Below are positions 1-64,000 of a stretch of 64,000 nucleotides of DNA, in pieces. The stretch is from positions 30,039 through 94,038 of the forward strand of contig CADBDE010000003.1 in the NCBI GenBank assembly GCA_902793375.1. Direction: 5' to 3'. The translations under genes were made by a program, and so were the position numbers. A model generated the notes under the pieces. That model was not told the DNA's origin and did no database searches. It was given only the letters and a program-made list of their open reading frames with translations. Origin of the DNA: an uncultured Erysipelotrichaceae bacterium. GTDB lineage: Bacteria > Bacillota_I > Bacilli_A > RF39 > UBA660. Within the stretch, counting starts at the first letter, position 1, and each line of letters starts with the position of its first letter.

Positions 1-995
1 CACACTTTCATACCTTTAAATGCTTCTGATACTGGTCCTGATCCACTTATTGGAACACAACAAGAGAAAGTATTTGGATATTCATTAATCATTTTATAAG
101 CAAGAATTCCACCATGACTATGTCCTGAAAGTGCAATTCTATTCTTATCACCATTACATTTTTTAACTACTTCATCGGTTAATTCTTTTAATGCTTCCGT
201 TGTTCCTTTTTGATCATGACCACAAATATATGGCATTATTACTATTCCCTGTGGAGTTATTTCTTTCTTATCAATCATCCTAGGAAGTCCCTGCTTTAAA
301 GCTGTTGTAGCAGGAAGATTTCCAGCAGAATCTCCATGCATATAAAGAAGTACTGGTAATTTAATGTTTTCTGGATTCTTTGGAACATATACATATGTTT
401 CTATTGTTTTTCCATTCTTTGCAGTAAATTTCAAATAGTTTACTTCTCCATATTTTAAATCTTTAACTTCTACAGGTTTAGTATCACCAGATGAAGAACT
501 TGAAGGAAGAGAAATACTAGAATCTTTTCCTTTTAAAGCAGTTAAATCACTTTTTGCTTTTTCGTGTTTTTCATCGAATTGTTTTTCTAAAGAAGCGATT
601 TGGCTTTGATAATTACTTCTCTTATATTTTTCAGTATCCGAACTACCTTTTATACTATTCATTTTATTTGTTAATTCAGCAATTTGGGTATTGATATTCT
701 CTAATTCACCTATTTTACCAACCAATGCATCAGCTGAATTTATCATTCCCTTAAGTTCACTTGAAACGCTTGAAGAAATTGATGAATAAATTTGTCCTAT
801 TTCATCGAATTTACCCAATATTGTACTTTTATTAGAACTATCATAGTAATTATCTACTCCAGATTTTATAGTTTGTGTTTTGGAAGAAATTTCATTAACT
901 TTACTTATAATATTACTACAAGTAGAATTCATATTACCAATTTGTGGTTCAACACTAGATTTAAATTTTTTTAACTCTGCAGATATTTCTCCCAT
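1..995 (-). CDS. Partial CDS (C-terminus beyond the left window edge). Putative T7SS LXG-type polymorphic toxin: about 180-aa helical/coiled-coil N-terminal region, Ser-rich linker, then an alpha/beta-hydrolase (esterase/lipase-like) domain.
   Basis: Continuous minus-frame ORF from ATG at 995 (RBS aggagg just upstream) to position 1 with no stop. Translation begins MGEISAELKKFKSSVEPQIGNMNS.... It contains the nucleophile-elbow motif GHSHGG preceded by ETYVYVPKN...LLYMHGDSAG, as in esterases/lipases. It lies directly downstream of two small WXG100/Lap-like genes. Confidence 0.5.
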   Translation of the reverse strand, partial: MGEISAELKKFKSSVEPQIGNMNSTCSNIISKVNEISSKTQTIKSGVDNYYDSSNKSTILGKFDEIGQIYSSISSSVSSELKGMINSADALVGKIGELENINTQIAELTNKMNSIKGSSDTEKYKRSNYQSQIASLEKQFDEKHEKAKSDLTALKGKDSSISLPSSSSSGDTKPVEVKDLKYGEVNYLKFTAKNGKTIETYVYVPKNPENIKLPVLLYMHGDSAGNLPATTALKQGLPRMIDKKEITPQGIVIMPYICGHDQKGTTEALKELTDEVVKKCNGDKNRIALSGHSHGGILAYKMINEYPNTFSCCVPISGSGPVSEAFKGMKV

Positions 996-1004
996 AACTA
1001 CCTC

Positions 1005-1340
1005 CTATATAGCAATTTTATCGTCTATATGCTTATTAGCATTTTCTTCATATTCATTATAATTTTTAACTGAACTTTCTAGAAAGGCAATATCACCATC
1101 AAATCTTTCTATTTGTTCTTGAAAACCATTATATAATTCTTCAAAATTATTAAAAACAGAATTACTTGTTTTTGTTTCCCAATAATTTTTTAGATTATTA
1201 GTTTCTTTTTTTATATTTTCTAACTGATTATTTAATTTATCTCTTTCTTTTTTTAACCTGTTTAATTGTTCTGTTAATTTATCAGTATCAATTCTATTTT
1301 CATAGTTCATTTGCATCACTTCTTTCCATTTTAGTGGCAA
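1005..1340 (-). CDS. Small alpha-helical protein, LXG-associated (Lap/DUF3958-like) T7SS helper candidate. True start probably at an internal Met (about 1316 or 1310), because the annotated start overlaps the upstream gene by 41 nt.
   Basis: 111-aa coiled-coil-like sequence (LNRLKKERDKLNNQLENIKKETNNLKNYWE...) immediately upstream of the toxin gene. Gene size and position are typical of LXG partner proteins. Confidence 0.4.
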   Translation of the reverse strand: MPLKWKEVMQMNYENRIDTDKLTEQLNRLKKERDKLNNQLENIKKETNNLKNYWETKTSNSVFNNFEELYNGFQEQIERFDGDIAFLESSVKNYNEYEENANKHIDDKIAI

Positions 1341-1611
1341 AAGTATTATCTATGCCATTATGTTCAAGTGCATTCTTCTTTAGTAATGAGCCATTATCAT
1401 ACAAAAAATTAATAACTTGATCTAGATTATTAATGTGGGTGTTAAATGATACTAAGAAATTATGTCCGTCTGCTCCACCCCAAATACTTTCTATTTCACT
1501 AGATATATTGTTTAATTCTTTTTGTATGTTCATTATCTCCTCACTTCTATCTTGATAATAAACACCATTATCATATACTTTTCTACAATTTATTCTAATT
1601 CTATTTCCCAT
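1300..1611 (-). CDS. WXG100-family (EsxA-like) small secreted protein
   Basis: 103 aa, with a central W-x-G motif (SIWGGADGH) and helical flanks. Placed upstream of an LXG-like gene. Confidence 0.45.
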   Translation of the reverse strand: MGNRIRINCRKVYDNGVYYQDRSEEIMNIQKELNNISSEIESIWGGADGHNFLVSFNTHINNLDQVINFLYDNGSLLKKNALEHNGIDNTFATKMERSDANEL

Positions 1612-1616
1612 AATTA

Positions 1617-2687
1617 TTATCCTTCTTCCTTAATAATAATATTTGAATAAAGAGTTTTCTTTGCTTCATCTCCTAATGTCTTAGTTCCCTCTATAACAGA
1701 GAATGTATTAGACAAATCTTTTATTTCAGAAAGTAAAGTATCTTTATATTTTGAATCAGAAAGAATTTCTTCATAAGTTGCATTCGATGCAGTAGCAACT
1801 GTATCAACAAAATTTCTTGTAAAGTAAATAACATTATCATCTACTTTTTGAAGAGTTGAAGAACCAAAATAAATCTCTTTTAATTGATCTTGGAAATTAG
1901 TTTGTTTTGATAAGAAAGAATAAACATCTGCAATGCTTTTTGAAGAATCAAAAATTGTTGCATTCTTAAAGTTGTTTCTCAAATCATTATCAAAAATTGT
2001 AACTATTATTTTTGAAAAATCTGATACCATTGCACCTGAAGTATAAATTGATTTTAAATTAGTTTGAATTTCATTTTGATCCATATTAGATATTTTTTGT
2101 TTTAAATCATCACTAATATTAGGAGAACTTAATAGTTTTTCCTTAATTACAGATGCTGAATCAGTATTAAATAAATATTCATATAATTCACCATTAAATA
2201 TATTTTGAAATTCTTTAACAATACTTACATAATCATCATTTGTTAATTGAGCAGTTTCTGTTTCTGCTTTTTCATTTATATTTAAATCTTCATTTGAATT
2301 ATTAGACTCATAACTTCCTGTATTGACATTACCATTGTTTGAAGAGCCGCCTCCTGGAGTTGCTGAATAAGAACTGTAAGACGAATCCTCACTTTCTTCG
2401 GCACCACTTTCGTCAGCATCTTCTTGTTCTTGAGCAGATGCACTAATAAGACTAGATATATTCATTGCAAGTTTATCTGATTGTTGTAAAGCAGTCTGTA
2501 AACTTGCAATATAACCAGCACCTATTCCATTTGAAGTTAATGCTGAAAAACTACCACTTACATCAATTGATCCTAAATCAGCTGCCATAACAGCAGAATT
2601 CCAACTATTACATGCTTCTGTTAAACTTGATACATCAACACTTAAATCTTTGTCAGAAAGTTGTGAACTGTAATCATCATTTGCCAT
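1617..2687 (-). CDS. Hypothetical protein with N-terminal helical domain and acidic Ser/Asn-rich linker; possible T7SS-associated substrate or chaperone
   Basis: 356 aa. N-terminus LSVDVSSLTEACNSWNSAVMAADLG..., a low-complexity EDADESGAEESEDSSYSSYS stretch, and a C-terminal region of unknown fold. Same strand as the WXG/LXG genes and first in the cluster. Confidence 0.35.
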   Translation of the reverse strand: MANDDYSSQLSDKDLSVDVSSLTEACNSWNSAVMAADLGSIDVSGSFSALTSNGIGAGYIASLQTALQQSDKLAMNISSLISASAQEQEDADESGAEESEDSSYSSYSATPGGGSSNNGNVNTGSYESNNSNEDLNINEKAETETAQLTNDDYVSIVKEFQNIFNGELYEYLFNTDSASVIKEKLLSSPNISDDLKQKISNMDQNEIQTNLKSIYTSGAMVSDFSKIIVTIFDNDLRNNFKNATIFDSSKSIADVYSFLSKQTNFQDQLKEIYFGSSTLQKVDDNVIYFTRNFVDTVATASNATYEEILSDSKYKDTLLSEIKDLSNTFSVIEGTKTLGDEAKKTLYSNIIIKEEG

Positions 2688-2759
2688 ATTATCACCTATT
2701 TTAATATTAATTCATTTAACAAGATAAGTCAATTTTTTAATATAATTCTTTCATATATT

Positions 2760-3860
2760 TTACATAAACATTGCACAATATTCTTCATAAGTTATATTGT
2801 TTTCATTAATATATGTAGCAGCTTCTTCTCCTACAAATCTAAAATGCCAAGCTTCTGTACTATATCCAGTAATATCTTCTTTATCTTCTGGATATCGCAA
2901 AATAAAACCATATTTATATGCATTATTTAACATCCATTTATATTCTTTGGTAGTTTTAAATGGACTAGAAACCATTGATTTAATATCAAGAGCAAGCCCT
3001 GTTTGATGTTCTGAATAACCAGGTGTTGCTACATATTGATTAACATAATCCTGCCCATTACTCTTTAAATATGTTGCGTAAACATCTTGTTGACTTTCAT
3101 AACTTCTATAAGCAGACGTTATACCAAGTTTTAAACCATCTTTTAGCGATGCTGTACACAATTTATCATAAGCATTTTTAGCTTCCTCTGATAAATAATG
3201 CTCTCCATCTGTACATCTATCTACTTCAACAAGTTTAGTTGGTTTAAATGATGAATCTAATTTATTATATTTATTAACAATAACATTAATAGAATATTCT
3301 TTTATAATTTCTGGATCTTCATAGAATTTTTTATCTAATCCAATATTAACTTTAACAATTGTATCTTTATAATCTCCATTAAAATAATTCAAATATCTAT
3401 CAAACTTTTCAACTTTAAAGAAATTAAACTCTAAATAATTTGATATATCTTTTACAAATTTTTCACTTACTTTTGCATTTAATTCTTTACTATTCCATTT
3501 ATTAATAACATTTACATCCCCTGGAATGTATCCTAAATCTAACCATGTCTTTAAATTAACAAAGAAATCTTCATATTCGTAAAAATCAATAATTAAATAA
3601 CTACCAACATATTTTTTATCAAAAGTATCATCTTCTATTACTTCATCTAAAGTTTTTGAATAATCACTATCTAATACTCTTGAGGTTTCTCCTATTGAAT
3701 AAATTTTAAATGATGAAATAAAAGAATATCCTTTATTTTTTAGTTTAAATATACTTGTAACAGGATTTATTAATATTATTATTACTATTATTAATGCAAT
3801 AAAAACGATAATTCTTTTTTTAAGTCTTTTTTTTCTCTTTTTTTCTTCTCTATCTCTCAT
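2760..3860 (-). CDS. Membrane-anchored D-alanyl-D-alanine carboxypeptidase, peptidase M15B (VanY-like)
   Basis: N-terminal KKRKKRLKKR plus a TM helix. C-terminal SAYRSYESQQ...SEHQTGLALDI matches the VanY/M15 zinc-binding signature (SxHxxGxAxD). Confidence 0.75.
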   Translation of the reverse strand: MRDREEKKRKKRLKKRIIVFIALIIVIIILINPVTSIFKLKNKGYSFISSFKIYSIGETSRVLDSDYSKTLDEVIEDDTFDKKYVGSYLIIDFYEYEDFFVNLKTWLDLGYIPGDVNVINKWNSKELNAKVSEKFVKDISNYLEFNFFKVEKFDRYLNYFNGDYKDTIVKVNIGLDKKFYEDPEIIKEYSINVIVNKYNKLDSSFKPTKLVEVDRCTDGEHYLSEEAKNAYDKLCTASLKDGLKLGITSAYRSYESQQDVYATYLKSNGQDYVNQYVATPGYSEHQTGLALDIKSMVSSPFKTTKEYKWMLNNAYKYGFILRYPEDKEDITGYSTEAWHFRFVGEEAATYINENNITYEEYCAMFM

Positions 3861-3861
3861 A

Positions 3862-4518
3862 TTAATTCTTCCTTTCTATTTCATGATTAAACATAACTAG
3901 AATCATAATATATGCAAGTGATAATGCAAAACCTGCAATAGTATCACTCAAATAATGAACACCTAAATATATTCTACTAATACATATTAATATGATTAAG
4001 AATGATAATAATGAAATTAACAATACTTTTAGTCTTTTATTTTTTACAAACATATATATTAAATATATTAAAAAGCCATAAAAGAACGTTGAAACCATAG
4101 AATGCCCAGATGGAAAACTATAATTAGATTCTGTTATTAAATTATATCCAGTTGGTCTTGGTCTTTGAACAACAAATTTAATAAAATTATTAAGCATAAC
4201 AATAACTATAGTATTAATCATTAATACCATTGCAATCTTTTTGTTTTTCATAAACAAAAATAATAATAAGCAAATGATACCAATTATTACAATGCCTCCA
4301 CAAGCAGTAATTGTTTTCATAATTAAAGTCATTTCTTCACTTCTAAAATTCTCTACAAATACATTGTATGCCCAACTATCATATGAAGTAATTTCATATT
4401 GAAAAATATCTTTTAATATTAACAAAAAAACAATTATAGATACCGTAGCAATTATAATTGATTTATTTTTTTTATTAGATATGTTTTCCTTTTTCATAAT
4501 TATCTCCATACTAAACAA
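3862..4518 (-). CDS. PAP2-family membrane phosphatase (undecaprenyl-diphosphatase/BcrC-like)
   Basis: Multiple TM helices. PAP2 motifs KxxxxxxRP (QRPRPTGY), PSGH (FPSGHS) and SRxxxxxHxxxD (SRIYLGVHYLSD). Confidence 0.8.
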   Translation of the reverse strand: MFSMEIIMKKENISNKKNKSIIIATVSIIVFLLILKDIFQYEITSYDSWAYNVFVENFRSEEMTLIMKTITACGGIVIIGIICLLLFLFMKNKKIAMVLMINTIVIVMLNNFIKFVVQRPRPTGYNLITESNYSFPSGHSMVSTFFYGFLIYLIYMFVKNKRLKVLLISLLSFLIILICISRIYLGVHYLSDTIAGFALSLAYIMILVMFNHEIERKN

Positions 4519-4555
4519 ATTATATCAAAAAAAGTAGATTATTTCTACTTTTTAA

Positions 4556-5668
4556 TTATTTGATTCGTTTTCTTAAATATTCAACAAAACCTTCTAATAT
4601 TCTTTTATCATCATCTTTAATCCACTTAATATTATTTAAAATATTAACTGATTCATCATACATACTATTCATTAAAGTATTTGCATACTGGAAAGCACCA
4701 GATTTTTTAAAAATATCTCTTACTTTATCAATTTCTTCTTTTGATATATTCTCTTTCCCATAATACTTTAATAAATCATTTTTATATTCTTCTTTTTCAA
4801 CAGTATATGAGAATAAAATAGTTTGTTTATATTCTTTAATATCTGATCCTATTACTTTTCCCATATCATTATAAATGCCTAGTATATCATCTTGTATTTG
4901 GAAAGCAATACCTATTTTTTCACCAAATTCTTCTATTTCTTTTAATTTATCAGAATCTATTCCTCCAAGTATTAATCCAAGGTTAAGAGGCCCAACAATA
5001 GTGTAATATGCTGTTTTCAACTTATAAATAGTCATTATATTATCATATAAATTTGTATCTTTTAATTTGTATCTTCCATCAAAAGAAAGTTCTACATCAA
5101 TAAGTTCCCCTTCTATTGTTTTTAATACTATATCATTATAGTAATCTAGTATTTTTGCAAAGTTCTTATCATCTTTATAATATTTGATTATTTGTTTATT
5201 TGCTTCATAACAACCATAATCTCCCATACAAATAGCAATTGAATCTCCAGTTTTCTTAGCTAATTCATCATTATATTCTTTATTTAATGAATAATTATGA
5301 TAATGAATAGTTTCCTTTCCCCTTCTTAAATTATCTCCATCAATAATGTCATCATGAATTAAAACTGAAGTTTGAAATATTTCATAAGCAAGTGCAAGTG
5401 GATAACTATATTCTATATTCTTACATTGAGAAATCTTATAGCCAAGTGCAATTAAAAAACCTCTTACTAATTTCCCATCTCTATTTAAGTTACAAAATAA
5501 TCCCAAATTATCTTTTAAATATCCATTTTTATTTTTAATAACATTATCATTATATTTATTAATTACTTTTTCTAAATCACTTTTTATTTGTAAATAACTT
5601 TCATTGAACAATTCTAAATCACTTTTCATATATACCTCTTTATTTGAATATTCTTGGGACTCTATCAC
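4556..5668 (-). CDS. Polyprenyl diphosphate synthase (trans-isoprenyl diphosphate synthase family)
   Basis: First DDxxD motif in LIHDDIIDGDNLRRG and second DDxxD in FQIQDDILG. Confidence 0.85.
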   Translation of the reverse strand: MIESQEYSNKEVYMKSDLELFNESYLQIKSDLEKVINKYNDNVIKNKNGYLKDNLGLFCNLNRDGKLVRGFLIALGYKISQCKNIEYSYPLALAYEIFQTSVLIHDDIIDGDNLRRGKETIHYHNYSLNKEYNDELAKKTGDSIAICMGDYGCYEANKQIIKYYKDDKNFAKILDYYNDIVLKTIEGELIDVELSFDGRYKLKDTNLYDNIMTIYKLKTAYYTIVGPLNLGLILGGIDSDKLKEIEEFGEKIGIAFQIQDDILGIYNDMGKVIGSDIKEYKQTILFSYTVEKEEYKNDLLKYYGKENISKEEIDKVRDIFKKSGAFQYANTLMNSMYDESVNILNNIKWIKDDDKRILEGFVEYLRKRIK

Positions 5669-6716
5669 TAATTGTACTTAATATTTCATAATTAATTGTA
5701 TTACACTTTTCTGCAATATCATCTAAAGTAACATTTTCATTATCCCAAATATATACTTCATCCCCTACTTTAACATCTTTAACATCTGTTACATCAATCA
5801 TACAGCTATCCATACAAATAGTACCCAGTATTTTTACTTTTTGATTATGAATTACTACTTCTCCAATATTTGATAAAATCCTTCTTAATCCATCAGCATA
5901 TCCAATTGGAATAGTAGCAACCATCATTTTTTTGTTCGAAACAAACTTTTGGGAATAACTAATAGCTTCTCCTTCATCAAGTTCTTTTAGATATGTAATT
6001 TTTGTTTTTAATTTACATATTGGCTTAAAATCAAGTATGTCTTTGGCTCCAGGAAAAGATTCAAATCCATACATTATAATTCCTGCTCTAACTAAATTCG
6101 TACAATCATCTTTATATTTTAATAATCCATTAGATGCTTGTGAATGAACATATTTTATTGTACCAAATTCATAAATAATCTTTTTAACAGCTTTATTAAA
6201 TGTATCTAATTGTTTTAAAGTATATTTCTGATCATAATCTGCACTTGATAAATGAGTATATACTCCTTCAACAATAATGTTTTTATGCTTTTTTATAATC
6301 TTTATAAATTCATCAAGATTATTTAGTTTAATTCCAGTTCTATTCATACCTGTTTCAATTTCTAAATGAACTTTTACTTTTTCTTTCCATTTTATTAATT
6401 CATTTAGGAATTCAAATGAACTTATACCAATTATTAAATCATTTTCAATTATTTCATCTATTTCACTAATATCAGGTTGATTTAGAATTAAAACATCTTT
6501 TTGGTAACCAGTTTCTCTAATATCTATTCCTTCATCAACAATTGCTACTCCTACTATATTAAATTGATTTAATACATCAAGTTCTTTATTAATATAAGTA
6601 CCATATCCATTAGCTTTTATTACAGGGAGTATTTCTTTGTTTCCAACATACTTTTTAATTTTATTAATATTATTAATAAATTCATTTTTACTAACTTCCA
6701 TTACAGTAGCTCTCAT
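5640..6716 (-). CDS. alr: Alanine racemase
   Basis: PLP-lysine motif region VIKANGYGTY plus overall alanine racemase N-terminal barrel and C-terminal domain pattern (358 aa). Confidence 0.8.
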   Translation of the reverse strand: MRATVMEVSKNEFINNINKIKKYVGNKEILPVIKANGYGTYINKELDVLNQFNIVGVAIVDEGIDIRETGYQKDVLILNQPDISEIDEIIENDLIIGISSFEFLNELIKWKEKVKVHLEIETGMNRTGIKLNNLDEFIKIIKKHKNIIVEGVYTHLSSADYDQKYTLKQLDTFNKAVKKIIYEFGTIKYVHSQASNGLLKYKDDCTNLVRAGIIMYGFESFPGAKDILDFKPICKLKTKITYLKELDEGEAISYSQKFVSNKKMMVATIPIGYADGLRRILSNIGEVVIHNQKVKILGTICMDSCMIDVTDVKDVKVGDEVYIWDNENVTLDDIAEKCNTINYEILSTISDRVPRIFK

Positions 6717-6799
6717 AGTATCGCCTCTAATACTATTATATTATTAATAATAAAAAATAAAAAGAAAAACTCGAATTAAAAATCCGAGTTAATTTCATA

Positions 6800-6876
6800 T
6801 GGGGCGAAATAAGGGGATCGAACCCTTGCATACCGGAGCCACAATCCGGCGTGTTAACCACTTCACCAATTTCGCC
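6800..6876 (-). tRNA. tRNA-His (anticodon GTG), with encoded G-1 and CCA
   Basis: Reverse complement gGCGAAAT...ccggaTTGTGGCtccgg...GGTTCGATCCCC...ATTTCGC-C-CCA. It has a 7-bp acceptor stem, the extra 5-prime G typical of tRNA-His, anticodon loop TTGTGGC and a T-arm GGTTCGATCC. Confidence 0.85.
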
Positions 6877-7002
6877 AACATTTGTCTCAAAAGACTACTT
6901 TATTTTAGCAGTAATTAACTAAAATATCAAGTACTTTTTTTATCATGGCTATTCACCTATTCAATTATAATCACTTAACATATATTAGAACTAGGAGGAA
7001 TT

Positions 7003-7404
7003 ATGAATAATTATAATTATTTTGATCCATTAAATATTCCAAATAATGAAAATGCAAACAGTCTTTATGGAGCATATGAAGGATATTTAAAAGGAAATAT
7101 GTTTAGTAATCTATATGAAGAATATAAGGGTTATAAACCTGATGTATTAAGACCTGATAATGAAAAAGAACAAGAGTTATTTAACTTAAATCAAATAGGA
7201 TTTGCTTTACATGACATTAATCTATATTTAGATGTAAATCCAAACGACAATCAAATGCTTAGAATATTTGATAAATATAAGAATTTATATAATGAATTAT
7301 TTACACAATATGAAAATAAATATGGAGCAATTTGTGTAAATAATGTTAATAATAAAATTCCATTTGAATGGGAAAATTCAAGTTTCCCATGGGAGGGTAA
7401 ATAA
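7003..7404 (+). CDS. cotJB: Spore coat protein CotJB family (133 aa; the N-terminal extension may be a fused CotJA-like segment)
   Basis: IGFALHDINLYLDVNPNDNQMLRIFDKYKNLYNELFTQYENKYG matches the CotJB signature. It is translationally coupled (ATG overlapping the stop) to cotJC. Confidence 0.65.
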   Translation: MNNYNYFDPLNIPNNENANSLYGAYEGYLKGNMFSNLYEEYKGYKPDVLRPDNEKEQELFNLNQIGFALHDINLYLDVNPNDNQMLRIFDKYKNLYNELFTQYENKYGAICVNNVNNKIPFEWENSSFPWEGK

Positions 7405-7970
7405 TGTTTCAGTATCAAAAAAAATTACAATATCCAATTAATATAAAAAAGAAAGATTTAAAAATGGCAAAATACTTAGTAACTCAATATGGAGGATCTA
7501 ATGGTGAGCTTGGTGCTGCTTTAAGATATTTAAATCAAAGATATTCAATGCCTGATAATAGAGGAAAGGCACTTCTTACTGATATAGGAACAGAAGAATT
7601 AGCTCATGTTGAAATGATATCAACAATGATTTATCAATTAACAAAAGATGCAACGATTGAAGAGCTTGAAAGTGTTGGATTAGGTCCACATTATGCAGAA
7701 CATAGTAAAGGTCTATATCCAACTGATTCAAATGGAGTTCCATTTACAGTTGCATATTTTGCAACTACTGGAGATCCAATTGCAGATTTATACGAAGATA
7801 TGGCAGCAGAACAAAAAGCAAGAGCAGTATATGAAAATCTAATAAATATGACTGATGATAAAGATGTCATAAATCCATTAATATGGTTAAGACAAAGAGA
7901 AATAGTACATTTTAACATGTTTAAAGATTTAGTTAGTATATATGAAAAAGAAAAGAAAGTTAACTATTAA
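7404..7970 (+). CDS. cotJC: Spore coat protein CotJC (manganese-catalase-like ferritin fold)
   Basis: YQKKLQYPINIK...QYGGSNGELGAALRYLNQRYSMPD...TDIGTEELAHVEMI...DPIADLYEDMAAEQKARAVYE closely parallels B. subtilis CotJC. Confidence 0.85.
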   Translation: MFQYQKKLQYPINIKKKDLKMAKYLVTQYGGSNGELGAALRYLNQRYSMPDNRGKALLTDIGTEELAHVEMISTMIYQLTKDATIEELESVGLGPHYAEHSKGLYPTDSNGVPFTVAYFATTGDPIADLYEDMAAEQKARAVYENLINMTDDKDVINPLIWLRQREIVHFNMFKDLVSIYEKEKKVNY

Positions 7971-7978
7971 CTTTCTTT

Positions 7979-10933
7979 TTATTCATAAAAATCATCAAAT
8001 TTATTATCTTCCTCTGCTCCATTTTCAAGATTTAAATCAAATTGAGGTTTATTTTCTTCTGTTTGAACTCCCATATATTTATTTGTTTCCTCTTCTTTAA
8101 CTTTTCCTTGATTCAAATCTGAAAAATTAACAAAGTTTCCTGATTTCATATCTTCATAATAATCTTTATTATTTGTTGGACTAGTTATATTTCCATTAGT
8201 TGTAATATTATTCTCTTCTTTATTTTTTTGAACATCATCCAATATATTTTTTTGAAAGAACGATGAGTTATTTGTCATATTTTGTTGGTTATTATTACTT
8301 TGATTATCTATAAAAGTCCAATTTTTATTTGAATTCATTCCCATATTTGAATTATTCTGAATTCCAAAGCCGGTAGGATTATTATTAATTCCAAATCCTG
8401 CTGGATTATTATTTATTCCAAATCCCGTTGGATTAAATTGTTGATTTTGATTATTACCTTCATTACTTAAGGCAGCTGCAGAATTAGTAATGGCAGAAAG
8501 ATTATTCAATTTTTCAAAAGTTGGAAATTCATTAACAATCTCTCCATTTTTAATGCTCATATTATCAATAATCATATCATTATCTATAATACCAGTTGAA
8601 TTATTATCATTATTTTGTTTATCTTGATCTACACTATACATTGGTGCTCCAAATAATGTTTCTGAATTTTCATCTTTAGAACTTTCTCCATACATTGGTG
8701 CTCCAAACAATGTTTCACCACCATTATTAGAAGAACTATTATTAAAGAATGATCCAGTAGGTTGATTATTAGTAGGTATTTCACTATTCATTGGTCCACT
8801 AAACGATTGATTATTCATTTGTTGGTTCATTGGTCCTTGCATTGGTCCTCCATACATTTGATCATTCATTGGTGGGTTCATTGGTCCTTGCATTGGTCCT
8901 CCATACATTTGGTCATTCATTGGTGGGTTCATTGGTCCTTGCATTGGTCCTCCAAACATCTGGTCATTCATTGGTGGGTTCATTGGACCTTGCATTGCTC
9001 CTCCAAACATCTGGTCATTCATTGGTGGGTTCATTGGTCCTTGCATTGCTCCTCCATACATTTGGTCATTCATTGGCATGTTAATTGGTCCTTGCATTGG
9101 TCCTCCGAACACTTGGTCATTCATTGGCATGTTCATTGGTCCTTGCATTGGTCCTCCATACATTTGATCATTCATTGGCATGTTCATTGGTCCTTGCATT
9201 GGTCCTCCGAACATTTGATCATTCATTGGCATGTTCATTGGTCCTTGCATTTGATTGTTCATATTATAATTTCCACCAGTATTTGAATTTGCAACAGAAC
9301 TTCCACTCATAAGCATATCAATTCTATTTCTATCTTCATTATTATTTGCATTATTTTCAGGATGAAAATAATTCTGATACTTATCAAAATTTTGATTGCT
9401 TATATCTTGTCTTTCTGGTTTAAAATCATTATTCCACATACGCTTTCCCTCATTCTTTTTGTTTTTTTGATTTCCTCTATATTTTTCAGGCACATATTCT
9501 ATATTTTGTTCTTCTATTTCAGCATTACTTCCAATTGGTCTTCCAAGTAAAAAGCCATCATCTACTCCAGGTCTTATTTCATCAGTAACGACATAATCTA
9601 TAACTTGTTTTTGTTTTGGAGCTTCGTTTTTTAATACTCCAACATTTGATGATAATATCATATCATCTAGTTTACTTGAATCAACTGTTTTATTAATTTT
9701 TTCTTTCAATCCGGTAGAAACAGCAGCTGATCCTACTTTTGCATATTTTGTTTTTCCAGTTGATGTAATTATATTATTGATTGGTTTACTATTTCTAAGT
9801 TCAACCTTATCAATCATATCTGGATCACTTTCGAATAAAGACATTTTGTTTTGGAATTCTTCTTCCTCTTTTCTTTTCTTCATCCGATTATTATATACTT
9901 CATTATTCTTTATTTTTAATTCTTCGTGGCTTTCTTCATCGCCATCATCTTCTTCATTGTTTTCTAACTCACTTCTTGTTAAAGTTCCATCTTTTCGCCA
10001 CTCTTCAATTGGTTTCTCGCCCTTTTCCTCAAGCATTATATCATTAAACATCTTATCAAAATTAGGTAGTTCTTTTTTTATAACATCTGGATAAATGTTT
10101 TTAGAATTTTCTATTGCTTTTCTAACATCAAATATATCCATATATGGTCTATTATCATATACTGTATATGAAAAAGCTTGTTTTAAAAGTGTTAAACATA
10201 CATCAGGATACCTTGATCCTAGTGAAAATATTCTTTTATATTCACTAGTTATGTCTACGATGAAACTCATAATTCTTTCTTGAATAAATGATGTATACTT
10301 CATCTTCCTTCCTGTTTGTTTTTCAAACTTTGGAAGAGTTCCCATCATTATTGCTATTGTTTCATCTCTTGAAGGTTCTGGAACTTCAATTTTCTGAAAT
10401 CTTCTTGTAAAAGCTTTATCTCTTAAAATATATCTTTCATATTCTTCTGTCGTAGTAGCACCAATTACTTTTATGCTTCCTCTACCCAACCCCTCTTTAA
10501 AAATATTGGCAAAGTCCAATGATGAAGTTTCTGTTGATCCAATCAACATATGAATTTCATCTATAAATAATATTATTTTTTCTTTAGTTTTTAATTCATC
10601 AATCATTTTTTGAACTTTGCTTTCTCCACTTGGCATTGTTCCAAGTAAAGAAGCTGTTTTAATATTTAAAATTGTATATCCCTGTAAGGCATCAGGTACA
10701 TTGTTTTGTTGAATTCTATATGCTAATCCTTCAACAATAGCAGTTTTACCTATACCTGGTTTTCCAATTAAAATTGCAGATTTTTCAGGGGTTAATAGGA
10801 CTAAAATTAATTCTTTTATTTGCTGATCTCGCCCAATGGCAGGATCAGTAACATATTCATCTTTAGTGACATCTGTACCATAACGTTCAAGTACACTAAA
10901 ATTGGCTTCGAATTCCATTGTTTCCTTATCCAT
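7979..10933 (-). CDS. AAA+ ATPase with a single ClpA/ClpB D1-like module, followed by a long low-complexity C-terminal region (tandem 17-aa PMNMPMNDQMYGG repeats, FG and N/Q-rich tail)
   Basis: N-terminus DPAIGRDQQIKELILVLLTPEKSAILIGKPGIGKTAIVEGLAYRI...ILFIDEIHMLIG...RRFQKIEVPEPS matches the Clp/Hsp100 D1 Walker A/B and sensor regions. No Clp N-domain and no D2. About nine repeats of GGPMQGPMNMPMNDQMY, then NPTGFGINNNPAGFGINNNPTGFGIQNN. Confidence 0.7.
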   Translation of the reverse strand: MDKETMEFEANFSVLERYGTDVTKDEYVTDPAIGRDQQIKELILVLLTPEKSAILIGKPGIGKTAIVEGLAYRIQQNNVPDALQGYTILNIKTASLLGTMPSGESKVQKMIDELKTKEKIILFIDEIHMLIGSTETSSLDFANIFKEGLGRGSIKVIGATTTEEYERYILRDKAFTRRFQKIEVPEPSRDETIAIMMGTLPKFEKQTGRKMKYTSFIQERIMSFIVDITSEYKRIFSLGSRYPDVCLTLLKQAFSYTVYDNRPYMDIFDVRKAIENSKNIYPDVIKKELPNFDKMFNDIMLEEKGEKPIEEWRKDGTLTRSELENNEEDDGDEESHEELKIKNNEVYNNRMKKRKEEEEFQNKMSLFESDPDMIDKVELRNSKPINNIITSTGKTKYAKVGSAAVSTGLKEKINKTVDSSKLDDMILSSNVGVLKNEAPKQKQVIDYVVTDEIRPGVDDGFLLGRPIGSNAEIEEQNIEYVPEKYRGNQKNKKNEGKRMWNNDFKPERQDISNQNFDKYQNYFHPENNANNNEDRNRIDMLMSGSSVANSNTGGNYNMNNQMQGPMNMPMNDQMFGGPMQGPMNMPMNDQMYGGPMQGPMNMPMNDQVFGGPMQGPINMPMNDQMYGGAMQGPMNPPMNDQMFGGAMQGPMNPPMNDQMFGGPMQGPMNPPMNDQMYGGPMQGPMNPPMNDQMYGGPMQGPMNQQMNNQSFSGPMNSEIPTNNQPTGSFFNNSSSNNGGETLFGAPMYGESSKDENSETLFGAPMYSVDQDKQNNDNNSTGIIDNDMIIDNMSIKNGEIVNEFPTFEKLNNLSAITNSAAALSNEGNNQNQQFNPTGFGINNNPAGFGINNNPTGFGIQNNSNMGMNSNKNWTFIDNQSNNNQQNMTNNSSFFQKNILDDVQKNKEENNITTNGNITSPTNNKDYYEDMKSGNFVNFSDLNQGKVKEEETNKYMGVQTEENKPQFDLNLENGAEEDNKFDDFYE
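8812..9250. repeat. In-frame tandem DNA repeat, 51-bp period, about 8-9 copies, encoding the PMNMPMNDQMYGG protein repeats of the AAA+ gene
   Basis: Unit ttgcattggtcctccatacatttggtcattcattggtgggttcattggtcc is repeated head-to-tail with few substitutions (visible 8841-9250). Confidence 0.85.
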
Positions 10934-11354
10934 TGAACAAGCCTCCTATCATAGAACATTATAACACACGATTATGTATTTAATAAAGATAAAATAAAGA
11001 AAAAAAGAAACTTTTTTGTAGAAGATATCATATATCTAAATCTTCATCTTTACGATGAGCTAAAAATTTTGATGGTACTAAGGATTCTTTAATTGATGAA
11101 TCGCATAAATCTCTCTCAAAACACCCTAACGCTCAAACTGAATAAGAATTAAAATGGATTAAAGACATCTCTAATATTACTCTCCCTGAATTATATTGAA
11201 AAGTTGAAAGAAGTCATAGAAATGATCAATAAAGATTATATTCTTATCTAAAGTTCTATTCCTATGATAATTTATTACTTCAAATGAAAGTTTATCTTAA
11301 ACGTTCAAATAACATCATACTTGGTTGAATTTCTACTATTCAAAAAAAATCTAT

Positions 11355-11395
11355 TAGAAAAGCAATGCTAATGCACTGCTTTTGGTATTAATATT
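11355..11395 (-). terminator. Rho-independent terminator (bidirectional hairpin) downstream of the 11536..13923 operon
   Basis: Stem aaagcaatgc / gcactgcttt with loop taat and T/A runs on both sides. Confidence 0.45.
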
Positions 11396-11535
11396 TTTTC
11401 ATTTTTTTAGTATCACATCATTTACAATTATACAAAATAAAGAAAAAAGAAGCATTTTTTTGAAAGTGTATTCTATCACAAAACCAGTTTTTTATTAATG
11501 TCTACTTAGATGGGTACATTTCAAATAGTTTTTTA

Positions 11536-11736
11536 TTATCGACGTCTTACATTATCTTGAGATTCATAAGTAAAATTTCTTAACACTTCTTGTTTTTCTA
11601 TTTCTAAAAGCATTTTTATTTCTTCACTTGTTAATCCTTTTGCTTTTAAAACATATACCATCTCATCAGGTGGTAATTGTTTAATTACCTCTCTTATAGA
11701 TAGTTCTTTATAATTATCAACCATAAAACCCTCCAT
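11536..11736 (-). CDS. Small conserved protein (66 aa), paralog of 14044..14244. Start taken at MEGFMVDNY; the 83-aa track ORF has a spurious N-terminal extension.
   Basis: MEGFMVDNYKELSIREVIKQLPPDEMVYVLKAKGLTSEEIKMLLEIEKQEVLRNFTYESQDNVRRR is about 85% identical to the product of 14044..14244. It is placed 3 nt downstream of the large surface-protein gene. Confidence 0.55.
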   Translation of the reverse strand: MEGFMVDNYKELSIREVIKQLPPDEMVYVLKAKGLTSEEIKMLLEIEKQEVLRNFTYESQDNVRRR

Positions 11737-11790
11737 AAATAAACTGTATATAATACTATATATAATAATATAGTAATAATCAAGCACTTA

Positions 11791-13923
11791 TTAATTATTT
11801 TTAACTATTTTATGACATCTACGATTAATTGCTAAAAGTGTTCCAAAACTGATAAACAGTATAAAGCAATACTTTTTAATTGAATCATCAGTTGCTGGGT
11901 TATCAAGTACTTCATCTATTTTCCAGTTAACAGCTATTGTTACATTTTCAAACGGCATAGTAAATTTATTAAGCATTATAGATATTGTTCCATCTTCATT
12001 TTTTATTAAATCGTTTTCTTCAAAAGCTATTTCTTCTCCACTAGATGTTCTTACAATTATCTCCTTCAATTTTACTCCATTTTTAGAAGTAAGTTTAAAA
12101 GTTATTTCTTCTCCTCCTTTTGCATTATCTACAACTTCTATTTCCCCATTTTCATCTATTTCAGTATCTACTTTATAACTCAATTCACTAATTGGTATTG
12201 TTATTACAGGACGAACTCCACAGCCTAATTTAGTTTTATAATCATTAAGTATACTACCACATACAGATCTACTAGTTGTATCAAATCCTGCTCCACATAT
12301 GCCACCAGAACTATCTACAAATACAACTGAATTAACTCCTATTCCATTATTTGATCTATCATATCCTGCTCTTATCCAGTATGTTGTATTATATATAAAA
12401 CTATGTTTTTTCGCTAATAAGTCATTTAAAAAACCAAACTCATAATGTGGGGGTTGAATTGTTGGAGTTGCGCTACTCCACTCTTGATAAGGCAATGTTT
12501 TATTATTTAGCTTAGTTATTTCATTTATTTCATCTAATGTCAATAAATCAACGTCTGTAACATCAACACCATAAAAGTTTAAAGTAGTTTTGTATGATTT
12601 CAATTTTGTTAATATAGATGTCTCTGAATTATTATTTCCTAAAGTCAAATCATAAAAATATCCATCATATTTATCACCACTTGCTTCATCAACATAAAAA
12701 TCTACAAATGTATTAATATGTCCATTATAATATTGACGAGATTCTATATATATATCTCCTACTTGTGGATATAAATAATTGCCATCTTCATCCCAATGAG
12801 CACTTTTTGCTTCTTCATTTTGAGTTATTAAATCTGTTGAGATTTCTTGAGCTATAAAACAATAATTTGGAATATTATAATATCCTTCTCTTCTTGATTC
12901 AGCACCCAACGAAGTAGCTAAGTCTTGACAATATTCTTCATCAGTTCTATTATCACTAGAGTCTTTTTCTATTTTAATTTTTGATATTGTAGTACCTGTA
13001 TATAGATTATATTTTGATATCATTCTTACTTTTTCACTATCTTTTGATAATAAATAAAAATGTTCTTCACCACAGGCAATTTCATCACCTATTTCTTTTC
13101 CACTACCACTAATAACTTGACATTGCCATTTATCATGCTTTCCAAAATTTACTTCAACATATAATGATCCCATTGGTCTACTAGTAGACAAAGAAACAAA
13201 CTCATTTTCCAATGAATGAATATCATATTTTTCATATAAAATGTTTCCTTGATAGTCTTTTACAACAATTGAATCAACATAATTAAATTTGTCTGGAACT
13301 GCATAAAAATATACACTTTCATTTAATACATTAGTTAGTTCACTAACAGTTGTTGTTCCATTACCATTTATAGTTACATTAGTATCAAATTTAACACGGG
13401 TATAAAAGTTTCTATCCATTGAATCAACTATACTACAAGAAGAATTTCGACAACAACTTACAGTGCTTTTATCAGTAAATCTAAATTCATTTTCATTTGT
13501 TTTAAAGTAAAAATAATTATCAATAGATCCTTTATTATTATCATAATAATAAGAATAAAGAATACCTCCAAAGTTTGAATTAAGTGGAACCCAATCATGC
13601 GCTGACATGTCTATAAAAAAATTACTAGTTTTATTTTCATATATTACTTTATTACCAGTTATTTTTATAACTTCATTTTGAAAAGTATATCCTTCTACAT
13701 TTACTAAATATAAAAGTCCAGCTAGTTTTTCTGGAGTATTAATTAAGTAGTCATAATTTCCATAAAATGAAGAAACATCCCCCTTAACATTATTATAAGT
13801 ACTTGGATCAAACCAACTTGTATCTCTATAAGATGGATCATCTAACCAAGTATCTGCTTTCACCATTGTTGGTATAAAGAATAATGTTAATAATGTGACA
13901 ATTAAAAAAATTGCTTTTTTCAT
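11791..13923 (-). CDS. Secreted cell-surface protein (710 aa) with signal peptide, variable central domains and a conserved C-terminal module ending in an NPATD motif, hydrophobic segment and basic tail (putative cell-wall sorting/anchor signal)
   Basis: N-terminus MKKAIFLIVTLLTLFFIPTMVKA. C-terminus ...NWKIDEVLDNPATDDSIKKYCFILFISFGTLLAINRRCHKIVKNN. Last 130 aa are about 70% identical to the 14286..15998 product. Internal region CQVISGSGKEIGDEIACGEEHFY is shared with the paralog. Confidence 0.6.
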   Translation of the reverse strand: MKKAIFLIVTLLTLFFIPTMVKADTWLDDPSYRDTSWFDPSTYNNVKGDVSSFYGNYDYLINTPEKLAGLLYLVNVEGYTFQNEVIKITGNKVIYENKTSNFFIDMSAHDWVPLNSNFGGILYSYYYDNNKGSIDNYFYFKTNENEFRFTDKSTVSCCRNSSCSIVDSMDRNFYTRVKFDTNVTINGNGTTTVSELTNVLNESVYFYAVPDKFNYVDSIVVKDYQGNILYEKYDIHSLENEFVSLSTSRPMGSLYVEVNFGKHDKWQCQVISGSGKEIGDEIACGEEHFYLLSKDSEKVRMISKYNLYTGTTISKIKIEKDSSDNRTDEEYCQDLATSLGAESRREGYYNIPNYCFIAQEISTDLITQNEEAKSAHWDEDGNYLYPQVGDIYIESRQYYNGHINTFVDFYVDEASGDKYDGYFYDLTLGNNNSETSILTKLKSYKTTLNFYGVDVTDVDLLTLDEINEITKLNNKTLPYQEWSSATPTIQPPHYEFGFLNDLLAKKHSFIYNTTYWIRAGYDRSNNGIGVNSVVFVDSSGGICGAGFDTTSRSVCGSILNDYKTKLGCGVRPVITIPISELSYKVDTEIDENGEIEVVDNAKGGEEITFKLTSKNGVKLKEIIVRTSSGEEIAFEENDLIKNEDGTISIMLNKFTMPFENVTIAVNWKIDEVLDNPATDDSIKKYCFILFISFGTLLAINRRCHKIVKNN

Positions 13924-14043
13924 ATTACACCCTCACTTTATTATAATTCTATTATATATTATAATTATTAAAAACAACGTAACGAAATTATATTTTTAAT
14001 GTAAATGAGTGTAAAGAAAAACGAACTAAAATAGTTCGTTTTG

Positions 14044-14244
14044 TTATCTACATTTTACATTATCTTGAGATTCATAAGCAAAATTTCTTAATGCTTCTTG
14101 TTTTTCTATTTCTAGAAGCATTTTTATTTCTTCACTTGTTAATCCTTTTGCTTTCAATGCATCAATCATCTCATCAAGTGGTAATTGTCTAATTACCTCT
14201 CTTATAGATAATTCTTTATAATTATCAACCATAAAACCCTCCAT
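14044..14244 (-). CDS. Small conserved protein (66 aa), paralog of 11536..11736
   Basis: MEGFMVDNYKELSIREVIRQLPLDEMIDALKAKGLTSEEIKMLLEIEKQEALRNFAYESQDNVKCR. Confidence 0.55.
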   Translation of the reverse strand: MEGFMVDNYKELSIREVIRQLPLDEMIDALKAKGLTSEEIKMLLEIEKQEALRNFAYESQDNVKCR

Positions 14245-14285
14245 AAATATAACTGCACATAATACTATAAATAATCAAGCACTTA

Positions 14286-15998
14286 TTAATTATTTTTTGC
14301 TTTTTTATGGCATTTACGATTAATTGCTAAAAGTGTTCCATAACTGATAAATAAAATAAAGCAGTACTTTGCAATTTCATCATCAGTTGCTGGGTTATCA
14401 AGTACTTCATCTATTTTCCAGTTAGCTGTTATTGTTACATTTTCAAAAGGCATAACAAATTTATTATTCATTATTGTTACTGTTCCATCTTCGTTTTCAA
14501 TTAAATCTCCTTCAGTAAACTCTATTGTCGTTCCATTCTCGGTTGTTATTGTGATAGTAGATAATTTATATCCTTTTTTAGGAGACACTTTAAAACTTAT
14601 TGTTTCATTTCCTGCTGAATTATCTACTACTTCTATTTCACCATTGTTATCTGTTTCTGCAGCGATATTATATAAGATTTCATTTTTTGATAATGTAATT
14701 AAAGGTCTTAGTCCTGCTCCAACATCAACTGAACAGTACCCAGCATTACATATATCTCCCCAACTATCTACAAAGAAAGCATTACTTCCAGAATCTCTCG
14801 TTCTAGTCCAATATGTTGTAGCCCATATCCATGAATAATCATCTGGTATATGATCTTTTAAACTACCAATAATATTAAAATTAGCTCCAAAATGGTTTCC
14901 TTGTTGCCAATTTGATGTCCAATCATCAAGTGGTAATCTATTATTCGTTGTATTATATGTGAAATTATCTAAATCTTTTACAGTAATTAGATTGATATCA
15001 CTTATTCCAACATTTAAAGATTCTAAATATCTTTTATAAAACAATAATGAATTTGTCATTTTTTGATCATAACTATAATCTAATATAACATCTCGATAAT
15101 TATTATCGTTATATGATGAATTACTATCAAATGATCCCTGTCCTAACGGATTAGCGGTAAATGATCCATATTCAGGTAATTCAGCTACTCCTCTTACTGC
15201 TCCATGAGCTCCAATTGCTAACTCACTTTGTTTAACCATTTTTGATTCATTCATTTTTTTATAATAATATCCATAATAATAAATAACGGAATACTTAGTA
15301 TCTTTAAATTCAGAATAATGGATACTATATCCTTCTGCTATTTTTTGTTGATATTCTTCTGAACTTTGTATTTCATTAATATTTAACGAATGGTTTGAAT
15401 CTTCTGCCATGTGTATTTCTGTTGTATAAGAGTCATTTTTATAAAGTATAATATAAGTTGCATCATAGTAATACTCACCGTTAATTACTTCTCTAGTACT
15501 ATATCCTAATGTAATACTAATAGTACTTTTAGGAATAAAGCCTTCATTTTGAATAGCATCAATTACTTCAGGTAAATATAGTATTTCTCTATATGTTCTT
15601 GGTGTCCCATCAAGTTGAATTTTTTTATATGTAATCTCCATTTCTTTATAAAATGTATAATCCGTCTCGTTTTTTTGAAAATCATAAGCCGCTTTTTGTT
15701 CTGAATATCCAAGATTTAATAATTCTTGGGCTTTTTCATTATTACTATACCCAGGATAGCGTCCAGGAATAACGACATGATCAAATTGATTACCATCAAA
15801 TATATTATATTTTGCTAATAATCTTAGATTAGAATCATCTTTGTCAAATACGTAAAAGTGTTCCCCTCCACAATCAATTTCACTACCTAAATCATTTCCG
15901 TTTCCTGACACTACTCTACAGTGGCCTTCAGCATCTACAACTTTTGGTATAAAGAATAATGTTAATAATGTGACAATTAAAAAAAATACTTTTTTCAT
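14286..15998 (-). CDS. Secreted cell-surface protein (570 aa), paralog of 11791..13923, with the same C-terminal NPATD/hydrophobic/basic anchor
   Basis: N-terminus MKKVFFLIVTLLTLFFIPKVVDA. C-terminus ...NWKIDEVLDNPATDDEIAKYCFILFISYGTLLAINRKCHKKAKNN. DNA around the stop/start junction (14270-14340) duplicates 11788-11850. Confidence 0.6.
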   Translation of the reverse strand: MKKVFFLIVTLLTLFFIPKVVDAEGHCRVVSGNGNDLGSEIDCGGEHFYVFDKDDSNLRLLAKYNIFDGNQFDHVVIPGRYPGYSNNEKAQELLNLGYSEQKAAYDFQKNETDYTFYKEMEITYKKIQLDGTPRTYREILYLPEVIDAIQNEGFIPKSTISITLGYSTREVINGEYYYDATYIILYKNDSYTTEIHMAEDSNHSLNINEIQSSEEYQQKIAEGYSIHYSEFKDTKYSVIYYYGYYYKKMNESKMVKQSELAIGAHGAVRGVAELPEYGSFTANPLGQGSFDSNSSYNDNNYRDVILDYSYDQKMTNSLLFYKRYLESLNVGISDINLITVKDLDNFTYNTTNNRLPLDDWTSNWQQGNHFGANFNIIGSLKDHIPDDYSWIWATTYWTRTRDSGSNAFFVDSWGDICNAGYCSVDVGAGLRPLITLSKNEILYNIAAETDNNGEIEVVDNSAGNETISFKVSPKKGYKLSTITITTENGTTIEFTEGDLIENEDGTVTIMNNKFVMPFENVTITANWKIDEVLDNPATDDEIAKYCFILFISYGTLLAINRKCHKKAKNN

Positions 15999-16244
15999 AT
16001 CATACTCCTTAGATTTTATACTTTTATTATAAATGATAAATTTGAAAAACCATTAAATTAAAATAAATTTAAAATGTAAACCTGTAAAGTAAAAAAAGAG
16101 CTATAAGCTCTTTTTAATACAATATGGTGCGATACAAGAGCCTATTTTGAACACTTATATCCAAAAGAATAACTAATAAATATCAGTTCTATATATAATA
16201 GACCATATTTTTGAGTAATATCAACGATTTTTAGGACGTTTTTT

Positions 16245-16292
16245 TTGATTTTTTCGAAAAAATGTAGTATAGTATTAACCGTTTCGAAAAGG
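16245..16292 (+). promoter_or_regulatory. Sigma-A-type promoter for orf 16303..17700 with perfect 10-bp palindrome TTTTCGAAAA in the spacer and a second TTTCGAAAA copy in the leader (candidate operator)
   Basis: -35 TTGATT (16245-16250), 17-bp spacer, -10 TATAGT (16268-16273). Palindrome ttttcgaaaa at 16251-16260 and tttcgaaaa at 16282-16290. RBS aaaagggg before the ATG at 16303. Confidence 0.35.
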
Positions 16293-16302
16293 GGAAATAC
16301 TT

Positions 16303-17700
16303 ATGAAAATACAAATAAAAGATATAGAACTTATTTTTTCCAAAAATCAACAACAATTTATAGATGAGATTAAAACGATAATTCTAAACAACTATGAATT
16401 AATACTTGGTTGTTTAGGCGAAAACAAAACAATTGATATTTCTCAAGATGAATCTAATTTTAATGACACATTTTATTATATCGTTAAAGGAACGTATAAT
16501 GATGCTAATATTAGACGGTTACTTTATGATAAATTTTTTTTATTAAAACTTTATATTGAAGTTTTAATTAGAAGAAAAAATTATTCTAATATTTCAATAG
16601 ATCATAATCCGAATATAACTGATGAATTGTTATCTTCATTGATAGCATATAAATATTTTGAAACAAATGGATCTTTTGATGATTTTGTAGAATACCTAAA
16701 AGTTAGAAATACGGAAGAAACAATATTTGAATGGTTAAAAATTAATCAAAGATGGGAGACATATAATTACTTACTAAACATAGCATTAAATGGTTTAAAA
16801 GAAGAGGACGATGATTTTTTAACGCATGTAACTTATATAATAAGTTATTTTTCAAAAAAGGCCTTAGAATGCAACAAAAAGGAAAAAGCACCAAAAGTAG
16901 ATTATCCCAATATTTCTGATATAGAATTTGACCGTTTATTTTATGAATTTTTAAATTTTATTAATGCTCCAGATAGTTGGATAGATATTTATAATAGTCT
17001 TAAAGAGCAAAAATTATTAATTAGGGAACATGGGGTAACCGAATGTTTTCAAGATGAAGATGGAATATATAAGATTAAATTAGAAAATAGTAATGATTTA
17101 TTTGTTTTTTGTAATTTTGTTCATGAATTTATTCATTACATTTCAATGAAAGATGATTTTCTAAAAGCAGAAAAATTAATTGAAGAATTTCCTAGTATAT
17201 TTTTTGAAAAAATAGCTGCCGAATTTTTAACAATTAAAGGTTATCCAAATGTAATTATTGATATAATTGATGATGATAGAGATAGCAACAATTATTATAT
17301 AGTTACTTTTCCTTTATTTTTAAGAATATATGCCGATTTAATATATTATTTTAAAAATGGTAAAATAGAAAAAGAAAATATGATGGCTACATTGCAATCC
17401 TTTTTTGATGATGAAAGTAAACCATCTCGAACTGATTTAGAAAAACGTGCAGATGACTATTGCGATTTTCTAATAGATTTTTTTATTGAAGAAGGACTAC
17501 TATTTGGTTATCAATATTTATTTGATACTTATTTAGCAGAACAAGTATTAAATAAAAGAGAGCAAGATAATACAATAATTAAAAAAATGATTAATGTAAC
17601 TAATAATTTAGGAATGACAAGTGTTAAAGACATTCTAACTTTATTTGGTATTGAAAACACACTACAAGAAGAAGCAGCTAAAAAGTTAATAAAAAAATAA
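16303..17700 (+). CDS. Hypothetical protein with HExxH zinc-metallopeptidase-like motif
   Basis: 465 aa; the only recognizable motif is FVHEFIHYISM (HExxH) near residue 275. No signal peptide or TM helix. Confidence 0.45.
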   Translation: MKIQIKDIELIFSKNQQQFIDEIKTIILNNYELILGCLGENKTIDISQDESNFNDTFYYIVKGTYNDANIRRLLYDKFFLLKLYIEVLIRRKNYSNISIDHNPNITDELLSSLIAYKYFETNGSFDDFVEYLKVRNTEETIFEWLKINQRWETYNYLLNIALNGLKEEDDDFLTHVTYIISYFSKKALECNKKEKAPKVDYPNISDIEFDRLFYEFLNFINAPDSWIDIYNSLKEQKLLIREHGVTECFQDEDGIYKIKLENSNDLFVFCNFVHEFIHYISMKDDFLKAEKLIEEFPSIFFEKIAAEFLTIKGYPNVIIDIIDDDRDSNNYYIVTFPLFLRIYADLIYYFKNGKIEKENMMATLQSFFDDESKPSRTDLEKRADDYCDFLIDFFIEEGLLFGYQYLFDTYLAEQVLNKREQDNTIIKKMINVTNNLGMTSVKDILTLFGIENTLQEEAAKKLIKK

Positions 17701-17714
17701 AGGTAAAATTGAGT

Positions 17715-18905
17715 TTATCTCTCAAAGTCATCTTTTCCTTTGCTTAAATCCAACTCTTCAATATTATCATCATCTAAAACATTATCATCATACATGTCAT
17801 TAATAACATCAATATATTTATCATCTTTATCATACCAACTATGAAGTTTATCGTGTAAGAAGGATATTAATTTACTAAATTTATCCTTCCAATAATCTAT
17901 TGTATCTTTTAAATCTTGTATTTTAGATTTTAAAAATGATATTTCATTATTCTTTTCTTTAATTGTATCATTTAAAGTCTTAACTCTTAAATTAAGTACT
18001 TCATTGTTTTCAGTAAGAGTTTTAATCTTATTATTTTTATCTTTTAATTGTTCGTGAGCATTTACTAGTGTATTAGATAGAGTTTGTATTTTATCATATT
18101 CTTTATTAGTGTTATCTACTTGATTGATAAAGTCGATAAAAGTTTTTTTATCTTCTTTTGATAAAATATAATTATCTTTATTAAATCTAGATACTTTTAA
18201 TTTATCAATTTTATCTTTTATATCTTTGGAATTTTGTTTTAACTCCGAAGATTTTTTATTTGCTTGTTTTAGATTTTCGGTATTCTTTTCAATTTGCTTT
18301 TTCATTTCAATATAGTTATCCATATCAGATACATGAATATCTCTATTTCTACCTTTTTGTTTTTGTTTTAAAGTAGAGTCTAAACTATATACTTGATTAA
18401 ATTCTTCAATACATAAAGTTCTCATTTTATCTTGCAATCTTATTAAAGATTCTTTAGTAAATACATCAGATTTACCAACTTGTTTTTCCATACCATTTTT
18501 ATTTTTATATTTAATTGGAACTCCAACAATATGTAAATGTGGACTTGTTTCATCATAATGAATAATTGCACTAGCTACTTTAAAATTTGGAACAAGCATT
18601 TCTAAATCATCAACTTGTTTTTTATATACTTCTGACATTTTCTTTTTAAAGTTTTCATCTTTAGTATCCCAATATTCTTTATCTCCAAGTTCAAGTATTA
18701 TTTCACAAGCAAGATCTTTTTTCTCGTTATTAGATACATTTTCAAAATAATTATCTATCATACGACTAGGTCTAGATTGTTTAGAATTATATTCTAATCT
18801 TGCTTCTTCAAATTCACTTAAATAAAGTTCTTTTACATCATCAAGTGGAGAAGAAGTACCTCTTATTATTTCAATTAGTTCTTGATTATTAACATATTTT
18901 CTTTT
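17715..18905 (-). pseudogene. mob: MobV/Pre-family plasmid mobilization relaxase, 5-prime truncated. Annotated ORF is 17715..18761; the reading frame stays open upstream to a TGA at 18906-18908 with no start codon.
   Basis: HYDETSPHLHIVGVP matches the Mob_Pre HxDE...PHxH metal-binding motif. KDLACEIILELGDKEYW aligns to the KDAVL...TSDKDFF segment of pMV158 MobM. The N-terminal roughly 45 aa, including the catalytic region, are absent. In-frame upstream codons ...YVNNQELIEIIRGTSSPLDDVKELYLSEFEEARLEYNSKQSRPSR precede the annotated Met and stop at the repeat boundary. Confidence 0.65.
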
Positions 18906-18909
18906 TCAT

Positions 18910-18991
18910 ACAACAAAAAATCAATTCCATTTCTAGAATTGATATTTATTAGTAAATTGAACCTAAGTTCAACCAGATTCTTTAATGGTGC
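18910..18991. repeat. 82-bp direct repeat, copy 1, abutting the truncated mob gene
   Basis: acaacaaaaaatcaattccatttctagaattgatatttattagtaaattgaacctaagttcaaccagattctttaatggtgc is identical to 19769..19850 except one T/A difference. Confidence 0.85.
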
Positions 18992-19100
18992 GAGTGTCGT
19001 AGATATCTACAACTTTTCACAAGTACGGATGATATAAATATCACTCATTAAATACATTCTACCAAATAATAGAAAAGGTAGCAATATGTTTCATGCTACT

Positions 19101-19679
19101 TTATCTTTTTTTTGGAGAATCACTTTTTTGTTCTTTATGTGATTCTTCATAAAACCAATTTTTATCATAAGAATTATAACTATTTATATCTATCATTACA
19201 TTTTCACCAATGATTGGATTTAAAGACCATCCTTCTCCAAATGTGTGTTTACATCCATCTTTAAAATTTGACGAAAATTCTTGTTGTAATAATCTATATA
19301 ATTTTCTCAAATCTTCATTGCTTACCATTTTAATAGTATCACTTGTTATTCTTGTACCTTGTTCACATCTACCATAGTCTATTAAATTACCATTTCGTAA
19401 CATATATAAAACATATAATTCATTAGTATTTTCCACACATTGTTTAATATAGTTAATAAATTTTGTACATGCTTCATTAAATATATCTAAGTCACTACTA
19501 AATATGCTATTAGTTTCATCAGCTACATCAGGAAACATAGATTTAATCATATCAGCTGCTTTCTTATAATTTTCAAAACATTCATTTAGAAAAGGAACAA
19601 CAGGATCATTTTTATCTATACCTTTTTCATCGATTTCTTGTACTTTTTTAAATGTATCTTCCTTATTCATAGTCATCAC
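19101..19679 (-). CDS. Hypothetical protein (192 aa) inside the repeat-flanked cassette
   Basis: ORF with good codon usage and several Cys (CFENY, CTKF, CVENT, GRCEQG, CKHTF). No recognizable motif. Confidence 0.45.
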   Translation of the reverse strand: MMTMNKEDTFKKVQEIDEKGIDKNDPVVPFLNECFENYKKAADMIKSMFPDVADETNSIFSSDLDIFNEACTKFINYIKQCVENTNELYVLYMLRNGNLIDYGRCEQGTRITSDTIKMVSNEDLRKLYRLLQQEFSSNFKDGCKHTFGEGWSLNPIIGENVMIDINSYNSYDKNWFYEESHKEQKSDSPKKR

Positions 19680-19768
19680 TCATCCTTTAGATGTATTCAT
19701 TATAACACAGTTTTAAGATATTTTAACATTTTTTACATTTCTATTTCAAAATCATCCCTTTCTTTTAC

Positions 19769-19850
19769 ACAACAAAAAATCAATTCCATTTCTAGAATTG
19801 ATATTTATTAGTAAATTGAACCAAAGTTCAACCAGATTCTTTAATGGTGC
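19769..19850. repeat. 82-bp direct repeat, copy 2. Its last 6 nt are the 3-prime end (GCACCA) of tRNA-Leu.
   Basis: 81/82 identical to 18910..18991. The copies are 859 bp apart. Confidence 0.85.
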
Positions 19851-19930
19851 CTGAGGTGGGACTTGAACCCACACGGTGTCGCCACCATCGGATTTTGAGT
19901 CCGACACGTCTACCATTCCATCACTCAGGC
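19845..19930 (-). tRNA. tRNA-Leu (anticodon CAA) with long variable arm and encoded CCA
   Basis: Reverse complement gcctgag...tcggaCTCAAAAtccga...long variable arm tggtggcgacaccgtgt...GGTTCAAGTCCC...ctcaggc-a-cca. Anticodon loop is CTCAAAA. Confidence 0.85.
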
Positions 19931-19961
19931 GCAAAAATATTATAACATAAGATAATTAGTA

Positions 19962-19998
19962 ATGCAAAAAAATCTCTTTAATTAGAGATTTTTATTTG
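19962..19998 (-). terminator. Rho-independent terminator hairpin (bidirectional) overlapping the stop of 19982..21595
   Basis: aaaaaa-atctcttta-att-agagatt-tttatttg: stem aatctct/agagatt flanked by A-run and T-run. Confidence 0.5.
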
Positions 19999-21595
19999 AA
20001 TACTTTTCTATTATTTTTTCCGCTACTTTTATTCCATCAATTGCTGATGTTGTAATTCCTCCAGAATATCCTGCTCCTTCTCCTGCTGGATAAATTCCTT
20101 TTATATTTGATTCAAAAGAATCTCCTCTTTCCATCCTAACTGCAGATGATGTTCTACTTTCAATCCCTGCAAGTATCGTATCAGGATTTCCAAATCCTTT
20201 TATCTTATTATCAAAATCATCCATTGCTTCCTTAATTGCTTCATTGATATAATATGGAAATATTTCATTTAAATTAGCAAAAGAATACTTTCCTTTAAAC
20301 GAAGGATTAATACTTTTAAAATGATCACTTATTTTATTATTTTTATAATCTTCTAAAAGTTGTACTGGTATTTTACCATTACCTTTCCTAAAAGCAAGTG
20401 CTTCTAGTTTTCTTTGATATTCTATTCCATCAAGTGGATTTGGCCCAAAATCTTTTTTATCCACAGTTACAACAACTGCTGAGTTAGCATTTTCCCCATC
20501 TCTCTCATTATTACTCATTCCATTAATTATAATATGCCCTTCTTCACATGATGCATTAACAACATATCCTCCAGGACACATACAAAATGTATAAACTCCT
20601 CGATTATTAGATGCTTGATAAGTTAATTTATAACTTGCAGGAGGTAAGTCATCACTAAATTTACCATATTGACTTTTATTTATCATATCTTGCTTGTGTT
20701 GAACTCTAACACCAACCGCAAATGCTTTAGAATCCATATTTAATCCCTTATCATATAGCATTTTTATAGTATCTCTTGCACTATGACCAATAGCAAGAAT
20801 TAAACAGTCACATTTAATTCTTTTTCTTTTATTAATCACAATTGATTCTATCCTGTTATTCTCAACATATATATTTGTTAAACAAGAATGATACATTATT
20901 GTTCCACCTAAACTAATAATTCTATTCCTTAAATTTTTTATTACATCTTTTAATATATTACTTCCTATATGAGGTTTATTGGAAATAGATATTTCAGAAG
21001 GTGCTCCACATTTTATAAAAGTATCATATACTTTTTTAATTCTACCTTCTTTATCATTTACTAAAGTATTAAGTTTTCCGTCAGAAAACGTCCCTGCTCC
21101 ACCTTCTCCAAAACAAACATTACTTTCTTTATTAAGAGTCCCTTTTTTCCAAAATGTTTCAACTGAATTAGTTCTATCTTCTACTCTTTCCCCTCTTTCA
21201 ATAATAACTGGATTATATCCATTTTCTGCTAAAATAAGTGCACAAAAAAGCCCAGCAGGTCCTTCACCAACTATTACTGGTCTTTCCTTTAAAAGAACTC
21301 TTCCTTTTTTTATTTCTTTATAAATTACTTCTTCTATTTTAACTACATCATTTGATTTTACTTTATTTAATATTTTTTCTTCATCAAATAATTCTACATT
21401 TACTTCATATACAAATAAAACATTATTTTTGTCTCTTGCATCAATAGATTTTTTTACAATAATCATATCTTTCAAGTCTTTATAATTAATCTTTAACTTA
21501 GCAAGAACTTTCTTTTGTAAATAATCAAAAGTATCTTTTTTTATTTCAACTTTTATTTGTCTTACTCTAATCATCGCTAACACTCTTTCCTGCAA
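19982..21595 (-). CDS. FAD-dependent dehydrogenase (COG2509-like uncharacterized flavoprotein)
   Basis: Dinucleotide-binding motif VIVGEGPAGLFCALILAENG, then FGEGGAGTFSDGKL and C-terminal GEGAGYSGGITTSAIDG, typical of this family. Confidence 0.65.
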   Translation of the reverse strand: MQERVLAMIRVRQIKVEIKKDTFDYLQKKVLAKLKINYKDLKDMIIVKKSIDARDKNNVLFVYEVNVELFDEEKILNKVKSNDVVKIEEVIYKEIKKGRVLLKERPVIVGEGPAGLFCALILAENGYNPVIIERGERVEDRTNSVETFWKKGTLNKESNVCFGEGGAGTFSDGKLNTLVNDKEGRIKKVYDTFIKCGAPSEISISNKPHIGSNILKDVIKNLRNRIISLGGTIMYHSCLTNIYVENNRIESIVINKRKRIKCDCLILAIGHSARDTIKMLYDKGLNMDSKAFAVGVRVQHKQDMINKSQYGKFSDDLPPASYKLTYQASNNRGVYTFCMCPGGYVVNASCEEGHIIINGMSNNERDGENANSAVVVTVDKKDFGPNPLDGIEYQRKLEALAFRKGNGKIPVQLLEDYKNNKISDHFKSINPSFKGKYSFANLNEIFPYYINEAIKEAMDDFDNKIKGFGNPDTILAGIESRTSSAVRMERGDSFESNIKGIYPAGEGAGYSGGITTSAIDGIKVAEKIIEKYSNKNL

Positions 21596-22769
21596 TCATT
21601 CCAGATAGCCATGCAAACCCAAGATTGTATCCTCCACAATCTCCATCTACATCTAAAACTTCTCCAACGATATATAACCCCTTACATATTTTAGATTCAA
21701 AAGTCTTTGGATTTATTTCACTTGTATCTACTCCACCTGTACATACTTGAGAATCTATAAAAGATTTTGATCCAGATATTTCTAGTTTAAAATTTGATAA
21801 TTCGTTTACTAGTATTATTTTTTCATATTCACTTAAATCGTTCCATTTCTTTCCTGTCAACTGATTTTTATTTAAAATAGTTGCAATTAATTTATGATTT
21901 AATAAACTTTCCAAAAAACCTTCTAGATTATCTATAACATGTTTACTTCTTTCATCTAAAAAATCTCTCAAATTATTTATTTCTGGTAAAAAATTTATTC
22001 TTAAATATACTTCTTTATCTTCATCTAATGCTCTATTAGCAATTCCACTTAAGTTAAAAATACAAATTCCACTTACTCCAAAATCTGTAAGCATTATTTC
22101 CCCTTCTTCAGTTTTTTCCAAATTGTTATCAACATATATTTCAACTTTAGCACTATTTCTTACTCCTGCCCATTGTTTAAAATAATTTCCAACTCCTGTT
22201 AATTGAACCAAAGAAGGCATAACTTTAATAATATTATGTCCTAGTTTTTTACAAAATTTATATCCTAAATTTTCATCTTTATAATAAGAATTACTTCCAG
22301 TTGCTATTATTACTTTATCTGCTACAATAGATTCATTATCATTATATTTGATAATAAATCTATTGTTATCTTTCTTTATATCTTTTACATTTGAATTTGC
22401 TATTATATTAACATTATTAAACAAAGTATTATATAGTAAAGCATCTCTAACACTACTTGCTTCTTTAGACATAGGATAATAGTAACCATTTTTAATAGTA
22501 GGAACTATCCCAATTGTATTAAAGAAATCTAATACTTCATTTCTATTCTTTAAAGTATTAACTTCTTTTATAAAATTTTGATTTGTTGAATGAAAATGAT
22601 TATTATTAAAATCTTCATTCCAATAATTACATCTTCCATTTCCTGTTACAAGAATTTTTTTTGCGCTTTTATTAAATCTTTCTAAAATTGTTACATTATT
22701 AGAACCATTTTTGGCAAAATATCCTGCAACTAATCCACTTGCTCCTGCTCCTATTATTACTATTTCCAT
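21567..22769 (-). CDS. HI0933/YhiN-family NAD(P)/FAD-binding flavoprotein (BaiN-like)
   Basis: N-terminal IIGAGASGLVAGYFA Rossmann motif, VTGNGRCNYWN (GGxGRCN-type motif) and C-terminal GEVLDVDGDCGGYNLGFAWLSG, characteristic of the HI0933 family. Confidence 0.7.
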   Translation of the reverse strand: MEIVIIGAGASGLVAGYFAKNGSNNVTILERFNKSAKKILVTGNGRCNYWNEDFNNNHFHSTNQNFIKEVNTLKNRNEVLDFFNTIGIVPTIKNGYYYPMSKEASSVRDALLYNTLFNNVNIIANSNVKDIKKDNNRFIIKYNDNESIVADKVIIATGSNSYYKDENLGYKFCKKLGHNIIKVMPSLVQLTGVGNYFKQWAGVRNSAKVEIYVDNNLEKTEEGEIMLTDFGVSGICIFNLSGIANRALDEDKEVYLRINFLPEINNLRDFLDERSKHVIDNLEGFLESLLNHKLIATILNKNQLTGKKWNDLSEYEKIILVNELSNFKLEISGSKSFIDSQVCTGGVDTSEINPKTFESKICKGLYIVGEVLDVDGDCGGYNLGFAWLSGMIAGKSVSDD

Positions 22770-22782
22770 ATAATCACCTTAA

Positions 22783-23262
22783 CTATTCTTTACTTTTTTT
22801 AACAGACTTTTTTTCTTTATTTTTAGTTTCTTTTTTCTTTATAGTTTTTTTTGTAACATTCTTCTTTTTTGTTGCTTTAATTGGTTTTTCAATATTTATA
22901 ATATTTTCTTTTTCTATTTTTCTTTTTTTATTTTTATTGTGATTAATTAATGTATATAAATCATAACCAATACTTATTAATAATGCAATTAATAGAATAA
23001 AAGATAAAGTACCTAAATAATAAGAATCAACTACTTTGTCTGAAAGTATATCTTCTTTATCTGGTAATAACCAAAGTACTAAACCTCCTGAAAACAGTGT
23101 AATAATAAATAACAAGTATAATATGATTGTAATATTACTTAACTTTTGAATTAAATATTTAAGAATAATAAATCCAAGTACTACAAACAAAATAATTGTT
23201 AAAAAATTCTTGAAGAAAAATGCACTAATCATACAAAAAAAATAATTTATTGCATATATCAT
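22783..23262 (-). CDS. Hypothetical membrane protein with Lys-rich C-terminal tail
   Basis: Three predicted TM helices, then KKKNVTKKTIKKKETKNKEKKSVKKSKE. Confidence 0.4.
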   Translation of the reverse strand: MIYAINYFFCMISAFFFKNFLTIILFVVLGFIILKYLIQKLSNITIILYLLFIITLFSGGLVLWLLPDKEDILSDKVVDSYYLGTLSFILLIALLISIGYDLYTLINHNKNKKRKIEKENIINIEKPIKATKKKNVTKKTIKKKETKNKEKKSVKKSKE

Positions 23263-23825
23263 TATTCTTCCTCCTTGTACTTAGAATCATATAAATCTGT
23301 ATCATCTATTTGTTCTTTTATTTCCTCATACTTTGGTAATTCTTCTTTACTGGAAAGTCCAAAATAATCTAGAAAATCTCTTGTTGTTCTATACATAGTT
23401 GCTCTTCCTATTCCTTCACTTTTTCCAGCTTCACAAACAAATCCTTTAGCTACCAGTCTTCTAATCATTTCTCTTGAATTAATTCCTCTAATTGTATCAA
23501 CATCTTGCACGGTTACTGGTTCATTATATGCAATAATTGCTAAAGTTTCTAAAGCAGCTTGAGAAAGAGAATTTGTTTCAGGGTTTTCTATTAATTTTTG
23601 ATAATAATCTCTATGCTCTTTCTTTGTTGTTATTTTAAAACTATTACCTAAAAAACTTAATTGTATTCCATATTCTTCACTTTCATATCTATTACGAAGA
23701 GTATTTAATACTTCTTTTGCTTCTTCTTCTTTTAATTCTAGTATATCTTCTATTTGTTCAATAGTTAGTCCTTCGTCTCCAACTACAAATAAAAGTCCTT
23801 CAAGTATTCCTACGTATCTATTCAT
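23262..23825 (-). CDS. scpB: Segregation and condensation protein B
   Basis: GILEGLLFVVGDEGLTIEQI N-terminal winged-helix signature. Size 187 aa. Immediately downstream of scpA with a 4-nt overlap. Confidence 0.85.
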   Translation of the reverse strand: MNRYVGILEGLLFVVGDEGLTIEQIEDILELKEEEAKEVLNTLRNRYESEEYGIQLSFLGNSFKITTKKEHRDYYQKLIENPETNSLSQAALETLAIIAYNEPVTVQDVDTIRGINSREMIRRLVAKGFVCEAGKSEGIGRATMYRTTRDFLDYFGLSSKEELPKYEEIKEQIDDTDLYDSKYKEEE

Positions 23826-24577
23826 TTTGCTACCTCACAAATAATATCTCCATACTCTTCTTCTTGAGATATTTTAAGTTCATTTTGTTTTGCCATTTCT
23901 AATATTGCAAGAAATGTAACTACTACATACTCTTTATTTAAAACATCAAATAATTCTAAAAAATTTACACGCTTTTTATTATTTAATATTTTTCTTATGG
24001 AAATAGTTCTTTCTTCAACAGACATCTCTTTTTTTGTTATTTTTGTATGTAATGGTTGTTCAAGTTTCTTCCTTTCTAGGAATTTTTGAAATGCCTTTAG
24101 CAAGTCATCTAAAGAAACATCACTATTATTAATCATCATATTTGTATCACTATATTCTTTTAAATTTTCTGGAAGTCTTGTAAATATTTGTTTTCTTTCA
24201 TTTTCCAATATTTTAAAATCTTCTGTTAAATCTTTATACTTTTGATATTCAATTAATCTATTAACAAGATCTTGTTCTGGATCAACTTCTTCATCATCTT
24301 CCTCTTCTTCATGTCTTGGTAAAAGAAGTTTTGATTTCATTTCTAATAATTCACTAGCCATAACCAAATAACTACTTGCAATGTCTAGATTTAATCTTTC
24401 CATCTCATCTATAAACTTTAGATATTCATCTATTATTACTTCTATTTTTAAATTTAAAAGGTCCATTTTTTTCTCTTTTATTAAATGAAGTAATAAGTCC
24501 ATAGGACCTTCAAAATCATCTATTTTAAATGTTATTTCCATACCATCAATCCTTAATAAATATATTATAACATACAA
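23822..24577 (-). CDS. scpA: Segregation and condensation protein A
   Basis: FKIDDFEGPMDLLLHLIKEKKMDLLNLKIEVIIDEY matches the ScpA N-terminus. 251 aa. Confidence 0.85.
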   Translation of the reverse strand: MYVIIYLLRIDGMEITFKIDDFEGPMDLLLHLIKEKKMDLLNLKIEVIIDEYLKFIDEMERLNLDIASSYLVMASELLEMKSKLLLPRHEEEEDDEEVDPEQDLVNRLIEYQKYKDLTEDFKILENERKQIFTRLPENLKEYSDTNMMINNSDVSLDDLLKAFQKFLERKKLEQPLHTKITKKEMSVEERTISIRKILNNKKRVNFLELFDVLNKEYVVVTFLAILEMAKQNELKISQEEEYGDIICEVAK

Positions 24578-24613
24578 AACAAAAAAAGAATAATGTTTAG
24601 CATGAACATTATT

Positions 24614-25624
24614 CTATTTTATTATAAAATATTTTGAATAATAATTAGATAAGTAATTATCTGGATTATCACTATTCTCCAATCCCTTGAATCCTATAGC
24701 CACATATTTGATTTTTGAATCTTTATCTTCAAAAGTATAATTAATACATAGCATACTTCCTTCTAGTATATCATCAGCAATATACTCATCTTTTATAGTA
24801 TTTTTTTCATCATTTATACATAAACCACTTAATTGCTGTTTATTAATCAATGTATGAATATTATCTATTTCATTAAATTCTTCATCATAATAATCTATTA
24901 CAGGTAAATAATTCTTACTAATATTTTGATTTAATACATCTTTATTAGCTATAAAACCAGCATTTATTATTGAATTAGAAGATGTATCCTTTTTAGTAAC
25001 AGTTAAATCAATATTATCACTTTTATCATTAAATAATGAATTTAAACTATATGCATCATAATATTTGATTTGATAAAATGACTCGTTACCTGATTCATCA
25101 ATACCTTTAACGTTGATAAATCCATCATCTGTTTTTTCATATGTTAAATCACATTTGCCTGAATTATCAGTACACTCTATATCATCATAATTTTCTTTTT
25201 CATCTACAAATACAATTACATTATGTTTTGATGTTATTACAGGGTTTTCTCTATCTATGATTCCACTTATAACTTCTACAAATTCATTATTTCTATCTGA
25301 TGCTATATATCCTGTAATTCCTTGTTTTGTTTTTATTTTATACCAATAATAATCATCTTTATCAATATGTTCTAATACTGTAAAAATTTCACCTAAATAT
25401 ACAGTCCCTATATCTTTTGACTCAATAGTAGGTTCTTTTCTAATATTTAAAGCTTTAACTAATACTCTTATTTGGTTTTTGTTTATATCTCTTGGATTAC
25501 TTTGATTAAACTTTTCTTTTCCAGGCCAAAACAAAAATCCAACAATAAGGATTATTATGGCTAAAACAATATCTAAAATTAAACTTCTTCTCTTTGTTTC
25601 TATCATGATTATATTATATAGCAA
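24614..25624 (-). CDS. Hypothetical membrane-anchored protein
   Basis: Single N-terminal TM helix (LILDIVLAIIILIVGFLFW) followed by a 300-aa extracytoplasmic region with no recognizable motif. Confidence 0.4.
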   Translation of the reverse strand: MLYNIIMIETKRRSLILDIVLAIIILIVGFLFWPGKEKFNQSNPRDINKNQIRVLVKALNIRKEPTIESKDIGTVYLGEIFTVLEHIDKDDYYWYKIKTKQGITGYIASDRNNEFVEVISGIIDRENPVITSKHNVIVFVDEKENYDDIECTDNSGKCDLTYEKTDDGFINVKGIDESGNESFYQIKYYDAYSLNSLFNDKSDNIDLTVTKKDTSSNSIINAGFIANKDVLNQNISKNYLPVIDYYDEEFNEIDNIHTLINKQQLSGLCINDEKNTIKDEYIADDILEGSMLCINYTFEDKDSKIKYVAIGFKGLENSDNPDNYLSNYYSKYFIIK

Positions 25625-25638
25625 AACATCTAATTAAA

Positions 25639-25989
25639 TCAATCTTTTGGATTAAATATAAGTAAAAAAATGAATGAAAAGAAAATAACGGATACAATAC
25701 CTGCAGCTGTTAAGTCAAATGCACCTAGGAATAATCCAAAGAAGCCAACATCACTAGCACGTGCTAAAGCTCCATGTATCAAAGAATGTCCAAAAGAAGT
25801 AATTGGAACGTATGCACCGGGTCCAACATTATCTATAAACCAATCATAAATGCTAAATATATCTAAGAAAGCTCCAATTATTACAAAAAGACTAGTAATA
25901 TGTCCTGGAGTTAATTTAGTATTATCAAGAATTATTTGTCCAATTAAACAAACAATTCCTACAAATAAAAATGAATATAAATATGTCAT
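25639..25989 (-). CDS. spoVAEB: Stage V sporulation protein AEB (SpoVAEB)
   Basis: 116-aa polytopic membrane protein. Paralogous to the spoVAC product (shared GxxHSLIHGALA-type segment). Third gene after spoVAC-spoVAD. Confidence 0.65.
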   Translation of the reverse strand: MTYLYSFLFVGIVCLIGQIILDNTKLTPGHITSLFVIIGAFLDIFSIYDWFIDNVGPGAYVPITSFGHSLIHGALARASDVGFFGLFLGAFDLTAAGIVSVIFFSFIFLLIFNPKD

Positions 25990-26981
25990 ATTACACTCTC
26001 CAAACTAATAGCATGACTTATAGATAATATTGGATGTTTTTGATAAATAAAAGTTGGTGAAAATAATGCTCCTGTTGCTACAACTAATACTTTCTTAAGT
26101 ATTCCTTTTTCAATTAATGGAAAAATATAAGAATAATTAACAAGTGGAGAACAAGCAGGTCCACTTCCTCCTGCATGTACATTTTTCTGTTTATTTAAAT
26201 CATAAATCATAGTACCACTATCATTATAATTATTTAATAAATCTATTCCATATTCATCTTTTAAATAGTCTCTTAATATTCCCATTCCATATATTCCTAA
26301 ATCTCCGGTAATGATTAAATCATAATAATTTATATCTCTTTTTGTATCTTTTAAATGAGCTACTATTGTTTCTCCTGCTGCTACTGCCATATTAGCACCC
26401 ATATTATTTGCATCATTTTGACCCATATCACAAATTTTTCCAATTGTTCCACTCTCAACTTTTATTTTTGTTTTATGATTACAAAGCAAAATACTTGCTC
26501 CACCTGTTGTAGTAAACGTTGAACTAAGTGGCCTTGGTGCACCATATTCAATTGGATTTCTATATTGTTTTTCACTTGATAAATTATGAGAGGAAACGCT
26601 TACAATAGCATTCTTAATATAATCTTTTTCAATTAAAGAAGAAGCAATTATTACTCCTTCAGTAAATGTTGAACAAGCACTATATATTCCAAGATGTGGT
26701 ATATTGAACTTTTTAATTCCATAACTTGTAGCAGTTATTTGATTTAGTAAATCTCCTCCAATAATTAAAGATATTTCTTTACTACTTTTTCTCGCCTTTC
26801 TTAACAAAATATCCACTGATTCTTCTAATAATCTCACTTCAGCATCTTCAAAACTTTTCTCACCAATATATAAGTTATCATAACTTTTATCAAATTTATG
26901 TCCAAGTGGTCCCTTTTTCTCATATGGTCCTGTTACACAAGAAGTATTTTCTACATAAACATTATCAAATTTAAACGTCAT
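25986..26981 (-). CDS. spoVAD: Stage V sporulation protein AD (thiolase-fold SpoVAD)
   Basis: MTFKFDNVYVENTSCVTGPYEKKGPLG...YDLIITGDLG...GGSGPACS; 331 aa, matches SpoVAD length and thiolase-like fold motifs. Confidence 0.8.
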   Translation of the reverse strand: MTFKFDNVYVENTSCVTGPYEKKGPLGHKFDKSYDNLYIGEKSFEDAEVRLLEESVDILLRKARKSSKEISLIIGGDLLNQITATSYGIKKFNIPHLGIYSACSTFTEGVIIASSLIEKDYIKNAIVSVSSHNLSSEKQYRNPIEYGAPRPLSSTFTTTGGASILLCNHKTKIKVESGTIGKICDMGQNDANNMGANMAVAAGETIVAHLKDTKRDINYYDLIITGDLGIYGMGILRDYLKDEYGIDLLNNYNDSGTMIYDLNKQKNVHAGGSGPACSPLVNYSYIFPLIEKGILKKVLVVATGALFSPTFIYQKHPILSISHAISLESVI

Positions 26982-26982
26982 A

Positions 26983-27420
26983 TCAAAAACCTCCTATATA
27001 TCGTATACTTCCAAATAAAACTGCAGACACAATTCCATACACAATTACTGATCCAGCAAGTTTCAACATGTTACAACCAATTCCATAAATTGGACCTTCT
27101 CTTTTATAATCAAGTCCAGCACTCATTACTGAATGAGCAAATCCTGTTATTGGAATTATAAGACCACATTTTGCAAAATTAACCCATTTGTCAAAAAAAC
27201 CTAAAGCAGTAAAAAGACAAGCTAATATAATAAAAGTTAAAAGCATAAATGTGGCTGCATCTTTAGAAGAAATATCAAAAGTAAATTGATAAAAATCAGA
27301 TAAAAGATGAGCAAATACTCCCATAAATCCACCAACTAAGAAAGAAATAACAGAATTTGCAATTCTATTTTCTTTTGGTTTATTACTATCAACTATTCTC
27401 TTATAGTCTTTCTTTTCCAT
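26983..27420 (-). CDS. spoVAC: Stage V sporulation protein AC (SpoVAC)
   Basis: 145-aa membrane protein with GFAHSVMSAGLDYKREGPIYGIG. First gene of the spoVAC-AD-AEB tricistron. Confidence 0.7.
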   Translation of the reverse strand: MEKKDYKRIVDSNKPKENRIANSVISFLVGGFMGVFAHLLSDFYQFTFDISSKDAATFMLLTFIILACLFTALGFFDKWVNFAKCGLIIPITGFAHSVMSAGLDYKREGPIYGIGCNMLKLAGSVIVYGIVSAVLFGSIRYIGGF

Positions 27421-27462
27421 ATAATCACCACTAGTATTTTTAACAATAAAAAAAATAATATA

Positions 27463-28119
27463 CTAACATGTAATATTATCTTTTATTTTTTTTAATATTT
27501 TGCTCTCTTTTCTAGATACTTGTACTTGGGATATACCTAACTCCCTAGACGTTTCTATTTGACTTTTATCTTTAAAATATCTAATTTCAATTAGTTTTCT
27601 TTCATCATCTGGAAGTTGTTCTATTTCTTCTTTTAATGCAAGAATATCTTCATCATATCCCTTTTCGATATATGCTTCATAATCATAAAGATTAACATCA
27701 TTTTCATCTGATAAATCACAATCCATACTTTTTACTGTTAAGGATAAATTAATAGCATTAACAATATCACTTACAGAAACTTCTAAATAGCTAGCTAATT
27801 CTTCTATACTAGGTTCTTTAGAATTAACCTGTGTTAAATATTCTTTTACTCTTGATATAGATCGTATTAATTTATCATTATCATAGTTTCTTTTAATTGT
27901 TCTATTTTCTCTAATATATTTTAGTATTTCTCCCTTAATATAAAAATGAGCATAAGTAGAAAACTTAGCAATACTATCTTCTTTATAGTTTTCAAAAGCT
28001 TTTTGAAGTCCAATATTTCCTACTTGATATAAATCTTCTAAATCTTCTTCATTATAACAATATTTTTTAGCTATTCCATATATTAAGTTTTTAAACAGCT
28101 CTACTGTTTCATTATCCAT
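27463..28119 (-). CDS. sigF: Sporulation sigma factor, SigF-like (sigma-70 group 3)
   Basis: Region 4 LGISQVQVSRKESKILKKIK is nearly identical to B. subtilis SigF LGISQVQVSRLEKKILKQIK. Region 2 LYQVGNIGLQKAFENYK...FSTYAHFYIKGEILKYIR. Located directly upstream of spoVA genes, as in spoIIA-spoVA loci. Confidence 0.7.
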   Translation of the reverse strand: MDNETVELFKNLIYGIAKKYCYNEEDLEDLYQVGNIGLQKAFENYKEDSIAKFSTYAHFYIKGEILKYIRENRTIKRNYDNDKLIRSISRVKEYLTQVNSKEPSIEELASYLEVSVSDIVNAINLSLTVKSMDCDLSDENDVNLYDYEAYIEKGYDEDILALKEEIEQLPDDERKLIEIRYFKDKSQIETSRELGISQVQVSRKESKILKKIKDNITC

Positions 28120-28189
28120 TCATTTCACCTTTTCTTATAAACAAATATAGAACAATTTATAAAAAAAATATACACATTCGACAAAACTA

Positions 28190-28224
28190 GCTAAAAAAAG
28201 TATTCGACAAAAATCGAATACTTA
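28190..28224 (-). terminator. Rho-independent terminator after the glycosyltransferase gene
   Basis: Hairpin gtattcga-caaaaa-tcgaatac (28199-28222). The A-run on the plus strand at 28192-28198 gives a U-run in the minus transcript. Confidence 0.5.
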
Positions 28225-29193
28225 TTCTTTATCTTCTAAATTTTTATCTATTATATATCTTGGTCTTTGTTTAGTTTCACTATATATCTTACCAATATAT
28301 TCCCCAATTATTCCAATAGATAACATTTGTATTCCTGCAATTAACCAAATAGATCCCACAATAAACGTCCAACCAGCAACTGTCTGTCCAAGAAGTTTAA
28401 CAATAAGACAATATAACAGCATAATAATACTTAAAACAAATATTACTACTCCAATACTTAATACCATTCTTATTGGTTTAATACTAAATGAAGTAATTCC
28501 ATCCCAAGCAAAACTCATCATTTTTTTTAATGGATATTTTGACTTTCCAGCAAATCTTTTCTTTCTTTCATAATAAACTACGTCTGATTTAAATCCTACT
28601 AAAGGAAACATTCCTCTTAAAAATAAGTTTACTTCATTAAAATTAGAGAAAGCATCAAGTGCTTTTTTGCTTGTCAATCTATAGTCAGCATGGTTATATA
28701 CAATATCTACTCCCATAAACTTCATAAACTTATAAAATCCTTGAGCAGTAATTCTTTTGAAAAAAGAATCTTTTTTTCTTGAACTTCTTACACCATAAAC
28801 TACTTCAGAGCCATCATAATACTTATCAATCATCTCATCCATAGCATTTACATCATCTTGCAAATCGGCATCCATACTTATAACAATATCTGCATATTCT
28901 TTTGCAGTCATTAATCCCGCTAATAATGCATTTTGATGTCCTTCGTTTTTAGATAAAGAAATACCTGTAAACATCTTATCTTTTCTATTAATATCACTAA
29001 TTATTTTCCAAGTATTATCATGTGATCCATCATTTACAAACATTACTTTGCTATTACCAGATATCTTTTTTTTCTTAATTAATGATTCAAGTTTTTTCTT
29101 TAATTCTTTTATTGTTTCATTTAATACTTCCTCTTCATTAAAACATGGAACAACAACATACAAAGTATTTCCTCTTTTCATACAATCACTCAC
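28222..29193 (-). CDS. Family 2 glycosyltransferase, polyprenyl-phosphate sugar transferase type (GtrB/ArnC-like) with C-terminal TM helices
   Basis: LYVVVPCFNEEEVLNETI...VNDGSHDNT...ISMDADLQDD (DxD) GT-A signatures plus two C-terminal TM segments. Confidence 0.8.
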   Translation of the reverse strand: MSDCMKRGNTLYVVVPCFNEEEVLNETIKELKKKLESLIKKKKISGNSKVMFVNDGSHDNTWKIISDINRKDKMFTGISLSKNEGHQNALLAGLMTAKEYADIVISMDADLQDDVNAMDEMIDKYYDGSEVVYGVRSSRKKDSFFKRITAQGFYKFMKFMGVDIVYNHADYRLTSKKALDAFSNFNEVNLFLRGMFPLVGFKSDVVYYERKKRFAGKSKYPLKKMMSFAWDGITSFSIKPIRMVLSIGVVIFVLSIIMLLYCLIVKLLGQTVAGWTFIVGSIWLIAGIQMLSIGIIGEYIGKIYSETKQRPRYIIDKNLEDKE

Positions 29194-29238
29194 TAACTAA
29201 AAATATTATATCACTTAAAAACAAAAGTAAGAAACTAT

Positions 29239-29547
29239 TTATTTCTTACTTTTTCTTTTTCCTAAATGTCTAATTTTATAATATAATGCGGGTAAAAACA
29301 ATGAAATTATTGATCCAGTTACAACATAATTTATTACAAATTCATTAGATAATTCTTCATTCCATACAAAGTATCTTTTAATAATTAATACTAATATTAT
29401 TAATAATATATTAAGTATTACTGTAGCTTTTAAATAATAACCAAGGATTTCAAAAAAATCATATCCTTCTTCCATGAGAAATCTTTTAAATATATGAAGT
29501 AAAGTTATTAATAATGCTACAGAAAAAAAACATATTAATTGTCCCAT
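29239..29547 (-). CDS. Small polytopic membrane protein (possibly GtrA-like flippase-associated)
   Basis: 102 aa, 3-4 hydrophobic helices and a basic C-terminus. Adjacent to the GtrB-like gene. Confidence 0.3.
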   Translation of the reverse strand: MGQLICFFSVALLITLLHIFKRFLMEEGYDFFEILGYYLKATVILNILLIILVLIIKRYFVWNEELSNEFVINYVVTGSIISLFLPALYYKIRHLGKRKSKK

Positions 29548-29555
29548 ATTACCTC

Positions 29556-29942
29556 TTACTCAACCACTGTTTTCCAAAGTAAATGTTTATTACAATAAGC
29601 ATATAAAACCATTCCAGGAACATAATCAAATTCTTCTTTAACTTGTTCCCCTGGTTTATAATACTTTACAATTTCTTTATCTTCGTATGATGCTGAAATC
29701 CATTCAATATAATGATCTTCTTCCATTACATGATTTACTAATACTTCTATAACATCCCCATATTTTTCATATGTTGGAACATGTTTTTCAACTGCTCCAT
29801 CACTACTGTTTGCAGTTAAAGTTTTCATGTTTTCTCCGCAACATATAATTCCACAATTATCGCAATTACAATCTTCTATAACTCTTACTATTGCACCACA
29901 TTTCATGCACTTTTTAATAACTAATTCTCTCATATTAAACAC
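29556..29942 (-). CDS. dfx: Desulfoferrodoxin (class I superoxide reductase)
   Basis: N-terminal desulforedoxin-like Cys cluster (CMKCGAIV...CDNCGIICCGE) and the SOR signature EKHVPTYE, with downstream His/Cys ligands (HVMEEDHYIEW...YAYCNKH). Confidence 0.85.
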   Translation of the reverse strand: MFNMRELVIKKCMKCGAIVRVIEDCNCDNCGIICCGENMKTLTANSSDGAVEKHVPTYEKYGDVIEVLVNHVMEEDHYIEWISASYEDKEIVKYYKPGEQVKEEFDYVPGMVLYAYCNKHLLWKTVVE

Positions 29943-30023
29943 CTCACAAATTCAATATACCTTTTTTTTGTAATTTAATCAAGTATATATTATTTATACT
30001 TTTTCAAAAATCCTTTCTATAAA

Positions 30024-30052
30024 GATAAAAGTCACTTATACGTGACTTCTAT
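30024..30052 (-). terminator. Rho-independent terminator downstream of the small peptide gene
   Basis: Hairpin aagtcac-ttatac-gtgactt followed (minus sense) by ttttatcttt. Confidence 0.45.
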
Positions 30053-30180
30053 TCTTCTTTTTTCTCTTTTTTTACTTCTTGCCCTTTATTCTTATTTTTT
30101 CTAATAAACCCAAGAGTTACTACTGAAGCAACAGCTGCTAAAGCAGCTCCAACTCCAATTGCTACTTTTTTCTTACTCAT
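30046..30180 (-). CDS. Small hydrophobic peptide (44 aa) with Lys-rich tail
   Basis: MSKKKVAIGVGAALAAVASVVTLGFIRKNKNKGQEVKKEKKEE, RBS aggaggt upstream, own terminator. Not in the ORF track because it is under 60 aa. Confidence 0.35.
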
Positions 30181-30269
30181 AAATACCTCCTATATAAGTT
30201 TCTTATATATAATATTATAAAATAAGCATTATAATTTTACAACAAGTCAAACATATTTATATGTAAACT

Positions 30270-30989
30270 TTACTTAAAAAATGGTTTCTTGTTTAAAACT
30301 TTTACGTGTTGTTTTACATCAAGATAATTATCAGCTCTATCAATCATTACATATCCTAAATCTGGAGAATGATTTGTATTATATGGATTTACTATTGATG
30401 GAAGCGCAATAATAATTTTATTGTTATAAACAAATTCCTCAAATCTATTTTTTCCACCAATTAACACTAGATCCTTGTCATAATTCTTAATTATACTATT
30501 AAGTCTTATACTTGGATCATATGTGTGACCTTTATAAGTCATTATTTCCCCATCATTAAATCCAAGATTATTTTGCTTACCATATGTACATTTTAATAAT
30601 GTATCATTGTAAACCACCCTATCAAATCCTAAATCCTCTATATCTTCTCTTTTTCTAGATAACTCTTTATTCATATTAATAAGATTTCTTTTTAATACAT
30701 AAATCTCAGTAGCTCCAGATAACACTTTATATCTTATATTAACATTTTTAGGAAGAATATTTGCTACTCTATCTATTTCTTCTTCAACTTTTCTTCTATT
30801 TTCAATATTTTTTTTAGAAAAGTTATACATCCCTCCACAAATAACAATATTATTACATTTATTATTTTCACATTCTTCTATTAATTTATTAAATTGTTCT
30901 ACTGTAAATTGGTCATCATCTTTGCTTTTTCCAAATGATGGATTAGCAATAAAACATGATATTCTATTCATTATATTACCTCCTTTCAT
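30270..30989 (-). CDS. Hypothetical protein, possibly a degenerate calcineurin-like metallophosphoesterase
   Basis: Layout resembles the MPE fold (ISCFIANPSFG...NIVICGGMYNF...VLIGGKNRFEE), but the canonical metal-ligand His/Asp residues are mostly replaced. Confidence 0.3.
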   Translation of the reverse strand: MKGGNIMNRISCFIANPSFGKSKDDDQFTVEQFNKLIEECENNKCNNIVICGGMYNFSKKNIENRRKVEEEIDRVANILPKNVNIRYKVLSGATEIYVLKRNLINMNKELSRKREDIEDLGFDRVVYNDTLLKCTYGKQNNLGFNDGEIMTYKGHTYDPSIRLNSIIKNYDKDLVLIGGKNRFEEFVYNNKIIIALPSIVNPYNTNHSPDLGYVMIDRADNYLDVKQHVKVLNKKPFFK

Positions 30990-31045
30990 TAGAGCTTTTA
31001 AATTGTATCACAAAACAAAAAACGAGTCAATTATGACTCGTTATA

Positions 31046-31573
31046 TTATTCTACTAAATCTAATGTTTGATATTCGTATGTTTTGTACTTTTCTCTTGTA
31101 TAGTTTCCTTGAGTAACAGTTGCAGTTCTTATATCTCCTTCATCAGTTCTAACTTTAAGTTTATCTCCCTTTTTTAGTATAACGTTTTCAGGAGCAACAT
31201 ATATTAGATTTTTCTTAGTTCCATAAAACTTAACTTTTACATATGTTTCTTGATTAGAATTAACTTTTATTATTCTTTTTGTTTTTTTAGCTGCATTTGT
31301 TTTTTTAGTTTTCTTTGCTTGTTTCTTTTTAACAACAACTATTTTATCTTCATCATCATCTTCATCTAATAAAAACTTATTAGTTTTCTTTACAGTAGTA
31401 TATCTACTATCTCTCATCTTATACATAATTCCTATAAGAATTGTCCATATAATTGTTAAGAATAAAATAATTGCTAAACATATTAATAATTTATCAACAT
31501 TTGAAATACTACCATTTTCCACTACATCTAAAAACATAATTTCACCAAAACCTTTCCCTTTTTTATGTCGCAT
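31046..31573 (-). CDS. Hypothetical membrane-anchored protein with Lys-rich linker and small C-terminal beta-rich domain
   Basis: TM helix LLICLAIILFLTIIWTILIGIMY, then KKKQAKKTKKTNAAKKTKR, then C-terminal VKVKFYGTKKNLIYVAPENVILKKGDKLKVRTDEGDIRTATV. Confidence 0.35.
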   Translation of the reverse strand: MRHKKGKGFGEIMFLDVVENGSISNVDKLLICLAIILFLTIIWTILIGIMYKMRDSRYTTVKKTNKFLLDEDDDEDKIVVVKKKQAKKTKKTNAAKKTKRIIKVNSNQETYVKVKFYGTKKNLIYVAPENVILKKGDKLKVRTDEGDIRTATVTQGNYTREKYKTYEYQTLDLVE

Positions 31574-31609
31574 ATTATATCATATTTTTTTTATTTTGTC
31601 TAGTTTTTA

Positions 31610-32731
31610 TTATTTCCTAGTCTTTTTATAATTTTCTATATTAAGTATTTTACATTTGTGTTCGTTAATTTCTTCAACCTGTTCAGTATAAAACAAATTA
31701 GACTTTATAATATTTTTTATATTATTATAATTCATTTTATCTATAAAAGAATGATTTAACACATCTTTATAATTCTTTTTATCTTCATTAACAATATCAA
31801 TATCTAATGAATCAATTAGTTGGTATTGAACTAGTTTATCTTGTATTCCATATTTCATTCCTACAATAGTTACTATTTCTCTTTCTGATAATATGCCTTT
31901 TTCTTTATGCTCATCAAAATAGTCTTCAATTTCTCCACCTAATATATTAAATCTATTTGATTCATTTACATCAACATATTTATCCCATCTTTTTGAAACA
32001 TATTTATATTTAACAATTACATCTTTTAGCAATTCTTTATTAACACAAATGTAATCAGATAACATTTCATCATAAATTCTTATTGCCTCAATTAAAGCAT
32101 TATATATTCCTTTTTCTTCTAATTCTTCAAGTGATTGGTATTGTTTATGAAGTATTCTATCAAGAGCATAATAGTCATCAATAAATAACTCATTAATCAT
32201 TTTCTTAGCATAAAAATCTGTTACAATTTTATTATTTTTGTATAAATCAAAAACATACCAAAATCCAAGTCCCACATCACTTTGAAATTCATAATCATCC
32301 TTTTCAAAATATTTTGCATGTTCAACTTGTAATCTTAAAGCTGTATAAAGAACATTTCTCATTAATTCGTATTGATAATATCTATCATCATTTTTAGATT
32401 TTAATAAATTTCTCATTATAATTGATATCTCTATTATATTATCATTATCATCAGTATTTTTTGTATAATAATCTACACAGTTACATAAAAAATCTAAATT
32501 ATTATTAAATTTTTTAATAAGAAATCTGATAAATCCAGTATCAGTTTTTACTTTATTAGAGCAATAGAAATACATTTTGTAATCATTAGATACATTTAAT
32601 ACTCTTTCCATAAAATACTTATTATTTTCTAATTGCTCAATAGGAAAATCTGATATGTCTTTACCATCTATATAATCATTAACTAATTTATTAATATCAA
32701 CAGCCATAAGAACCCCCACAAAATTGTTCAT
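31610..32731 (-). CDS. Hypothetical protein (373 aa)
   Basis: Long ORF with coding-like composition. No recognizable motif. Confidence 0.4.
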   Translation of the reverse strand: MNNFVGVLMAVDINKLVNDYIDGKDISDFPIEQLENNKYFMERVLNVSNDYKMYFYCSNKVKTDTGFIRFLIKKFNNNLDFLCNCVDYYTKNTDDNDNIIEISIIMRNLLKSKNDDRYYQYELMRNVLYTALRLQVEHAKYFEKDDYEFQSDVGLGFWYVFDLYKNNKIVTDFYAKKMINELFIDDYYALDRILHKQYQSLEELEEKGIYNALIEAIRIYDEMLSDYICVNKELLKDVIVKYKYVSKRWDKYVDVNESNRFNILGGEIEDYFDEHKEKGILSEREIVTIVGMKYGIQDKLVQYQLIDSLDIDIVNEDKKNYKDVLNHSFIDKMNYNNIKNIIKSNLFYTEQVEEINEHKCKILNIENYKKTRK

Positions 32732-32908
32732 TATTATATCATAATAATTATTATTTGTCTATATAAAAGAAGCTTATTATTTAACAAGCTTCTTAACACA
32801 TGCTCTTGAATGATTAATAAAATCAATTGAATTGAATATTTCTTAATATAGATAAAAACATTTATCATTGAGCATTTTTAAAGTCAAAAAAAGAAACTCA
32901 CGTTTCTT

Positions 32909-33784
32909 TTATAAATATCTTTTTCTTTTAGTTCTATTCATAGTTTGTTTATAAAAGTCATCTTCTACTAACTCGAGACCTTCTTTTGAAATAAGAGAAT
33001 CTTCTATTCCATTTATAATTTTATTTCTAATATCAATAGCGTTTCTAACTTCTTTAATATCAGTATTATAGTAATCTACTATATCTTTTACAAATCTTTC
33101 TTTACGCTCTAATCTTCTAATTGATTCTTCCATAATTTCATTAGTAAGTGGATGTAGATTAGATTCTTCGACTATCTTTCTTAATTTGTTTTGCTCTTTT
33201 TCTAAGTCAAATGTATTAATAATATCTAGACTAGGGATTTCATTACCACTTATAGATACTAATGAATTACCATCAATTGTTATAATTCTATTTCCACATT
33301 TAATTCCATCTTTATTAAATTCATATAATTTGTTATTGTCTTTTAAACAAATTCTATCAAGTCCTAAACCAAAACTTGCAATTTCTTTTCCATATTTATC
33401 ACAATATTTAGTTCTTACTCCATTCATTATATCGTGCCTATGAACATTTTCAAAAGATTCATAACCAGGTTCTAATCCAATATTATTTGACAAATTAATA
33501 TAATCTCCATTATTCAATAAATAATCTAAAGATATATCATGCCTAATATATTTAACTGTTCTATTATAATCATCTTTTGTTTCTTCTTCGTTATAATTAA
33601 TCTTTATATTTGTTTGATGTCCTAATGAATCAGTTACTTTAAACTCATTACCATGTTTTTCGTAATTATATTTAACACCATTTAACTCTACTTCTCCATT
33701 AAGTTCATTAATATCAGTAGTTACCCCCATTCTTCCAATAATTCCTGCTATTTCTTTTAATCCAAGATCAATAAATAATTCCAT
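32909..33784 (-). CDS. Hypothetical protein (291 aa)
   Basis: ORF only; basic C-terminus RTKRKRYL. Confidence 0.4.
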   Translation of the reverse strand: MELFIDLGLKEIAGIIGRMGVTTDINELNGEVELNGVKYNYEKHGNEFKVTDSLGHQTNIKINYNEEETKDDYNRTVKYIRHDISLDYLLNNGDYINLSNNIGLEPGYESFENVHRHDIMNGVRTKYCDKYGKEIASFGLGLDRICLKDNNKLYEFNKDGIKCGNRIITIDGNSLVSISGNEIPSLDIINTFDLEKEQNKLRKIVEESNLHPLTNEIMEESIRRLERKERFVKDIVDYYNTDIKEVRNAIDIRNKIINGIEDSLISKEGLELVEDDFYKQTMNRTKRKRYL

Positions 33785-33797
33785 AAAACCTCCACTG

Positions 33798-34724
33798 TTA
33801 CCTTACTATTATAATACTATTATTATTATTTAAAAGCTTTTTTTTCTTTTCTTTATTAATATGTTTCATAAATAAATCTTTTATTGCTTGATTCATTTTA
33901 TTTTCTCTTTCATCTTTCATAGGACATTCATTAGATAATTCTAAATTCTTACAAGAATAATTATTATTAACAAACTTAAAATAATTAGTAATAAACTCTT
34001 TAGCTGAAAGCTTTTCAATCATTTTAATAAATTTAATAAATTCATTCTTTTTATTTGGCATATATTTTTCAAATTGTTTATAAATTGCAATTAAATGTTC
34101 TTCATTAAATTCGAGTCTACTAACAACATTTTCTTTATAAAATGAAGGAACTGGTATCATTCCAATATTAGTTAAAAATTCTTTTCCTAACTCTTCCTCT
34201 GTATAATTATTCTTTACAAATTCTACTGGTCCATTTCCATCAAGTATAAACATATATCTATTAAATATTATTGGTATTTTTATATTAATATTTTTATCAT
34301 ATTCACTTATTTCGCTATACTCATAATATGCATCATTAATATCATTTAATGTTTCTAAATCAAAATCATTAACATGAATGTCACTCCTAAGAAGTTTATT
34401 CACATTTTTGTAATTGTCTAACTTTTTAGTCATTTTATAAGTATCTTTTTTTACTTTATCAGAAAAATAATCTGATTTTATAAAGTCTTCAATTACTTTA
34501 GAATATGTTGGATCTATATAAGGTCTTCTAATAATATAATAAATATATAAATCAAGAGCATTATTAACTATTCTTCCATTATCTTCTAACTTTTTTCCAT
34601 CTAAGAATTTACATATACTAATTAATTTTTCTACAGTTAAATCTGCATCAGGAAACAATACTTTTCTACAAAAATCATCATATGTATATTGTCCTACAAG
34701 GCTAGGAGTCATATTATCACTCAT
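33798..34724 (-). CDS. Hypothetical protein (308 aa)
   Basis: ORF only. Confidence 0.4.
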   Translation of the reverse strand: MSDNMTPSLVGQYTYDDFCRKVLFPDADLTVEKLISICKFLDGKKLEDNGRIVNNALDLYIYYIIRRPYIDPTYSKVIEDFIKSDYFSDKVKKDTYKMTKKLDNYKNVNKLLRSDIHVNDFDLETLNDINDAYYEYSEISEYDKNINIKIPIIFNRYMFILDGNGPVEFVKNNYTEEELGKEFLTNIGMIPVPSFYKENVVSRLEFNEEHLIAIYKQFEKYMPNKKNEFIKFIKMIEKLSAKEFITNYFKFVNNNYSCKNLELSNECPMKDERENKMNQAIKDLFMKHINKEKKKKLLNNNNSIIIVR

Positions 34725-34800
34725 TTCTAAAAAAACTATGTAGATACAATACCTACATAGTTATCTATAATATCATATTCAGATAATTGAATCAAGACAA

Positions 34801-35373
34801 TTAAATATTAGAAAAAGCTGGTTTTAATACTTTTTTAGGGCTTCCTAATGATAAAACATAATCTTTACTTCCCATTACGTGTTCTTGTAAAACTGAAGTA
34901 TCTTTTATTCTTCCTGCATAATCATAAGTAGGAAGAAGAATATATTTTGATTGAAGTATTTGAGGAATTTTCTGTTCATTTAATCTAATTTCATATTTTC
35001 TATCATATTGTTTAGATTGTTTTATTAATTCATATGATGTTTCAATATTAGAATCTTTTAATTTTGAAACTAATTTCTTTAATTCTTGTTCACTTTTTTC
35101 TTTATATAAATCTGTTTTTAAAGCTAAATGTGGTAATAAATTAATTGTATAAACAATACCAAATTGTGCTATTAACATAGTTATGATCTTTTTAATATCT
35201 CCTTTATAGATTAGACAATCCAATCCTAAAAATACTGGAAGATTAATCTTAGCCCAATCTCCTTTATTATTTCTAGTTATTTTTTTTATAGAAAATTTTT
35301 CATTTACATTCTTAACTGCACATATTAAATCATAATTAATTAAAACATTCATAATAATTCCCTCAAAGTGCAA
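34801..35373 (-). CDS. Hypothetical protein (190 aa)
   Basis: ORF only, located 43 nt downstream of the Macro-domain gene. Confidence 0.4.
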   Translation of the reverse strand: MHFEGIIMNVLINYDLICAVKNVNEKFSIKKITRNNKGDWAKINLPVFLGLDCLIYKGDIKKIITMLIAQFGIVYTINLLPHLALKTDLYKEKSEQELKKLVSKLKDSNIETSYELIKQSKQYDRKYEIRLNEQKIPQILQSKYILLPTYDYAGRIKDTSVLQEHVMGSKDYVLSLGSPKKVLKPAFSNI

Positions 35374-35416
35374 TTATTATAACAAAAAAAATATAATTAT
35401 TCAAATATAACGAGTA

Positions 35417-35941
35417 TTAATCTAATAATACTCTTATTTGATCGTATTCATGTTTTGTAAAAGCACATAATCTAACATTTATTTCATAATCTTTATTATC
35501 CTCAATAAATTTATTGTATGCTTTGATACACTCTCTAGCAGACTCTATAGTTGGATTAGATAATTTTCCTCCAAATATTCCTGAACTAATAAGTGGAAAA
35601 GATATACTATGAAGATTATTTTCTTTTAAAATTTTTAAAGAATTGAAATAAGCATTAAATAATTTATTAAAAGCATCAGGAGTCCTGTTAAAATCTGGTC
35701 CTACTGCATGAATAATATATTTAGCATTAGTTATATTAAATGCTGGTGTTATTACTGCCTCTCCATCATTTAATGGAATTTGATATTTGCTACAAGCAGT
35801 AGTTAACTCTTTGTATCCTGCTCTTGAAAAAATAGCTCCACAAACTCCACCACCACTTGCTAAATATTTATTTGCAGCGTTTACTATCGCATCTACTTCT
35901 TCATCAACACAAGAAGCATTAATAAACTCTAATTTACTCAT
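35417..35941 (-). CDS. Macro-domain protein (ADP-ribose binding / O-acetyl-ADP-ribose deacetylase, YmdB-like)
   Basis: IVNAANKYLASGGGVCGAIF, IHAVGP and ISFPLISSGIFGG are the three canonical Macro-domain motifs. Confidence 0.8.
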   Translation of the reverse strand: MSKLEFINASCVDEEVDAIVNAANKYLASGGGVCGAIFSRAGYKELTTACSKYQIPLNDGEAVITPAFNITNAKYIIHAVGPDFNRTPDAFNKLFNAYFNSLKILKENNLHSISFPLISSGIFGGKLSNPTIESARECIKAYNKFIEDNKDYEINVRLCAFTKHEYDQIRVLLD

Positions 35942-36044
35942 ATTCTACCTTTTTGTCTCCTTTTATTGTATATAATACACTTATTATTATCTAATCTTAC
36001 ATCACTATTTATTGAAATAGCATCTACTTATATTAAGTATAACA

Positions 36045-36084
36045 TTTAAAAAGCAATTAGAATACTAATTGCTTTATTTTTTTA
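36045..36084 (-). terminator. Hairpin terminator (bidirectional) overlapping the stop of 36074..37339
   Basis: aagcaattag-aatac-taattgctt followed by attttttt on the plus strand, and by an A-run on the other side. Confidence 0.45.
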
Positions 36085-37339
36085 CTCTAACATAACTTGT
36101 AAACCATTTGTTAAAATCTTCTTTTGAATTTGAGTACTTTAAGTCATCATTACTTTCAGCATCTGTATATGCAAGTATTTCTCCTTTATAGATTATCATT
36201 ACTGAAGGAGCATATTTTACTTTTTCAAATAATCTTGAATTTTTATATATTTTTAATCCAATATTATAAATATAAAGATCATTTTCTTTTGCAAGAGCCA
36301 AGATATTGTTTTCTAAACTTACTTCTCCTTCTATACTAGAATAGCAAAAGTCTCCATTAGTTAGTAATATAACAAATGATTCCTTATTATCAAGCATTTG
36401 ATTTATTTTTTTTCCATACTCTACTGATTTATTATCTATTTTTTCTTCTATTTCTGTTGCTTTATCAGTTCCTGCAAAAGCAGTATATTCACTTTTATAT
36501 TCGTATAGATTTAGTTCCTCTATTCCTTTTCCAGAAGCATTATTATAATATTTATCATCTATATAGATAGGTAATTCTATCTCTTTTTTTATTTCTTTTA
36601 ATTCATCAAATTTTATTTCATGATATGGAACTGTACTAAAATCATAACCATCTTCTGTTTTATTAACTTTTATATCATTTTTTCCTTCATAATACCAATA
36701 ACCACCAATATTATATATTTTAGTTTCGTCCCATCCAAGTGATACAAGAAATGCTTTAGTCATTCCAGCATATCCTCCACCACCACACATTAAAAAAATT
36801 ACTTTATCTTTTGGAAATAGTTCTTCTATAATACTTAATGATTCTTCATAATTCGGAACATAATTACCATTTTCATCAACACCAAATAAAGTTTTTCCAG
36901 AATAAGTACTTCCTACTACTTCAGGAAGACCTTCAACTGGTACTATATAAGGAAGTGGTATTACTTCAAATCCTTTAATATATCCTGATAAAAATCTATC
37001 CCCTCCAATATTTTCATATTGAGCTGGATCATCTAACATTCTCATGTCTCTATATACTGAATCACTTCTATTTAAATATTCATCTATATTAGATTCATTA
37101 ATATTTTTATCTATTCCAAGCTGTCCACGCTCTCCTCCAGTTACTTCAGGAAGTGGAAGAGGTTTTAAATTTCCTTCATTACCATTTTCAGTATTATTTG
37201 ATTTATTATTTGATGTTAATAAAAATATAACTCCAATTACTATTAGTAAAACTGAAGCAATTATAGCAATAATACCTTTATTAAATTTCTTTTTTGTTGG
37301 ATCAGTAATTATTTCTTCATTATTATTCACAATATACAT
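36074..37339 (-). CDS. Hypothetical membrane-anchored extracytoplasmic protein (421 aa)
   Basis: N-terminal TM helix IIAIIASVLLIVIGVIFLL, then a large domain with CGGGGYAG and a C-terminal thioredoxin-like pattern (FVILLTNGDFCYSSIE) that is only weakly suggestive. Confidence 0.35.
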   Translation of the reverse strand: MYIVNNNEEIITDPTKKKFNKGIIAIIASVLLIVIGVIFLLTSNNKSNNTENGNEGNLKPLPLPEVTGGERGQLGIDKNINESNIDEYLNRSDSVYRDMRMLDDPAQYENIGGDRFLSGYIKGFEVIPLPYIVPVEGLPEVVGSTYSGKTLFGVDENGNYVPNYEESLSIIEELFPKDKVIFLMCGGGGYAGMTKAFLVSLGWDETKIYNIGGYWYYEGKNDIKVNKTEDGYDFSTVPYHEIKFDELKEIKKEIELPIYIDDKYYNNASGKGIEELNLYEYKSEYTAFAGTDKATEIEEKIDNKSVEYGKKINQMLDNKESFVILLTNGDFCYSSIEGEVSLENNILALAKENDLYIYNIGLKIYKNSRLFEKVKYAPSVMIIYKGEILAYTDAESNDDLKYSNSKEDFNKWFTSYVRVKK

Positions 37340-37384
37340 CTCCTATCCTCTTATAGATTATAATATCACAAATAAAAAATTAAA

Positions 37385-37422
37385 AAAGTGGAAATATTAT
37401 TTTCCACTCTTTTATTTTATAA
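37385..37422 (-). terminator. Rho-independent terminator after 37426..38034
   Basis: agtggaaaa-tatt-attttccact with T-runs on both sides. Confidence 0.5.
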
Positions 37423-37425
37423 ATG

Positions 37426-38034
37426 CTATTTTCTTTTCCAAAATGGTCTTTTTGTTAATTTTTTTGGTTCTTCTTTTACTACTTCTTCATTAGTTTTTTC
37501 TTTTAGGTCAGCAAATATAGATACGTCAAATTTTTCTCCTGATAGAATTGCATCTTTGAAGTCATCAAAAGTTTCTGGTCCTTCAAAAGATATGCCATCT
37601 TTTTTCATTTTAGAAATGAAACTATTGTAATTTATGAAACCTTGTCTGTCATATGGATATTTATGTTCATTAGCTCTTTCACCATTTAGGAAACTTGTAA
37701 CTTCACCAGTATAGCAACGAACTACATCTTTGATTGGGTTTGCATTTTCTTTAAAATGATTTTCTTCATCAACATCATTTTTATTGTATACAAGACCAAG
37801 TTCCAAATTCATTTTAATAGTATCATATGGTTTTTGTCTTGCGTAATACTCTGCAGCATCACGAAATATAAACTTTACAGTCCCAATAAAATCATCTTGA
37901 TAAAAACTATTCATTCTTTCTGTAACTATGTTCTTATCTGTTCTAACTTCACCATTGTTAAAGAAACTTACATACGCATCATCATTAGATACACTTGCTT
38001 CTTGTAATTCCTCAAGTAACGTTTTTCCAAACAT
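37426..38034 (-). CDS. Hypothetical cytoplasmic protein (202 aa)
   Basis: ORF only. Divergently oriented to the LysR gene. Confidence 0.4.
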   Translation of the reverse strand: MFGKTLLEELQEASVSNDDAYVSFFNNGEVRTDKNIVTERMNSFYQDDFIGTVKFIFRDAAEYYARQKPYDTIKMNLELGLVYNKNDVDEENHFKENANPIKDVVRCYTGEVTSFLNGERANEHKYPYDRQGFINYNSFISKMKKDGISFEGPETFDDFKDAILSGEKFDVSIFADLKEKTNEEVVKEEPKKLTKRPFWKRK

Positions 38035-38143
38035 TTTTTAACCTCCTTCTATAATTTTTGTTTGATAGGCCCCCAAACAAACTTGTATTATATTCAGTTT
38101 TGTGGTATAATCAAATACAAATTTTTTATGGGTTGTATAACCT

Positions 38144-39040
38144 GTGGTTATGGGGGTTTTTATGAATACTAGTTTAGATCTTTATAAAGCATTTTATTAT
38201 GTTGCAAAAAACAAAAGCATTACACAAGCATCAAATGAAATGATGATAAGCCAACCTGCTGTTAGTAAGTCAATTAAAGTATTAGAAAGAGACTTAAATG
38301 TTATTTTATTTAATAGAAATAAAGATGGTGTTTCACTAACTAATGCAGGAGATATTTTATACAATAAAATTAATAAAGCTATGGAATTAATTGTATCAGC
38401 TGAAGAAGATATAACAAGCATTAATACACTTGAAAAAGGAACAATTAATATTGGAGCAGGAAATACAATAATGCAAAGATATTTGATGCCATACATAAAA
38501 GAATTTCATGAGAAATATCCACATATTAATGTAATTGTACATACTGTTGTTACTGAAGAATTAATTAAAAAAGCACAACTTGGACTTATTGATATAGTGT
38601 TTACTCACCTACCTAATACAATCCCAAATAACTTTAATATATTAAAGATAAAAGAATTACATGATATCTTAGTAGTTAATAAAGATAGTAAATATATAGA
38701 TAAAACAATAAGTAAAAAAGAAATTAAGAAATTACCACTAGTTTTACTTCCATTTAATGCAAGTAATAGAAAAAATTTCAACAAGTTCTGTGCAAAAAAT
38801 AATATTGTTATTAATCCATTAATGGAAATAGGAAATGATTTAATTATTGAAGACTGTGCACAAAATGGATTAGGAGTTGGATTAGTAGTTAAAGAATATG
38901 TTCAAAATAAATTAGATAATAAAGAATTATTTGAATTAAAGACATCATTTGATATAGAACCAAAATATTTAGTATGTTTAATAGAACAAAATAGAATGAA
39001 CAATATAACAGTTAAAAAATTTGTAGAACTTTTAAAATAG
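38144..39040 (+). CDS. LysR-family transcriptional regulator (likely start at the MNTSLDLYK Met, 38162)
   Basis: N-terminal HTH YYVAKNKSITQASNEMMISQPAVSKSIKVLERDLNVILFNR plus a 200-aa substrate-binding domain, as in LysR-type regulators. Confidence 0.8.
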   Translation: MVMGVFMNTSLDLYKAFYYVAKNKSITQASNEMMISQPAVSKSIKVLERDLNVILFNRNKDGVSLTNAGDILYNKINKAMELIVSAEEDITSINTLEKGTINIGAGNTIMQRYLMPYIKEFHEKYPHINVIVHTVVTEELIKKAQLGLIDIVFTHLPNTIPNNFNILKIKELHDILVVNKDSKYIDKTISKKEIKKLPLVLLPFNASNRKNFNKFCAKNNIVINPLMEIGNDLIIEDCAQNGLGVGLVVKEYVQNKLDNKELFELKTSFDIEPKYLVCLIEQNRMNNITVKKFVELLK

Positions 39041-39082
39041 AATAAAAATATGATATAATTAAGATAATCTTGGGGTGATTAT

Positions 39083-39547
39083 ATGAATAAAATAAACATA
39101 TATTTATCAAGTTTTGTACCAGATAATATGAAGTTTTTAGTAGAGTTTTTAAACTATGAATATGGTTATTTAAAAACTCATTATTATGAAGTATCATTTG
39201 AACTAGGAGAAGAAAAATCAAATACAATTAAAATAACTGGAATAAAAGAATTAGATGAAGTACTTCCTTATTTTGAAAGTGTTTTTAAAAAAGGAAGTAT
39301 TAAAGATCGTAAATTAGATGAAGAAACAACAAATGATGTTATTAAATTATTATGTAAAGAATTATTAGATAAAAATGAAAATAAAATCACTCTAGAAAAA
39401 GAAGTTAAAATAAACTTAGATAAACAAGATAATACCTCTTTTGAAGAAATTGAAAATCCCAATATCAGTAATGATAGTTTTAACAGCTATCTTTTTAGTA
39501 AAAGAAGTTTTAATAATTATTTAAAATCAAAGAGAGAGTTTAAATAA
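39083..39547 (+). CDS. Hypothetical protein (154 aa)
   Basis: ORF downstream of lysR; 3-nt gap to the next ORF (operon-like). Confidence 0.4.
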   Translation: MNKINIYLSSFVPDNMKFLVEFLNYEYGYLKTHYYEVSFELGEEKSNTIKITGIKELDEVLPYFESVFKKGSIKDRKLDEETTNDVIKLLCKELLDKNENKITLEKEVKINLDKQDNTSFEEIENPNISNDSFNSYLFSKRSFNNYLKSKREFK

Positions 39548-39549
39548 CT

Positions 39550-41247
39550 ATGCAACAAGAATTAAATAGAATAATTGATTATATCAATTCAAGAACTGAT
39601 TGGGGAAAACTTGAAAAAATGAGGTTTGCTTACATTGAATTAGGTAAGCTTGTACATAAAGACGTATTTTTCTTTTACACAATACAAAATAATTTATTAA
39701 ATGGAAAAGAAGATTTTCAATATGATATAAATACTATTGATGAAATGGTTAATTCTACTAATAGATTTGACTACAAAGTAATATGTAAAAATAGTGCAGA
39801 TATGCTTAAATACATATTTGATCATGTTGGAATAGAATGTGAATTAAGAAAAACTATTAAAACTGAAATTTATAAAAGTGATGATAAAGAAGTTATAATA
39901 AATCACTACTTCATTGTGGCAGTTGATGAAGACAATAAAAAGTATATTATGACATTAAATCCTGATATATATAATATTAAAATTAGTAAAAAAACATCTC
40001 ACTTTGGTACTAAAATACCTTATAAAGTATATGAGACTATAACTAATGAAAAAGGAGAAAAAGAAAAAGTTCTTACACAAGTTTATGAAGGTGAAGAAAT
40101 AGATGGTACTCCTCTTTCTGTTGATGAATTAAAAGCACTTGATGAAAAGATTGGTTATAATTTTATTAATTATAACGGAAGACTTGTTTACACAGATGAA
40201 CTACTAGATGCCTTAGAAAAAAGTTATAAATATAACACAAAATTATTAAATGATGGAGAATACTTCAACATGGTTAGTTGTGATACTCCATTCTATTATG
40301 ATATTTGTAATCTATTAAATGGTAAAAAATCTTTAGAAGAAATTCTTGGAAGTGATAAAGTACCTACTAAAGAAGAAATAGATGATTCTTATATAGATTA
40401 TGAAAACTTATCTTTAGATGAAAAAACATTAAGTGATTTAAAATTATTTATTCTATTTGAAGTAATTATGGAAATATATAATAGATACAAAATAGGATTA
40501 GATGAATATATATTAGATGACTATAAAGATAAATTAGAAGATAAAGATTATGTTAATATGTTAGAAGCATTTAGAAAAAACTTTAGTGATAAAAACTATA
40601 CTAATCTTGGTCCTTATAATCCAATTATGGAATTCAAAAAAACTATTTTAATGATGAAAACAATAGATAATATTATTGAAAAAGGAAACAAGATAGATAG
40701 AAAACAAGATATTAAAGACTTAAGTAATGCTTTAAAAAATGTATTATTAATATTTGTTCCAGAAATGTACTTACCTAGTACTGAAGAAAGATTAAATAGT
40801 TCATATATTACTAATAAGATTATTAAATCATTTGAAAAAATATTTGATATTGGACATATTGGAGAATTTAACAAGCTTGAACTAGCAGAACAAATTGATT
40901 TAATAAAGGAAATACTTTTAAGAGTATTTACTGATCCAAAATTAAATATACCAGATCCTAATGTTCCAGGATATAAAACAGAAAAAAGTCCATTATTTAA
41001 TAGAGTATATTCTACAGTATTATTTAATAAAGAAACAAATGATCCATATTATTTAATGATTGTAAGAAATCCAGCATTACAAATGGATATAAATGAAGGA
41101 TCTGTTCCAATAGTATTTGATTTAAAAAGAAATACATTAACAACTGATATATCTTTAACTGATATATTTGATTCATTCTATATTATTAAAGATCGTGACT
41201 TTAATTTAATGATTGAACAAATAGAAACACAAAATATAAATAAATAA
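39550..41247 (+). CDS. Hypothetical protein (565 aa)
   Basis: Long ORF. No recognizable motif. Confidence 0.4.
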   Translation: MQQELNRIIDYINSRTDWGKLEKMRFAYIELGKLVHKDVFFFYTIQNNLLNGKEDFQYDINTIDEMVNSTNRFDYKVICKNSADMLKYIFDHVGIECELRKTIKTEIYKSDDKEVIINHYFIVAVDEDNKKYIMTLNPDIYNIKISKKTSHFGTKIPYKVYETITNEKGEKEKVLTQVYEGEEIDGTPLSVDELKALDEKIGYNFINYNGRLVYTDELLDALEKSYKYNTKLLNDGEYFNMVSCDTPFYYDICNLLNGKKSLEEILGSDKVPTKEEIDDSYIDYENLSLDEKTLSDLKLFILFEVIMEIYNRYKIGLDEYILDDYKDKLEDKDYVNMLEAFRKNFSDKNYTNLGPYNPIMEFKKTILMMKTIDNIIEKGNKIDRKQDIKDLSNALKNVLLIFVPEMYLPSTEERLNSSYITNKIIKSFEKIFDIGHIGEFNKLELAEQIDLIKEILLRVFTDPKLNIPDPNVPGYKTEKSPLFNRVYSTVLFNKETNDPYYLMIVRNPALQMDINEGSVPIVFDLKRNTLTTDISLTDIFDSFYIIKDRDFNLMIEQIETQNINK

Positions 41248-41256
41248 AAGACTAAA

Positions 41257-41469
41257 TTATCTAAATTTAGTCTTTTTATATTTATTTAAATCAAATCCAT
41301 TATTAATTGCTATTTGTATAACTTCTATACTATCTGCTCTTTCTATTTCAGATATGTCTATTAAAGCAGCGCCAAATCCACCAACAAAATAGGCTCCTTC
41401 AAAATAATTGATTAAATCATTTCTTAATCTTTCAATATCAATATCATTAATATCTATATCTTCTATCAT
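41257..41469 (-). CDS. Small hypothetical protein (70 aa)
   Basis: ORF only. It could instead be the downstream part of the frameshifted flavodoxin region in another frame. Confidence 0.25.
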   Translation of the reverse strand: MIEDIDINDIDIERLRNDLINYFEGAYFVGGFGAALIDISEIERADSIEVIQIAINNGFDLNKYKKTKFR

Positions 41470-41919
41470 AATATCCCTATTTATTATTAACTTCCTTTAT
41501 TAATTCTTTTACTTCTTCTTTTTTTGTATTATCTTCAAAAGTTACTTTTTTCTTAGTAACAAGTTTAACTATTGTTCTTCCAAAAATCCCATCTTCTTAG
41601 AATTAGTTCCACCTTCGAAATAGAAAAATGGAGTATCTTCTAGTTTATTATCTTTAATCATTTTATCGATATTAATATCCTTTTTAGGAGTTAATCCAAC
41701 TCCAAAAACAATTAACTTTTTAGAGTTTATTTTTTTAATCTTTTTAACTCCTTTAATTATTCCTCCCATAATCCATCCACCATGAATAACTAAGTCATAA
41801 TTATTTACTTCTTTAACACTTTTTAGTTCTTTTAAATCACATTTTAATTCTTCGCTAATCCACTCTGCATATTTTTTAGTGAATCCAGTTTTACTTTGAT
41901 AAGTCACTAATACTTTCAT
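41470..41919 (-). pseudogene. Flavodoxin-like protein, apparently frameshifted. ORF 41569..41919 (116 aa) stops prematurely; the C-terminal 38 codons continue in another frame down to about 41471.
   Basis: MKVLVTYQSKTGFTKKYAEWI is a flavodoxin-like N-terminus. After ...KKMGFLEEQ-stop, an alternate frame reads EDGIFGRTIVKLVTKKKVTFEDNTKKEEVKELIKEVNNK, a plausible flavodoxin C-terminus. The switch lies at an A5 homopolymer (41575-41585). Confidence 0.4.
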
Positions 41920-42937
41920 AATAATTCTCCTGTTTTAATAAATCTTTTCTAATCTTTCTTGGTCCTCTAATTGCTTTTATACCTAAACTATTTAAATATT
42001 TAAATGTATAATCTTCTTTATCTAATCTTTTTAATAATTTAAGTTTCATAACACGATTAATAATTAAATTATCATCTTTATAATCATATGGCATATTAAC
42101 TACTGTTGCTTTACACTTATACATTACTTTTGAGTATGGCTCTGCTACATAAAGATATACTATATCATCAACATGTATATCACTTGATTGTTTCCATATT
42201 ACTTCATCAGTATCATTAAAGCAGTTAATTACATCATAATACTTAGGATTAGCAGGAACTATCCATGCTTCTTTTTCATCAATAATATTATAAGATTCAT
42301 CTATTAATTTAAATATTTCTTTATCACTTAAAGTATCATTTAAAATAATAGTAATCCAATCTTTTTTATTCATATGATATGCTTTATAAAACCCTTTTTG
42401 TTTTAATAAATCTAATATTTTTTCTTCATTTAATTTAACATTTATTATTTCTACTTCTCCACTACCATCATCTATTTTAGATAGATCAATATTCATAATA
42501 ATTGCATACCATTTATCATTATTTTTATTTCTATATACTCCACACCCAGGAGTTTTCTCCCATAAGAATTCTGGATCATTATTATATTTATCTTTAATAT
42601 ATTTATTAATTCTATTTGTTTGATTATTAATAAAATAATTTGTTTCGAAACATTTACTTTTAATATCTATTAATATTTCTTTATAAGAGTCTCTTACTTT
42701 ATTTACAAATTCTCCATTCATTTTAGATTTTAATCCTAAATATTCTTCATCTATTTGTAAATCAATTACTTTACCATTAAGAGCTCCCATATTATTAATA
42801 GTAATAATTGCATTAAAGTCATCATTTAAAAACTTTTTTTCATAAACATAATTATTATTACTCTTTTTAAATCCATATGCTTCTAACTTTTTAAAATCAA
42901 CACTTGCTCTTTTAAATACTTCTTCTTCTATATTCAT
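41891..42937 (-). CDS. Two-domain protein: MmcQ/YjbR-like predicted DNA-binding domain fused to a C-terminal EVE (PUA-like) domain
   Basis: YHMNKKDWITIILNDTLSDKEIFKLIDESY matches the YjbR signature (HMNKKHW...L). C-terminal WIVPANPKYYDV...IWKQSS...DIVYLYVAEPYSKVMY matches the EVE pattern. Confidence 0.5.
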   Translation of the reverse strand: MNIEEEVFKRASVDFKKLEAYGFKKSNNNYVYEKKFLNDDFNAIITINNMGALNGKVIDLQIDEEYLGLKSKMNGEFVNKVRDSYKEILIDIKSKCFETNYFINNQTNRINKYIKDKYNNDPEFLWEKTPGCGVYRNKNNDKWYAIIMNIDLSKIDDGSGEVEIINVKLNEEKILDLLKQKGFYKAYHMNKKDWITIILNDTLSDKEIFKLIDESYNIIDEKEAWIVPANPKYYDVINCFNDTDEVIWKQSSDIHVDDIVYLYVAEPYSKVMYKCKATVVNMPYDYKDDNLIINRVMKLKLLKRLDKEDYTFKYLNSLGIKAIRGPRKIRKDLLKQENYYESISDLSK

Positions 42938-43071
42938 TAATTATCATCCTCGTAATAATAATCGTCTTCTTCTAAATCTTCTTCTCCAAAGTCTTCAGGA
43001 CTATAATCTCCACTTCTTACCTCTTCTTTTTCTTCTTCATCATAAGAATTAAAAAATTCAAACAATCCCAT
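42937..43071 (-). CDS. Small acidic peptide (44 aa) ending in an EEDDYYYEDD tail
   Basis: MGLFEFFNSYDEEEKEEVRSGDYSPEDFGEEDLEEDDYYYEDDN. The tail matches the C-terminus of the 50927..51904 product (...EEDDYYYEDD). Its stop overlaps the start of the downstream gene. Confidence 0.3.
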   Translation of the reverse strand: MGLFEFFNSYDEEEKEEVRSGDYSPEDFGEEDLEEDDYYYEDDN

Positions 43072-43091
43072 AATAACCTCCAGTTATTTTT

Positions 43092-44198
43092 TTATTTAAC
43101 CATTTGTAAATATATTCTTTCTTTATCAAAATAAATATCTTTAGTATCATTATATATTTTACTAATACTATCTATCTTATCAGTAAAGATTTTTATATTT
43201 GAATCCTTCATTTCTTCAAATTTAGATGAAATATTATCTTTCATATCCTGACTTTTATTCTTTAAATCTTCTCCACCTTTATTAAACCAAGAATCTATTT
43301 TTTTATCCTTTAAAAAAGATACTTTTTCTGAAAGACCACCAAGAGCTTTTCCAGTATTTCCAATTCCTGATAATACATTTCCTTGTAAAGACTTATTAGC
43401 TTCATTTTTTACAAATTCATAAGCTTTATTATAATTATCTATGTATTCATTACTAAGTGTTATTAATTCTTCTTTTCTAGATGAAAGATATTCTTTTTGG
43501 AAATTTTCTAAAAGCATTATTTCCATAAAAGAGGCAAAAGAATAAACATATAACGATAATCTATAATATGAAAAATCTTGTTCTAATTCATCTTGATTTT
43601 CATTTATAGATTTATTTGTTTTTAAAAATCCACTTTTTTTAATATCATCTGCTATTTGTTTTTGATAAAAATTTATATTTTTCATAGCAGTTCTTTTAAT
43701 ATCTAACATTTGATTATAATTATTATCAATATACTGTTCATCTTCCCAATTATATTTATAATCTACTATTACTCTATTTAAAGTTTTTAGATCTCCTTCT
43801 ATTTCTGCTTGTTTATCATTATCTAAAAAAGATAATATATCTTTACTAATTTCTTTAATTTCATTTACATCTTTTTCTATTTCTGCTAAAGAAATAGTAA
43901 TCATAATTGTAGCAGGATTAAATCCCATTTTATTTAAGTCTTTAGCTTTAGATTTATTTTTTGGATCTTTAAAGAAATCAATAACTGATTTAGGGCCTTC
44001 AAAATTATTTATTTTAAATACTTTATTATCATTATTATTATCATTTTGTTTAAATGCTTCATGATATTCTTTAAATTCTTCATTGATATCAGATAAGTTT
44101 GATAATAAAACTGAAAAACTATCTTTATCAATTTCTTCTTTTTTTACACTTGATAATATATAATTAGAATCTTCTATAATACTTTTATTATCTTCCAT
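43092..44198 (-). CDS. Hypothetical protein (368 aa)
   Basis: ORF only; coiled-coil-rich. Confidence 0.4.
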   Translation of the reverse strand: MEDNKSIIEDSNYILSSVKKEEIDKDSFSVLLSNLSDINEEFKEYHEAFKQNDNNNDNKVFKINNFEGPKSVIDFFKDPKNKSKAKDLNKMGFNPATIMITISLAEIEKDVNEIKEISKDILSFLDNDKQAEIEGDLKTLNRVIVDYKYNWEDEQYIDNNYNQMLDIKRTAMKNINFYQKQIADDIKKSGFLKTNKSINENQDELEQDFSYYRLSLYVYSFASFMEIMLLENFQKEYLSSRKEELITLSNEYIDNYNKAYEFVKNEANKSLQGNVLSGIGNTGKALGGLSEKVSFLKDKKIDSWFNKGGEDLKNKSQDMKDNISSKFEEMKDSNIKIFTDKIDSISKIYNDTKDIYFDKERIYLQMVK

Positions 44199-44542
44199 AG
44201 TTTCCTCCTAACTGTCTACAATGTTATTATAGCATATAAAAAGAAGAATACTTAACTATTCTTCTTAATTAATAATCACCATGATTATCTTAAATCTCAA
44301 TTTCATTTAATATTCTATTTAAGTATTCATAGTTTCTTATTTCATGAATACCAAAATACTTTTTACCCATATCTTTAATTGATATTCCACATAAATATAG
44401 TTTTTTCCTATCTATAATAATAAACCTATCATGAAATGAATTATTATGAATAAAAGTAACATTATGATATTCTTTTTCATACTTTTCTTTTAATACATTA
44501 TCTATATTTGCAGATACAATAATTATTTTTTTATCTATATTC

Positions 44543-45370
44543 TTAATTATTTTTCTTATACTTAAACAAGTATGATGGACGATGTCCTTCTCCTGTTTTC
44601 ATCTTATTTGTTTTTTCAACTTTATTAGCTATAATACGACGAAATGCAGGATCTAATAGTTTCTTATTTAGTATTACTTCATATACTTGTTGTAATTCTC
44701 CTAATGTAAAATACTCAGGCATCATGTTAAATACTATATCTGTATAATTTGCTTTATTTTTAATTCTTTCAATTGCAGATAAAATTACTAAATCATGATC
44801 GAATGCTAGGTATTTATTTTCTTTAGTAACAAATTGATAACGATCTGTTGTTCTTTCTCTTAATTCTTTCTTAATACTAAAATCAATTATTTCTTCATTA
44901 TTACTTAATGTTAATGTTACAACATTTTTTTCTTCTTTTATGGAAATGATGTTAAACCATGATGCATGTTCTACTTTTTCTTCTAATTTTTCTTTATCTA
45001 TTAATGCAACAAAAGAAGTTGATACAACTCTTAATCTTGGATCTCTATCAATTCTATCAAAAGTATATAATTGTTCTAAATAAATATTAGAAAGATTTGT
45101 TTCTCTTTTTAATACTCTTCTTGCACATTCTTCAAGTGTTTCATCTTTAGGATTTAAAAATCCTCCAGGCAAGCACCATTTATCTTTGTATGGATAGTCT
45201 TTCCTTTTTACCAATAAAACACTCATCATTTTCTTATCATTTTTACGATAATTATTTGTATCTTCATTAGAAACACTTATTATTGCTATATCAGTAGTCA
45301 TAGATAATTTTTCATACATACTTGAGTCATAATCTTTTAAAAACTCTTCTTCTGTTTTATATTCTTTCAT
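44543..45370 (-). CDS. nrtR: NrtR-type Nudix-related transcriptional regulator of NAD metabolism
   Basis: N-terminal Nudix fold with degenerate Nudix box (LLVKRKDYPYKDKWCLPGGFLNPKDETLEECARRVLKRETNL), plus about 100 C-terminal residues (winged-helix-like) in a 275-aa protein. Last gene of an NAD salvage operon. Confidence 0.65.
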   Translation of the reverse strand: MKEYKTEEEFLKDYDSSMYEKLSMTTDIAIISVSNEDTNNYRKNDKKMMSVLLVKRKDYPYKDKWCLPGGFLNPKDETLEECARRVLKRETNLSNIYLEQLYTFDRIDRDPRLRVVSTSFVALIDKEKLEEKVEHASWFNIISIKEEKNVVTLTLSNNEEIIDFSIKKELRERTTDRYQFVTKENKYLAFDHDLVILSAIERIKNKANYTDIVFNMMPEYFTLGELQQVYEVILNKKLLDPAFRRIIANKVEKTNKMKTGEGHRPSYLFKYKKNN

Positions 45371-45412
45371 CTTGCACCTCTTTTATACAAATTGATTATA
45401 ACATAAAAAGGA

Positions 45413-45889
45413 TTATTTTATAATTTTTAATAATTCTTTTTTTATAATTTCAATAATATATTTTTTATTATTTGCTCTATTATCTTTTATAGCAACAACT
45501 TCTTTAGTATAAAACTTATTATTATCTCTATCATAAATACTTATATATATTTTATTATTATTATTAACTATATTTCTTTTATCTATCCTGTTTATTTGAC
45601 CAGTTATTCCTACTCCATAATTTGAACTTGTAAAATCGCTTATATTTTTACTCATTTCATTAGCTGTTTCTTTTGAATAAACAGTATACTTATCAATTAC
45701 TTTTTTATTAACACCCATTTTTATTTTATATTCATTTGAGTACGTTACTGCACTATATTTAAAAACTTCACTAGATCCTTCTATATTTGTTATCTCGTTT
45801 GCAAGAAATCCTCCTGTACAAGACTCCATTGTAGATATTGTTTTATTTAGTTTAATTAGTCTTTTTACTATTTCTTTCATATAAACCAT
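45413..45889 (-). CDS. pncC: CinA-type nicotinamide-nucleotide amidohydrolase (PncC domain)
   Basis: TMESCTGGFLANEITNIEGSSEVFKYSAVTYSNEYK matches the CinA C-terminal domain signature (ESCTGG...GSS...VTYSN). Confidence 0.75.
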   Translation of the reverse strand: MVYMKEIVKRLIKLNKTISTMESCTGGFLANEITNIEGSSEVFKYSAVTYSNEYKIKMGVNKKVIDKYTVYSKETANEMSKNISDFTSSNYGVGITGQINRIDKRNIVNNNNKIYISIYDRDNNKFYTKEVVAIKDNRANNKKYIIEIIKKELLKIIK

Positions 45890-46415
45890 TCTTTTTAATA
45901 TAGTTTAATACTTTAGGATCTAAGAATTCATTTTTATTATTAACTCTTACACCAGTAGAAGATAAATCAAGACTTGGATAATTATCTAATACGATAAAAT
46001 TATCTTTATTATATTTCTCTAAATATTTATTTATATCTATACCATTTCTATTCATAATAATAATTTTATATTTTAATAGTTCTTGATAATTTTTCCATTT
46101 ATCAAAATTAATAATATTATCAGCACCCATAATTAAATATAAATCATGATTATATTTTTTTGATAATTCTTGCATTAATAAATAAGTATATGAAATATCA
46201 TTGTGTTCACAATCAATATGAATTTTATCAGTTTCAAAAAACTTTAACATATTAATTCGATGTTTAATATCTACTAAATCTTGTTTATTCCAATAATTTT
46301 GAGTTGCTACTATTAAAATTTGATCTACATAGTTATTATCTAATAAATAATTAACTAAATGGATATGTCCCTTATGAACTGGATTAAAGCTTCCTATAAA
46401 TACCCCTAATCTCAT
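45852..46415 (-). CDS. nadD: Nicotinate-nucleotide adenylyltransferase
   Basis: LGVFIGSFNPVHKGHIHLV is the (H/T)xGH nucleotidyltransferase motif of NadD. 187 aa. Confidence 0.85.
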   Translation of the reverse strand: MRLGVFIGSFNPVHKGHIHLVNYLLDNNYVDQILIVATQNYWNKQDLVDIKHRINMLKFFETDKIHIDCEHNDISYTYLLMQELSKKYNHDLYLIMGADNIINFDKWKNYQELLKYKIIIMNRNGIDINKYLEKYNKDNFIVLDNYPSLDLSSTGVRVNNKNEFLDPKVLNYIKKNGLYERNSKKTN

Positions 46416-46423
46416 ATTATCAC

Positions 46424-47188
46424 CTATTTCTTTGCCTTTACCTCACCATATTGATATGATTGCATTAATTCTAATTTAAATTTATTTAAAGTATGTTTTT
46501 TATCAATTAATGCTTTTACTTTAGGATTTTCACATTCACCAGTTCTTAAATAATTATCAAGTGTTGCATAAGTAAACCCTAAATTATCTTCATCAGTTTT
46601 ACCACATAATCCGTCAGATGGTGTTTTATAAACTAAATCGTATGGGAGTCCAAGTTCTAATCCTACTTTTCTTACTTCATCTACAGTTAAATTAGCAAGT
46701 GGTGCAACATCACCAGCTGAATCTCCATAGCGTGTAGAGTAACCTACCCAATCTTCTGATAAATTGCATGTGTTAATTACTCTTCCATTTAAAGATTGAC
46801 TAACAGCATATAAAGTTGTCATACGTGTTCTTGGTGGAATATTAATAATTGTCTGATTAGTAAGTTCTTTTATTCCAAGTTTTTTTAATTCATTTAAAGT
46901 TTCTTTTTTAACATCATCAACGATATCTTTAATATTAATAGTAATATTTTTAATATCTAAAAAATCACATACTCTTTTAGAATCAGCAATATCAGCTTGA
47001 TAACCATTTGGCATCAATACACCAATTACTCTATCTTTACCTATTGCCCTAGCACATAAAGCTGCTGTTACTGTAGAATCTTTACCACCTGAAATACCTA
47101 TAATGGCATTACAATCTTTTCCATTTTCATTAAACCAATTTCTTAACCATTCTAATAATTCTTTAGTTACTTTTTTTTCATCAAACAT
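46424..47188 (-). CDS. nadE: NH3-dependent NAD+ synthetase
   Basis: IGISGGKDSTVTAAL is the PP-loop SGGxDS motif. Length of 254 aa fits NadE. Confidence 0.85.
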   Translation of the reverse strand: MFDEKKVTKELLEWLRNWFNENGKDCNAIIGISGGKDSTVTAALCARAIGKDRVIGVLMPNGYQADIADSKRVCDFLDIKNITINIKDIVDDVKKETLNELKKLGIKELTNQTIINIPPRTRMTTLYAVSQSLNGRVINTCNLSEDWVGYSTRYGDSAGDVAPLANLTVDEVRKVGLELGLPYDLVYKTPSDGLCGKTDEDNLGFTYATLDNYLRTGECENPKVKALIDKKHTLNKFKLELMQSYQYGEVKAKK

Positions 47189-47190
47189 AT

Positions 47191-48018
47191 TTACATCTCC
47201 TTTTTACATTTTTCATAACCTTCAACAACAAAATAGTCATAACTTATAATTCCTTCAGTAAAATAATTAAAACTATTTATAGTTGTTTCAACTGTTTTCC
47301 ACAAAGTTACTTCAACTCCGTACACATCATATATTTCAGCTTTGTAAAAATTTCTTAAAAATTTAAAATTATTTTTTATATAATTACTAATCTCTTTATA
47401 AGCATCTATATCTTCTTTTAATTCATCATAACGATTATCAGTAGCACATCCTCTTAATTGGATATAACGTATATTTTTATTTGATGATAATTCTTTTATC
47501 ATATCTATTATTTCATTTTTATTGTATCTATTTACTACTATCCCAATACGATAATTCCTGTTTATAAATTTATTAATATCATTTAAATTTATAGTCTTTT
47601 TCACTTCTGTAATTTTAAGATTTGTTTCATCATTTAATGAGTGTACTGAATAACTTATTGTTCCATTTAAACTTTCTAATTCTTTTTTCTTTTCTATTGC
47701 TAATAAACCATTTGTTCTTATTCCAACGATAAAGTCTTTTGATTTTAAATATTCTATTAATTCTAAAAGATATTTGTATAATAATGGATCAGTGTTTTGC
47801 CCAGTTAAGTATATTTTTTTTATATTGTTTTTCTTACATATATCTAAATAATTATCAAAGTTTTTCCATTTTTTAAAATGAACATTTAAATAATTACTTT
47901 TTAAGCATTTAATATCCTTTCCTAAGCAAAAGAAACATTTATAATTACATGGTCCTTGCAAATTTATATTTGCAAATACTGGATTTTCTCTTTCTCTATT
48001 TTTATACATAAATATCAC
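47191..48018 (-). CDS. Radical SAM domain protein of unknown function, embedded in the NAD operon
   Basis: CNYKCFFC is a CxxxCxxC cluster at residues 25-32, followed by IYLTGQNTDPLL (SAM-binding glycine-rich-like). 275 aa. Confidence 0.65.
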   Translation of the reverse strand: MIFMYKNRERENPVFANINLQGPCNYKCFFCLGKDIKCLKSNYLNVHFKKWKNFDNYLDICKKNNIKKIYLTGQNTDPLLYKYLLELIEYLKSKDFIVGIRTNGLLAIEKKKELESLNGTISYSVHSLNDETNLKITEVKKTINLNDINKFINRNYRIGIVVNRYNKNEIIDMIKELSSNKNIRYIQLRGCATDNRYDELKEDIDAYKEISNYIKNNFKFLRNFYKAEIYDVYGVEVTLWKTVETTINSFNYFTEGIISYDYFVVEGYEKCKKEM

Positions 48019-48590
48019 TTCTTTTTTAAATAATTTTTACCTTTTTCAAGTGCATATATAGAATTTAATCCTCCTATATATCCTTTTTCTATGAGACAAT
48101 CGATTTCTTCAAAATCAACAAGTATATATTTTATAAATTCACCCTTATCTAGTTTTTGTTCTTTAACTTTTTTACAATGAAGTGCTACAAAGTAATGGTT
48201 ATATGCTTCTGAACAAGCTTGATCTTGATAAAAGCTTCCAAGCGATACAAACTCATCAGTTGTATATCCAGTCTCTTCTAATAGTTCTCTTTTTGCTGCA
48301 TCAAGAGCGGTTTCATTTTTTTCGATGTATCCAGCAGGAAGACCAACATCAACTGTTCTTTTAGTAAACACTCTTGGTTCTACTGCAAGTATTACTTTAT
48401 TATCTTCAGTAATAGGAAGAATAATAGATGCACTACCGCTTCCTCCATTTTTAAGTATTTTTTCTCTTTTTATTATTTCTCCATTATTAAGCTTACATTC
48501 ATAAGTTTTTGTTGTAAGAAAGTTACCACTTTCTGTTTCAATCATTTGAAGTGTCTTTAATTCATTAAAGTACTTTTCTATTTGGTTCAT
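48015..48590 (-). CDS. Nudix hydrolase (ADP-ribose pyrophosphatase-like)
   Basis: Nudix box GYIEKNETALDAAKRELLEETGY (Gx5Ex7REUxEExGU). Confidence 0.75.
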   Translation of the reverse strand: MNQIEKYFNELKTLQMIETESGNFLTTKTYECKLNNGEIIKREKILKNGGSGSASIILPITEDNKVILAVEPRVFTKRTVDVGLPAGYIEKNETALDAAKRELLEETGYTTDEFVSLGSFYQDQACSEAYNHYFVALHCKKVKEQKLDKGEFIKYILVDFEEIDCLIEKGYIGGLNSIYALEKGKNYLKKK

Positions 48591-50061
48591 TTCTTTTCAC
48601 CAACTTCTTGGCTTCCTCAATCATATCTTTTTTAAAGTTTACATAATTTTCTGTTCCATCTACATAATACTCATGAGGCATTACTGTTCTTTTAACCTCA
48701 GGATATAGTGTATCCATTTCTTTATTACAGTAATCTTTCTTTTCTAAAATACTTGGATCTTTATATACTAATTCTCCATTTATAAATATTGGTTTTTGTA
48801 ATTCAACTAAATCAAAGTTATCTATTGTAGTACTCTTTAAAAAGTCAGTTACACTTACTATTGTTAATTCTCTTTCATTTACTTTTTCATTATGTCTTGC
48901 TAGGACATCTGCTAATGCATAACCTGTTTTTTTATCGTATGCTCTATAAAGTTTCTTATAATCTGGATTTACTATTTTAATTGTGTCATTACTTAATTTA
49001 ATCTTTGGTACCCAAACACCTTTTTCTTTTCTCCAAGCTACTTCTTTATAAACACAACCCATTCTTCCTTCTGGTTTTGAAATGTTATCTCCTACTCCTA
49101 AGCTATCAAACTTAGCTCCTTGAGCAATTAATGTTTCTATTGTTTCAGCAGTAAGACCATTACTTAAACATATTTTAGCTTGTGGAAAACCTGCTTCATC
49201 TAACATTCTTCTTGCTTCTTTAGATAAGTATGCTAAGTCTCCTGAATCAATTCTAATTCCTATATGATTCGTATCAAGTCCATTTTCTTTCATATATTTA
49301 AATGTTTTAATAGCATTTGGAATACCACTTCTTAAAGTATCTATTGTGTCAACTAGTAATATACAGTTATTTGGATATGTTTTAGCATATTCAATAAATG
49401 ATTCTAATTCAGTTTCATAAGACTCTATCCATGAATGTGCTTGTGTTCCCATTGCTTTCATATTTAACATATTTGCAGCGATTATATTACTTGTTCCAAC
49501 ACATCCTGCCATAATACCATAGATTGATGCATCTATTGCAGCTTCGCAGCCATCAGCTCTTCTTGCACCAAACTCCATTACTCCAACATTTTTTGGTGTT
49601 GCTTCAATTATTCTTCTTGCACCAGTTGCATGTTCCATCGCACCATTTACTATTGATAATAAAGCTGTTTCTACAATTTGAGCTTCTATTAATGGAGCTT
49701 TTACTGTTACGATTGGCTCATTAGGAAACACTGGAGTTCCATCAGGTACTGCATATATGTCTCCAGTAAACTTAAATTTTTTTAAATAATTGATAAAATC
49801 TTCATCATAACCTTTTCTTCTAAAATAATCTAATTCTTGTTCACCAAACTTAAAGTTTTCGATAAATGGAATTACTTTATCAAGCCCTGCCATAATAGCA
49901 TATCCACCATTATTTGGAACTTTTCTAAAGAAAACATCAAATACTGCTTCTTCATCTTTCTTACCACTTTTTAAATAACCATTAGCCATTGTGAATTCAT
50001 ATTCATCATCCATTAATGTATAGTTTCTAGGAAGTCTTTCATATCCATTATAAATTTCCAT
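48565..50061 (-). CDS. pncB: Nicotinate phosphoribosyltransferase
   Basis: 498 aa; N-terminal LMDDEYEFTMANGYL and central MEFGARRA...GTQAHSW match NAPRTase family signatures. Confidence 0.85.
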   Translation of the reverse strand: MEIYNGYERLPRNYTLMDDEYEFTMANGYLKSGKKDEEAVFDVFFRKVPNNGGYAIMAGLDKVIPFIENFKFGEQELDYFRRKGYDEDFINYLKKFKFTGDIYAVPDGTPVFPNEPIVTVKAPLIEAQIVETALLSIVNGAMEHATGARRIIEATPKNVGVMEFGARRADGCEAAIDASIYGIMAGCVGTSNIIAANMLNMKAMGTQAHSWIESYETELESFIEYAKTYPNNCILLVDTIDTLRSGIPNAIKTFKYMKENGLDTNHIGIRIDSGDLAYLSKEARRMLDEAGFPQAKICLSNGLTAETIETLIAQGAKFDSLGVGDNISKPEGRMGCVYKEVAWRKEKGVWVPKIKLSNDTIKIVNPDYKKLYRAYDKKTGYALADVLARHNEKVNERELTIVSVTDFLKSTTIDNFDLVELQKPIFINGELVYKDPSILEKKDYCNKEMDTLYPEVKRTVMPHEYYVDGTENYVNFKKDMIEEAKKLVKRNEPNRKVL

Positions 50062-50062
50062 A

Positions 50063-50680
50063 TTATATACCTCTTTTCTTTTTAGCTAAAACTTTTATTC
50101 CATTAGCTTTCATTTCTTCTATTGCTCTTTTTGTTACTTCGTCAGCATCATGCCCTGGCGCATCATAAGTATCGATTCCATCTTCTGCTACATAGATATC
50201 AATATCTCTATCTAATTGATCAAATAGATTTCTTAATGTAATTCCTCCATTTTTAACACATACTTCTGATAGGCATCCCATAAGAAGTACTGTTTTAAGA
50301 TTTTTTAAACGATCTATAAAATCCATAAATCCTGGTGCAAATACGAAGTTTGTACTATTTTTAGTATAGTCATATGAACAATCTTTATAATCTTCTAGCT
50401 CATCAATTAACATTGGCTCTTCTGTATCTATAGAACAGTGTTCACCAAATGTTTTGTATTCAACTGAACCTTTATGATGCAAATCTCTTATAATTGCAAT
50501 TGCTTTGTTATCATCTTCTTTATAAGATTTTAAAAGTTCATGTTGTCTTCTTACTACCCTCATAATTGATGGTGCAGCAAGAGCTCCTTTCACTACGAAT
50601 CCTTTAACCATATCTATGTTTATGGCTAAGTGTTCAATTTTTAATTCTTGTTCTTGATTTGTTTTGTTATTAATTATCAT
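50063..50680 (-). CDS. pncA: Isochorismatase-family cysteine hydrolase, nicotinamidase-like
   Basis: Catalytic-triad context IDMVKGFV (Asp), K at about position 113, and LLMGCLSEVCV (Cys), as in PncA/isochorismatase hydrolases. First gene of the NAD operon. Confidence 0.65.
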   Translation of the reverse strand: MIINNKTNQEQELKIEHLAINIDMVKGFVVKGALAAPSIMRVVRRQHELLKSYKEDDNKAIAIIRDLHHKGSVEYKTFGEHCSIDTEEPMLIDELEDYKDCSYDYTKNSTNFVFAPGFMDFIDRLKNLKTVLLMGCLSEVCVKNGGITLRNLFDQLDRDIDIYVAEDGIDTYDAPGHDADEVTKRAIEEMKANGIKVLAKKKRGI

Positions 50681-50699
50681 TTTTCATCTCTCCTCTTTT

Positions 50700-50815
50700 T
50701 AACAACTTGTTAATAACATTAGGTATAAAAAAAGTAAATATTTCACACCTGTTATTAACATTATATTAATAACAAACAAAAATGTCAATACTCTTTTTAA
50801 CATTTTGTTAAAAAG
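50700..50815 (-). promoter_or_regulatory. Promoter/operator region of the NAD salvage operon with three palindromic elements (candidate NrtR operators)
   Basis: TGTTAATAACA at 50708-50718; its exact reverse complement TGTTATTAACA at 50750-50760; and TTTAACATTTTGTTAAA at 50796-50812. All lie within 140 bp upstream of the pncA start. Confidence 0.4.
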
Positions 50816-50926
50816 ATATACATTCTACTGTAAAGCAAACAAAAACAATTGCATCAATTATTGGGGAAATGATGAATTTGAAATAAAAGTGAGGCAATTA
50901 AAAAAAGTTATATAAATATAACTCTT

Positions 50927-51904
50927 TTAATCATCTTCATAATAATAATCATCTTCTTCCATATTTTCTTCTTCAAAATGGAATGGCTCATATTCACCTT
51001 TTTTAACTAAATCTTCTTCCCAAGACATTAAAGTAGTATCATTTTTTGATTTAGAATTATTAAATAATTTATATAAGAATCCAAAAAATAAAGTTTTCTT
51101 TATTTTCTTTTCATTTTCTTTTTTTGCTTTTTCTAATTCTTTTAAATTTTTTTCTAATTCATTTATTTCATTACTTATTTTATCAAATTTATCATAAATA
51201 AACGAATCATCAAATACATATGTATATCCTTCATCTTCATATTCTTCTTTTGGTTTTAATTTCTCTTCAGCTTTCTTTCTTTTTCTTTCTTCAATTACAT
51301 TTTTTCCTTCTTCAATTTTATCAAGTAATTCATTATAATCATCTATTGTATAATTTAAATAATCACAAGAATATCTTAGTGCAGATCTTAATTTATATAT
51401 ATTTTTTTCGTCAATAAAATCTTCTAATTTTTTAATATAATTTAAGTATTTTTTGTCATCTTTAAACGTCACCGTAAACATCAAAACATTTAAGTATTTT
51501 TTGTTTTCATAGTAAGTATTTTTTATTAATTCAACAATTTCTTTAATTCGTTCAATATTCTTTTTATATTCTACTAACATTCTTTCTTTTTCATATATCA
51601 TTTTTAATGACATTAATAAAGCATATACATGTTTACAATATTTATCCGTACTTTTGTGATATTCACACTCACAAGAAACATCGACAATATTATCATTATC
51701 AAAATCAATTGATACTTTATATTCTTTAGTACCTTCTACTAATCCAGATACTTTATTATTTGACTTATGAATGGCTTTTACTCTATCAATAGAATAATAA
51801 TTCTTTCCTCTTGACTTTATAATTTCTCTAAATAAATAATCATATTTCGTATTATTTAAATCATACATTTTTTCATCATAAGTTACTTTATCTAATTTCT
51901 TCAT
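50927..51904 (-). CDS. SWIM zinc-finger domain protein with acidic Tyr-rich C-terminus
   Basis: VSCECEYHKSTDKYCKHVYALL fits the SWIM CxCxnCxH zinc-finger pattern. C-terminus EENMEEDDYYYEDD. Confidence 0.5.
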   Translation of the reverse strand: MKKLDKVTYDEKMYDLNNTKYDYLFREIIKSRGKNYYSIDRVKAIHKSNNKVSGLVEGTKEYKVSIDFDNDNIVDVSCECEYHKSTDKYCKHVYALLMSLKMIYEKERMLVEYKKNIERIKEIVELIKNTYYENKKYLNVLMFTVTFKDDKKYLNYIKKLEDFIDEKNIYKLRSALRYSCDYLNYTIDDYNELLDKIEEGKNVIEERKRKKAEEKLKPKEEYEDEGYTYVFDDSFIYDKFDKISNEINELEKNLKELEKAKKENEKKIKKTLFFGFLYKLFNNSKSKNDTTLMSWEEDLVKKGEYEPFHFEEENMEEDDYYYEDD

Positions 51905-51986
51905 AGAATCATCTCAATAATTATTATATCATATTAAAAAATAAGGGGATTTAAAAAAACTTAAGATTTATACTTAAGTCAAAATA

Positions 51987-52517
51987 CTATTTCACATTTC
52001 CAATTCTTTTTACATAGTCTTTATAAATTTTAAAAAATTCTTTAGCATCAAAATAATAACTATCAATATTAAATTCTCTCTTTATAATACCTCTATTTGT
52101 ACATAGTTTTATTATGCAATCTCCACTTAAATCAATATTTTTTGATAATTCAATAAACTCTCTAGAATCATTTAATCCTGAAATATTAATAGGAAAAGTA
52201 GCAGAAAATAATTTAGATACACCTGTTATATTTTTACCGGTTCTACTAGTAATCTCACTTAATAATGTTGGATTTATATTTATTTTATATTCTTTTTCTC
52301 CTTTTACTATTTTTATACTATTAATAGATATTGGAAGTCTTGATTTATTTTCTATAAGCAAATCAAAAATATAAATATATTTATCCTTAATATAATTTCT
52401 AGTATATGAATTGATAATTAAATTAATATTTTTGTGATTACACTTATAAGTATAAATAGCATTACCTAACGATAAGACAAAAGCTAATATTGCAATAATG
52501 ATTGAAATTATTTCCAT
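51987..52517 (-). CDS. Hypothetical membrane-anchored protein (176 aa)
   Basis: N-terminal TM helix IISIIIAILAFVLSLG. No other motif. Confidence 0.35.
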   Translation of the reverse strand: MEIISIIIAILAFVLSLGNAIYTYKCNHKNINLIINSYTRNYIKDKYIYIFDLLIENKSRLPISINSIKIVKGEKEYKININPTLLSEITSRTGKNITGVSKLFSATFPINISGLNDSREFIELSKNIDLSGDCIIKLCTNRGIIKREFNIDSYYFDAKEFFKIYKDYVKRIGNVK

Positions 52518-52541
52518 ATTTTTTTACCTCCATTTTTATTT

Positions 52542-53462
52542 CTATTTATTGGTGTCATATTTATCAACTATTTTTATCAAGTCATTTTTTAAATTTTCTA
52601 TTTTTATCTCATATTCTTTTTTCGACTTTACTTCTTTATGAATGCAATTATTTATAATTCTTATTGCCTCTTTTTGCTGATCAGTACCATTCTCCTCAAT
52701 ATATTTACAAAAGTTATCATTTAAAGAATTTAGTTTGTTATCCATTAAATCATATTTCTTAATAGTATCTTCATCTTTATTAAAAAAACTAATGAGATTA
52801 TTTGAATCAAAATATTCTTTCAAAATGTGTATAGATTCCTCATTTTCTCTTGAAAACATTTTATCTATTTCATTTGTTGATTCATTATATTTTTGCTCTA
52901 TATAATTAATTTTTTCGTTTATTTTATCAAAAGAATATTGAATTCTAGGCTTTGATAATATGATTGATTCTATTCTCTTTTTTGATATTTTATTATATAC
53001 TTCATAGAAAATATCATTAATAATTATTCGTAATTTTTCAATAATTTTGAAATCAATAAACATCTCAAATAACATAGTATCATCTTCATCATCTTTAAAA
53101 AAATGATTTACTTGGTCTCTTATATATTTAATTATTTTATAAAAATTTGATTTGTAATTTGGTTGATTATAGTATTTTTTATCAGTTGCATAAAACTCTT
53201 TGTTTATAAAAAGTTCAAAGTCATTAAAACGCTTACATTTTCCAAATAAATCTTTTGAATTTTTTATAGAATTTAACAGGTTATATATAGAAGAACAATA
53301 AACTTTATATACCCTGTTTCTTTCAGTCATAGTGTCAATAGATAATTCTTTGTCATCAAATTCAACATATATTTTAGATAGTGTATTAGATAATTCTACA
53401 AAATCTTGAATTCTTAAAATACGTTTTATTTGTTTATTTGAATATGTCATAATATACCTCAC
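52542..53462 (-). CDS. Hypothetical protein (306 aa), all-helical; possible Abi-like gene by context only
   Basis: ORF only. Located in the defense-type island. Confidence 0.3.
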   Translation of the reverse strand: MRYIMTYSNKQIKRILRIQDFVELSNTLSKIYVEFDDKELSIDTMTERNRVYKVYCSSIYNLLNSIKNSKDLFGKCKRFNDFELFINKEFYATDKKYYNQPNYKSNFYKIIKYIRDQVNHFFKDDEDDTMLFEMFIDFKIIEKLRIIINDIFYEVYNKISKKRIESIILSKPRIQYSFDKINEKINYIEQKYNESTNEIDKMFSRENEESIHILKEYFDSNNLISFFNKDEDTIKKYDLMDNKLNSLNDNFCKYIEENGTDQQKEAIRIINNCIHKEVKSKKEYEIKIENLKNDLIKIVDKYDTNK

Positions 53463-53547
53463 TTTAATGTAATATTATATCATAAACTAGAATAACTTTT
53501 TTTCAAATTTATTATATAATTTTTTTATACAATTTATAATAAATAAT

Positions 53548-53580
53548 TAAAAACCGATGATAATCATTCATCGGTTATTT
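53548..53580 (-). terminator. Rho-independent terminator after the KAP NTPase gene
   Basis: aaccgatga-taatcat-tcatcggtt followed (minus sense) by ttttaattattt. Confidence 0.5.
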
Positions 53581-55476
53581 TCATAGTAATTCAAATTTTT
53601 CAGATAAAATGCTTAATAAATAATTTATAGCTTCTTTTTTTGTAACGCCATACTTATCTTTTTCCAATTTGTTAATACCATTTATTAATTCTTCAAATGA
53701 TTCTTTATCACTATCATAATACTCCTTCATATTTCCATTATTATATATTCTATCTATGCAATACTTAAAATAGTATATATTTTTATTATTACTTTTATCA
53801 ATATTACTTATTATTCTTTCTATATTCAATTTTGATAAAAAACCTTTCACATTAAAAAAGTAATTATAATTTTCACTTTCTCGAATATAATTATATAATT
53901 TTATTCCCCAATCATCATCAGTTAATATATTATCAAGAGAATCTTTATTAATATTGATATTTTTGTTTTTACTTGCTATTTTTAATCTTTCTATATTTTT
54001 ATTATAAGTATTCAATACCTTCTCATCTCTAATGATTTGCTCATAATTTATGTAATACTTTCTATCAAGATTTTTATCTATCTTATCTTCCATAATAGTT
54101 ATTATCTCATCAATAAGTTTAGTTTCAAAATTCAAATTCTGTAATGCTGATAATGTTACAATTATTTTTGGGAAAACACCACATGTATATAAATCATTGC
54201 TTAATTCATCTTTTAATGAATTTAATAGTTCATGCAATTTATCATCATCTAATTCCCAATAAATCTTTAATTTTGAAAATGCATTATCTGTATTTTCAAA
54301 GTCAGTTTCATTACTATTAATATATTCATCTATCGTACTCTCTATTTCTTTTATATCCACATCTTTATTTAGAATATAGTCATCAACAAACTTAAATGCT
54401 ACAAAATACATAAGCATGCTCTGATGTTCATCATCACCAAAACATGTTGTTTGATATTTTATTCCACCAGACCAATTCAACATTTTATTACCTGCTTTAA
54501 TATTAATAATATCAATAATAAAATTAATATATATTTTTGAATACATTTCTTTTTTTAATTTTAATTTAGCTTCATTTATTTTTAAAAACAGTTCATAAAA
54601 ATCTTCGAATATACATTTTATTGTTCTTAAATTGCTACAAGTATATAAGTTGGTTTCATTAATCAATATTTTTTTATGTTCCTTTAAAAACATAAAGTAA
54701 TCTTTATCATATTTATATATATCAATCAACCTATCTATTATTGTATCTAAATTAGGATTATATTTATAAGTTTTACCAATTAGTTTTTCTTTAATAATCC
54801 TGTAATTATAATTTATTTCATATAAACGATTCACTCTTTCTTTTACAGTAGAAATAGTCGGTGTAGTATTATCAATTTTATTACCAAAAAAATCTTTATT
54901 TTCAGGATCTTCATAATTAATGCTTGATTGCATCGTAGATATAAGTTTCAATTCATAGTTCTTATCAAAATCTATTTTACCAATTTCATTTTCATTTGCA
55001 ATTATAACTACTTTTATACCATTATGTTCAACGAATGAATTAATATATGCTAAGCACACATTAATATCTAAATTTACTCTTTCTAAATCATCAAATATTA
55101 ATAAATAATTTTTTAAATCACATTTTTCATTTAGTTTTCCAAACACTTCTGAATAATCTAAATCTAGTTTTAGTATTTTAGCTGCACTAAAACCAATTGA
55201 AAGCATTTTTGAATACTTTCCTGTGATTTGTAAATAAATATTGGCAGATATTATATCTAGAGAATCTACACCATATAATGATATGTATATAGGTTTCTTA
55301 AATTTTAAAGATGGTTTTTTCCCATTACTTTTAATATCATCATTTAATTTTGGAATCAATTCTTCTTTAACAAAATGTGTTTTCCCTGATCCCCAGTCTC
55401 CATCAATTAATACAGCATAATTTATTCTGTCATTTACTATATATTTTTTTATTTCTTCTATTAAATCTAAATTCAT
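53581..55476 (-). CDS. KAP-family P-loop NTPase
   Basis: AVLIDGDWGSGKTHFV is the KAP-type GxWGxGKT Walker A; LIFDDLER is the Walker B region. 631 aa. Confidence 0.7.
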   Translation of the reverse strand: MNLDLIEEIKKYIVNDRINYAVLIDGDWGSGKTHFVKEELIPKLNDDIKSNGKKPSLKFKKPIYISLYGVDSLDIISANIYLQITGKYSKMLSIGFSAAKILKLDLDYSEVFGKLNEKCDLKNYLLIFDDLERVNLDINVCLAYINSFVEHNGIKVVIIANENEIGKIDFDKNYELKLISTMQSSINYEDPENKDFFGNKIDNTTPTISTVKERVNRLYEINYNYRIIKEKLIGKTYKYNPNLDTIIDRLIDIYKYDKDYFMFLKEHKKILINETNLYTCSNLRTIKCIFEDFYELFLKINEAKLKLKKEMYSKIYINFIIDIINIKAGNKMLNWSGGIKYQTTCFGDDEHQSMLMYFVAFKFVDDYILNKDVDIKEIESTIDEYINSNETDFENTDNAFSKLKIYWELDDDKLHELLNSLKDELSNDLYTCGVFPKIIVTLSALQNLNFETKLIDEIITIMEDKIDKNLDRKYYINYEQIIRDEKVLNTYNKNIERLKIASKNKNININKDSLDNILTDDDWGIKLYNYIRESENYNYFFNVKGFLSKLNIERIISNIDKSNNKNIYYFKYCIDRIYNNGNMKEYYDSDKESFEELINGINKLEKDKYGVTKKEAINYLLSILSEKFELL

Positions 55477-55633
55477 TTTATCCTCCTAAAAAGAAAAATT
55501 CTATACTTTAATGTATAGAAATCTATAATTACATTATACTACTTTTTCCAATAAATGTCTGAAATAATTATAAATAAAAAAAGTATCATATTAATAATAA
55601 TTAGTTACATTATTCTTTTAATTTTTAAAATAA

Positions 55634-56638
55634 CTATTTTATTATTTCTTTCACAATTTCTTCTCCATGTGTTTTTACTTTAATTTCAGGAAGTATATTA
55701 GAATTTTTTAATTCATCAAGAGTCTCTGGTCTAATTTCAACTAATTTATCTAACTCTTCATTAGTAAACACATAATAAGCAGGAATCCCCATTTCACTAG
55801 ATCTATTCTTTCTTAATTCAATTAACCTATCCTTTAAATCATCTACAACTGTAACTGTATTGTTATTACAATATTTCTCTTTATAGTAATTATAGTAATC
55901 AACAACATCATTTGATGATATATCTAAATAATACTGTGCAATTGATTCCATATCTTTTTTATATTCAATTGGATCAAGTCTATCTCTATGATCAATTTCA
56001 TATTGAATTTGTCTTGTTAATGAATCAGCACGAAGAACTTTATACTTCATATCACTTGGAGCTTTACTAGTATTTAATATTGTATCTTGATTAGCAGCTA
56101 CTACCAATACTCTTCTATAATACTCATAATTACTTGATGCAAACATTTTTTTAATTGTAGAAGTATTCTTTTCCCATATCTTTCTCAAAACTTCTCTTTG
56201 AGCTTCTACTTGCGTTAAAGGAGAATTCATTCCTTTTTTAATTATCTTTCCATTAATATTTAGTTCTCTTATAAAATCTCCTTTTTCATTAACAGTAATA
56301 TTTCCAACAAGATTTTTACATTCAACATAATAAATAAATACAGGAGTAATAATAACATAATCTATTTGTGCAGTTAAATCTTCATATTTAACTTTTATAT
56401 CTCTTAAAATATACATACCAATATTAGATTTCTTTAATTGATATGCTATTTCATTTTCTCCATCTAATCCCTTTTTAATAATATATAATTCACTTAATAA
56501 TTCTTCATTATTAGGATATTCTTCATTTAATCTTTTTAAAGCATCATATCTATCTTGTAAATCACTATTCTCTTTATAAAAAACTGTATCTTTAAATCTA
56601 AATGCTTCTATACTACTTAATAAACCCATTTTTACCAC
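55634..56638 (-). CDS. NERD-domain nuclease-related protein with C-terminal HRDC/HTH-like tail
   Basis: GENEIAYQLKKS...LRDIKV...AQIDYVIITPVFIYYVECKNLVGNITV fits the NERD core (QIDhhhh...G.hhhE.KN). Confidence 0.65.
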   Translation of the reverse strand: MVKMGLLSSIEAFRFKDTVFYKENSDLQDRYDALKRLNEEYPNNEELLSELYIIKKGLDGENEIAYQLKKSNIGMYILRDIKVKYEDLTAQIDYVIITPVFIYYVECKNLVGNITVNEKGDFIRELNINGKIIKKGMNSPLTQVEAQREVLRKIWEKNTSTIKKMFASSNYEYYRRVLVVAANQDTILNTSKAPSDMKYKVLRADSLTRQIQYEIDHRDRLDPIEYKKDMESIAQYYLDISSNDVVDYYNYYKEKYCNNNTVTVVDDLKDRLIELRKNRSSEMGIPAYYVFTNEELDKLVEIRPETLDELKNSNILPEIKVKTHGEEIVKEIIK

Positions 56639-56837
56639 CCAACTGAATTATAGCATATTTATTTGTAATTAACCTAGTTATTTTCTCTATCCATGAATAT
56701 TAAATAATTCTAGATTGTATCACAAGCATTTAAAAAAAAAGCAAAATGTTTATCAGTTATACATATATTTTTCAGAAAATAGTATATAAGTTCATAACTT
56801 AAATAAATAAAATATAAAAAAAGCTAGACTTAAAAAT

Positions 56838-57635
56838 CTAATTTTTTTCCTTCTCGCTATTCTTATTGCTAAGTAAACTTCCTATTCTTATCTTTCTTTT
56901 TTCTAATTGTTTCTTATATATTTCATCCTCTAAAATAATTTCAATAGCACTTTTTAGTAATTTAAATTGTTCATTGCATTCTTCTTCAGACAAGTTATGA
57001 ACTCCATCACTTAGTAGCGAGTATAAAACATTATATCCAGTACTTTTTAGCATTTCATTTAAAAGATTTTCCTTAACAAGTTGTTTTATAATATCTTTTG
57101 TTTTCATGCCGGTAAAATCTGTTTTGCTTTTATTTTTTGCTTTTTCTATTAAGGATTCAAAAACTCTTCTCAAATAAACAACTGACGCAATGTTCAAATT
57201 ATTTTCTTTAGATTTAATTGATAGAAGATAATATTCCTTCTCAGATTCATCCAACTCTTTGATGATATTATCATTTATTTCTTTGCTAAAATACATTGAG
57301 GATGGATATTGTCCAAATTTTACTAAGTTTCCCTTTCCTAAAGTTTCAAATGATACTTTAAAACTATGATTATACTCACATGAAAAATCATAAATTAATA
57401 ATTCATTATTATGTACGATTAGCGCTTCATTCACGCTTTTACTTAAATAATAACCAGCTGTAGTTACATCTGAGCATTTGAATATTCTTTTTTCTTTGCA
57501 TCTTGGACAATACAATTCAACTTTGATAGACTTACTATAAGTTGGAAAAAGAAACTCAAAATCTTCTGATTTAACATTTATTTCTGATCCAATTGCTTTT
57601 AATAATAAATCTTCATTTATTATTTTATCATTCAT
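56838..57635 (-). CDS. Hypothetical protein with N-terminal C4 zinc-ribbon and C-terminal helical domain (possibly DUF4145-like)
   Basis: CPRCKEKRIFKCS...(20 aa)...CEYNH zinc ribbon. C-terminal LLNEMLKSTGYNVLYSLLSDGVHNL is reminiscent of the DUF4145 R..GN..AH helix. Last gene of the MTase-REase-MazG-NTPase operon (20-nt gap). Confidence 0.3.
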   Translation of the reverse strand: MNDKIINEDLLLKAIGSEINVKSEDFEFLFPTYSKSIKVELYCPRCKEKRIFKCSDVTTAGYYLSKSVNEALIVHNNELLIYDFSCEYNHSFKVSFETLGKGNLVKFGQYPSSMYFSKEINDNIIKELDESEKEYYLLSIKSKENNLNIASVVYLRRVFESLIEKAKNKSKTDFTGMKTKDIIKQLVKENLLNEMLKSTGYNVLYSLLSDGVHNLSEEECNEQFKLLKSAIEIILEDEIYKKQLEKRKIRIGSLLSNKNSEKEKN

Positions 57636-57655
57636 ATTTTTATCACTCCTAATTT

Positions 57656-59389
57656 TTAATAACTATTATTATTATTTATATATTTACTTAAATATTTTCT
57701 TAGCCCTTCATCACACACATAAATATATGTCCCAAGCATACCCCTAAGCATCATTGTTCTGTAGATATTCAATACATATTCTAACAATTCTTCATCTGTT
57801 GTATTGGCTTTACCTTTAGCATCAAAATAATTTTTTCTATCAGTAATAAATTCTTTTGTTTTTAAATCATACCTTAACTCATTTCCTATTATTAATCCTA
57901 CATAATTTAAATCAAATCCTTGAGTTGTATGAATACTTCCAATTTCATTTACTGAATTTGGAGAATTAATCCAATCTGTCGCTTTCGAATTCCATATATA
58001 TTTGAATCCATCAATTTCTATATCAAATATTCCATTTTCAAAATTATTCTTTATTTCTTTTTTGTCCCAATACAAATGTAGTCTTTTACCTTTACTATTC
58101 CATTTCCATGCATATCCAGCAACATTTCTACACAAACCAAATTCAGAATCTTTTTTTATAATATCTTGAACCATTTCATTAACATCATCAAACATTTTTA
58201 AATCATATTTATTGAATTTTATCTTCTTTATTGGTGGTTTATCACTAAAAATCGATTTAACATAATCAACATATTCTTCTCCACCTGCAATACATCTCAA
58301 TTGAGCAGTCAATTTATATGTTTTATAGTTTTTTCTTTGCATTAATTCATAAAATTTTTCTTTTCTTATATCTGTTGGTTTTATCGATTGATCTTCATCA
58401 TAGAAAAATATTTGATATTTACTTTTTTTCAATACCCAATCTAGTTCTGTTCCTTCTTTTCCTAAACCCATTTTTCTATTATTCTCATCAAAAGTACAAT
58501 ATTGTGTTAAATTTTTTCTTCTTCTAAGCCTATGAGCTTCATCTACAATTAATACATCATATATTTCATTTGATTTACCAATATCATGTGGACTTAATAC
58601 CATTCTGGAGTTTAACCCTTTAATGTGTTTAAAAACATTCCTTAAAGTAGTTCTTAAATTATCCATTGGTATAACTAAACCTATTTTTAAGTCATCGATA
58701 GCATCATTAATTTTTAATATATCAGAAAGGTTTTGTTCAACTTGATCTTCTTCTATTTCAATTGTTTTTTTATCTTTTGCCTGCATCAATAATTTAAGAA
58801 TATAAATACCTAAAATAGTTTTTCCAGTACCAGCTCCACCCTCAACTACAAATGTGGCCGGTTCTTTTGTGTTAACATAATCTGCTAAATCTGATAATAT
58901 ACTATTAACAATCATATATTGATCAATAGTTAAGGATTTGTATGGAGAATATTTAAACAAATCTGTATTTTCAATCATTCTCAAATCATTCTTAACAAGG
59001 CCTTTTGTTTTTAATTGAATCCATATTTCTCGAAATTTATCTTCATACATTTTTCTTTGATAATAATCATGGTTTTGTAATCCACCATTCCCATTTTGCA
59101 ATAAATATTTATTATCAGCAGACATATATTTTATTAAAAAAGACTCAAGATCTAAGATAGATGATTTATTAAATGTATCATCTCCTATAATGCTTATCTT
59201 ATCTAAATTTCTTCTTACTTCATTCGCCCAATGCTGATTTGATCTAATACTAGCATCAGTAGTTTCTCCAATATAAGCTTCTTCCTTATTGTTAATTATA
59301 TAAACTACCGGCCAATTACTTCCATATTTTTCATTTTTTAGAACATTAGAAGTACCAGCATTAAACATCTTAGTAATAATCTCTGCCAT
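57656..59389 (-). CDS. GIY-YIG nuclease-like N-terminal domain fused to a DUF2075/Schlafen-like SF1-type P-loop NTPase (Nhi-like architecture)
   Basis: N-terminus VVYIINNKEEAYIGETTDASIRSNQH resembles GIY-YIG (Y...YIG...R...QH). Core FVVEGGAGTGKTILG (Walker A) and VLIVDEAHRLRRR (Walker B, DEAH-like). 577 aa. 11-nt gap from the MazG gene. Confidence 0.6.
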   Translation of the reverse strand: MAEIITKMFNAGTSNVLKNEKYGSNWPVVYIINNKEEAYIGETTDASIRSNQHWANEVRRNLDKISIIGDDTFNKSSILDLESFLIKYMSADNKYLLQNGNGGLQNHDYYQRKMYEDKFREIWIQLKTKGLVKNDLRMIENTDLFKYSPYKSLTIDQYMIVNSILSDLADYVNTKEPATFVVEGGAGTGKTILGIYILKLLMQAKDKKTIEIEEDQVEQNLSDILKINDAIDDLKIGLVIPMDNLRTTLRNVFKHIKGLNSRMVLSPHDIGKSNEIYDVLIVDEAHRLRRRKNLTQYCTFDENNRKMGLGKEGTELDWVLKKSKYQIFFYDEDQSIKPTDIRKEKFYELMQRKNYKTYKLTAQLRCIAGGEEYVDYVKSIFSDKPPIKKIKFNKYDLKMFDDVNEMVQDIIKKDSEFGLCRNVAGYAWKWNSKGKRLHLYWDKKEIKNNFENGIFDIEIDGFKYIWNSKATDWINSPNSVNEIGSIHTTQGFDLNYVGLIIGNELRYDLKTKEFITDRKNYFDAKGKANTTDEELLEYVLNIYRTMMLRGMLGTYIYVCDEGLRKYLSKYINNNNSY

Positions 59390-59400
59390 AGTACCACTTC

Positions 59401-59715
59401 CTACAATTTATTATATTTAGTGCTAACACCTTTAGCTTTTTCTACAGGATATTTTCTAGCGGTTTTTCCCATTTTATCTAAAACAATTTGTTTAGGATCA
59501 ACACCAAGCTTGTCTGCCATTAATAAACAATAATTAATAACATCTGCTAATTCTTCTTTTACTTCATCTAAATTATATTCACTATTCCATTGAAAACATT
59601 CTAAAAGTTCTCCAGCTTCAATACATATACTTTTAGCTAAATTCTCTGGAGAATGGAATTGATCCCAATCTCTTTCTCTTGTAAATTCAACGACTTTATT
59701 TGATAAATCTTTCAT
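59401..59715 (-). CDS. MazG-like nucleotide pyrophosphohydrolase (all-alpha NTP-PPase)
   Basis: RDWDQFHSPENLAKSICIEAGELLECFQW and EELADVINYCLLMADKLGVD match the two EExxE/D helices of MazG-family NTP pyrophosphatases. 104 aa. Confidence 0.75.
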   Translation of the reverse strand: MKDLSNKVVEFTRERDWDQFHSPENLAKSICIEAGELLECFQWNSEYNLDEVKEELADVINYCLLMADKLGVDPKQIVLDKMGKTARKYPVEKAKGVSTKYNKL

Positions 59716-59724
59716 ATATATCTC

Positions 59725-60813
59725 CTATGCAGTAACTCTATAACTTACTGGTGTCATTTTCATATTTATTATTTCTTTATATGTATAAGTTTTATAATTA
59801 GGAAATTCCGAATTAACATTAGTAACCATGTACAAAATATAATTATCTTTATGTTCATTCATAAATTTCAATTCTCCTGATGATAAGTTAAATACTTCTT
59901 TATTACTTTGAGTAGCTTTTACTTCAATATATTTCTTTACACCATCTTCAATATATTCAATATCATATGGCGAAAATTTATAAGTTTTACTTGTATGAAA
60001 TAAATCATTATCTTCTAGCAACTTAGATTTTAGTAACTCATATACAAATTCTTCACCCTTTAAACCATTACTACTTCTTGTTCTATTTATTTCTTCAATT
60101 TCAATATCTTCTTTACCGGTTACCAAATTTCGTTTACATGTAACTACAACATTATTTTCATAAGAAAAGCTATCATCTATTTTTAATTTTTGTCCTACAC
60201 CTTTACCTTCTTTAAAAACGCTTGTTAATAAAATTCCTTTGGGTCCAACTAATTTTATTAAAAAATTTAATGTACGGGTTTCAGAATAGTAAACAAACCC
60301 ATTAACTACAAAAGCATAATCACCATTTTCTTCCATTATTTTGTCGAGTATTAATCTATTATTAATATTAAAACCATCTTTTCTATAATCAAAAGAAATT
60401 GGATAATGAATCATTAATCTTCCTAAATGAGTATTACTATTATGTGACGCGTTAATTATATTGGCTGTCTCAGAAGTTTCTTCTTTTATATACATACAAT
60501 ATGAGGCATCAACATCTAATTTTTCACCATTAACTAATATATTATCAAAAACAAATATATCTGTAACATTTGTTTTATTTTTTTCATTTTTTCTGCAAGC
60601 ATCTATTAAATCATCAGGAATTTTATTATCATCCACCCTACAATTCATATCACGTAATTGTAATATATCGTTTCTCCATTTATTTGGATTTTTACTTTGA
60701 TTAAGTTCTGTTTCCACACTAGCTGTGTGACCTTTTTTATAGTTATTATACATCCCATATCTAAGTGATGTTTCGGATATTTTAAATTTTAATTCTTTCA
60801 TAATAATCTCCAA
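59725..60813 (-). CDS. Putative Type II restriction endonuclease, PD-(D/E)xK fold, cognate to the adjacent C5-MTase
   Basis: C-terminal SPYDIEYIED...KYIEVKAT gives a P-Y-D ... E-V-K arrangement, the PD-(D/E)xK catalytic motif. Start codon abuts the MTase stop. Confidence 0.5.
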   Translation of the reverse strand: MEIIMKELKFKISETSLRYGMYNNYKKGHTASVETELNQSKNPNKWRNDILQLRDMNCRVDDNKIPDDLIDACRKNEKNKTNVTDIFVFDNILVNGEKLDVDASYCMYIKEETSETANIINASHNSNTHLGRLMIHYPISFDYRKDGFNINNRLILDKIMEENGDYAFVVNGFVYYSETRTLNFLIKLVGPKGILLTSVFKEGKGVGQKLKIDDSFSYENNVVVTCKRNLVTGKEDIEIEEINRTRSSNGLKGEEFVYELLKSKLLEDNDLFHTSKTYKFSPYDIEYIEDGVKKYIEVKATQSNKEVFNLSSGELKFMNEHKDNYILYMVTNVNSEFPNYKTYTYKEIINMKMTPVSYRVTA

Positions 60814-60814
60814 A

Positions 60815-61918
60815 CTAGCCTAACCAATCCTCATCTATTTCTTTTAATTGATTAAATATATGATCCAAAAGAATATAGACTAAATTTACATCCCAACCAT
60901 TTCCTGCTCTTTTTGATAATTGAGTATAAGACTGATTTCCAAATACTATATCAACTTTTCTACCAACACCATCTAGTCCTTCAAGACCCATAAGTCTAAA
61001 TTGCTCTGTAACAGACATTTTTCTAACAACTTCTTTATTTCCATGTGGCTCTATAACCCTTAAAGCATTATGTTCTGGCATTGTAATGGTAATTGAATAA
61101 CCATCTGTTTTTATTTTTTTATTATATACATCAAAACATAATGCTTTCTTTACTTTAAAACTATCTACATTATGTTTTTCTTTAAGATGTTTAATTTGTT
61201 TATCAGACAAATACATTTCTCTTGGAACATATCCATCCGGATCTAGAAAATCTGCCATAAGCTTTCCATTGTGAATTTCATTAGGAACCATTGAAAAATC
61301 TACTGGTAGCCCTCCTAATCTTGCAAACATCCATACTCTTTCTCTGTTTTGAGGCACACCATAATCTTTACTATTTAATAATGCAACTCTTAGAGGTGAA
61401 TCTTTACCACCACTTGTATATCCCATATCTATAAGCATATTATCCATTTGTTTTCTTGTAGACTCAAACTTTTTTGAAAAAAATCCTTTAACATTTTCTA
61501 ATAAAATATATTTTGGTTTTTTTGCTTCACATATTCTCATAATATGTTGAAATAAAGTTCCCCTACCATATGGATCATCTACACCTTTTTGCATTCCAGC
61601 AGTTGAAAAAGGTTGGCAAGGAAATCCTCCCATAAAAATATCAAAATCTGGGACATCATCTGGATTAAGCTTTGTAATATCACCAAAATTCTTAATATTT
61701 TTTCCATCTTTATTTTTGTGATTTAAATCATATAATTCACAAGCATATTTATCTATTTCAGAATAACCAATTATTTCAAAATCAAAATTTGGATACTTTC
61801 CTTTTAGTCGATCTAAAGCAAAATGCCCCCCGCCATAACCTGCAAATCCTTCAAATACTTTTAATTTTTTCCTTTTTTTGTTTGCCATGACAAACCTCCT
61901 AAATTGTTTTACATACAA
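60815..61918 (-). CDS. DNA (cytosine-5)-methyltransferase
   Basis: Motif I VFEGFAGYGGG, motif IV GGFPCQPFSTAG, motif VI ENVKGF, motif VIII QNRERVW. Confidence 0.9.
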   Translation of the reverse strand: MYVKQFRRFVMANKKRKKLKVFEGFAGYGGGHFALDRLKGKYPNFDFEIIGYSEIDKYACELYDLNHKNKDGKNIKNFGDITKLNPDDVPDFDIFMGGFPCQPFSTAGMQKGVDDPYGRGTLFQHIMRICEAKKPKYILLENVKGFFSKKFESTRKQMDNMLIDMGYTSGGKDSPLRVALLNSKDYGVPQNRERVWMFARLGGLPVDFSMVPNEIHNGKLMADFLDPDGYVPREMYLSDKQIKHLKEKHNVDSFKVKKALCFDVYNKKIKTDGYSITITMPEHNALRVIEPHGNKEVVRKMSVTEQFRLMGLEGLDGVGRKVDIVFGNQSYTQLSKRAGNGWDVNLVYILLDHIFNQLKEIDEDWLG

Positions 61919-61971
61919 TTATATCATATAATTATTTAAAGTCTTTAATTTTTTAATGATAGATTATATAA

Positions 61972-62994
61972 TTAAATACTAAAGTTACTAAAGAAATCAT
62001 CTTTCACATTTGCACGACGAGATCTATTACGCAACTTCATAAGAGCTTTTGATTCAATTCGGAGTATTGCTTTAGGTGTTACACCAAACTCTTCAGCGAT
62101 TTCTTTAAGCGTTCTTGGTTTCCCATCTCCAATTCCAAACCTTAGTCTCAATACTTTTTCTTCTCTATCAGTTAAAGTTAGTAAAATAGCATCCAATCTT
62201 TCATCATCGACACCCACTAAATCATATAATTTATTAAACGTTAATAATTCTTCTTGTTCTTGTTGCTCTTTTTCTACCGCTTCTTCAGATATATTCTCAC
62301 CTAATTCATTTAAAGCAGTTGAAGCATATTTTACAAACTTTATTGTTTTTCTTGTTTTATTTTTATATTCTTCACATAATATTTTTTCATTATTTAAATA
62401 AGTATCATCACGTGTAACAAACAAAACATCATATTTTGAATTACATAATAACGATTCCCATATATATTCATCACAAATAGTTAAACTTTTATATCCTCCC
62501 TTATCACTTCTTGGTACTCCACCTAAATTGTTTCTCTTTATTGCTTCATTATAAGCAAAATCATTGTCTTTGATTATTATTGTGTGACTATTTTCAATGA
62601 TCTTATTAAACATACTAAGCACAATATCTTTGTTTTCATCATTTATCATTTTTTCTATTTCATTTTTTAATGGAATATAACTTTCTTTTATTTTAGAAAC
62701 TAATTTAGCATTATCCTTATTTAGTTCAGTTATTTTTTCTGTAAAAATCCCAAGCGGTTCTAAATTAAACATGTTATTTGTGATTTGTTTCTCTTTTGAT
62801 TCAACTTTATCAAATAATCCTTTTAACTCTGTAACCCTATTTCTTTTGAATTCTCTTATAACTTGTTCGGTAATTATCAAATTATTTGATGATGATAGTT
62901 TATCTAGTATTTCTTTATTTTCTTCTTTATATCGATAAAAATCCAAATATTTATTAGTATCAATAAAAATTTTAAGCATATTTGCCACCACCAA
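61972..62994 (-). CDS. Fusion protein: N-terminal PIN-like nuclease domain plus C-terminal sigma-70 region-4 helix-turn-helix
   Basis: N-terminus KIFIDTNKYLDFY (PIN Asp-1 motif). Later LFVTRDDTY (PIN distal acidic motif). C-terminus EKVLRLRFGIGDGKPRTLKEIAEEFGVTPKAILRIESKALMKLR is a textbook sigma-70 region 4 (RpoD/SigA-like 4.2 HTH). Confidence 0.5.
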   Translation of the reverse strand: MVVANMLKIFIDTNKYLDFYRYKEENKEILDKLSSSNNLIITEQVIREFKRNRVTELKGLFDKVESKEKQITNNMFNLEPLGIFTEKITELNKDNAKLVSKIKESYIPLKNEIEKMINDENKDIVLSMFNKIIENSHTIIIKDNDFAYNEAIKRNNLGGVPRSDKGGYKSLTICDEYIWESLLCNSKYDVLFVTRDDTYLNNEKILCEEYKNKTRKTIKFVKYASTALNELGENISEEAVEKEQQEQEELLTFNKLYDLVGVDDERLDAILLTLTDREEKVLRLRFGIGDGKPRTLKEIAEEFGVTPKAILRIESKALMKLRNRSRRANVKDDFFSNFSI

Positions 62995-63143
62995 TTACAT
63001 TATATCATAAAGAAAAGTCATATTTCTATTCAATTATTGCATACTTATATTTTTTTATAATAATATCTACCTTTTGACAAAAATAATGATAATAACTATT
63101 TTATCATTAGATTTGTCAGAACAAAAAAAGAACATTTCTGTTC

Positions 63144-64000
63144 TTATCTTTTAAGTTTTAAACTATATTCTTCTACTACTTCTTCGTTAGTTTTATTAAA
63201 TTGTTTAACAAATACTTTTTCTCCCATAAATAATCTTCTATAATTTGATTCATTTACTTTAAGTCCTTTTGCTTCTAAGAAACTATTTCTTGCTTTAGAT
63301 AAAGTAAGACTTTGCATTAAATGTTTTGGTTCTCTAACAAGAATACTATGAAGTCCTAATGAACTATAAAAAGAAAGCTTTTCTTTAATAGATTCACTAC
63401 TTAAAGTAACAATACCTGGATACCTTTTTATTATATCTTTAACATTATCATCTTGATAATCACATTCTTTTATAGTTTTTATTTTTTCTTTAATCTTATC
63501 AGGACTCATACTAAACAACGTTCTTTGATGAGAATAGAGTCTTATTGCTTCTTCTTTAGTAAATCCAAGTTCACTAAGTAAATTTATTCTTTCAATAATA
63601 GATTCTTTTGTATATCCAAGTATTGCTGGATTAATTCTTAATATTGAATATATTGCTTCTCTTTTAAATCCAATATCTATTAGATCATTTATTTTATTAT
63701 ATAATGTATCATTGGTAAAAAGTAAAAGAGTTGGTGTTCTTTTAAATACTTTTAAAGCATCTTCTTCACTCATTCCAAAAGATTTATAAAGATCTAATCT
63801 ATTTTTAATATAATTAGATGAACGAGATAATAAAGCAGGAGATTTCTTAACCATTCCTATTACTTCTTCTTTAGTGTATCCTAAGGATAAAAAATAATTA
63901 AATGATTCATCTACTTTATTTTTAAATGCAAGAACATTAGGAGCAAGAATAATCATCTTTTTAATATCTTCTTTTGAAAATCCTAAAGATAATAAATGTT
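63144..64000 (-). CDS. mTERF-like repeat protein (partial; the reading frame continues beyond the right window edge, so the true N-terminus is outside the window)
   Basis: At least six tandem repeats of about 30-35 aa of the type LSLGYTKEEVIGMVKKSPALLSRS / LYKSFGMSEEDALKVFKRTPTLLLFT / LIDIGFKREAIYSILRINPAILGYT / LSELGFTKEEAIRLYSHQRTLFSMS. These match the mTERF motif (L..LGfs.e.i.k.l...P.lL..s). The frame upstream of the annotated Met (63956) stays open to 64000 and continues with HLLSLGFSKEDIKKMIIL. Confidence 0.55.
   Translation of the reverse strand, partial: HLLSLGFSKEDIKKMIILAPNVLAFKNKVDESFNYFLSLGYTKEEVIGMVKKSPALLSRSSNYIKNRLDLYKSFGMSEEDALKVFKRTPTLLLFTNDTLYNKINDLIDIGFKREAIYSILRINPAILGYTKESIIERINLLSELGFTKEEAIRLYSHQRTLFSMSPDKIKEKIKTIKECDYQDDNVKDIIKRYPGIVTLSSESIKEKLSFYSSLGLHSILVREPKHLMQSLTLSKARNSFLEAKGLKVNESNYRRLFMGEKVFVKQFNKTNEEVVEEYSLKLKR

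Follow-up and report, generated by a model that had tools for sequence, protein, structure and literature searches.

A probable tandem array of two decayed mobilizable elements at the CCA end of a tRNA-Leu(CAA) gene

The 64,000-nt stretch of DNA analysed here (the window) comes from contig CADBDE010000003.1 of an uncultured Erysipelotrichaceae bacterium. On its minus strand, a tRNA-Leu(CAA) gene is followed by 3.7 kb of DNA (16125-19850) that divides into two units, of which element A lies nearest the tRNA and element B follows. Element A consists of one copy of a repeat (R2), 33 nt from the very 3' end of a mob gene, the cargo gene ORF192 and a type 1 right end; element B consists of the other copy (R1), a truncated mob gene, a gene for an HExxH protein and a type 2 right end. 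The tRNA gene ends in GCACCA (19845-19850), 6 nt that it has in common with the second repeat copy and that form the attL core; the same hexamer stands between the two units and at the end of the second one (Table 1).

Table 1. Positions of the features of the locus in the window
Feature	Position	Strand	Remarks
tRNA-Leu(CAA), integration target	19845..19930	-	ARAGORN; Rfam tRNA 56.4 bits
R2, left-end module of element A	19749..19844	-	0 mismatches to family consensus
mob remnant of element A, L041-type	19733..19765	-	last 11 codons (…KERDDFEIEM) and stop; in-frame fusion to R2 leader
ORF192, cargo gene of element A	19101..19679	-	GTG start, 192 aa
Right end of element A, type 1	18992..19100	-	terminates ...GTTGTAGATATCTACGACACTC directly before core
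Internal GCACCA core	18986..18991	-	attP-like junction, right end A / left end B
R1, left-end module of element B	18904..18985	-	leader shortened, fused to mob codon 53/54
MobV relaxase gene of element B, 5'-truncated	17715..18905	-	396 codons
HExxH protein gene, cargo of element B	16303..17700	+	465 aa; convergent with mob, between mob and right end B
Right end of element B, type 2	16131..16203	-	reads ...GAACTGATATTTATTAGTTATTCTTTTGGATATAAGTGTTCAAAATAGGCTCTTGTATC
attR core GCACCA, array end	16125..16130	-	
Native intrinsic terminator of tRNA-Leu	16093..16115	-	terminator scan

Comparison of 18910-18991 with 19769-19850 confirmed an 82-nt direct repeat with one mismatch, as had been reported in a preliminary description of the locus, and likewise that its second copy runs 6 nt into the CCA end of the tRNA. 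With its flanks the repeat extends to 88 nt (18904-18991 and 19763-19850, spaced by 859 nt), and none of 100 shuffles gave a match. The sole difference between R1 and R2 is a TTAGG loop in the former and TTTGG in the latter, both variants being present in other loci. R2 comprises two hairpins, a T-run after the second and, beyond it, the leader with the RBS of a lost gene, orf90; the second hairpin, together with the T-run, resembles an intrinsic terminator. These folds were judged one by one, the formal covariation count having been dropped because MAFFT misaligned the first hairpin. Rfam at E ≤ 1 matched the tRNA only, and a promoter scan called no sigma-70-like site within R; a hand-built promoter candidate in R, TTGAAC-17-ATAAAT, failed the criteria of that scan.

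GCACCA followed by R was present in 37 metagenome loci. R stood right after the exact 3' end of a tRNA-Leu, tRNA-Thr or tRNA-Gly gene in 26 of them, the tRNAs concerned being seven, Leu (CAA, TAG, GAG, TAA), Thr (CGT, GGT) and Gly (CCC), and in most of the other loci it was preceded by the right end of another element. A diverged form, R', follows tRNA-Met in L035-L040 with the gene order unchanged; no right end could be defined for these tRNA-Met-type elements. A scan of viral contigs found no R. Since the same R follows seven different tRNA genes in other loci, its contexts indicate that it is the left end of an element, carried by that element, and not chromosomal sequence. The earlier idea that the repeat is a recombination scar has to be given up, and so has a duplicated chromosomal target.

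In element B, the mob gene adjoining R1 encodes a MobV relaxase, as had been recognized. Its translation matched Mob_Pre (PF01076) with E = 6.5e-13 (49.4 bits against a cut-off of 25.5) and kept the metal-binding HxDE...PHxH motif as IHYDETSPHLH; its score with the NCBIfam MobV equivalog was 35.1 bits, below the cut-off of 100. The match covers only profile positions 32-168 of 196; in full-length homologues it begins at position 17. Starting immediately behind a TGA (18906-18908), the reading frame stays open from 18905 as far as the stop at 17715 and holds no in-frame ATG, GTG or TTG before 18761. Thus the open frame reaching the repeat without a start codon was correctly described, and the loss, put at roughly 45 residues, amounts to 52: full-length homologues of 448 aa (86-94% identical) have 52 further N-terminal residues, a KHNYR motif among them. 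The KHNYR region is probably the equivalent of that of the catalytic His22 in MobM; a sequence search of the PDB with full-length Mob gave no match. What is annotated as a 348-aa 'Mob_Pre' gene is a pseudogene fragment, and the truncated protein, lacking this region, is predicted to be unable to function as a relaxase.

The HExxH protein had been suggested as cargo of the same element, and this was borne out, since a conserved element right end (16125-16203) lies past its gene. From 16125 to 16189 the sequence has 0 mismatches to the type 2 pattern built from other loci, and this right end is identical or nearly so in at least 14 unrelated other loci. The protein is probably an uncharacterised gluzincin-type metallopeptidase: H274, E275, H278 and E295 are invariant in a family of 172 cluster representatives, and the only profile match was a weak one to M3B (E = 0.025). 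No similarity was found to the HExxH-bearing cargo of L058.

Element A is what had been called a 0.86-kb cassette. Against L041, blastn aligned 18986-19765 with 96.7% identity, from the final 33 nt of mob across ORF191 and the right end as far as GCACCA, so that the supposed cassette is really a gutted element. The boundaries of its mob remnant were set by alignment to L041-L043, in all of which the type 1 right end is conserved through GCACCA and the flanks differ beyond. A single ORF does lie between the repeat copies, as stated, and with 32 homologues found it is no orphan; its start is more likely the ATG at 19676, giving 191 aa. Everything from the R leader to the last 11 mob codons has been lost. 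No left end was seen for the L041-type element, the intact form of element A, because the contig stops 340 nt upstream of mob.

The preliminary description had advised looking for an empty site in relatives, and one was found. In L089, where synteny is kept and the flanking protein is 84% identical, the CCA end of tRNA-Leu(CAA) is followed directly by a homologue of window positions 16090-16124, which includes the terminator. Because this related site is unoccupied, the array must have been inserted between the tRNA gene and its own terminator, which now lies 3.7 kb away. No unoccupied site was found within the species, L089 being the nearest; as to closer relatives, L087 (89%) stops at the tRNA CCA, and L088 and L090 have no tRNA at that place.

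Intact members of the family are about 5.5 kb long and, as observed in L072 and L058, have the order [tRNA...GCACCA], R, orf90, large serine recombinase, oriT-like inverted repeat (between the recombinase and mob genes), mobV, cargo, right end, [GCACCA]. The 609-aa recombinase of L058 matched the Pfam profiles Resolvase (E = 1e-34), Recombinase (2e-18) and Zn_ribbon_recom (3e-6), and the 448-aa protein matched Mob_Pre. Element B aligned with L058 at 2598-2689 (97.8%), then at 5434-6621 in mob (89.9% in nucleotides) and finally at the right end, 8069-8151 (88%); about 2.74 kb is therefore missing from it, namely orf90, the recombinase, the oriT-like region and the first 52-53 mob codons. Such losses are common, since the complete module follows R in only 2 of 38 R copies and deletions from R to mob occur in many. 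Decay is typical of the family, and that of the present locus is ordinary.

Taken together, these results lead us to read 16125-19850 as a tandem array of two decayed integrative mobilizable elements (IMEs) of one family, directly after the CCA end of tRNA-Leu(CAA) (probability about 0.85). The units are att-bounded at a specific target, R standing behind the tRNA CCA and GCACCA being preceded by conserved right ends, as expected of IMEs, and junctions of the internal kind (right end, GCACCA, left end) also occur in L042, L057, L069 and L073. Each unit keeps R, a right end and the GCACCA core and has neither a recombinase nor an intact relaxase, as in cis-mobilizable elements (CIMEs). An integrase, which the preliminary description had advised looking for further left or elsewhere, was absent: tblastn with the family recombinase and orf90 gave no match within the 64-kb window. 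The probable family integrase is the large serine recombinase that L058 and L072 themselves encode. Nor does the window hold the oriT-like sequence of the relatives or a functional relaxase. By this gene content both units would be cis-mobilizable remnants, devoid of recombinase, oriT and working relaxase. The repeat had been thought a vestigial att or oriT-associated sequence; the former holds and the latter does not, as the oriT-like repeat lies between recombinase and mob and is deleted here. An origin from a known plasmid or phage was supported neither by the scan of viral contigs for R nor by blastn of 16100-19950 against 72,556 plasmids, which matched only the tRNA and a 60-nt mob motif; the family recombinase is at most 36% identical to any sequence of the plasmid and phage collections.

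We propose that a circular element would have been integrated by its serine recombinase through attP x attB, with crossover within the terminal GCACCA. Since flanks switch on both sides of GCACCA when loci are compared, the crossover is probably inside this hexamer or at its border. A second element would have been added by accretion at the tRNA-side junction or by homologous recombination of R with R; accretion and then decay to CIMEs is an established model for IMEs (PMC5704250). Short-homology recombination may then have produced both deletions, between AAAGAAAGGGATGATTT in the R leader and AAAGAAAAAGATGATTT at the mob 3' end in element A, and through the microhomology AGAAA in element B. 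The role of the recombinase we infer from its being the sole recombinase gene in intact relatives. To judge from what it encodes, the array cannot move on its own at present; attL, the internal junction and attR are kept, and therefore excision by a cognate recombinase in trans may be possible, which is CIME behaviour. Excision of the whole array would join the tRNA-Leu CCA to TATTGTATTAAAAAGAGC.

It is exceedingly improbable that an assembly chimera or a sequencing frameshift lies behind the apparent truncation of mob. Some contigs of the same strain (L082, L086 and L087) do end within the truncated mob or at the CCA of the tRNA, which marks the region as repeat-rich, but identical proteins in the same order were found on 7 contigs from at least 4 samples, with contigs of up to 111 kb, and 156 nt of the mob 5' end are wholly missing rather than frameshifted. 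An intact mob start in another frame, which would have spoken against the preliminary description, was not found. The arrangement is neither an assembly accident nor a frameshift. That description had favoured one decayed mobilizable element or small plasmid. In such a reading, the 82-bp repeat would be chromosomal DNA from downstream of the tRNA, duplicated as a target or att on either side of a one-gene cassette. Decayed integrated mobilizable DNA is indeed present; its derivation from one element plus a cassette is very unlikely. As that reading would have it, the repeat begins within the 3' end of the tRNA and its copies enclose one ORF, but R stands behind seven tRNA genes in other organisms, the native downstream sequence sits at 16124 downward, and the 'cassette' has its own mob remnant and right end, of a lineage and type unlike those of element B. 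We give equally little credence to an in-situ tandem duplication, in which unequal crossing-over inside one element made both R copies. The copies are 98.8% identical and directly oriented, but what lies behind R1 does not duplicate what lies behind R2, the mob remnants come from lineages whose proteins share only about 60% identity, the two right ends differ in type, and the TTAGG/TTTGG difference corresponds to a pair of variants each of which is found in other loci as well.

Another possibility, which we consider real if on balance doubtful, accepts the same array and holds that it was built by RecA-type homologous recombination, in which an incoming circle exchanged through its 88-bp R with the resident R, and with no site-specific accretion. 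Serine integrases normally recombine attP with attB only, so accretion beside an occupied site is not expected of them, and homologous recombination across R may therefore be the real route; 88 bp of near-identity suffices for it, and its expected product is identical to the observed array. However, the sequence fits both routes equally, and arrays joining elements with strongly differing R variants favour the site-specific one. It is unlikely that integration at the tRNA end was the work of another enzyme, such as a host or helper tyrosine recombinase or the relaxase, and not of the element's serine recombinase. Tyrosine integrases classically target tRNA 3' ends and are regarded as their owners. 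The serine-integrase IMEs described so far, for their part, insert inside genes (PMC5704250, PMC5357655). Against this, intact elements encode just orf90, the serine recombinase, mob and cargo, with no tyrosine recombinase gene between R and the right end, and the recombinase gene lies at the element end beside the att site, the usual position of an integrase gene. We retain the tandem array of two decayed IMEs.

For this genome, the 3.7-kb island behind tRNA-Leu would thus be dead mobile DNA, with ORF192 and the HExxH protein as imported cargo. To judge from the literature searched, a family of serine-recombinase elements with tRNA CCA ends as their target seems not to have been described. 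We see an even chance that these poorly described elements form an undescribed MobV IME lineage whose large serine recombinase inserts precisely after the CCA of many tRNAs (Leu, Thr, Gly; Met in a sister lineage), maybe reading the T-arm GTTCRA (mirrored as GTTCAA in the right end and TTGAAC in R), and which brings a replacement tRNA terminator hairpin and carries a 17-nt direct homology that repeatedly deletes the mobility module, leaving cargo-only units. If true, a serine recombinase that hits many tRNA CCA ends and leaves them undamaged would inform on target choice by large serine recombinases and, since the target is present in many bacteria, might serve as an integration tool. Recurrent homology-guided loss of the mobility module would be a concrete route by which cargo-only islands accumulate at tRNA genes.

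Several known systems share parts of this picture. MobM of pMV158 is the prototype MOBV relaxase. Like it, the truncated mob product retains the HxDE...PHxH metal-binding motif and a long coiled-coil C-terminus; unlike it, the product is without the region of Mob_Pre positions 1-31 (which bears KHNYR in homologues and is probably the catalytic-His region of MobM), and no oriT lies beside the gene. The IME/CIME accretion arrays at 3' gene ends of Firmicutes likewise insert at tRNA 3' ends without disruption, accumulate in tandem and decay to attL/attR units without integration or transfer genes (PMC5704250). Those tRNA-targeting IMEs use tyrosine integrases, whereas the intact relatives here have a large serine recombinase and no other recombinase; and the repeats that flank those IMEs are a 3' part of the tRNA, whereas here only 6 tRNA nt are shared and the long repeat is the element's 82-nt left end. 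Compared by description, the clostridial IMEs Tn4451 and Tn4453 have the same toolkit as the intact relatives, a large serine recombinase (TnpX) and a MobV-type relaxase (TnpZ), together with small size and an oriT-like site upstream of the relaxase (PMC5704250). Tn4451 has low target specificity and a 2-bp crossover (PMC5704250), unlike the present family, which was found only after tRNA CCA ends or another family member. The ssrA islands of Dehalococcoides also combine a serine-recombinase module with a tRNA-like 3' end as target (there tmRNA) and form tandem arrays bounded by short repeats, with some CIME-like members that lack the module (PMC3146451). They differ in having a CcrB-like recombinase with a second small recombinase and no MobV relaxase; their repeat is a 20-bp piece of ssrA with a T-loop crossover in one target gene, whereas the elements described here occupy many tRNA genes (PMC3146451).

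The 82-nt core of the repeat R at 18910-18991 recurs at 19769-19850 with one mismatch (88 nt with flanking bases, at a spacing of 859 nt), and no match for it was obtained in 100 shuffles. From the position of tRNA-Leu(CAA), the second copy contains the last six bases of the tRNA, GCACCA. An open Mob frame of 396 codons runs from 18905 to a stop at 17715 and retains IHYDETSPHLH. Its Pfam Mob_Pre match is above threshold but starts only at profile position 32; full-length homologues have 448 aa and are 86-94% identical, and their first 52 residues are absent from the window copy. Repeat, tRNA-Leu and truncated mob were all as the preliminary description had them. The identical arrangement was found in 7 contigs with the same proteins, from at least 4 samples, and is a real, stable structure.

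Features at the tRNA-Leu locus
Feature	Position	Strand	Content
tRNA-Leu(CAA)	19845-19930	minus	
Element A	19850 down to 18986	minus	R2, mob remnant, ORF192, right end type 1
Single ORF between repeat copies	19101-19679	minus	
Element B	18991 down to 16125	minus	R1, truncated mob, HExxH gene, right end type 2

Scanning of metagenome contigs for GCACCA followed by the first 19 nt of R returned 37 loci. In 26 of them R directly abuts the 3′ end of a tRNA gene; these genes, tRNA-Leu (CAA, TAG, GAG, TAA), tRNA-Thr (CGT, GGT) and tRNA-Gly (CCC), differ considerably in their acceptor and T arms. At most remaining loci R is preceded by non-tRNA sequence ending in GCACCA, the right end of a preceding element; such loci are tandem arrays. 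AAAAGAAAGGGATGATTTAATG and a 90-aa ORF follow R in most loci. From these sequences R is element-borne, neither a scar nor chromosomal sequence: it is the elements' own left end, found after several different tRNA genes.

An empty site, suggested earlier as a check, was found in the related contig L089, whose flanking FAD protein is 84% identical and which has the window's gene order from SpoVA to ScpAB. In that contig tRNA-Leu(CAA) is joined directly, without an array, to the terminator-like TATGAAATAAAAAAGAACTTAATAGTTCTTTTTTTT, homologous to window 16124 down to 16090 (TATTGTATTAAAAAGAGCTTATAGCTCTTTTTTT). In the window the last GCACCA (16125-16130) is followed by an intrinsic terminator (16115 down to 16093). 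The 3.7-kb array is therefore an insertion between tRNA-Leu and its own terminator. The contig of a closer relative (L087, 89%) stops at the tRNA CCA, which is how assemblies typically break at repeats; the L082 and L086 contigs stop inside the truncated mob. Assemblies of the window strain and of a close relative are thus interrupted precisely where family sequences occur. The elements are therefore present in several copies in those communities, and arrays of this kind will be under-represented in short-read bins. Just outside the array, paralogous large surface-type proteins of 710 and 570 aa (11791-13923 and 14286-15998, minus) are nearly identical to each other in the signal peptide and a C-terminal segment (…DNPATDD..KYCFILFIS.GTLLAINR.CHK), with a 62-66-aa ORF between them.

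Right end type 1 of element A finishes in ...GTTGTAGATATCTACGACACTC-GCACCA. Window 19765-18986 is 96.7% identical to contig L041, in which an intact 460-aa mob comes before this sequence; that gene and the truncated one of the window are only ∼60% identical. Past GCACCA, the flanks diverge between the window and L042 (both R), L041 and L043, placing the element boundary at that hexamer. What had been taken for a 0.86-kb cassette between repeats is a gutted element A, with its own mob remnant (the last 11 codons) and right end. ORF192 has a promoter-like site of its own and belongs to a small family of 32 sequence clusters; a domain search gave no match and a fold search no convincing one.

Right end type 2 of element B shows 0 mismatches to the pattern drawn from other loci and recurs, unchanged or nearly so, in at least 14 unrelated loci. 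Alignment to contig L058 covers 2598-2689 (97.8%), jumps to 5434-6621 (89.9%) and resumes at the right end (88%), so element B lost ∼2.74 kb: orf90, recombinase, the oriT-like region and 53 mob codons. Its HExxH gene, convergent with the truncated mob, encodes 465 aa. The protein family (172 cluster representatives) has invariant H274, E275, H278 and E295, and the sole outside match is weak, to M3B oligoendopeptidase F; the protein is probably a metallopeptidase. In L001, the closest species-level genome (71%-related), a 511-aa homologue (33% identity, 13862-15397) is encoded ∼5.5 kb downstream from tRNA-Leu(CAA), the same tRNA gene, which fits a long-standing landing pad. R does not follow the tRNA in L001.

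In-situ duplication is an unlikely source of the two R copies. R1 and R2 differ in one loop base (TTAGG versus TTTGG), and both variants circulate in other loci. Mob lineages and right-end types differ between A and B as well, which together argues for two independent elements. The earlier reading, in which a mobilizable element has decayed to leave a vestigial att and the HExxH gene as cargo, holds in substance, but for two elements, not one. Arrays of at least three units behind one tRNA (L079, L080, L046, L057) combine left-end variants that have diverged strongly with three or more types of right end, indicating that elements with different att arms use the same landing site.

Complete units were seen in L072 and L058, in the order tRNA-GCACCA, R (82 nt), orf90, large serine recombinase (609-621 aa; Pfam Resolvase, Recombinase, Zn_ribbon_recom), a spacer of 240 nt that contains an oriT-like inverted repeat, mobV (444-448 aa), cargo (frequently on the other strand), a conserved right end of ∼70 nt, and GCACCA (GTGCCA in L058, whose element measures 5,548 bp core to core). 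No tyrosine recombinase was found inside element boundaries, and the family recombinase is at most 36% identical to any in plasmid and phage collections. Contigs L035-L040, found first via the Mob protein, represent a sister lineage: their genes come in the same order but follow tRNA-Met(CAT), and their left end R′ (around 7290-7400 in L035), diverged though clearly homologous, keeps the two-hairpin layout; a search for the right end of this lineage did not find it. The truncated mob in the window shares 92% identity with theirs yet is joined to a Leu/Thr/Gly-type R, so left ends and mob genes reassort. L036 is another rearranged member: at 6760-11347 it has two Mob_Pre genes (433 and 448 aa) that differ from one another and lie close together, with no recombinase between.

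Decay is the rule in this family: only 2/38 R copies are followed by a complete orf90-recombinase-mob module, and behind many, orf90 or recombinase fragments are fused to internal mob positions. The element A junction (19749-19765) lies in a 17-nt stretch near-identical between the R leader (AAAGAAAGGGATGATTT) and mob 3′ ends (AAAGAAAAAGATGATTT, encoding KEKDDF, the last mob codons); these direct repeats bracket the entire module. R-to-mob-tail junctions recur in L061, L071 and L046/L080 with different mob tails and cargo, which suggests that the whole mobility module has been lost repeatedly by recombination at short homologies. The element B junction has only the microhomology AGAAA.

All R variants folded (Leu/Thr/Gly type, tRNA-Met type and at least five more inside arrays) have two hairpins at the same positions despite stem sequence change, the second sitting, like an intrinsic terminator, between an A-tract and a T-run. 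The first ∼20 nt (…GAATCTG.T[CT]GAAC) may be the recombinase-binding arm of attP; the second hairpin would replace the tRNA terminator displaced by insertion and shield the recombinase operon from read-through, and the last 20 nt would form the orf90 leader. Right end 2 has GTTCAA and R has TTGAAC, roughly symmetrical about GCACCA, and the tRNA T-loop supplies GTTCRA ∼4 nt closer; as a lead, this spacing fits the attP/attB geometry of large serine recombinases. The repeat is not oriT, contrary to one option raised earlier: intact members carry their oriT-like inverted repeat upstream of mob, and the window has none. An ATG in the second hairpin is in frame with orf90 of intact elements (MELIFCCVKERDDL-MVNIIK..., 104 aa; L057, L058, L068, L069, L077), a putative alternative start; at window 19733-19789 (minus) it opens an 18-codon mini-ORF (MELIFCCVKERDDFEIEM) running into the mob remnant.

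As a locus this is ordinary genomic debris; the family behind it is a modestly novel variant of integrative mobilizable elements (IMEs) that deserves a dedicated survey. The literature searched describes tyrosine integrases as the enzymes that target tRNA 3′ ends and places the insertions of serine-integrase IMEs within genes (traG, maff2, snf2, rumA), with Tn4451 as a serine-integrase IME of low specificity (PMC5704250, PMC5357655); no description was found there of a serine-recombinase/MobV family aimed at tRNA CCA ends. The locus agrees with a model in the literature in which elements accrete and then decay to cis-mobilizable elements (PMC5704250), and the nearest analogue in logic is the Dehalococcoides ssrA island system (PMC3146451).

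Follow-up and report, generated by a model that had tools for sequence, protein, structure and literature searches.

Why should a radical SAM enzyme be encoded in the middle of an operon for NAD+ salvage? To our knowledge, the route of NAD+ salvage is considered completely mapped, and we know of no step in it, or in the catabolism of ADP-ribose (ADPR), that needs radical chemistry. The question is raised by a stretch of 64,000 nucleotides from an uncultured Erysipelotrichaceae bacterium (the window), in which an uncharacterised radical SAM gene, here called rSAM, is packed among genes for NAD+ re-synthesis. We propose that its product is an enzyme linked in function to NAD+ salvage, and to an ADPR pyrophosphatase above all, and that it acts on ADPR or a close derivative. 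We give this reading a probability of roughly 0.42, and its chemistry is inferred. The finding is relevant to metabolism in jumbo phages and in uncultured lineages with reduced genomes (CPR, DPANN, gut Bacilli and Gastranaerophilales).

Operon structure and control region

The open reading frame at 47191..48018 lies on the minus strand and belongs to a unit of eight genes on that strand, pncA-pncB-Nudix-rSAM-nadE-nadD-pncC-nrtR, with gaps of no more than 42 nt (Table 1). The initial annotation had placed it between a Nudix hydrolase gene and nadE, and Pfam and NCBIfam matches confirm a Nudix hydrolase upstream and an NAD synthase downstream. It had also described a protein of 275 aa with a CNYKCFFC cluster, and gaps or overlaps of 2–4 nt on both sides. 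The reading frame and the motif (residues 24–31 in the 275-aa numbering) exist, but the strand is minus and the start is most likely ATG 48009, which would give a gene at 47191..48009 and 272 aa, not 275. We place the start there because an identical database protein of 272 aa (P0001, 100% identity, on at least 21 contigs) begins at this ATG, homolog alignments begin at the methionine that it encodes, and the purine-rich AAGAAGTGA lies 6–14 nt upstream. The packing is tight, as had been claimed: the gap from the end of rSAM to the nadE ATG (47188) is 2 nt, and the gap on the Nudix side, from the stop at 48015, is 5 nt, turning into a 4-nt overlap with the GTG start.

Table 1 Genes and control elements of the NAD operon, with the matches on which each assignment rests.
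Feature	Position	Strand	Length	Evidence
Isochorismatase-family protein, presumed nicotinamidase PncA	50063..50680	-	205 aa	Pfam Isochorismatase 2.2e-15; pncA position of pncA-pncB operons
Nicotinate phosphoribosyltransferase PncB	48565..50061	-	498 aa	NCBIfam NF006695 555.6 bits vs cutoff 469; Pfam NAPRTase_N/_C
Nudix hydrolase, ADP-ribose/ADP-sugar pyrophosphatase type	48015..48590	-	191 aa	Pfam NUDIX 5.7e-14
Radical SAM enzyme (rSAM), uncharacterised family	47191..48009	-	272 aa	Length from ATG at 48009; ORF listing reaches GTG at 48018 (275 aa)
NH3-dependent NAD+ synthase NadE	46424..47188	-	254 aa	Pfam NAD_synthase 8.7e-50; TIGR00552 166 bits vs cutoff 63.65
Nicotinate-nucleotide adenylyltransferase NadD	45852..46415	-	187 aa	TIGR00482 117.9 bits vs cutoff 112.45
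PncC/CinA-C nicotinamide-nucleotide amidohydrolase family	45413..45889	-	158 aa as listed	Pfam CinA 4e-28; TIGR00199 81.9 bits vs cutoff 68.9
NrtR-type regulator, degenerate Nudix plus NrtR winged-helix	44543..45370	-	275 aa	Pfam NrtR_WHD 1.5e-16 plus NUDIX
Sigma-70 promoter of the operon, TTGACA-17 nt-TATAAT	50760..50788	-		12/12 consensus match
Perfect palindrome TGTTATTAA-N7-TTAATAACA over the -10 box, candidate NrtR operator	50750..50774	.		0 mismatches; no binding data
Second, degenerate palindrome copy, core GTTATTAACA, between promoter and pncA RBS	50694..50718	.		2 mismatches

The Nudix hydrolase keeps an intact catalytic box, GYIEKNETALDAAKRELLEETG; among proteins of solved structure it comes closest to ADP-ribose pyrophosphatases/NudF (E about 1e-13), and its top NCBIfam match, NudE, falls below the cutoff. 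The NrtR protein, for which TransRepNtr is the best NCBIfam match, has no catalytic Nudix box. No NCBIfam equivalog matches the PncA-like protein, and the PncC/CinA protein is 155 aa long in the database gene call (L063).

The promoter is the only 12/12 site in 44000–51200, and its TTGACA/TATAAT arrangement upstream of pncA is kept in four related Bacilli loci (L003, L004, L010 and L066). These four also carry, at the place equivalent to the second palindrome, a further GTTATTAAC/TA site, and a near-identical version of the main palindrome, GTTATTAATATAATGTTAATAAC, is kept in the same orthologous operons and in L001. Having nrtR as the last gene of the unit and a palindrome over the -10 box that is conserved in orthologous operons meets the criterion for an NrtR regulon. 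Co-regulation of the operon by NrtR and ADPR is nonetheless an inference, without data on NrtR binding or ADPR release; responsiveness to ADPR is known for other NrtRs (PMC2330246). Since there is one promoter with a conserved palindromic operator, rSAM is expected to be induced as NAD+ is consumed and ADPR, the known effector of NrtR, builds up.

The radical SAM family

The rSAM protein matches Pfam Radical_SAM (PF04055) with 42.3 bits, above the gathering score of 29.5 (E=1.2e-10). It is a real gene and no chance reading frame, because more than 400 homologs exist (those with E<=1e-30 form 79 clusters at 50% identity), 51 positions are invariant in an alignment of 22 diverse members, and the AF2 model reaches a pLDDT of 90.8. 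The only invariant cysteines among the 22 are C24, C28 and C31 of the CxxxCxxC cluster, with C61 nearly invariant, and the C-terminal part carries an invariant, family-specific motif, NSxNYFTxGxxSxxYFxxEGY; K6, R10, R101, R157 and R189 are invariant too. The partial (beta/alpha)6 TIM-barrel fold expected of the superfamily is present as well. The GGE(P) motif, which follows beta2 and binds the amino group of SAM, varies across the radical SAM superfamily; in this family its position reads TGQ(N/T)xD(P/G), with T72, G73, Q74 and D77 invariant. Because of that variation we read TGQxxD, on the alignment, as an unexplained deviation and not as a reason for exclusion from the superfamily. Catalytic competence is inferred, there being no biochemical data.

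Among curated families (Pfam and NCBIfam) only the generic Radical_SAM model scores above threshold; MoaA, W-cofactor maturase, YydG, NrdG2 and TYW1 stay below theirs. A PDB sequence search gives viperins as the best matches (E about 1e-8), Foldseek with the model returns MoaA, DesII and a viperin-like structure as the top three, and the PADLOC pVip HMM scores 57 bits, aligning residues 17–189 with profile positions 3–172 of 257. Judged by sequence and predicted structure, the nearest relatives are therefore MoaA, DesII and, for the core alone, the viperins; the substrates of all three are nucleotides or NDP-sugars. Membership of the SPASM/twitch group was rejected, with no SPASM or Fer4 match in Pfam, no conserved C-terminal cysteines and a length of only about 275 aa. 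QueE was rejected too, as its threshold is not reached and the requirement of an equivalog match in a queuosine/7-deazaguanine gene context is not fulfilled.

The initial annotation had named two outcomes that would refute it, operon synteny not conserved in relatives and classification as a generic activase misplaced by rearrangement; both were checked and neither applies. An activase like those of PFL or anaerobic RNR, a maturase of a salvage enzyme or a misplaced gene is a disfavoured explanation and seems extremely improbable. The family falls outside the activase thresholds as it does outside SPASM/twitch: the NrdG2 score is 28.3 bits where 131.15 would be needed, neither PFLA nor NrdG is matched, PFL-AE is only distantly similar in fold, and glycyl-radical enzymes are absent from the operon and do not recur nearby. 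The family also has an invariant C-terminal motif of its own. Misplacement is excluded because both the gene order and the fusions are kept in different domains of life, the association with NAD genes recurring independently in archaea, in phages and in gene fusions (below). As far as sequence can tell, rSAM founds a well-conserved, single-cluster family of about 275 aa, for which we found no curated or published description. The family is concentrated in the uncultured reduced-genome lineages named above and in jumbo phages, and is as much a phage, CPR and DPANN gene as a Firmicutes one.

Gene neighbourhoods and fusions

The order pncA-pncB-Nudix-rSAM-nadE is kept, with promoter and operator, in related Bacilli (L002–L004, L010 and L066) in which rSAM is only 57–68% identical. 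The position that had been called fixed is thus conserved in gut Bacilli, although not strictly, since in L001 (also Bacilli) rSAM comes after nadD. In DPANN archaea rSAM lies beside NrtR-like Nudix genes and a PRTase: one locus (L015) has rSAM-NrtR with an intact Nudix box and no pyridine enzyme, and another (L022) reads NAPRTase-like-x-rSAM-NrtR. Elsewhere we observe Nudix...rSAM-PncC (L024), Nudix-rSAM in a phage (L030), NadE, PncA and PncB (484 bits) near rSAM (L037/L046), and a Nudix gene plus NADAR (L068). In one jumbo phage (L070) an NMNAT-Nudix gene (380 bits) is followed by NAMPT (554 bits) and, 53 nt downstream, by rSAM; in another (L072) the NMNAT-Nudix stop overlaps the rSAM start. 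NAMPT plus NMNAT, the NARP2 gene set, was met only in these two rSAM-carrying phage loci and not in the window operon.

NAD genes lie within 6–8 kb of rSAM in 8 of the 32 non-redundant phage-type loci (binomial P 4e-6 to 1e-4, assuming NAD-gene backgrounds of 3–5%). Genes for NAD synthesis are found in 26% of gut jumbo phages (PMC11662467), so that some co-occurrence is expected by chance. In about 70% of the family's loci (20 of 28 from genomes and 28 of 33 from IMG/VR) no NAD gene is detectable within 6 kb, and a place in a salvage operon is therefore not obligatory for rSAM. At the loci without NAD genes, BLAST clustering of neighbours and a Pfam scan of the 129 nearest ones turned up no recurrent gene other than those for NAD; integrase, RNA ligase and a second rSAM were encountered only twice each. 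A tblastn search of 50,697 cultured phage records (INPHARED), which include NadV/NatV phages, found no homolog, and a plasmid collection gave one weak match, in a 2.6-Mb Acetoanaerobium noterae record. A scan of viral_contigs with a single phage NAMPT sequence gave no match, in a mode that detects near-identical proteins only. Because the cultured NadV/NatV phages lack rSAM, as does the NrtR operon of C. acetobutylicum (PMC2330246), the enzyme is dispensable for canonical salvage.

Several of the phage and archaeal neighbourhoods would also suit an enzyme that modifies RNA or tRNA, or that serves RNA repair or the processing of NAD-capped RNA, with NAD genes nearby as phage RNA-repair and NAD modules cluster. 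There are RNA ligases in L045/L058, L062 and L006, PTH2 in L037/L046, RlaP in L020, CCA-adding/PolyA_pol together with NADAR in L068 and RsmB/F in L022, and rSAM itself has weak TYW1 matches. We consider this very unlikely, given that a Pfam scan of rSAM shows no RNA-binding domain (TRAM, THUMP or PUA-type), that no fusion partner is RNA-related, that the Bacilli operons contain no RNA genes and that RNA ligase makes up only 2 of the 129 nearest neighbours.

Among gene fusions, P0132 has the form rSAM-X-HAD, and P0144/P0279 have the form rSAM-X-HAD-HAD-SDR. Domain X is an ADPR pyrophosphatase of the NUDT9 type (1q33, E=2e-35), and the SDR, which matches GDP-mannose 3',5'-epimerase (E=6e-7), belongs to the NDP-sugar type. 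The HAD-like domain has DxHGT in place of DxDGT and may therefore not be a simple phosphatase; it has no informative solved relative. Two bacterial megaproteins carry rSAM among PncA, PncB and NadE domains plus HAD and Nudix: P0131 (4008 aa, a continuous reading frame verified in L074), which also has an NMNAT domain, and P0138 (2927 aa). A distant relative, P0227, is fused to a domain of the cytidylyl/adenylyltransferase fold. The initial annotation had suggested that the enzyme works in pyridine-nucleotide or ADP-ribose metabolism. The NUDT9-type fusion strengthens that suggestion and shifts it towards ADP-ribose, while the reaction remains unproven.

The same partners bear on whether the substrate could instead be a pyridine nucleotide (NAD(H), NaAD or NMN/NaMN), with rSAM modifying or repairing the cofactor, or rescuing a non-salvageable NAD derivative for the Nudix and salvage enzymes. 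NUDT9 is an ADPR-specific enzyme, and this type of domain is the tightest and only covalent partner of rSAM; the fused SDR is of the NDP-sugar type, and archaeal L015 pairs rSAM with Nudix/NrtR alone. On these grounds a pyridine substrate seems unlikely, even though rSAM is embedded between pncB and nadE, adjoins three types of pyridine PRTase (PncB type I, type II and NAMPT) as well as NMNAT, and has the P0227 fusion. NudE/NudF-type Nudix enzymes, moreover, also accept NADH. A precedent for such an accessory enzyme exists in Adpp of NARP1-AP, which makes NAD breakdown products recyclable (bioRxiv 10.64898/2026.01.28.702374).

The likeness to viperins raises another possibility, that rSAM is a conflict effector making an altered nucleotide that serves as a ddhNTP-like chain terminator or as a signal, switched on by ADPR and NrtR when NAD-depleting immunity fires, the NAD genes being co-regulated without sharing its pathway. 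Viperins and pVips are the best sequence relatives, yet only the core of rSAM fits pVip, the viperin C-terminal substrate domain is unmatched, and the NCBIfam model viperin_w_prok (cutoff 180) gives no match at E<=0.01, so viperin/pVip was rejected as an identity. CNYKCFFC resembles the viperin cluster motif and aligns to CNKECLFC of a fungal viperin. The genomic setting can be read both ways. Contig comparison finds the identical operon in three flank contexts that differ between contigs (for example RT plus SLATT), and the window flanks hold defence-type genes: a KAP NTPase identified as PDC-S49 (170 bits), a Schlafen-like helicase and NERD/HRDC. The phage copies, by contrast, abut the counter-defence genes NadV/NatV, rSAM is common in CPR and DPANN loci without a defence context, and both the ADPRase/HAD fusions and the whole-pathway salvage megaproteins fit metabolism and not a toxic nucleotide. 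A conflict effector thus appears quite unlikely.

Proposed role and comparison with known systems

A functional link of rSAM to NAD and ADPR metabolism is very probable. Its recurrence with Preiss-Handler genes, with phage NAMPT and NMNAT-Nudix, with NrtR and in the NUDT9-type fusion implies that ADP-ribose, or a related nucleotide derived from NAD, undergoes a reaction not yet described. That the substrate is ADPR itself or a direct derivative is an inference that we hold at somewhat less than even odds. In this proposal rSAM would be transcribed from one promoter with pncA, pncB, the active ADPR-type Nudix gene, nadE, nadD, pncC and nrtR. By analogy with viperin, MoaA and DesII, its 5'-deoxyadenosyl radical would take a hydrogen from the ribose of a nucleotide or NDP-sugar, most likely ADPR or a close NAD-derived ADP-ribosyl compound, and a conversion of the dehydration or rearrangement type may follow. 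The partner Nudix enzyme would handle the product or the substrate of rSAM by cleaving the pyrophosphate, and in the fused versions the HAD-like domain and the NDP-sugar-type SDR could also act. Such a module would deal with the ADPR half of spent NAD+, while the pyridine half goes back into NAD+ synthesis.

A viperin-like dehydration of the ribose in particular is inferred and doubtful. Equally speculative is the full form of the idea, namely that rSAM and the ADPR pyrophosphatase make up an unrecognised radical branch, in which ribose-directed dehydration or rearrangement of ADPR, or of a defence-generated ADP-ribosyl product, would yield a keto- or deoxy-pentose nucleotide, which Nudix cleaves and which the SDR, where fused, reduces. 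Jumbo phages might then use the pair as an accessory to NadV/NatV under NAD-depleting immunity, and reduced-genome anaerobes (gut Bacilli, CPR and DPANN) under ADPR/NrtR control.

Compared with its relatives, the family stands apart in sequence and in partners. Viperin and pVip, which synthesise 3'-deoxy-3',4'-didehydro-NTPs, align to residues 17–189 only, leaving the C-terminal third with its invariant motif, and have GGEP where rSAM has TGQxxD; the curated viperin model is unmatched. They partner nucleotide kinases, whereas rSAM partners an ADPR pyrophosphatase and NAD salvage genes, and its phage copies sit by counter-defence genes. MoaA, the GTP 3',8-cyclase, was rejected with a score far below its cutoffs (50 bits against 284/325), and rSAM has neither its C-terminal second cluster (there is no conserved C-terminal cysteine) nor a molybdopterin gene context. 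To enzymes of NDP-sugars and sugar nucleosides of the DesII/BlsE/AbmM type the identity is only 11–17%; rSAM lacks an antibiotic or deoxysugar cluster, and its presumed NDP-sugar would be ADP-ribose.

Like the NrtR-regulated NAD salvage operons described in 2008, the window operon combines this regulator family and the same Preiss-Handler and universal genes with a promoter that has a palindromic operator (PMC2330246). Those operons contain no radical SAM gene, and the window adds rSAM and an active ADPR-type Nudix enzyme. We found no paper that relevantly joins radical SAM enzymes with NrtR, NadV, phage NAD salvage, NAMPT/Nudix neighbourhoods or ADP-ribose pyrophosphatase, and papers on NARP3, aRES, the viral NAD-ADPr survey and NAD in gut jumbo phages do not mention such an enzyme. 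Among phage pathways of NAD+ reconstitution, NARP2 consists of NadV and NMNAT and NARP3 of PnuC and NadR, and KVP40 has NadV/NatV salvage. None of NARP1, NARP1-AP, NARP2, NARP3 and KVP40 NadV/NatV includes a radical SAM enzyme; the 'QueE radical SAM' of KVP40/phi-pp2 was rejected as a counterpart, being an unrelated gene far from the NAD genes there. There is a resemblance to the NARP2/NatV set, as the jumbo-phage rSAM directly abuts NAMPT and a bifunctional NMNAT-Nudix. Where NARP2 uses NAMPT and NMNAT, the window operon has PncA, PncB, NadD and NadE, the Preiss-Handler route. For an accessory enzyme that extends a core pathway, Adpp of NARP1-AP provides the precedent.

Gene placement and a putative operator

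We put the probability that the radical SAM enzyme (rSAM) encoded within the NAD salvage operon is functionally linked to NAD/ADP-ribose (ADPR) metabolism at about 85%. Its fold class, its single SAM cluster, the packing of the operon and the conservation of the promoter/operator sequence are observed, as is the repeated, independent linkage and fusion of rSAM with ADPR pyrophosphatase and enzymes of NAD salvage. The initial annotation had described a 275-aa protein encoded at 47191..48018 between a Nudix gene and nadE. Both neighbours and the CNYKCFFC motif are borne out (Pfam Radical_SAM 42.3 bits versus a gathering threshold of 29.5), and the open reading frame is real, with its strand to be given as minus, but the GTG start at 48018, taken from the ORF listing, is less likely than the ATG at 48009, which gives 272 aa. 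On sequence grounds we place the start at this ATG because the identical public copy P0001 (272 aa, 100% identity, present on over 20 contigs, the longest 251 kb) begins there, homologs align from the Met it encodes and a purine-rich AAGAAGTGA lies upstream. The gene is then separated by 5 nt from the Nudix stop and by 2 nt from the nadE ATG. The GC content of the operon (0.23-0.27) is no different from that of its flanks.

Features of the window with position, strand and basis of assignment
Feature	Position	Strand	Basis
PncA-like protein, isochorismatase family	50063-50680	-	domain/family profile matches
PncB	48565-50061	-	domain/family profile matches
Nudix, catalytic box intact	48015-48590	-	domain/family profile matches, box check
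rSAM (start as placed here)	47191..48009	-	Pfam Radical_SAM, CNYKCFFC
NadE, NH3-dependent	46424-47188	-	domain/family profile matches
NadD	45852-46415	-	domain/family profile matches
PncC/CinA	45413-45889	-	domain/family profile matches
NrtR	44543-45370	-	domain/family profile matches
Sigma-70 consensus	50788..50760	-	TTGACA-17-TATAAT
Palindrome (putative operator)	50750-50774		TGTTATTAA-N7-TTAATAACA
Defence-island-like region	50927-59389
SWIM-like protein	50927-51904
KAP NTPase	53581-55476		PADLOC candidate system PDC-S49, 170 bits
NERD/HRDC protein	55634-56638
Schlafen-group-3-like helicase	57656-59389		weak AbiO match
AAA/STAND-like protein, 984 aa	7979-10933
348-aa protein, YjbR/MmcQ-like domain	41891-42937		precomputed Pfam (L063)
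Small flavodoxin-like ORF	41569-41919
tRNA-His(GTG)	6800-6875	-
tRNA-Leu(CAA)	19845-19930	-

Just one perfect match to the sigma-70 consensus occurs in 44-51.2 kb, a short distance upstream of pncA. Its -10 box is overlapped by a perfect palindrome, a second, degenerate copy of which lies nearer the ribosome-binding site. Upstream regions of the orthologous operons in four other loci (L003, L004, L010 and L066), whose rSAMs share only 57-63% identity with that of the window, carry TTGACA, approximately 15 nt, GTTATTAATATAATGTTAATAAC and then a further GTTATTAAC/TA site, and a related palindrome is present in L001. This conserved arrangement is a phylogenetic footprint of a predicted operator, with the NrtR of the same operon as the obvious candidate to bind it, although binding is inferred and not shown. 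In NrtRs that have been characterised, the established effector is ADP-ribose (PMC2330246).

The window as a whole (~25% GC, genes nearly all on one strand, strongly negative GC skew) is consistent with a low-GC Bacilli chromosome. Upstream of the operon it looks like a defence island, and the two ORFs tabulated downstream show no evident connection with it. A viperin-like conflict effector co-regulated by ADPR would suit the KAP NTPase, Schlafen-like helicase and NERD/HRDC flanks and the similarity of rSAM to prokaryotic viperins (pVip); we hold it improbable, given that phage rSAM genes adjoin NadV/NatV genes and that the fusions of rSAM are metabolic.

Distribution and gene neighbourhoods

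A one-genome-per-species scan gave 29 loci with the rSAM family. Archaea are represented by DPANN (Woese-, Pace-, Nano- and Aenigmatarchaeota), and the bacterial loci belong to gut Bacilli and Clostridia MAGs, Gastranaerophilales, CPR (Saccharibacteria, Sungbacteria), Neomarinimicrobiota, Planctomycetia and Peptococcaceae CEB3. A further 33 loci, viral ones, came from IMG/VR, and many of these contigs measure 100-375 kb. No homolog was found by tblastn in 50,697 cultured phage records, and the plasmid collection yielded one weak match only, to a 2.6-Mb Acetoanaerobium noterae record.

Synteny holds in relatives, with pncA-pncB-Nudix-rSAM-nadE found again in the Bacilli loci L002-L004, L010 and L066/L067; some of these loci also encode a glutamine-dependent NadE, a methyltransferase and NAD kinase, along with additional small ORFs. 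The fixed position claimed for rSAM stands only in part, given that Nudix-rSAM-nadE recurs in Bacilli but rSAM follows nadD in L001. The window operon itself is intact in three different flank contexts. With an identical rSAM, the eight-gene operon is flanked by NERD/KAP NTPase, RNase_T-like or reverse transcriptase and SLATT_5 genes (L063, L064 and L065), and these differing flanks therefore suggest a variable, possibly mobile neighbourhood. The L064 NrtR gene is apparently split or truncated.

Over the loci as a whole, rSAM accompanies three types of pyridine phosphoribosyltransferase (PRTase) and both salvage routes, and Nudix is its most constant partner. Archaeal rSAM genes precede an NrtR-like gene with an intact Nudix box (L015), in one case after a NAPRTase-like gene and a 72-aa ORF (L022). 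These 221-aa proteins (L015:6900-7565, L022:6938-7603) join Nudix and an NrtR winged helix with a perfect catalytic box, which the window NrtR lacks, and may be both enzyme and regulator. Clostridia locus L024 reads Nudix...rSAM-PncC. Among phage-type contigs, L030 reads Nudix-rSAM, L061 has NadE and a PRTase, L068 has Nudix and NADAR within 6 kb, and L037/L046 have NadE, PncA and an E. coli-type PncB (484 bits) at a distance of two short ORFs upstream of rSAM. In the jumbo-phage contig L070 (249 kb), genes for NMNAT, a bifunctional NMNAT-Nudix (380 bits) and a NAMPT (554 bits) are followed 53 nt downstream by rSAM; in L072 (205 kb), also from a jumbo phage, rSAM starts within the end of the NMNAT-Nudix gene, and a split NAMPT comes directly after. 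This NAD gene cluster seems to be a target of homing elements: a GIY-YIG group-I-intron-type endonuclease directly follows rSAM in L070 (7878-8459), and the L072 NAMPT occupies two ORFs (8769-11058; N-terminal 142 aa, catalytic 320 aa) with a 183-aa ORF between.

NAD genes lie within 6-8 kb in 8 of 32 non-redundant phage-type loci (binomial P 4e-6 to 1e-4, a rough estimate from a generous 3-5% chance per 12-kb window). The phage background is not negligible: NARP2 (NadV plus NMNAT) occurs in ~1% of phages (bioRxiv 10.64898/2026.01.28.702374), and complete NAD synthesis is encoded by 26% of gut jumbo phages, at any place in genomes of >200 kb (PMC11662467).

By phmmer, 20 of the 28 genome loci and 28 of the 33 IMG/VR loci had no NAD gene detectable within 6 kb, and a Pfam scan of the 129 nearest neighbours in 39 non-redundant NAD-less loci revealed no recurrent family (maximum three members; RNA ligase, a second radical SAM and integrase two each). 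Hence, the enzyme can stand on its own, and whatever metabolite it uses must be generally available. RNA ligase, PTH2, RlaP, CCA-adding enzyme and RsmB neighbours in some loci could point to an RNA-directed role, which remains very improbable without RNA-related fusions or an RNA-binding domain in rSAM. In viral contig L045 (4899-5966) the RNA ligase immediately upstream carries an intein-splicing-domain insert. An unrelated second radical SAM (~300 aa) lies near the family member in L037 (2989-3888 and 7300-8163) and at L046 equivalents, and another lies directly upstream in a Clostridia MAG (L005:623-1543), all with sub-threshold MoaA/maturase matches; the L037/L046 phages also have a UDP-glucose/GDP-mannose dehydrogenase-family ORF two genes downstream.

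Fusion proteins

The strongest evidence for the NAD link is fusion, revealed as long rSAM proteins by an exhaustive search of 50% clusters. P0132 (771 aa) and P0141, P0279 and P0144 (1273-1824 aa) read rSAM-X-HAD, where X is a highly conserved segment of ~270 aa. Judged by its matches to human NUDT9 (1q33, E=2e-35) and TRPM2 NUDT9-H domains (1e-34 to 1e-17), X is a NUDT9-type ADP-ribose pyrophosphatase. In parallel, the closest solved structures to the window Nudix are ADP-ribose pyrophosphatases/NudF (E ~1e-13). P0144 has a second HAD repeat, and P0144 and P0279 end in an extended-SDR domain of NDP-sugar epimerase/dehydratase type (GDP-mannose 3',5'-epimerase, E=6e-7). The HAD-like domains after NUDT9 (P0132 ~555-771, P0144 ~735-1200, P0131 ~3415-3560) have DxHGT instead of the canonical DxDGT phosphatase motif and no informative solved relative, so they may do something other than simple phosphate hydrolysis. 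P0227, which is only distantly related, carries a fused domain of cytidylyl/adenylyltransferase fold.

Two megaproteins, P0131 and P0138, hold rSAM among a complete or near-complete set of NAD salvage domains. P0131 (4008 aa, source name 'NAD+ synthase (glutamine-hydrolysing)') has the Pfam order NMNAT, HAD, CN-hydrolase plus NAD synthase, NAPRTase, isochorismatase, NAPRTase_N, rSAM, HAD_2, Nudix, with NUDT9-like X at residues 3139-3414 between rSAM and HAD_2, and thus packs the whole salvage pathway into one polypeptide. Its uninterrupted 12,027-nt ORF was verified on a bacterial contig (L074:290-12316; JGI 3300038675, Ga0416708_001524) beside LptF/LptG genes. P0138 (2927 aa) is similar in order without the NMNAT match. 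These Rosetta-stone fusions indicate that rSAM works within NAD salvage, immediately beside ADPR hydrolysis.

Family placement and proposed reaction

A word-indexed search gave 419 matches (the first 120 at E<=1e-71), and the exhaustive cluster search 79, 223 and 2430 representatives at E<=1e-30, E<=1e-10 and E<=1e-3, respectively. Among 22 diverse members, 51 columns are invariant, with stretches including FANIN..G.CN..C.FC, TGQ..D, RTNG, YIQ.R and the C-terminal NS.NYFT.G..S..YF..EGY. Only the three cluster cysteines are invariant (C61 nearly so), which rules out a SPASM/twitch domain or MoaA-type second cluster. No curated NCBIfam model was reached: MoaA scored 50 bits versus cutoffs of 284-325 and NrdG2 28 versus 131. 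A generic activase or misplaced gene is accordingly hardly credible, with these scores, no glycyl-radical partner and conserved synteny. Source annotations of homologs say only 'MoaA/NifB/PqqE/SkfB family radical SAM enzyme'.

In a confident AlphaFold2 model (pLDDT 90.8), Foldseek ranked MoaA first, DesII second and a viperin-like enzyme third. Viperins are nearest by sequence (PDB E ~1e-8; PADLOC pVip HMM 57 bits), but alignment is confined to rSAM residues 17-189, and TGQxxD stands in place of the canonical GGEP motif. The enzyme sits in the MoaA/viperin/DesII neighbourhood and belongs to none of these families. Small single-domain enzymes of this neighbourhood act on nucleotides or NDP-sugars, from which they abstract a hydrogen of the ribose or sugar.

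We tentatively favour ADPR-type substrates, at somewhat less than even odds. A rise in ADPR would derepress the operon, rSAM would act on ADPR or a close ADP-ribosyl/NAD-derived nucleotide, taking a hydrogen from its ribose and then dehydrating or rearranging it, and Nudix would cleave the pyrophosphate of substrate or product. In fused systems the HAD-like domain and NDP-sugar SDR may finish the conversion; an SDR would suit a keto-sugar nucleotide intermediate. Viperin-like dehydration in particular is doubtful. A pyridine-nucleotide substrate, as in cofactor modification or repair, is unlikely.

Full-text searches, in which subscription journals were thinly covered, found no publication that connects radical SAM enzymes with NrtR regulons, with NAD salvage, with the NadV/NAMPT pathways of phages or with ADPR pyrophosphatase. 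None is mentioned in the NrtR regulon paper (PMC2330246), the NARP3 paper or the viral NAD-ADPr survey, and the aRES/NARP1-AP preprint (bioRxiv 10.64898/2026.01.28.702374) and the gut jumbo-phage study (PMC11662467) have no such enzyme. We rate rSAM as a new functional family inside the radical SAM superfamily. Canonical salvage works without rSAM in C. acetobutylicum (PMC2330246) and occurs without it in cultured NadV phages. Gene sets for NAD salvage/reconstitution that carry the rSAM-plus-ADPRase module are, in our rating, an extended form of such sets.

Follow-up and report, generated by a model that had tools for sequence, protein, structure and literature searches.

Nuclease-helicase proteins of the Nhi, Nhi-like and AbiO types, in which a nuclease is joined to DUF2075, are validated defences (10.1101/776245; 10.1101/2022.05.11.491447; PMC13064643), and single-gene KAP NTPase defences, dependent on their Walker B motif, have likewise been validated (PMC13552941). 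NOV_C (DUF3883) domains are otherwise found mostly in modification-dependent enzymes and in TmtA of Tiamat, and an association of DUF3883 nucleases with DUF2075 NTPases was noted earlier (PMC6765204). In this study, relatives of these proteins were analysed in a 64,000-nucleotide stretch of DNA (the window) from an uncultured, AT-rich (~25% G+C) gut bacterium; among the genomes of the collection, those closest to it are MAGs that carry the label uncultured Bacilli or 'Tenericutes'. The section from position 50927 to 64000 in all likelihood represents a strain-variable anti-phage defence hotspot of several modules that act independently and can be exchanged horizontally, namely a PIN-sigma-4 fusion, an MTase-NOV_C pair, a MazG/DUF2075 pair, a NERD-HRDC protein, a KAP NTPase and a two-gene unit (u176 and u306). 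It resembles known defence islands in its clustering of defence genes on one strand, its exchange of cassettes and its G+C content below that of the flanks, but differs from them in having no integrase or tRNA anchor, the flank being marked instead by a NAD-salvage operon and the SWIM gene. As an island the locus is ordinary; its interest lies in the MazG/DUF2075 pair and the PIN-sigma-4 fusion.

Domain assignments were repeated with Pfam, PADLOC and NCBIfam profiles, by which the gene list, the single strand and the domains named in an earlier note on this DNA were reproduced, with all 12 genes located on the minus strand at the same positions (Table 1). The G+C content across the SWIM-to-KAP genes is 0.20-0.21, versus 0.30 in pncA. 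The KAP gene ends in the stop codon TGA, indicating that the genetic code is table 11. A promoter scan returned 117 sites against 122 expected and was uninformative in such AT-rich DNA. The earlier description of the region as a defence island was supported both by matches to defence models and by polymorphism of the cargo between conserved flanks. PADLOC recognised over their full length only the methylase (MTase_II) and the KAP NTPase (PDC-S49, a PADLOC candidate that is itself unvalidated), while AbiO, TmtA and MzaA were matched in part; the NERD-HRDC, u265, u306, u176, SWIM and mTERF proteins had no defence-model match, save for weak matches of the SWIM protein to PDC-S62 and DpdE.

Table 1. 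Features of the island section, with positions counted from the first letter of the window.
Feature	Position	Strand	Family or profile
SWIM zinc-finger protein	50927-51904	-	PF04434
u176, 176 aa, one N-terminal transmembrane helix	51987-52517	-	family-less
u306, 302-306 aa	52542-53450/53462	-	family-less
Bidirectional terminator-like hairpin	53552-53576	both strands	9-bp stem + T-runs
KAP P-loop NTPase, 631 aa	53581-55476	-	PF07693, PADLOC PDC-S49
NERD + C-terminal HRDC protein	55634-56629	-	PF08378, PF00570
u265, 265 aa, N-terminal Cys-rich motif	56838-57635	-	weak PHROG matches only
GIY-YIG + DUF2075 helicase, 577 aa	57656-59389	-	PF09848, PF01541
MazG-like pyrophosphohydrolase, 104 aa	59401-59715	-	PF12643
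NOV_C (DUF3883) nuclease-domain protein	59725-60801	-	PF13020
Type II C5-cytosine DNA methyltransferase (MTase)	60815-61888	-	PF00145, PADLOC MTase_II
PIN_8 + Sigma70_r4 fusion, 335 aa	61972-62979	-	
mTERF-repeat protein, cut by the end of the window	63144->64000	-	PF02536

Comparison with close relatives revealed strain-level replacement of cargo between near-identical flanks, a positive outcome of the comparison for presence/absence polymorphism proposed in the earlier note. Three strain variants (including the present one) differ in their cargo between ~51942 and 59402; two of these are alternative variants recovered from other genomes (loci L059 and L005), neither of which covers both flanks. 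From past the right edge of the window, L059 is collinear at 96.4% identity, and this match stops exactly where the MazG gene ends at its 3' side (59402); there follow a DpnII/MboI-like gene, a DUF2075 helicase distinct from the present one (625 aa; PADLOC Nhi 9e-13, AbiO 3e-15) and HamA/HamB of Hachiman (HamB match 1.6e-65). In L005, PncB is identical and the SWIM gene is conserved; from ~51942 onwards its cargo is unrelated and includes a DEDDh exonuclease. The SWIM protein (325 aa; PF04434, 24.5 bits versus a cut-off of 19.6) had been counted among the island members, yet its presence in L005 marks it as a conserved gene that borders the hotspot on the left, and not as variable cargo. Towards pncA (its 3' end) this gene matches L005 at 96-97% identity in tblastx stretches, and the half nearest the variable region shows ~62% amino-acid identity. 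In the variants, cassettes inside the region have been swapped, with breakpoints that coincide with gene boundaries, as opposed to gain or loss of one whole element. We consider it highly probable that the region is a chromosomal hotspot, enclosed by the NAD-salvage operon, where SWIM forms the border, and the mTERF / UvrD-like side.

The DUF2075 protein possesses a helicase core of the Schlafen group-3 / SF1B type (PF09848, 8.5e-62), preceded by an N-terminal region that is predicted from its sequence to adopt a GIY-YIG fold: PF01541 was matched by 15 of the 16 N-termini of the family (best 3.4e-6), and the top PDB profile matches were T4 EndoII and I-TevI (the AF2 model has a pLDDT of 39). 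Invariant in the family are Y30, Y39, G41, R49, E82 and N99, as well as the Walker A (GGAGTGKT, 184-191) and Walker B (VDEAHR, 283-287) motifs. PADLOC returned a partial AbiO match (9.6e-12, residues 140-220) and no Nhi match at E<=0.01. The adjacent MazG-like protein, by family an all-alpha NTP pyrophosphohydrolase (PF12643, 5.7e-22, 78 bits versus a cut-off of 27), matched PDB entries 2a3q and 6sqw at 1.1e-17 in profile searches, and its metal-binding E33-x-x-E36...E55-x-x-D58 motif, together with W17, W43 and Y62, aligns to DCTPP1. Judged by these alignments it is a clear homologue of the mammalian dCTP pyrophosphatase DCTPP1/RS21-C6, and by homology it would act on the dCTP or modified-dCTP pool.

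MazG adjoins DUF2075 in 22 of the 33 genome loci and in both gene orders (it is downstream in L035, L036 and L048), and the two genes occur on their own in L015-L021 and other loci. They are also present on Bacillus cereus-group megaplasmids (50% and 32% identity), where, of the 37 records common to both sets of matches, at least 31 have the MazG and DUF2075 matches no more than 300 bp apart. Neither PADLOC v2 nor the searchable literature contains MazG/DUF2075 as a system, and no paper found in the latter connects DCTPP1/MazG with DUF2075 or Nhi. The pair is an uncharacterised, widely conserved candidate, which reads as a not-yet-described variant of the Nhi/AbiO nuclease-helicase type. Like Nhi of S. 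epidermidis, Nhi-like (Millman et al. 2022) and lactococcal AbiO, its larger protein has an N-terminal nuclease followed by a DUF2075 core in which Walker A and Walker B are both intact, and its gene resides in a defence island; in contrast, their nuclease is of the PD-(D/E)XK type rather than GIY-YIG, and they are single-protein systems for which a DCTPP1-like partner is not described, whereas the partner is conserved here. By analogy with Nhi and AbiO, the GIY-YIG nuclease and SF1B-type helicase may translocate on phage DNA and degrade it, while the MazG-like neighbour might hydrolyse dCTP or 5-modified dCTP and thereby edit the cytosine-nucleotide pool. Such editing could starve or de-modify phage DNA synthesis, or bar modified dCTP from host DNA. 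A predicted nucleotide-pool enzyme in a defence context is also reminiscent of defences that work by nucleotide depletion (dCTP deaminase, dGTPase), although the putative enzyme here is a pyrophosphatase and is paired with a nuclease-helicase.

The methylase (PF00145, 6.2e-57, profile positions 2-323 of 324; PADLOC MTase_II, 4e-65; M.HhaI, 4e-31) has a complete C5 catalytic core, with FPCQ and ENV motifs visible in the translation. Its neighbour, 13 nt downstream, encodes the NOV_C protein (PF13020, 5.4e-16, residues 253-336; C-terminal matches to TmtA in PADLOC), of which the 250-aa N-terminal region is of an unassigned family and had no relative among PDB profiles. The pair is also present in L010 and L059; a more distant form of it in L022 has overlapping ORFs and no adjacent MazG/DUF2075. 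The D280...E293-V-K295 motif of the present NOV_C protein is missing from the homologues in L022 and L032 (the fetched stretch of the latter holds the NOV_C gene only). NOV_C is presumed to be the restriction partner of the methylase: the M.HhaI-like enzyme would mark self DNA and the NOV_C nuclease would cut unmarked DNA, as in classical type II R-M. In line with type II C5 R-M systems of the M.HhaI type, a full-length C5 methylase lies beside a gene for a PD-(D/E)XK-type domain and the pair is kept in other genomes, but the nuclease differs in being a NOV_C/DUF3883 protein with an N-terminal domain of unassigned family.

The PIN-sigma-4 protein (numbered here over 340 aa, with a start 5 residues before that of the 335-aa gene call) consists of a PIN_8 nuclease (residues 1-215), in which the conserved acidic residues are present, fused to a copy of primary-sigma-factor region 4 (residues 260-332). 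This fusion is rare, 5.8 billion proteins yielding ~30 sequence clusters of it, and it is always found among defence genes. In L050, L052 and L053 it resides amid differing R-M, Abi, RT and GmrSD genes with no fixed partner, and no small neighbour gene is conserved in L050-L053. It is an orphan module and an uncharacterised candidate, which may function as an RNase with targeting or sensing provided by the sigma-region-4 domain. Assignment as a sigma-70 factor was rejected as only region 4 matches and regions 1-3 are absent, and assignment as a VapBC toxin as no antitoxin gene is adjacent, the flanking gaps of 83 and 164 nt being without an ORF of >=60 aa. It was likewise not accepted as MzaA, since it matches only the C-terminal ~120 residues of the 726-residue model (57 bits versus an 800-bit cut-off); the MZA partner genes MzaB-E are not present in the island.

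The five genes from the methylase to u265 are separated by gaps of only 9-20 nt, and they might be taken for one multi-subunit restriction system, in which the methylase would have the helicase-nuclease as its ATP-dependent restriction subunit, with MazG and NOV_C as accessories. Consistent with this, MTase-NOV_C-MazG-DUF2075 have moved together into another genome (84% nt identity), beside a Mob_Pre/integrase gene in L010-L014, and in loci of Lachnospiraceae 40%-identical GIY-YIG-DUF2075 genes come straight after a C5 methylase gene (overlapping it in L042), with Vsr and MutH-like genes nearby; the earlier DUF3883-DUF2075 association (PMC6765204) points in the same direction. We consider such a system unlikely, however, as neither a methylase nor a NOV_C gene adjoins MazG/DUF2075 in most of its loci (L015, L017-L021, L023-L031 and the Bacillus plasmids), L059 retains MTase-NOV_C-MazG while its nuclease-helicase is swapped, and u265, the last gene of the run (20 nt after DUF2075), has no homologue in any fetched locus. 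Thus, the five-gene R-M-plus-accessory operon proposed in the earlier note holds as a tight run, but is composite, since its R-M pair and its MazG/DUF2075 pair are found apart elsewhere.

It was also considered that the region, rather than being a recombination hotspot, is the remnant of a prophage or the cargo of an integrative or mobilisable element that has decayed. Its low G+C content relative to the flanks would fit such an origin, as would L010, in which the R-M/MazG/DUF2075 cassette has a Mob_Pre-integrase fusion and a HEPN gene next to it, the resolvase near PIN-sigma-4 in L050, and a TraX-family gene ~5 kb past the right edge. Nevertheless, the flanking integrase or tRNA envisaged in the earlier note was not found, neither these nor a recombinase being present in the 13-kb region or ~14 kb past its right edge; no att-like flanking repeats were detected, only imperfect AT-rich ones; and megablast gave no plasmid match, nor did phage and plasmid collections yield a full-length PIN-sigma-4 protein. 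Together with the replacement of internal cassettes at gene boundaries rather than of a whole element, these results make this origin quite improbable. That the genes are ordinary housekeeping functions in DNA repair or nucleotide metabolism, and merely defence-like, is extremely unlikely, given that the cargo is swapped between strains with identical PncB, that distribution is patchy with shifting neighbours in the 33 genomes, and that in other loci these genes co-locate with Hachiman, R-M, GmrSD, AbiA-like RT and PARIS-like AAA_21/RloB. This holds even though house-cleaning is the role of DCTPP1-type enzymes, a core NAD-salvage operon lies next to the region, and UvrD-like helicases and NERD/HRDC domains are also known from repair proteins.

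Among the remaining modules of the defence hotspot, the KAP NTPase (PDC-S49, 2.5e-50, profile positions 9-621 of 624; PF07693, 30 bits; phrog_4740, 1e-37) displays the Walker A (GDWGSGKT) and Walker B (IFDD) motifs in a P-loop domain, followed by a ~300-aa C-terminal region without assigned function. This layout is shared with the KAP-class defences (EF_KAP, PMC13552941; PDC-S49, matched over its full length; PifA), and a further likeness is that the present organism is related to gut Firmicutes. Two transmembrane helices are modelled in EF_KAP, whereas no transmembrane segment was found in the present protein (Kyte-Doolittle 19-residue maximum of 1.13, below the threshold of 1.6); the two are likened here by domain layout. 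The earlier listing of KAP as a component without a mechanism has been overtaken by the validated single-gene KAP defences (PMC13552941), in analogy to which ATP hydrolysis may control the C-terminal effector region of the soluble protein. The NERD-HRDC protein (PF08378, 1.6e-16; PF00570, 2.6e-13) may be a stand-alone nucleic-acid-binding nuclease; NERD genes are located within three genes of MazG/DUF2075 in L017, L020 and L036. Its HRDC domain, the N-terminal GIY-YIG domain of the DUF2075 protein and the DCTPP1 homology of the MazG-like protein are additions to the earlier note.

The family-less genes u176 and u306 form a two-gene unit, u176 starting 24 nt downstream of u306, and neither had a match in Pfam, PADLOC or NCBIfam. 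The u176 protein matched phrog_17486 at 1e-6 and has a Kyte-Doolittle 19-residue maximum of 2.62 (residues 3-21), while a homologue of u306 (7e-77, 70% nt identity) lies directly 3' of the DUF2075 gene in L010-L013. The terminator-like hairpin is positioned between the KAP gene and u306. At the right side, the membership of the mTERF gene in the island is uncertain; in full it encodes 374 aa (from L001; PF02536, 1e-54 on the full gene), it has only 17 homologues at E<=1e-20, and it is 99% conserved in the variant L059.

The region studied holds 12 genes, all on the minus strand, at a G+C content of 20–30%, and had been described in the earlier note as a defence island. Each of the domains named there was recovered: a SWIM zinc finger (PF04434, above cut-off), u176 and u306 (unknown proteins of 176 aa and about 302 aa), a KAP P-loop NTPase, a NERD nuclease (additionally fused to HRDC), a PIN_8–Sigma70_r4 fusion (PIN-sigma-4) and an mTERF-repeat protein. 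The latter is cut by the window end and in its truncated form gave no match by exact-sequence look-up; its full length of 374 aa was obtained from L001, a 111-kb human-gut metagenome contig identical in sequence to the window. The KAP gene stops at TGA, which identifies the genetic code as translation table 11. The genes from SWIM to KAP have a G+C content of 0.20–0.21 versus 0.30 for pncA, and a promoter scan of this AT-rich DNA performed no better than on shuffles. The defence-island interpretation is supported by cargo that varies between strains, with corrections needed regarding the SWIM gene and the proposed operon. The locus is an unremarkable example of a defence island; unlike the island itself, the MazG/DUF2075 module (a MazG-like gene and a GIY-YIG-DUF2075 helicase gene) and PIN-sigma-4 are uncharacterised variants worth testing.

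Coordinates of the features discussed, in the window and on related contigs
Feature	Contig	Positions	Strand
Island	window	50927-64000	minus
Variable core (from L005 break at ~51942 to L059 break at 59402)	window	51942-59402	minus
u176	window	51987-52517	minus
u306	window	52542-53450	minus
Terminator-like hairpin	window	53552-53576	
NERD-HRDC	window	55634-56629	minus
u265 (unknown protein)	window	56838-57635	minus
GIY-YIG-DUF2075	window	57656-59389	minus
MazG-like	window	59401-59715	minus
NOV_C/DUF3883	window	59725-60801	minus
C5 methylase	window	60815-61888	minus
PIN-sigma-4	window	61972-62979	minus
AAA ATPase, 984 aa	window	7979-10933	
Large ORF	window	11791-13923	
Large ORF	window	14286-15998	
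Large ORF	window	16303-17700	
Large ORF	window	31610-32731	
Large ORF	window	36074-37339	
LysR-type regulator block	window	38144-41247	plus
NAD-salvage operon	window	44543-50680	
NrtR	window	44543-45370	
Radical-SAM	window	47191-48018	
Second NUDIX	window	48015-48590	
Box, first copy	window	50693-50719	
Box, second copy	window	50791-50817	
Sigma-70-type promoter	window	50788-50760	minus
UvrD-like helicase, 80-aa and Peptidase_MA-like genes	L001	1761-5054	
DpnII/MboI-like, DUF2075 and Hachiman region	L059	8644-14631	
SWIM, divergent half (window ~51320-51940)	L005	5602-6219	
Mob_Pre-integrase setting	L010	2363-5470	
NERD–zinc ribbon	L017	6651-7463	
NERD	L020	13120-13866	
NERD	L036	11963-12577	
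NUDIX_4/SRA-NOV_C	L050	4308-5944	

Comparison with close relatives showed the content to be strain-variable, as seen in two contigs, L059 and L005. L059, found via its mTERF gene (99% identical), aligns collinearly with the window (96.4% nucleotide identity) from a UvrD-like helicase gene through an 80-aa gene, Peptidase_MA-like, mTERF, PIN-sigma-4, C5 methylase and NOV_C genes to MazG, and the collinearity breaks precisely at the 3' end of MazG. Past this breakpoint, L059 carries a DpnII/MboI-like nuclease as a gene of its own, a different DUF2075 helicase of 625 aa (PADLOC Nhi, 9e-13; AbiO, 3e-15) and a complete Hachiman pair (HamB, 1.6e-65). As MazG is kept while the helicase region differs, the nuclease partner of the helicase has been swapped, being a fused GIY-YIG domain in the window versus a separate PD-(D/E)XK-type protein in L059. 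Cassette swapping is here documented at gene-boundary resolution, with one MazG gene followed by different nuclease-helicases in two strains. At the other border, L005 has a PncB sequence identical to that of the window and a SWIM gene of which the part nearest pncA is 96–97% identical (tblastx), while the N-terminal half, toward the variable region, displays ~62% amino acid identity; beyond it lies an unrelated gene set including a DEDDh exonuclease fusion. The drop in identity within this border gene points to recombination breakpoints in it or to diversifying change. Together, the L059 and L005 breakpoints prove the extent of the variable core. The SWIM gene, previously listed within the island, is a border gene rather than cargo, being kept in L005; a metagenome scan with its protein returned four loci only, short or distant, and no further variants.

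A flanking integrase or tRNA, which the earlier note proposed looking for past 64 kb, was found neither in the region nor in the ~14 kb beyond the right edge, and a repeat search of the same DNA yielded no att-like or otherwise convincing flanking repeats. Those ~14 kb hold TraX, GGDEF, YitT and S41-peptidase genes. Between TraX and mTERF lie the divergent UvrD-family helicase gene (767 aa, with partial GajB matches), the 80-aa gene and the Peptidase_MA-like gene, which may represent a further defence-type unit or conserved flank. The candidate explanation that this helicase is a housekeeping PcrA marking the end of the island was rejected: it has no PDB relative at 1e-30 and is therefore not a close PcrA/UvrD orthologue.

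The DUF2075 protein (577 aa) is a Schlafen group-3 helicase whose family comprises more than 6500 matches, the top 120 being 75–85% identical; the closest relatives of its gene in genome collections are MAGs labelled uncultured Bacilli, 'Tenericutes', Coprosoma and Erysipelotrichaceae. Its N-terminal 140 residues constitute a GIY-YIG nuclease domain, as PF01541 was matched by 15 of 16 diverse members (best 3.4e-6) and the domain profile returned T4 endonuclease II and I-TevI as top PDB matches; an AF2 model from a shallow alignment reached a pLDDT of 39, and the fold call is one of sequence evidence only. Residues Y30, Y39, G41, R49, E82 and N99 are invariant in the GIY-YIG domain family, as are both Walker A and Walker B in the DUF2075 family. 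Across 33 genome loci and the metagenome loci, the MazG-like gene is the sole constant neighbour (directly adjacent in 22 of the 33), all others being variable; it precedes DUF2075 in Bacilli-type genomes and follows it in Butyrivibrio and Acetatifactor (L035, L036 and L048). A SWIM-like match near DUF2075 in another locus (L015) is weak (4e-6) and may reflect K/E-rich composition. The pair is also annotated on Bacillus cereus-group megaplasmids, e.g. pBMB431 of B. thuringiensis HD-1 (BTK_RS33805 and BTK_RS33800), where the gene for a 109-aa 'nucleotide pyrophosphohydrolase', 50% identical to MazG, stands upstream of the gene for a 560-aa DUF2075 protein with 32% identity to that of the window, GIY-YIG motifs included. 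Among plasmid records in both listings, the two matches lie ≤300 bp apart in at least 31 of 37. The module is conserved from uncultured gut Bacilli to HD-1 and is available in culturable Bacillus strains.

The MazG-like protein is homologous to the dCTP pyrophosphatase DCTPP1/RS21-C6 (1.1e-17), with which residues E33-x-x-E36, E55-x-x-D58, W17, W43 and Y62 align; DCTPP1 prefers 5-modified dCTPs. The DUF2075 protein has the nuclease plus DUF2075/SF1B-helicase architecture in common with Nhi, Nhi-like and AbiO, which are validated defences (10.1101/776245; 10.1101/2022.05.11.491447; PMC13064643). It differs from these in carrying a GIY-YIG rather than a PD-(D/E)XK nuclease and in having a conserved partner gene, and it gave no match to the PADLOC Nhi model. 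No paper linking MazG to DUF2075 or Nhi, or phage defence to DCTPP1, turned up in the searchable literature, and the combination is also absent from PADLOC v2.

The module sits within a run of five genes, encoding an M.HhaI-like C5 methylase, NOV_C/DUF3883, MazG, DUF2075 and u265, which had been proposed to form one RM-plus-accessory operon. The tightness of the run was borne out, with intergenic gaps of only 9–20 nt, while its status as a single unit was not, since changing neighbours elsewhere mark it as a composite. The methylase/NOV_C pair occurs alongside MazG/DUF2075 only in the window, L059 and the L010–L014 group, where these four genes share 84% nucleotide identity and stand beside a Mob_Pre-integrase gene; in L022 a methylase/NOV_C pair lies ~8 kb from MazG/DUF2075, in L032 NOV_C alone of the pair falls inside the fetched stretch, and u265 has a homologue in none of the fetched loci. 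This separability leads us to split the run into a type II R-M pair, a two-gene MazG/nuclease-helicase module and one orphan gene. That all five genes form one integrated system is unlikely, even though the tight spacing argues for it, as do Lachnospiraceae GIY-YIG-DUF2075 proteins (40% identical) encoded directly behind C5 methylases, with Vsr and MutH-like genes. Cassettes of this distant type without MazG were observed in Lachnospiraceae and Acidaminococcaceae (L042, L043 and L044–L047), comprising a C5 methylase, sometimes with Vsr, a MutH-like nuclease, AIPR and DUF4420, or a Schlafen AlbA_2 protein. In L010 the cassette adjoins a gene fusing Mob_Pre to a phage integrase, along with a HEPN gene and its small partner and a double-HTH regulator, a setting that is likely the vehicle for horizontal transfer of the R-M/MazG/DUF2075 cassette. 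The NOV_C domain of the window carries a D...E-V-K motif; PDB searches with the protein, by single sequence and by profile, gave chance matches only, and its N-terminal 250 aa had no match.

Considering the two-gene module on its own, the GIY-YIG-DUF2075 helicase-nuclease would attack phage DNA while the MazG pyrophosphatase would remove dCTP or modified dCTP, causing either phage DNA synthesis or protective modification to fail. We hold this joint mechanism tentatively, as a possible but somewhat doubtful one. Alternatively, MazG may keep modified dCTP out of host DNA, whereby the cell would be spared its own nucleases; a further reading, less exotic than the decoy proposal for PIN-sigma-4 below, is that the two genes form a restriction system with an added policing role over modified cytosine nucleotides. 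NUDIX genes take equivalent positions next to 5mC-related nucleases in related loci (L050 and L035), L035 having a NUDIX-methyltransferase fusion after MazG. In L050, a NUDIX_4 gene shares 4 nt with the start of a gene for an SRA plus NOV_C nuclease (5mC-dependent type), a second case in which a hydrolase of the nucleotide pool is coupled to a nuclease related to cytosine modification. The module would tie nucleotide-pool editing to a Schlafen-type helicase nuclease. The helicase of human SLFN5, SLFN11 and SLFN13 is likewise DUF2075, and a dCTP-acting bacterial partner could thus inform the immune use of this helicase class.

The KAP NTPase aligns over its full length with the PADLOC candidate PDC-S49 (2.5e-50), has intact Walker motifs and, unlike classical KAP proteins, has no transmembrane segment. 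Single-gene KAP NTPases of gut Firmicutes with unknown C-terminal regions were found in a 2026 study to protect E. faecalis in a Walker-B-dependent manner (PMC13552941). The KAP gene is separated from the u306-u176 pair by the terminator-like hairpin. In L010–L013 a u306 homologue directly follows DUF2075, an arrangement that makes u265, NERD and KAP look like insertions between these two genes in the window strain. NERD-type genes lie within three genes of MazG/DUF2075 in L017 (fused to a Top1 zinc ribbon, 34 nt after DUF2075), L036 (23 nt after MazG) and L020. The occurrence of NERD genes of differing architectures downstream of MazG/DUF2075 in four unrelated contexts, the window included, hints at a looser functional or island-level association.

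Against region 4 of primary sigma factors, the next-best database matches behind its own family, the sigma-4 domain of PIN-sigma-4 shows 63–68% identity; the C-terminal domain is 58% identical to Bacillus/Staphylococcus sigma-A region 4, and the closest PDB entry is sigma-A region 4 crystallised bound to phage G1 ORF67. That the protein is itself a sigma factor was ruled out, regions 1–3 being absent, as was identity with MzaA, the match to which is confined to the C-terminus. Full-length relatives form ~30 clusters only among 5.8 billion proteins, and none was found in phage and plasmid collections. Homologues of the PIN domain by itself number only 317 among 1.84 billion representatives; of the 148 examined, three carry sigma-4 and two are fused to a DUF2075 helicase. 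The latter two (P0262, 641 aa, and P0151, 447 aa) are the closest PIN relatives outside the family, at 52–53% identity. These fusions indicate that the same PIN module serves as the nuclease of an Nhi-like architecture, and PIN is a third nuclease type on this scaffold.

The safest reading is that PIN-sigma-4 is an RNase whose sigma-4 domain serves for targeting or sensing. That it is a decoy-type immune sensor or guard is a long shot: the sigma-4 domain would imitate the face to which the RNAP beta-flap and phage proteins of the anti-sigma or RNAP-appropriating kind (AsiA/ORF67-like) bind, and the PIN RNase would be unleashed or positioned once a phage factor engages the domain or the protein docks on a hijacked RNA polymerase. 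Mean identity within the family is 58% for PIN versus 46% for sigma-4, so that the sigma-4 domain, as judged from these alignments, evolves faster, and members range from 25 to 64% identity to sigma-A region 4. In L050, L052 and L053 the neighbours are R-M systems, SRA-NOV_C, GmrSD, Abi_alpha, AbiA-like RT and other defence genes, with no constant partner and no antitoxin. The rarity, invariable defence neighbourhoods, lack of an antitoxin gene, faster sigma-4 domain and lost -35-reading residues are compatible with a decoy. Most members keep the recognition-helix residues S-R-E-E-I-R, which read T-P-K-A-I-L-R in the window copy; loss of -35 contacts (TRERIRQ to TPKAILR) as a family feature, which would have favoured a pure decoy, was rejected, as the alignment shows it only in the window copy and a 97% relative. 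Should PIN-sigma-4 detect phage factors aimed at sigma or RNA polymerase, or compete with them, this would amount to a new sensing principle.

The left neighbour of the island is a core NAD-salvage operon (NrtR, CinA, NadD, NadE, radical-SAM, NUDIX, PncB and PncA), of unusual composition in its radical-SAM gene and in a second NUDIX gene that overlaps PncB. Upstream of pncA lie two copies of a partly palindromic box, CTCTTTTTAACAnnTTGTTAAnAAnAT, and between them a perfect (12/12) sigma-70-type promoter; the boxes probably serve as operators for NrtR, which regulates NAD salvage. Elsewhere in the window, five large ORFs (373–710 aa) had no Pfam match at 1e-5, and a large AAA ATPase is encoded. 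A LysR-type regulator gene, followed by genes for 154-aa and 565-aa proteins with no recorded Pfam match, forms a block that breaks the otherwise minus-strand orientation of the window and coincides with a local reversal of GC skew.
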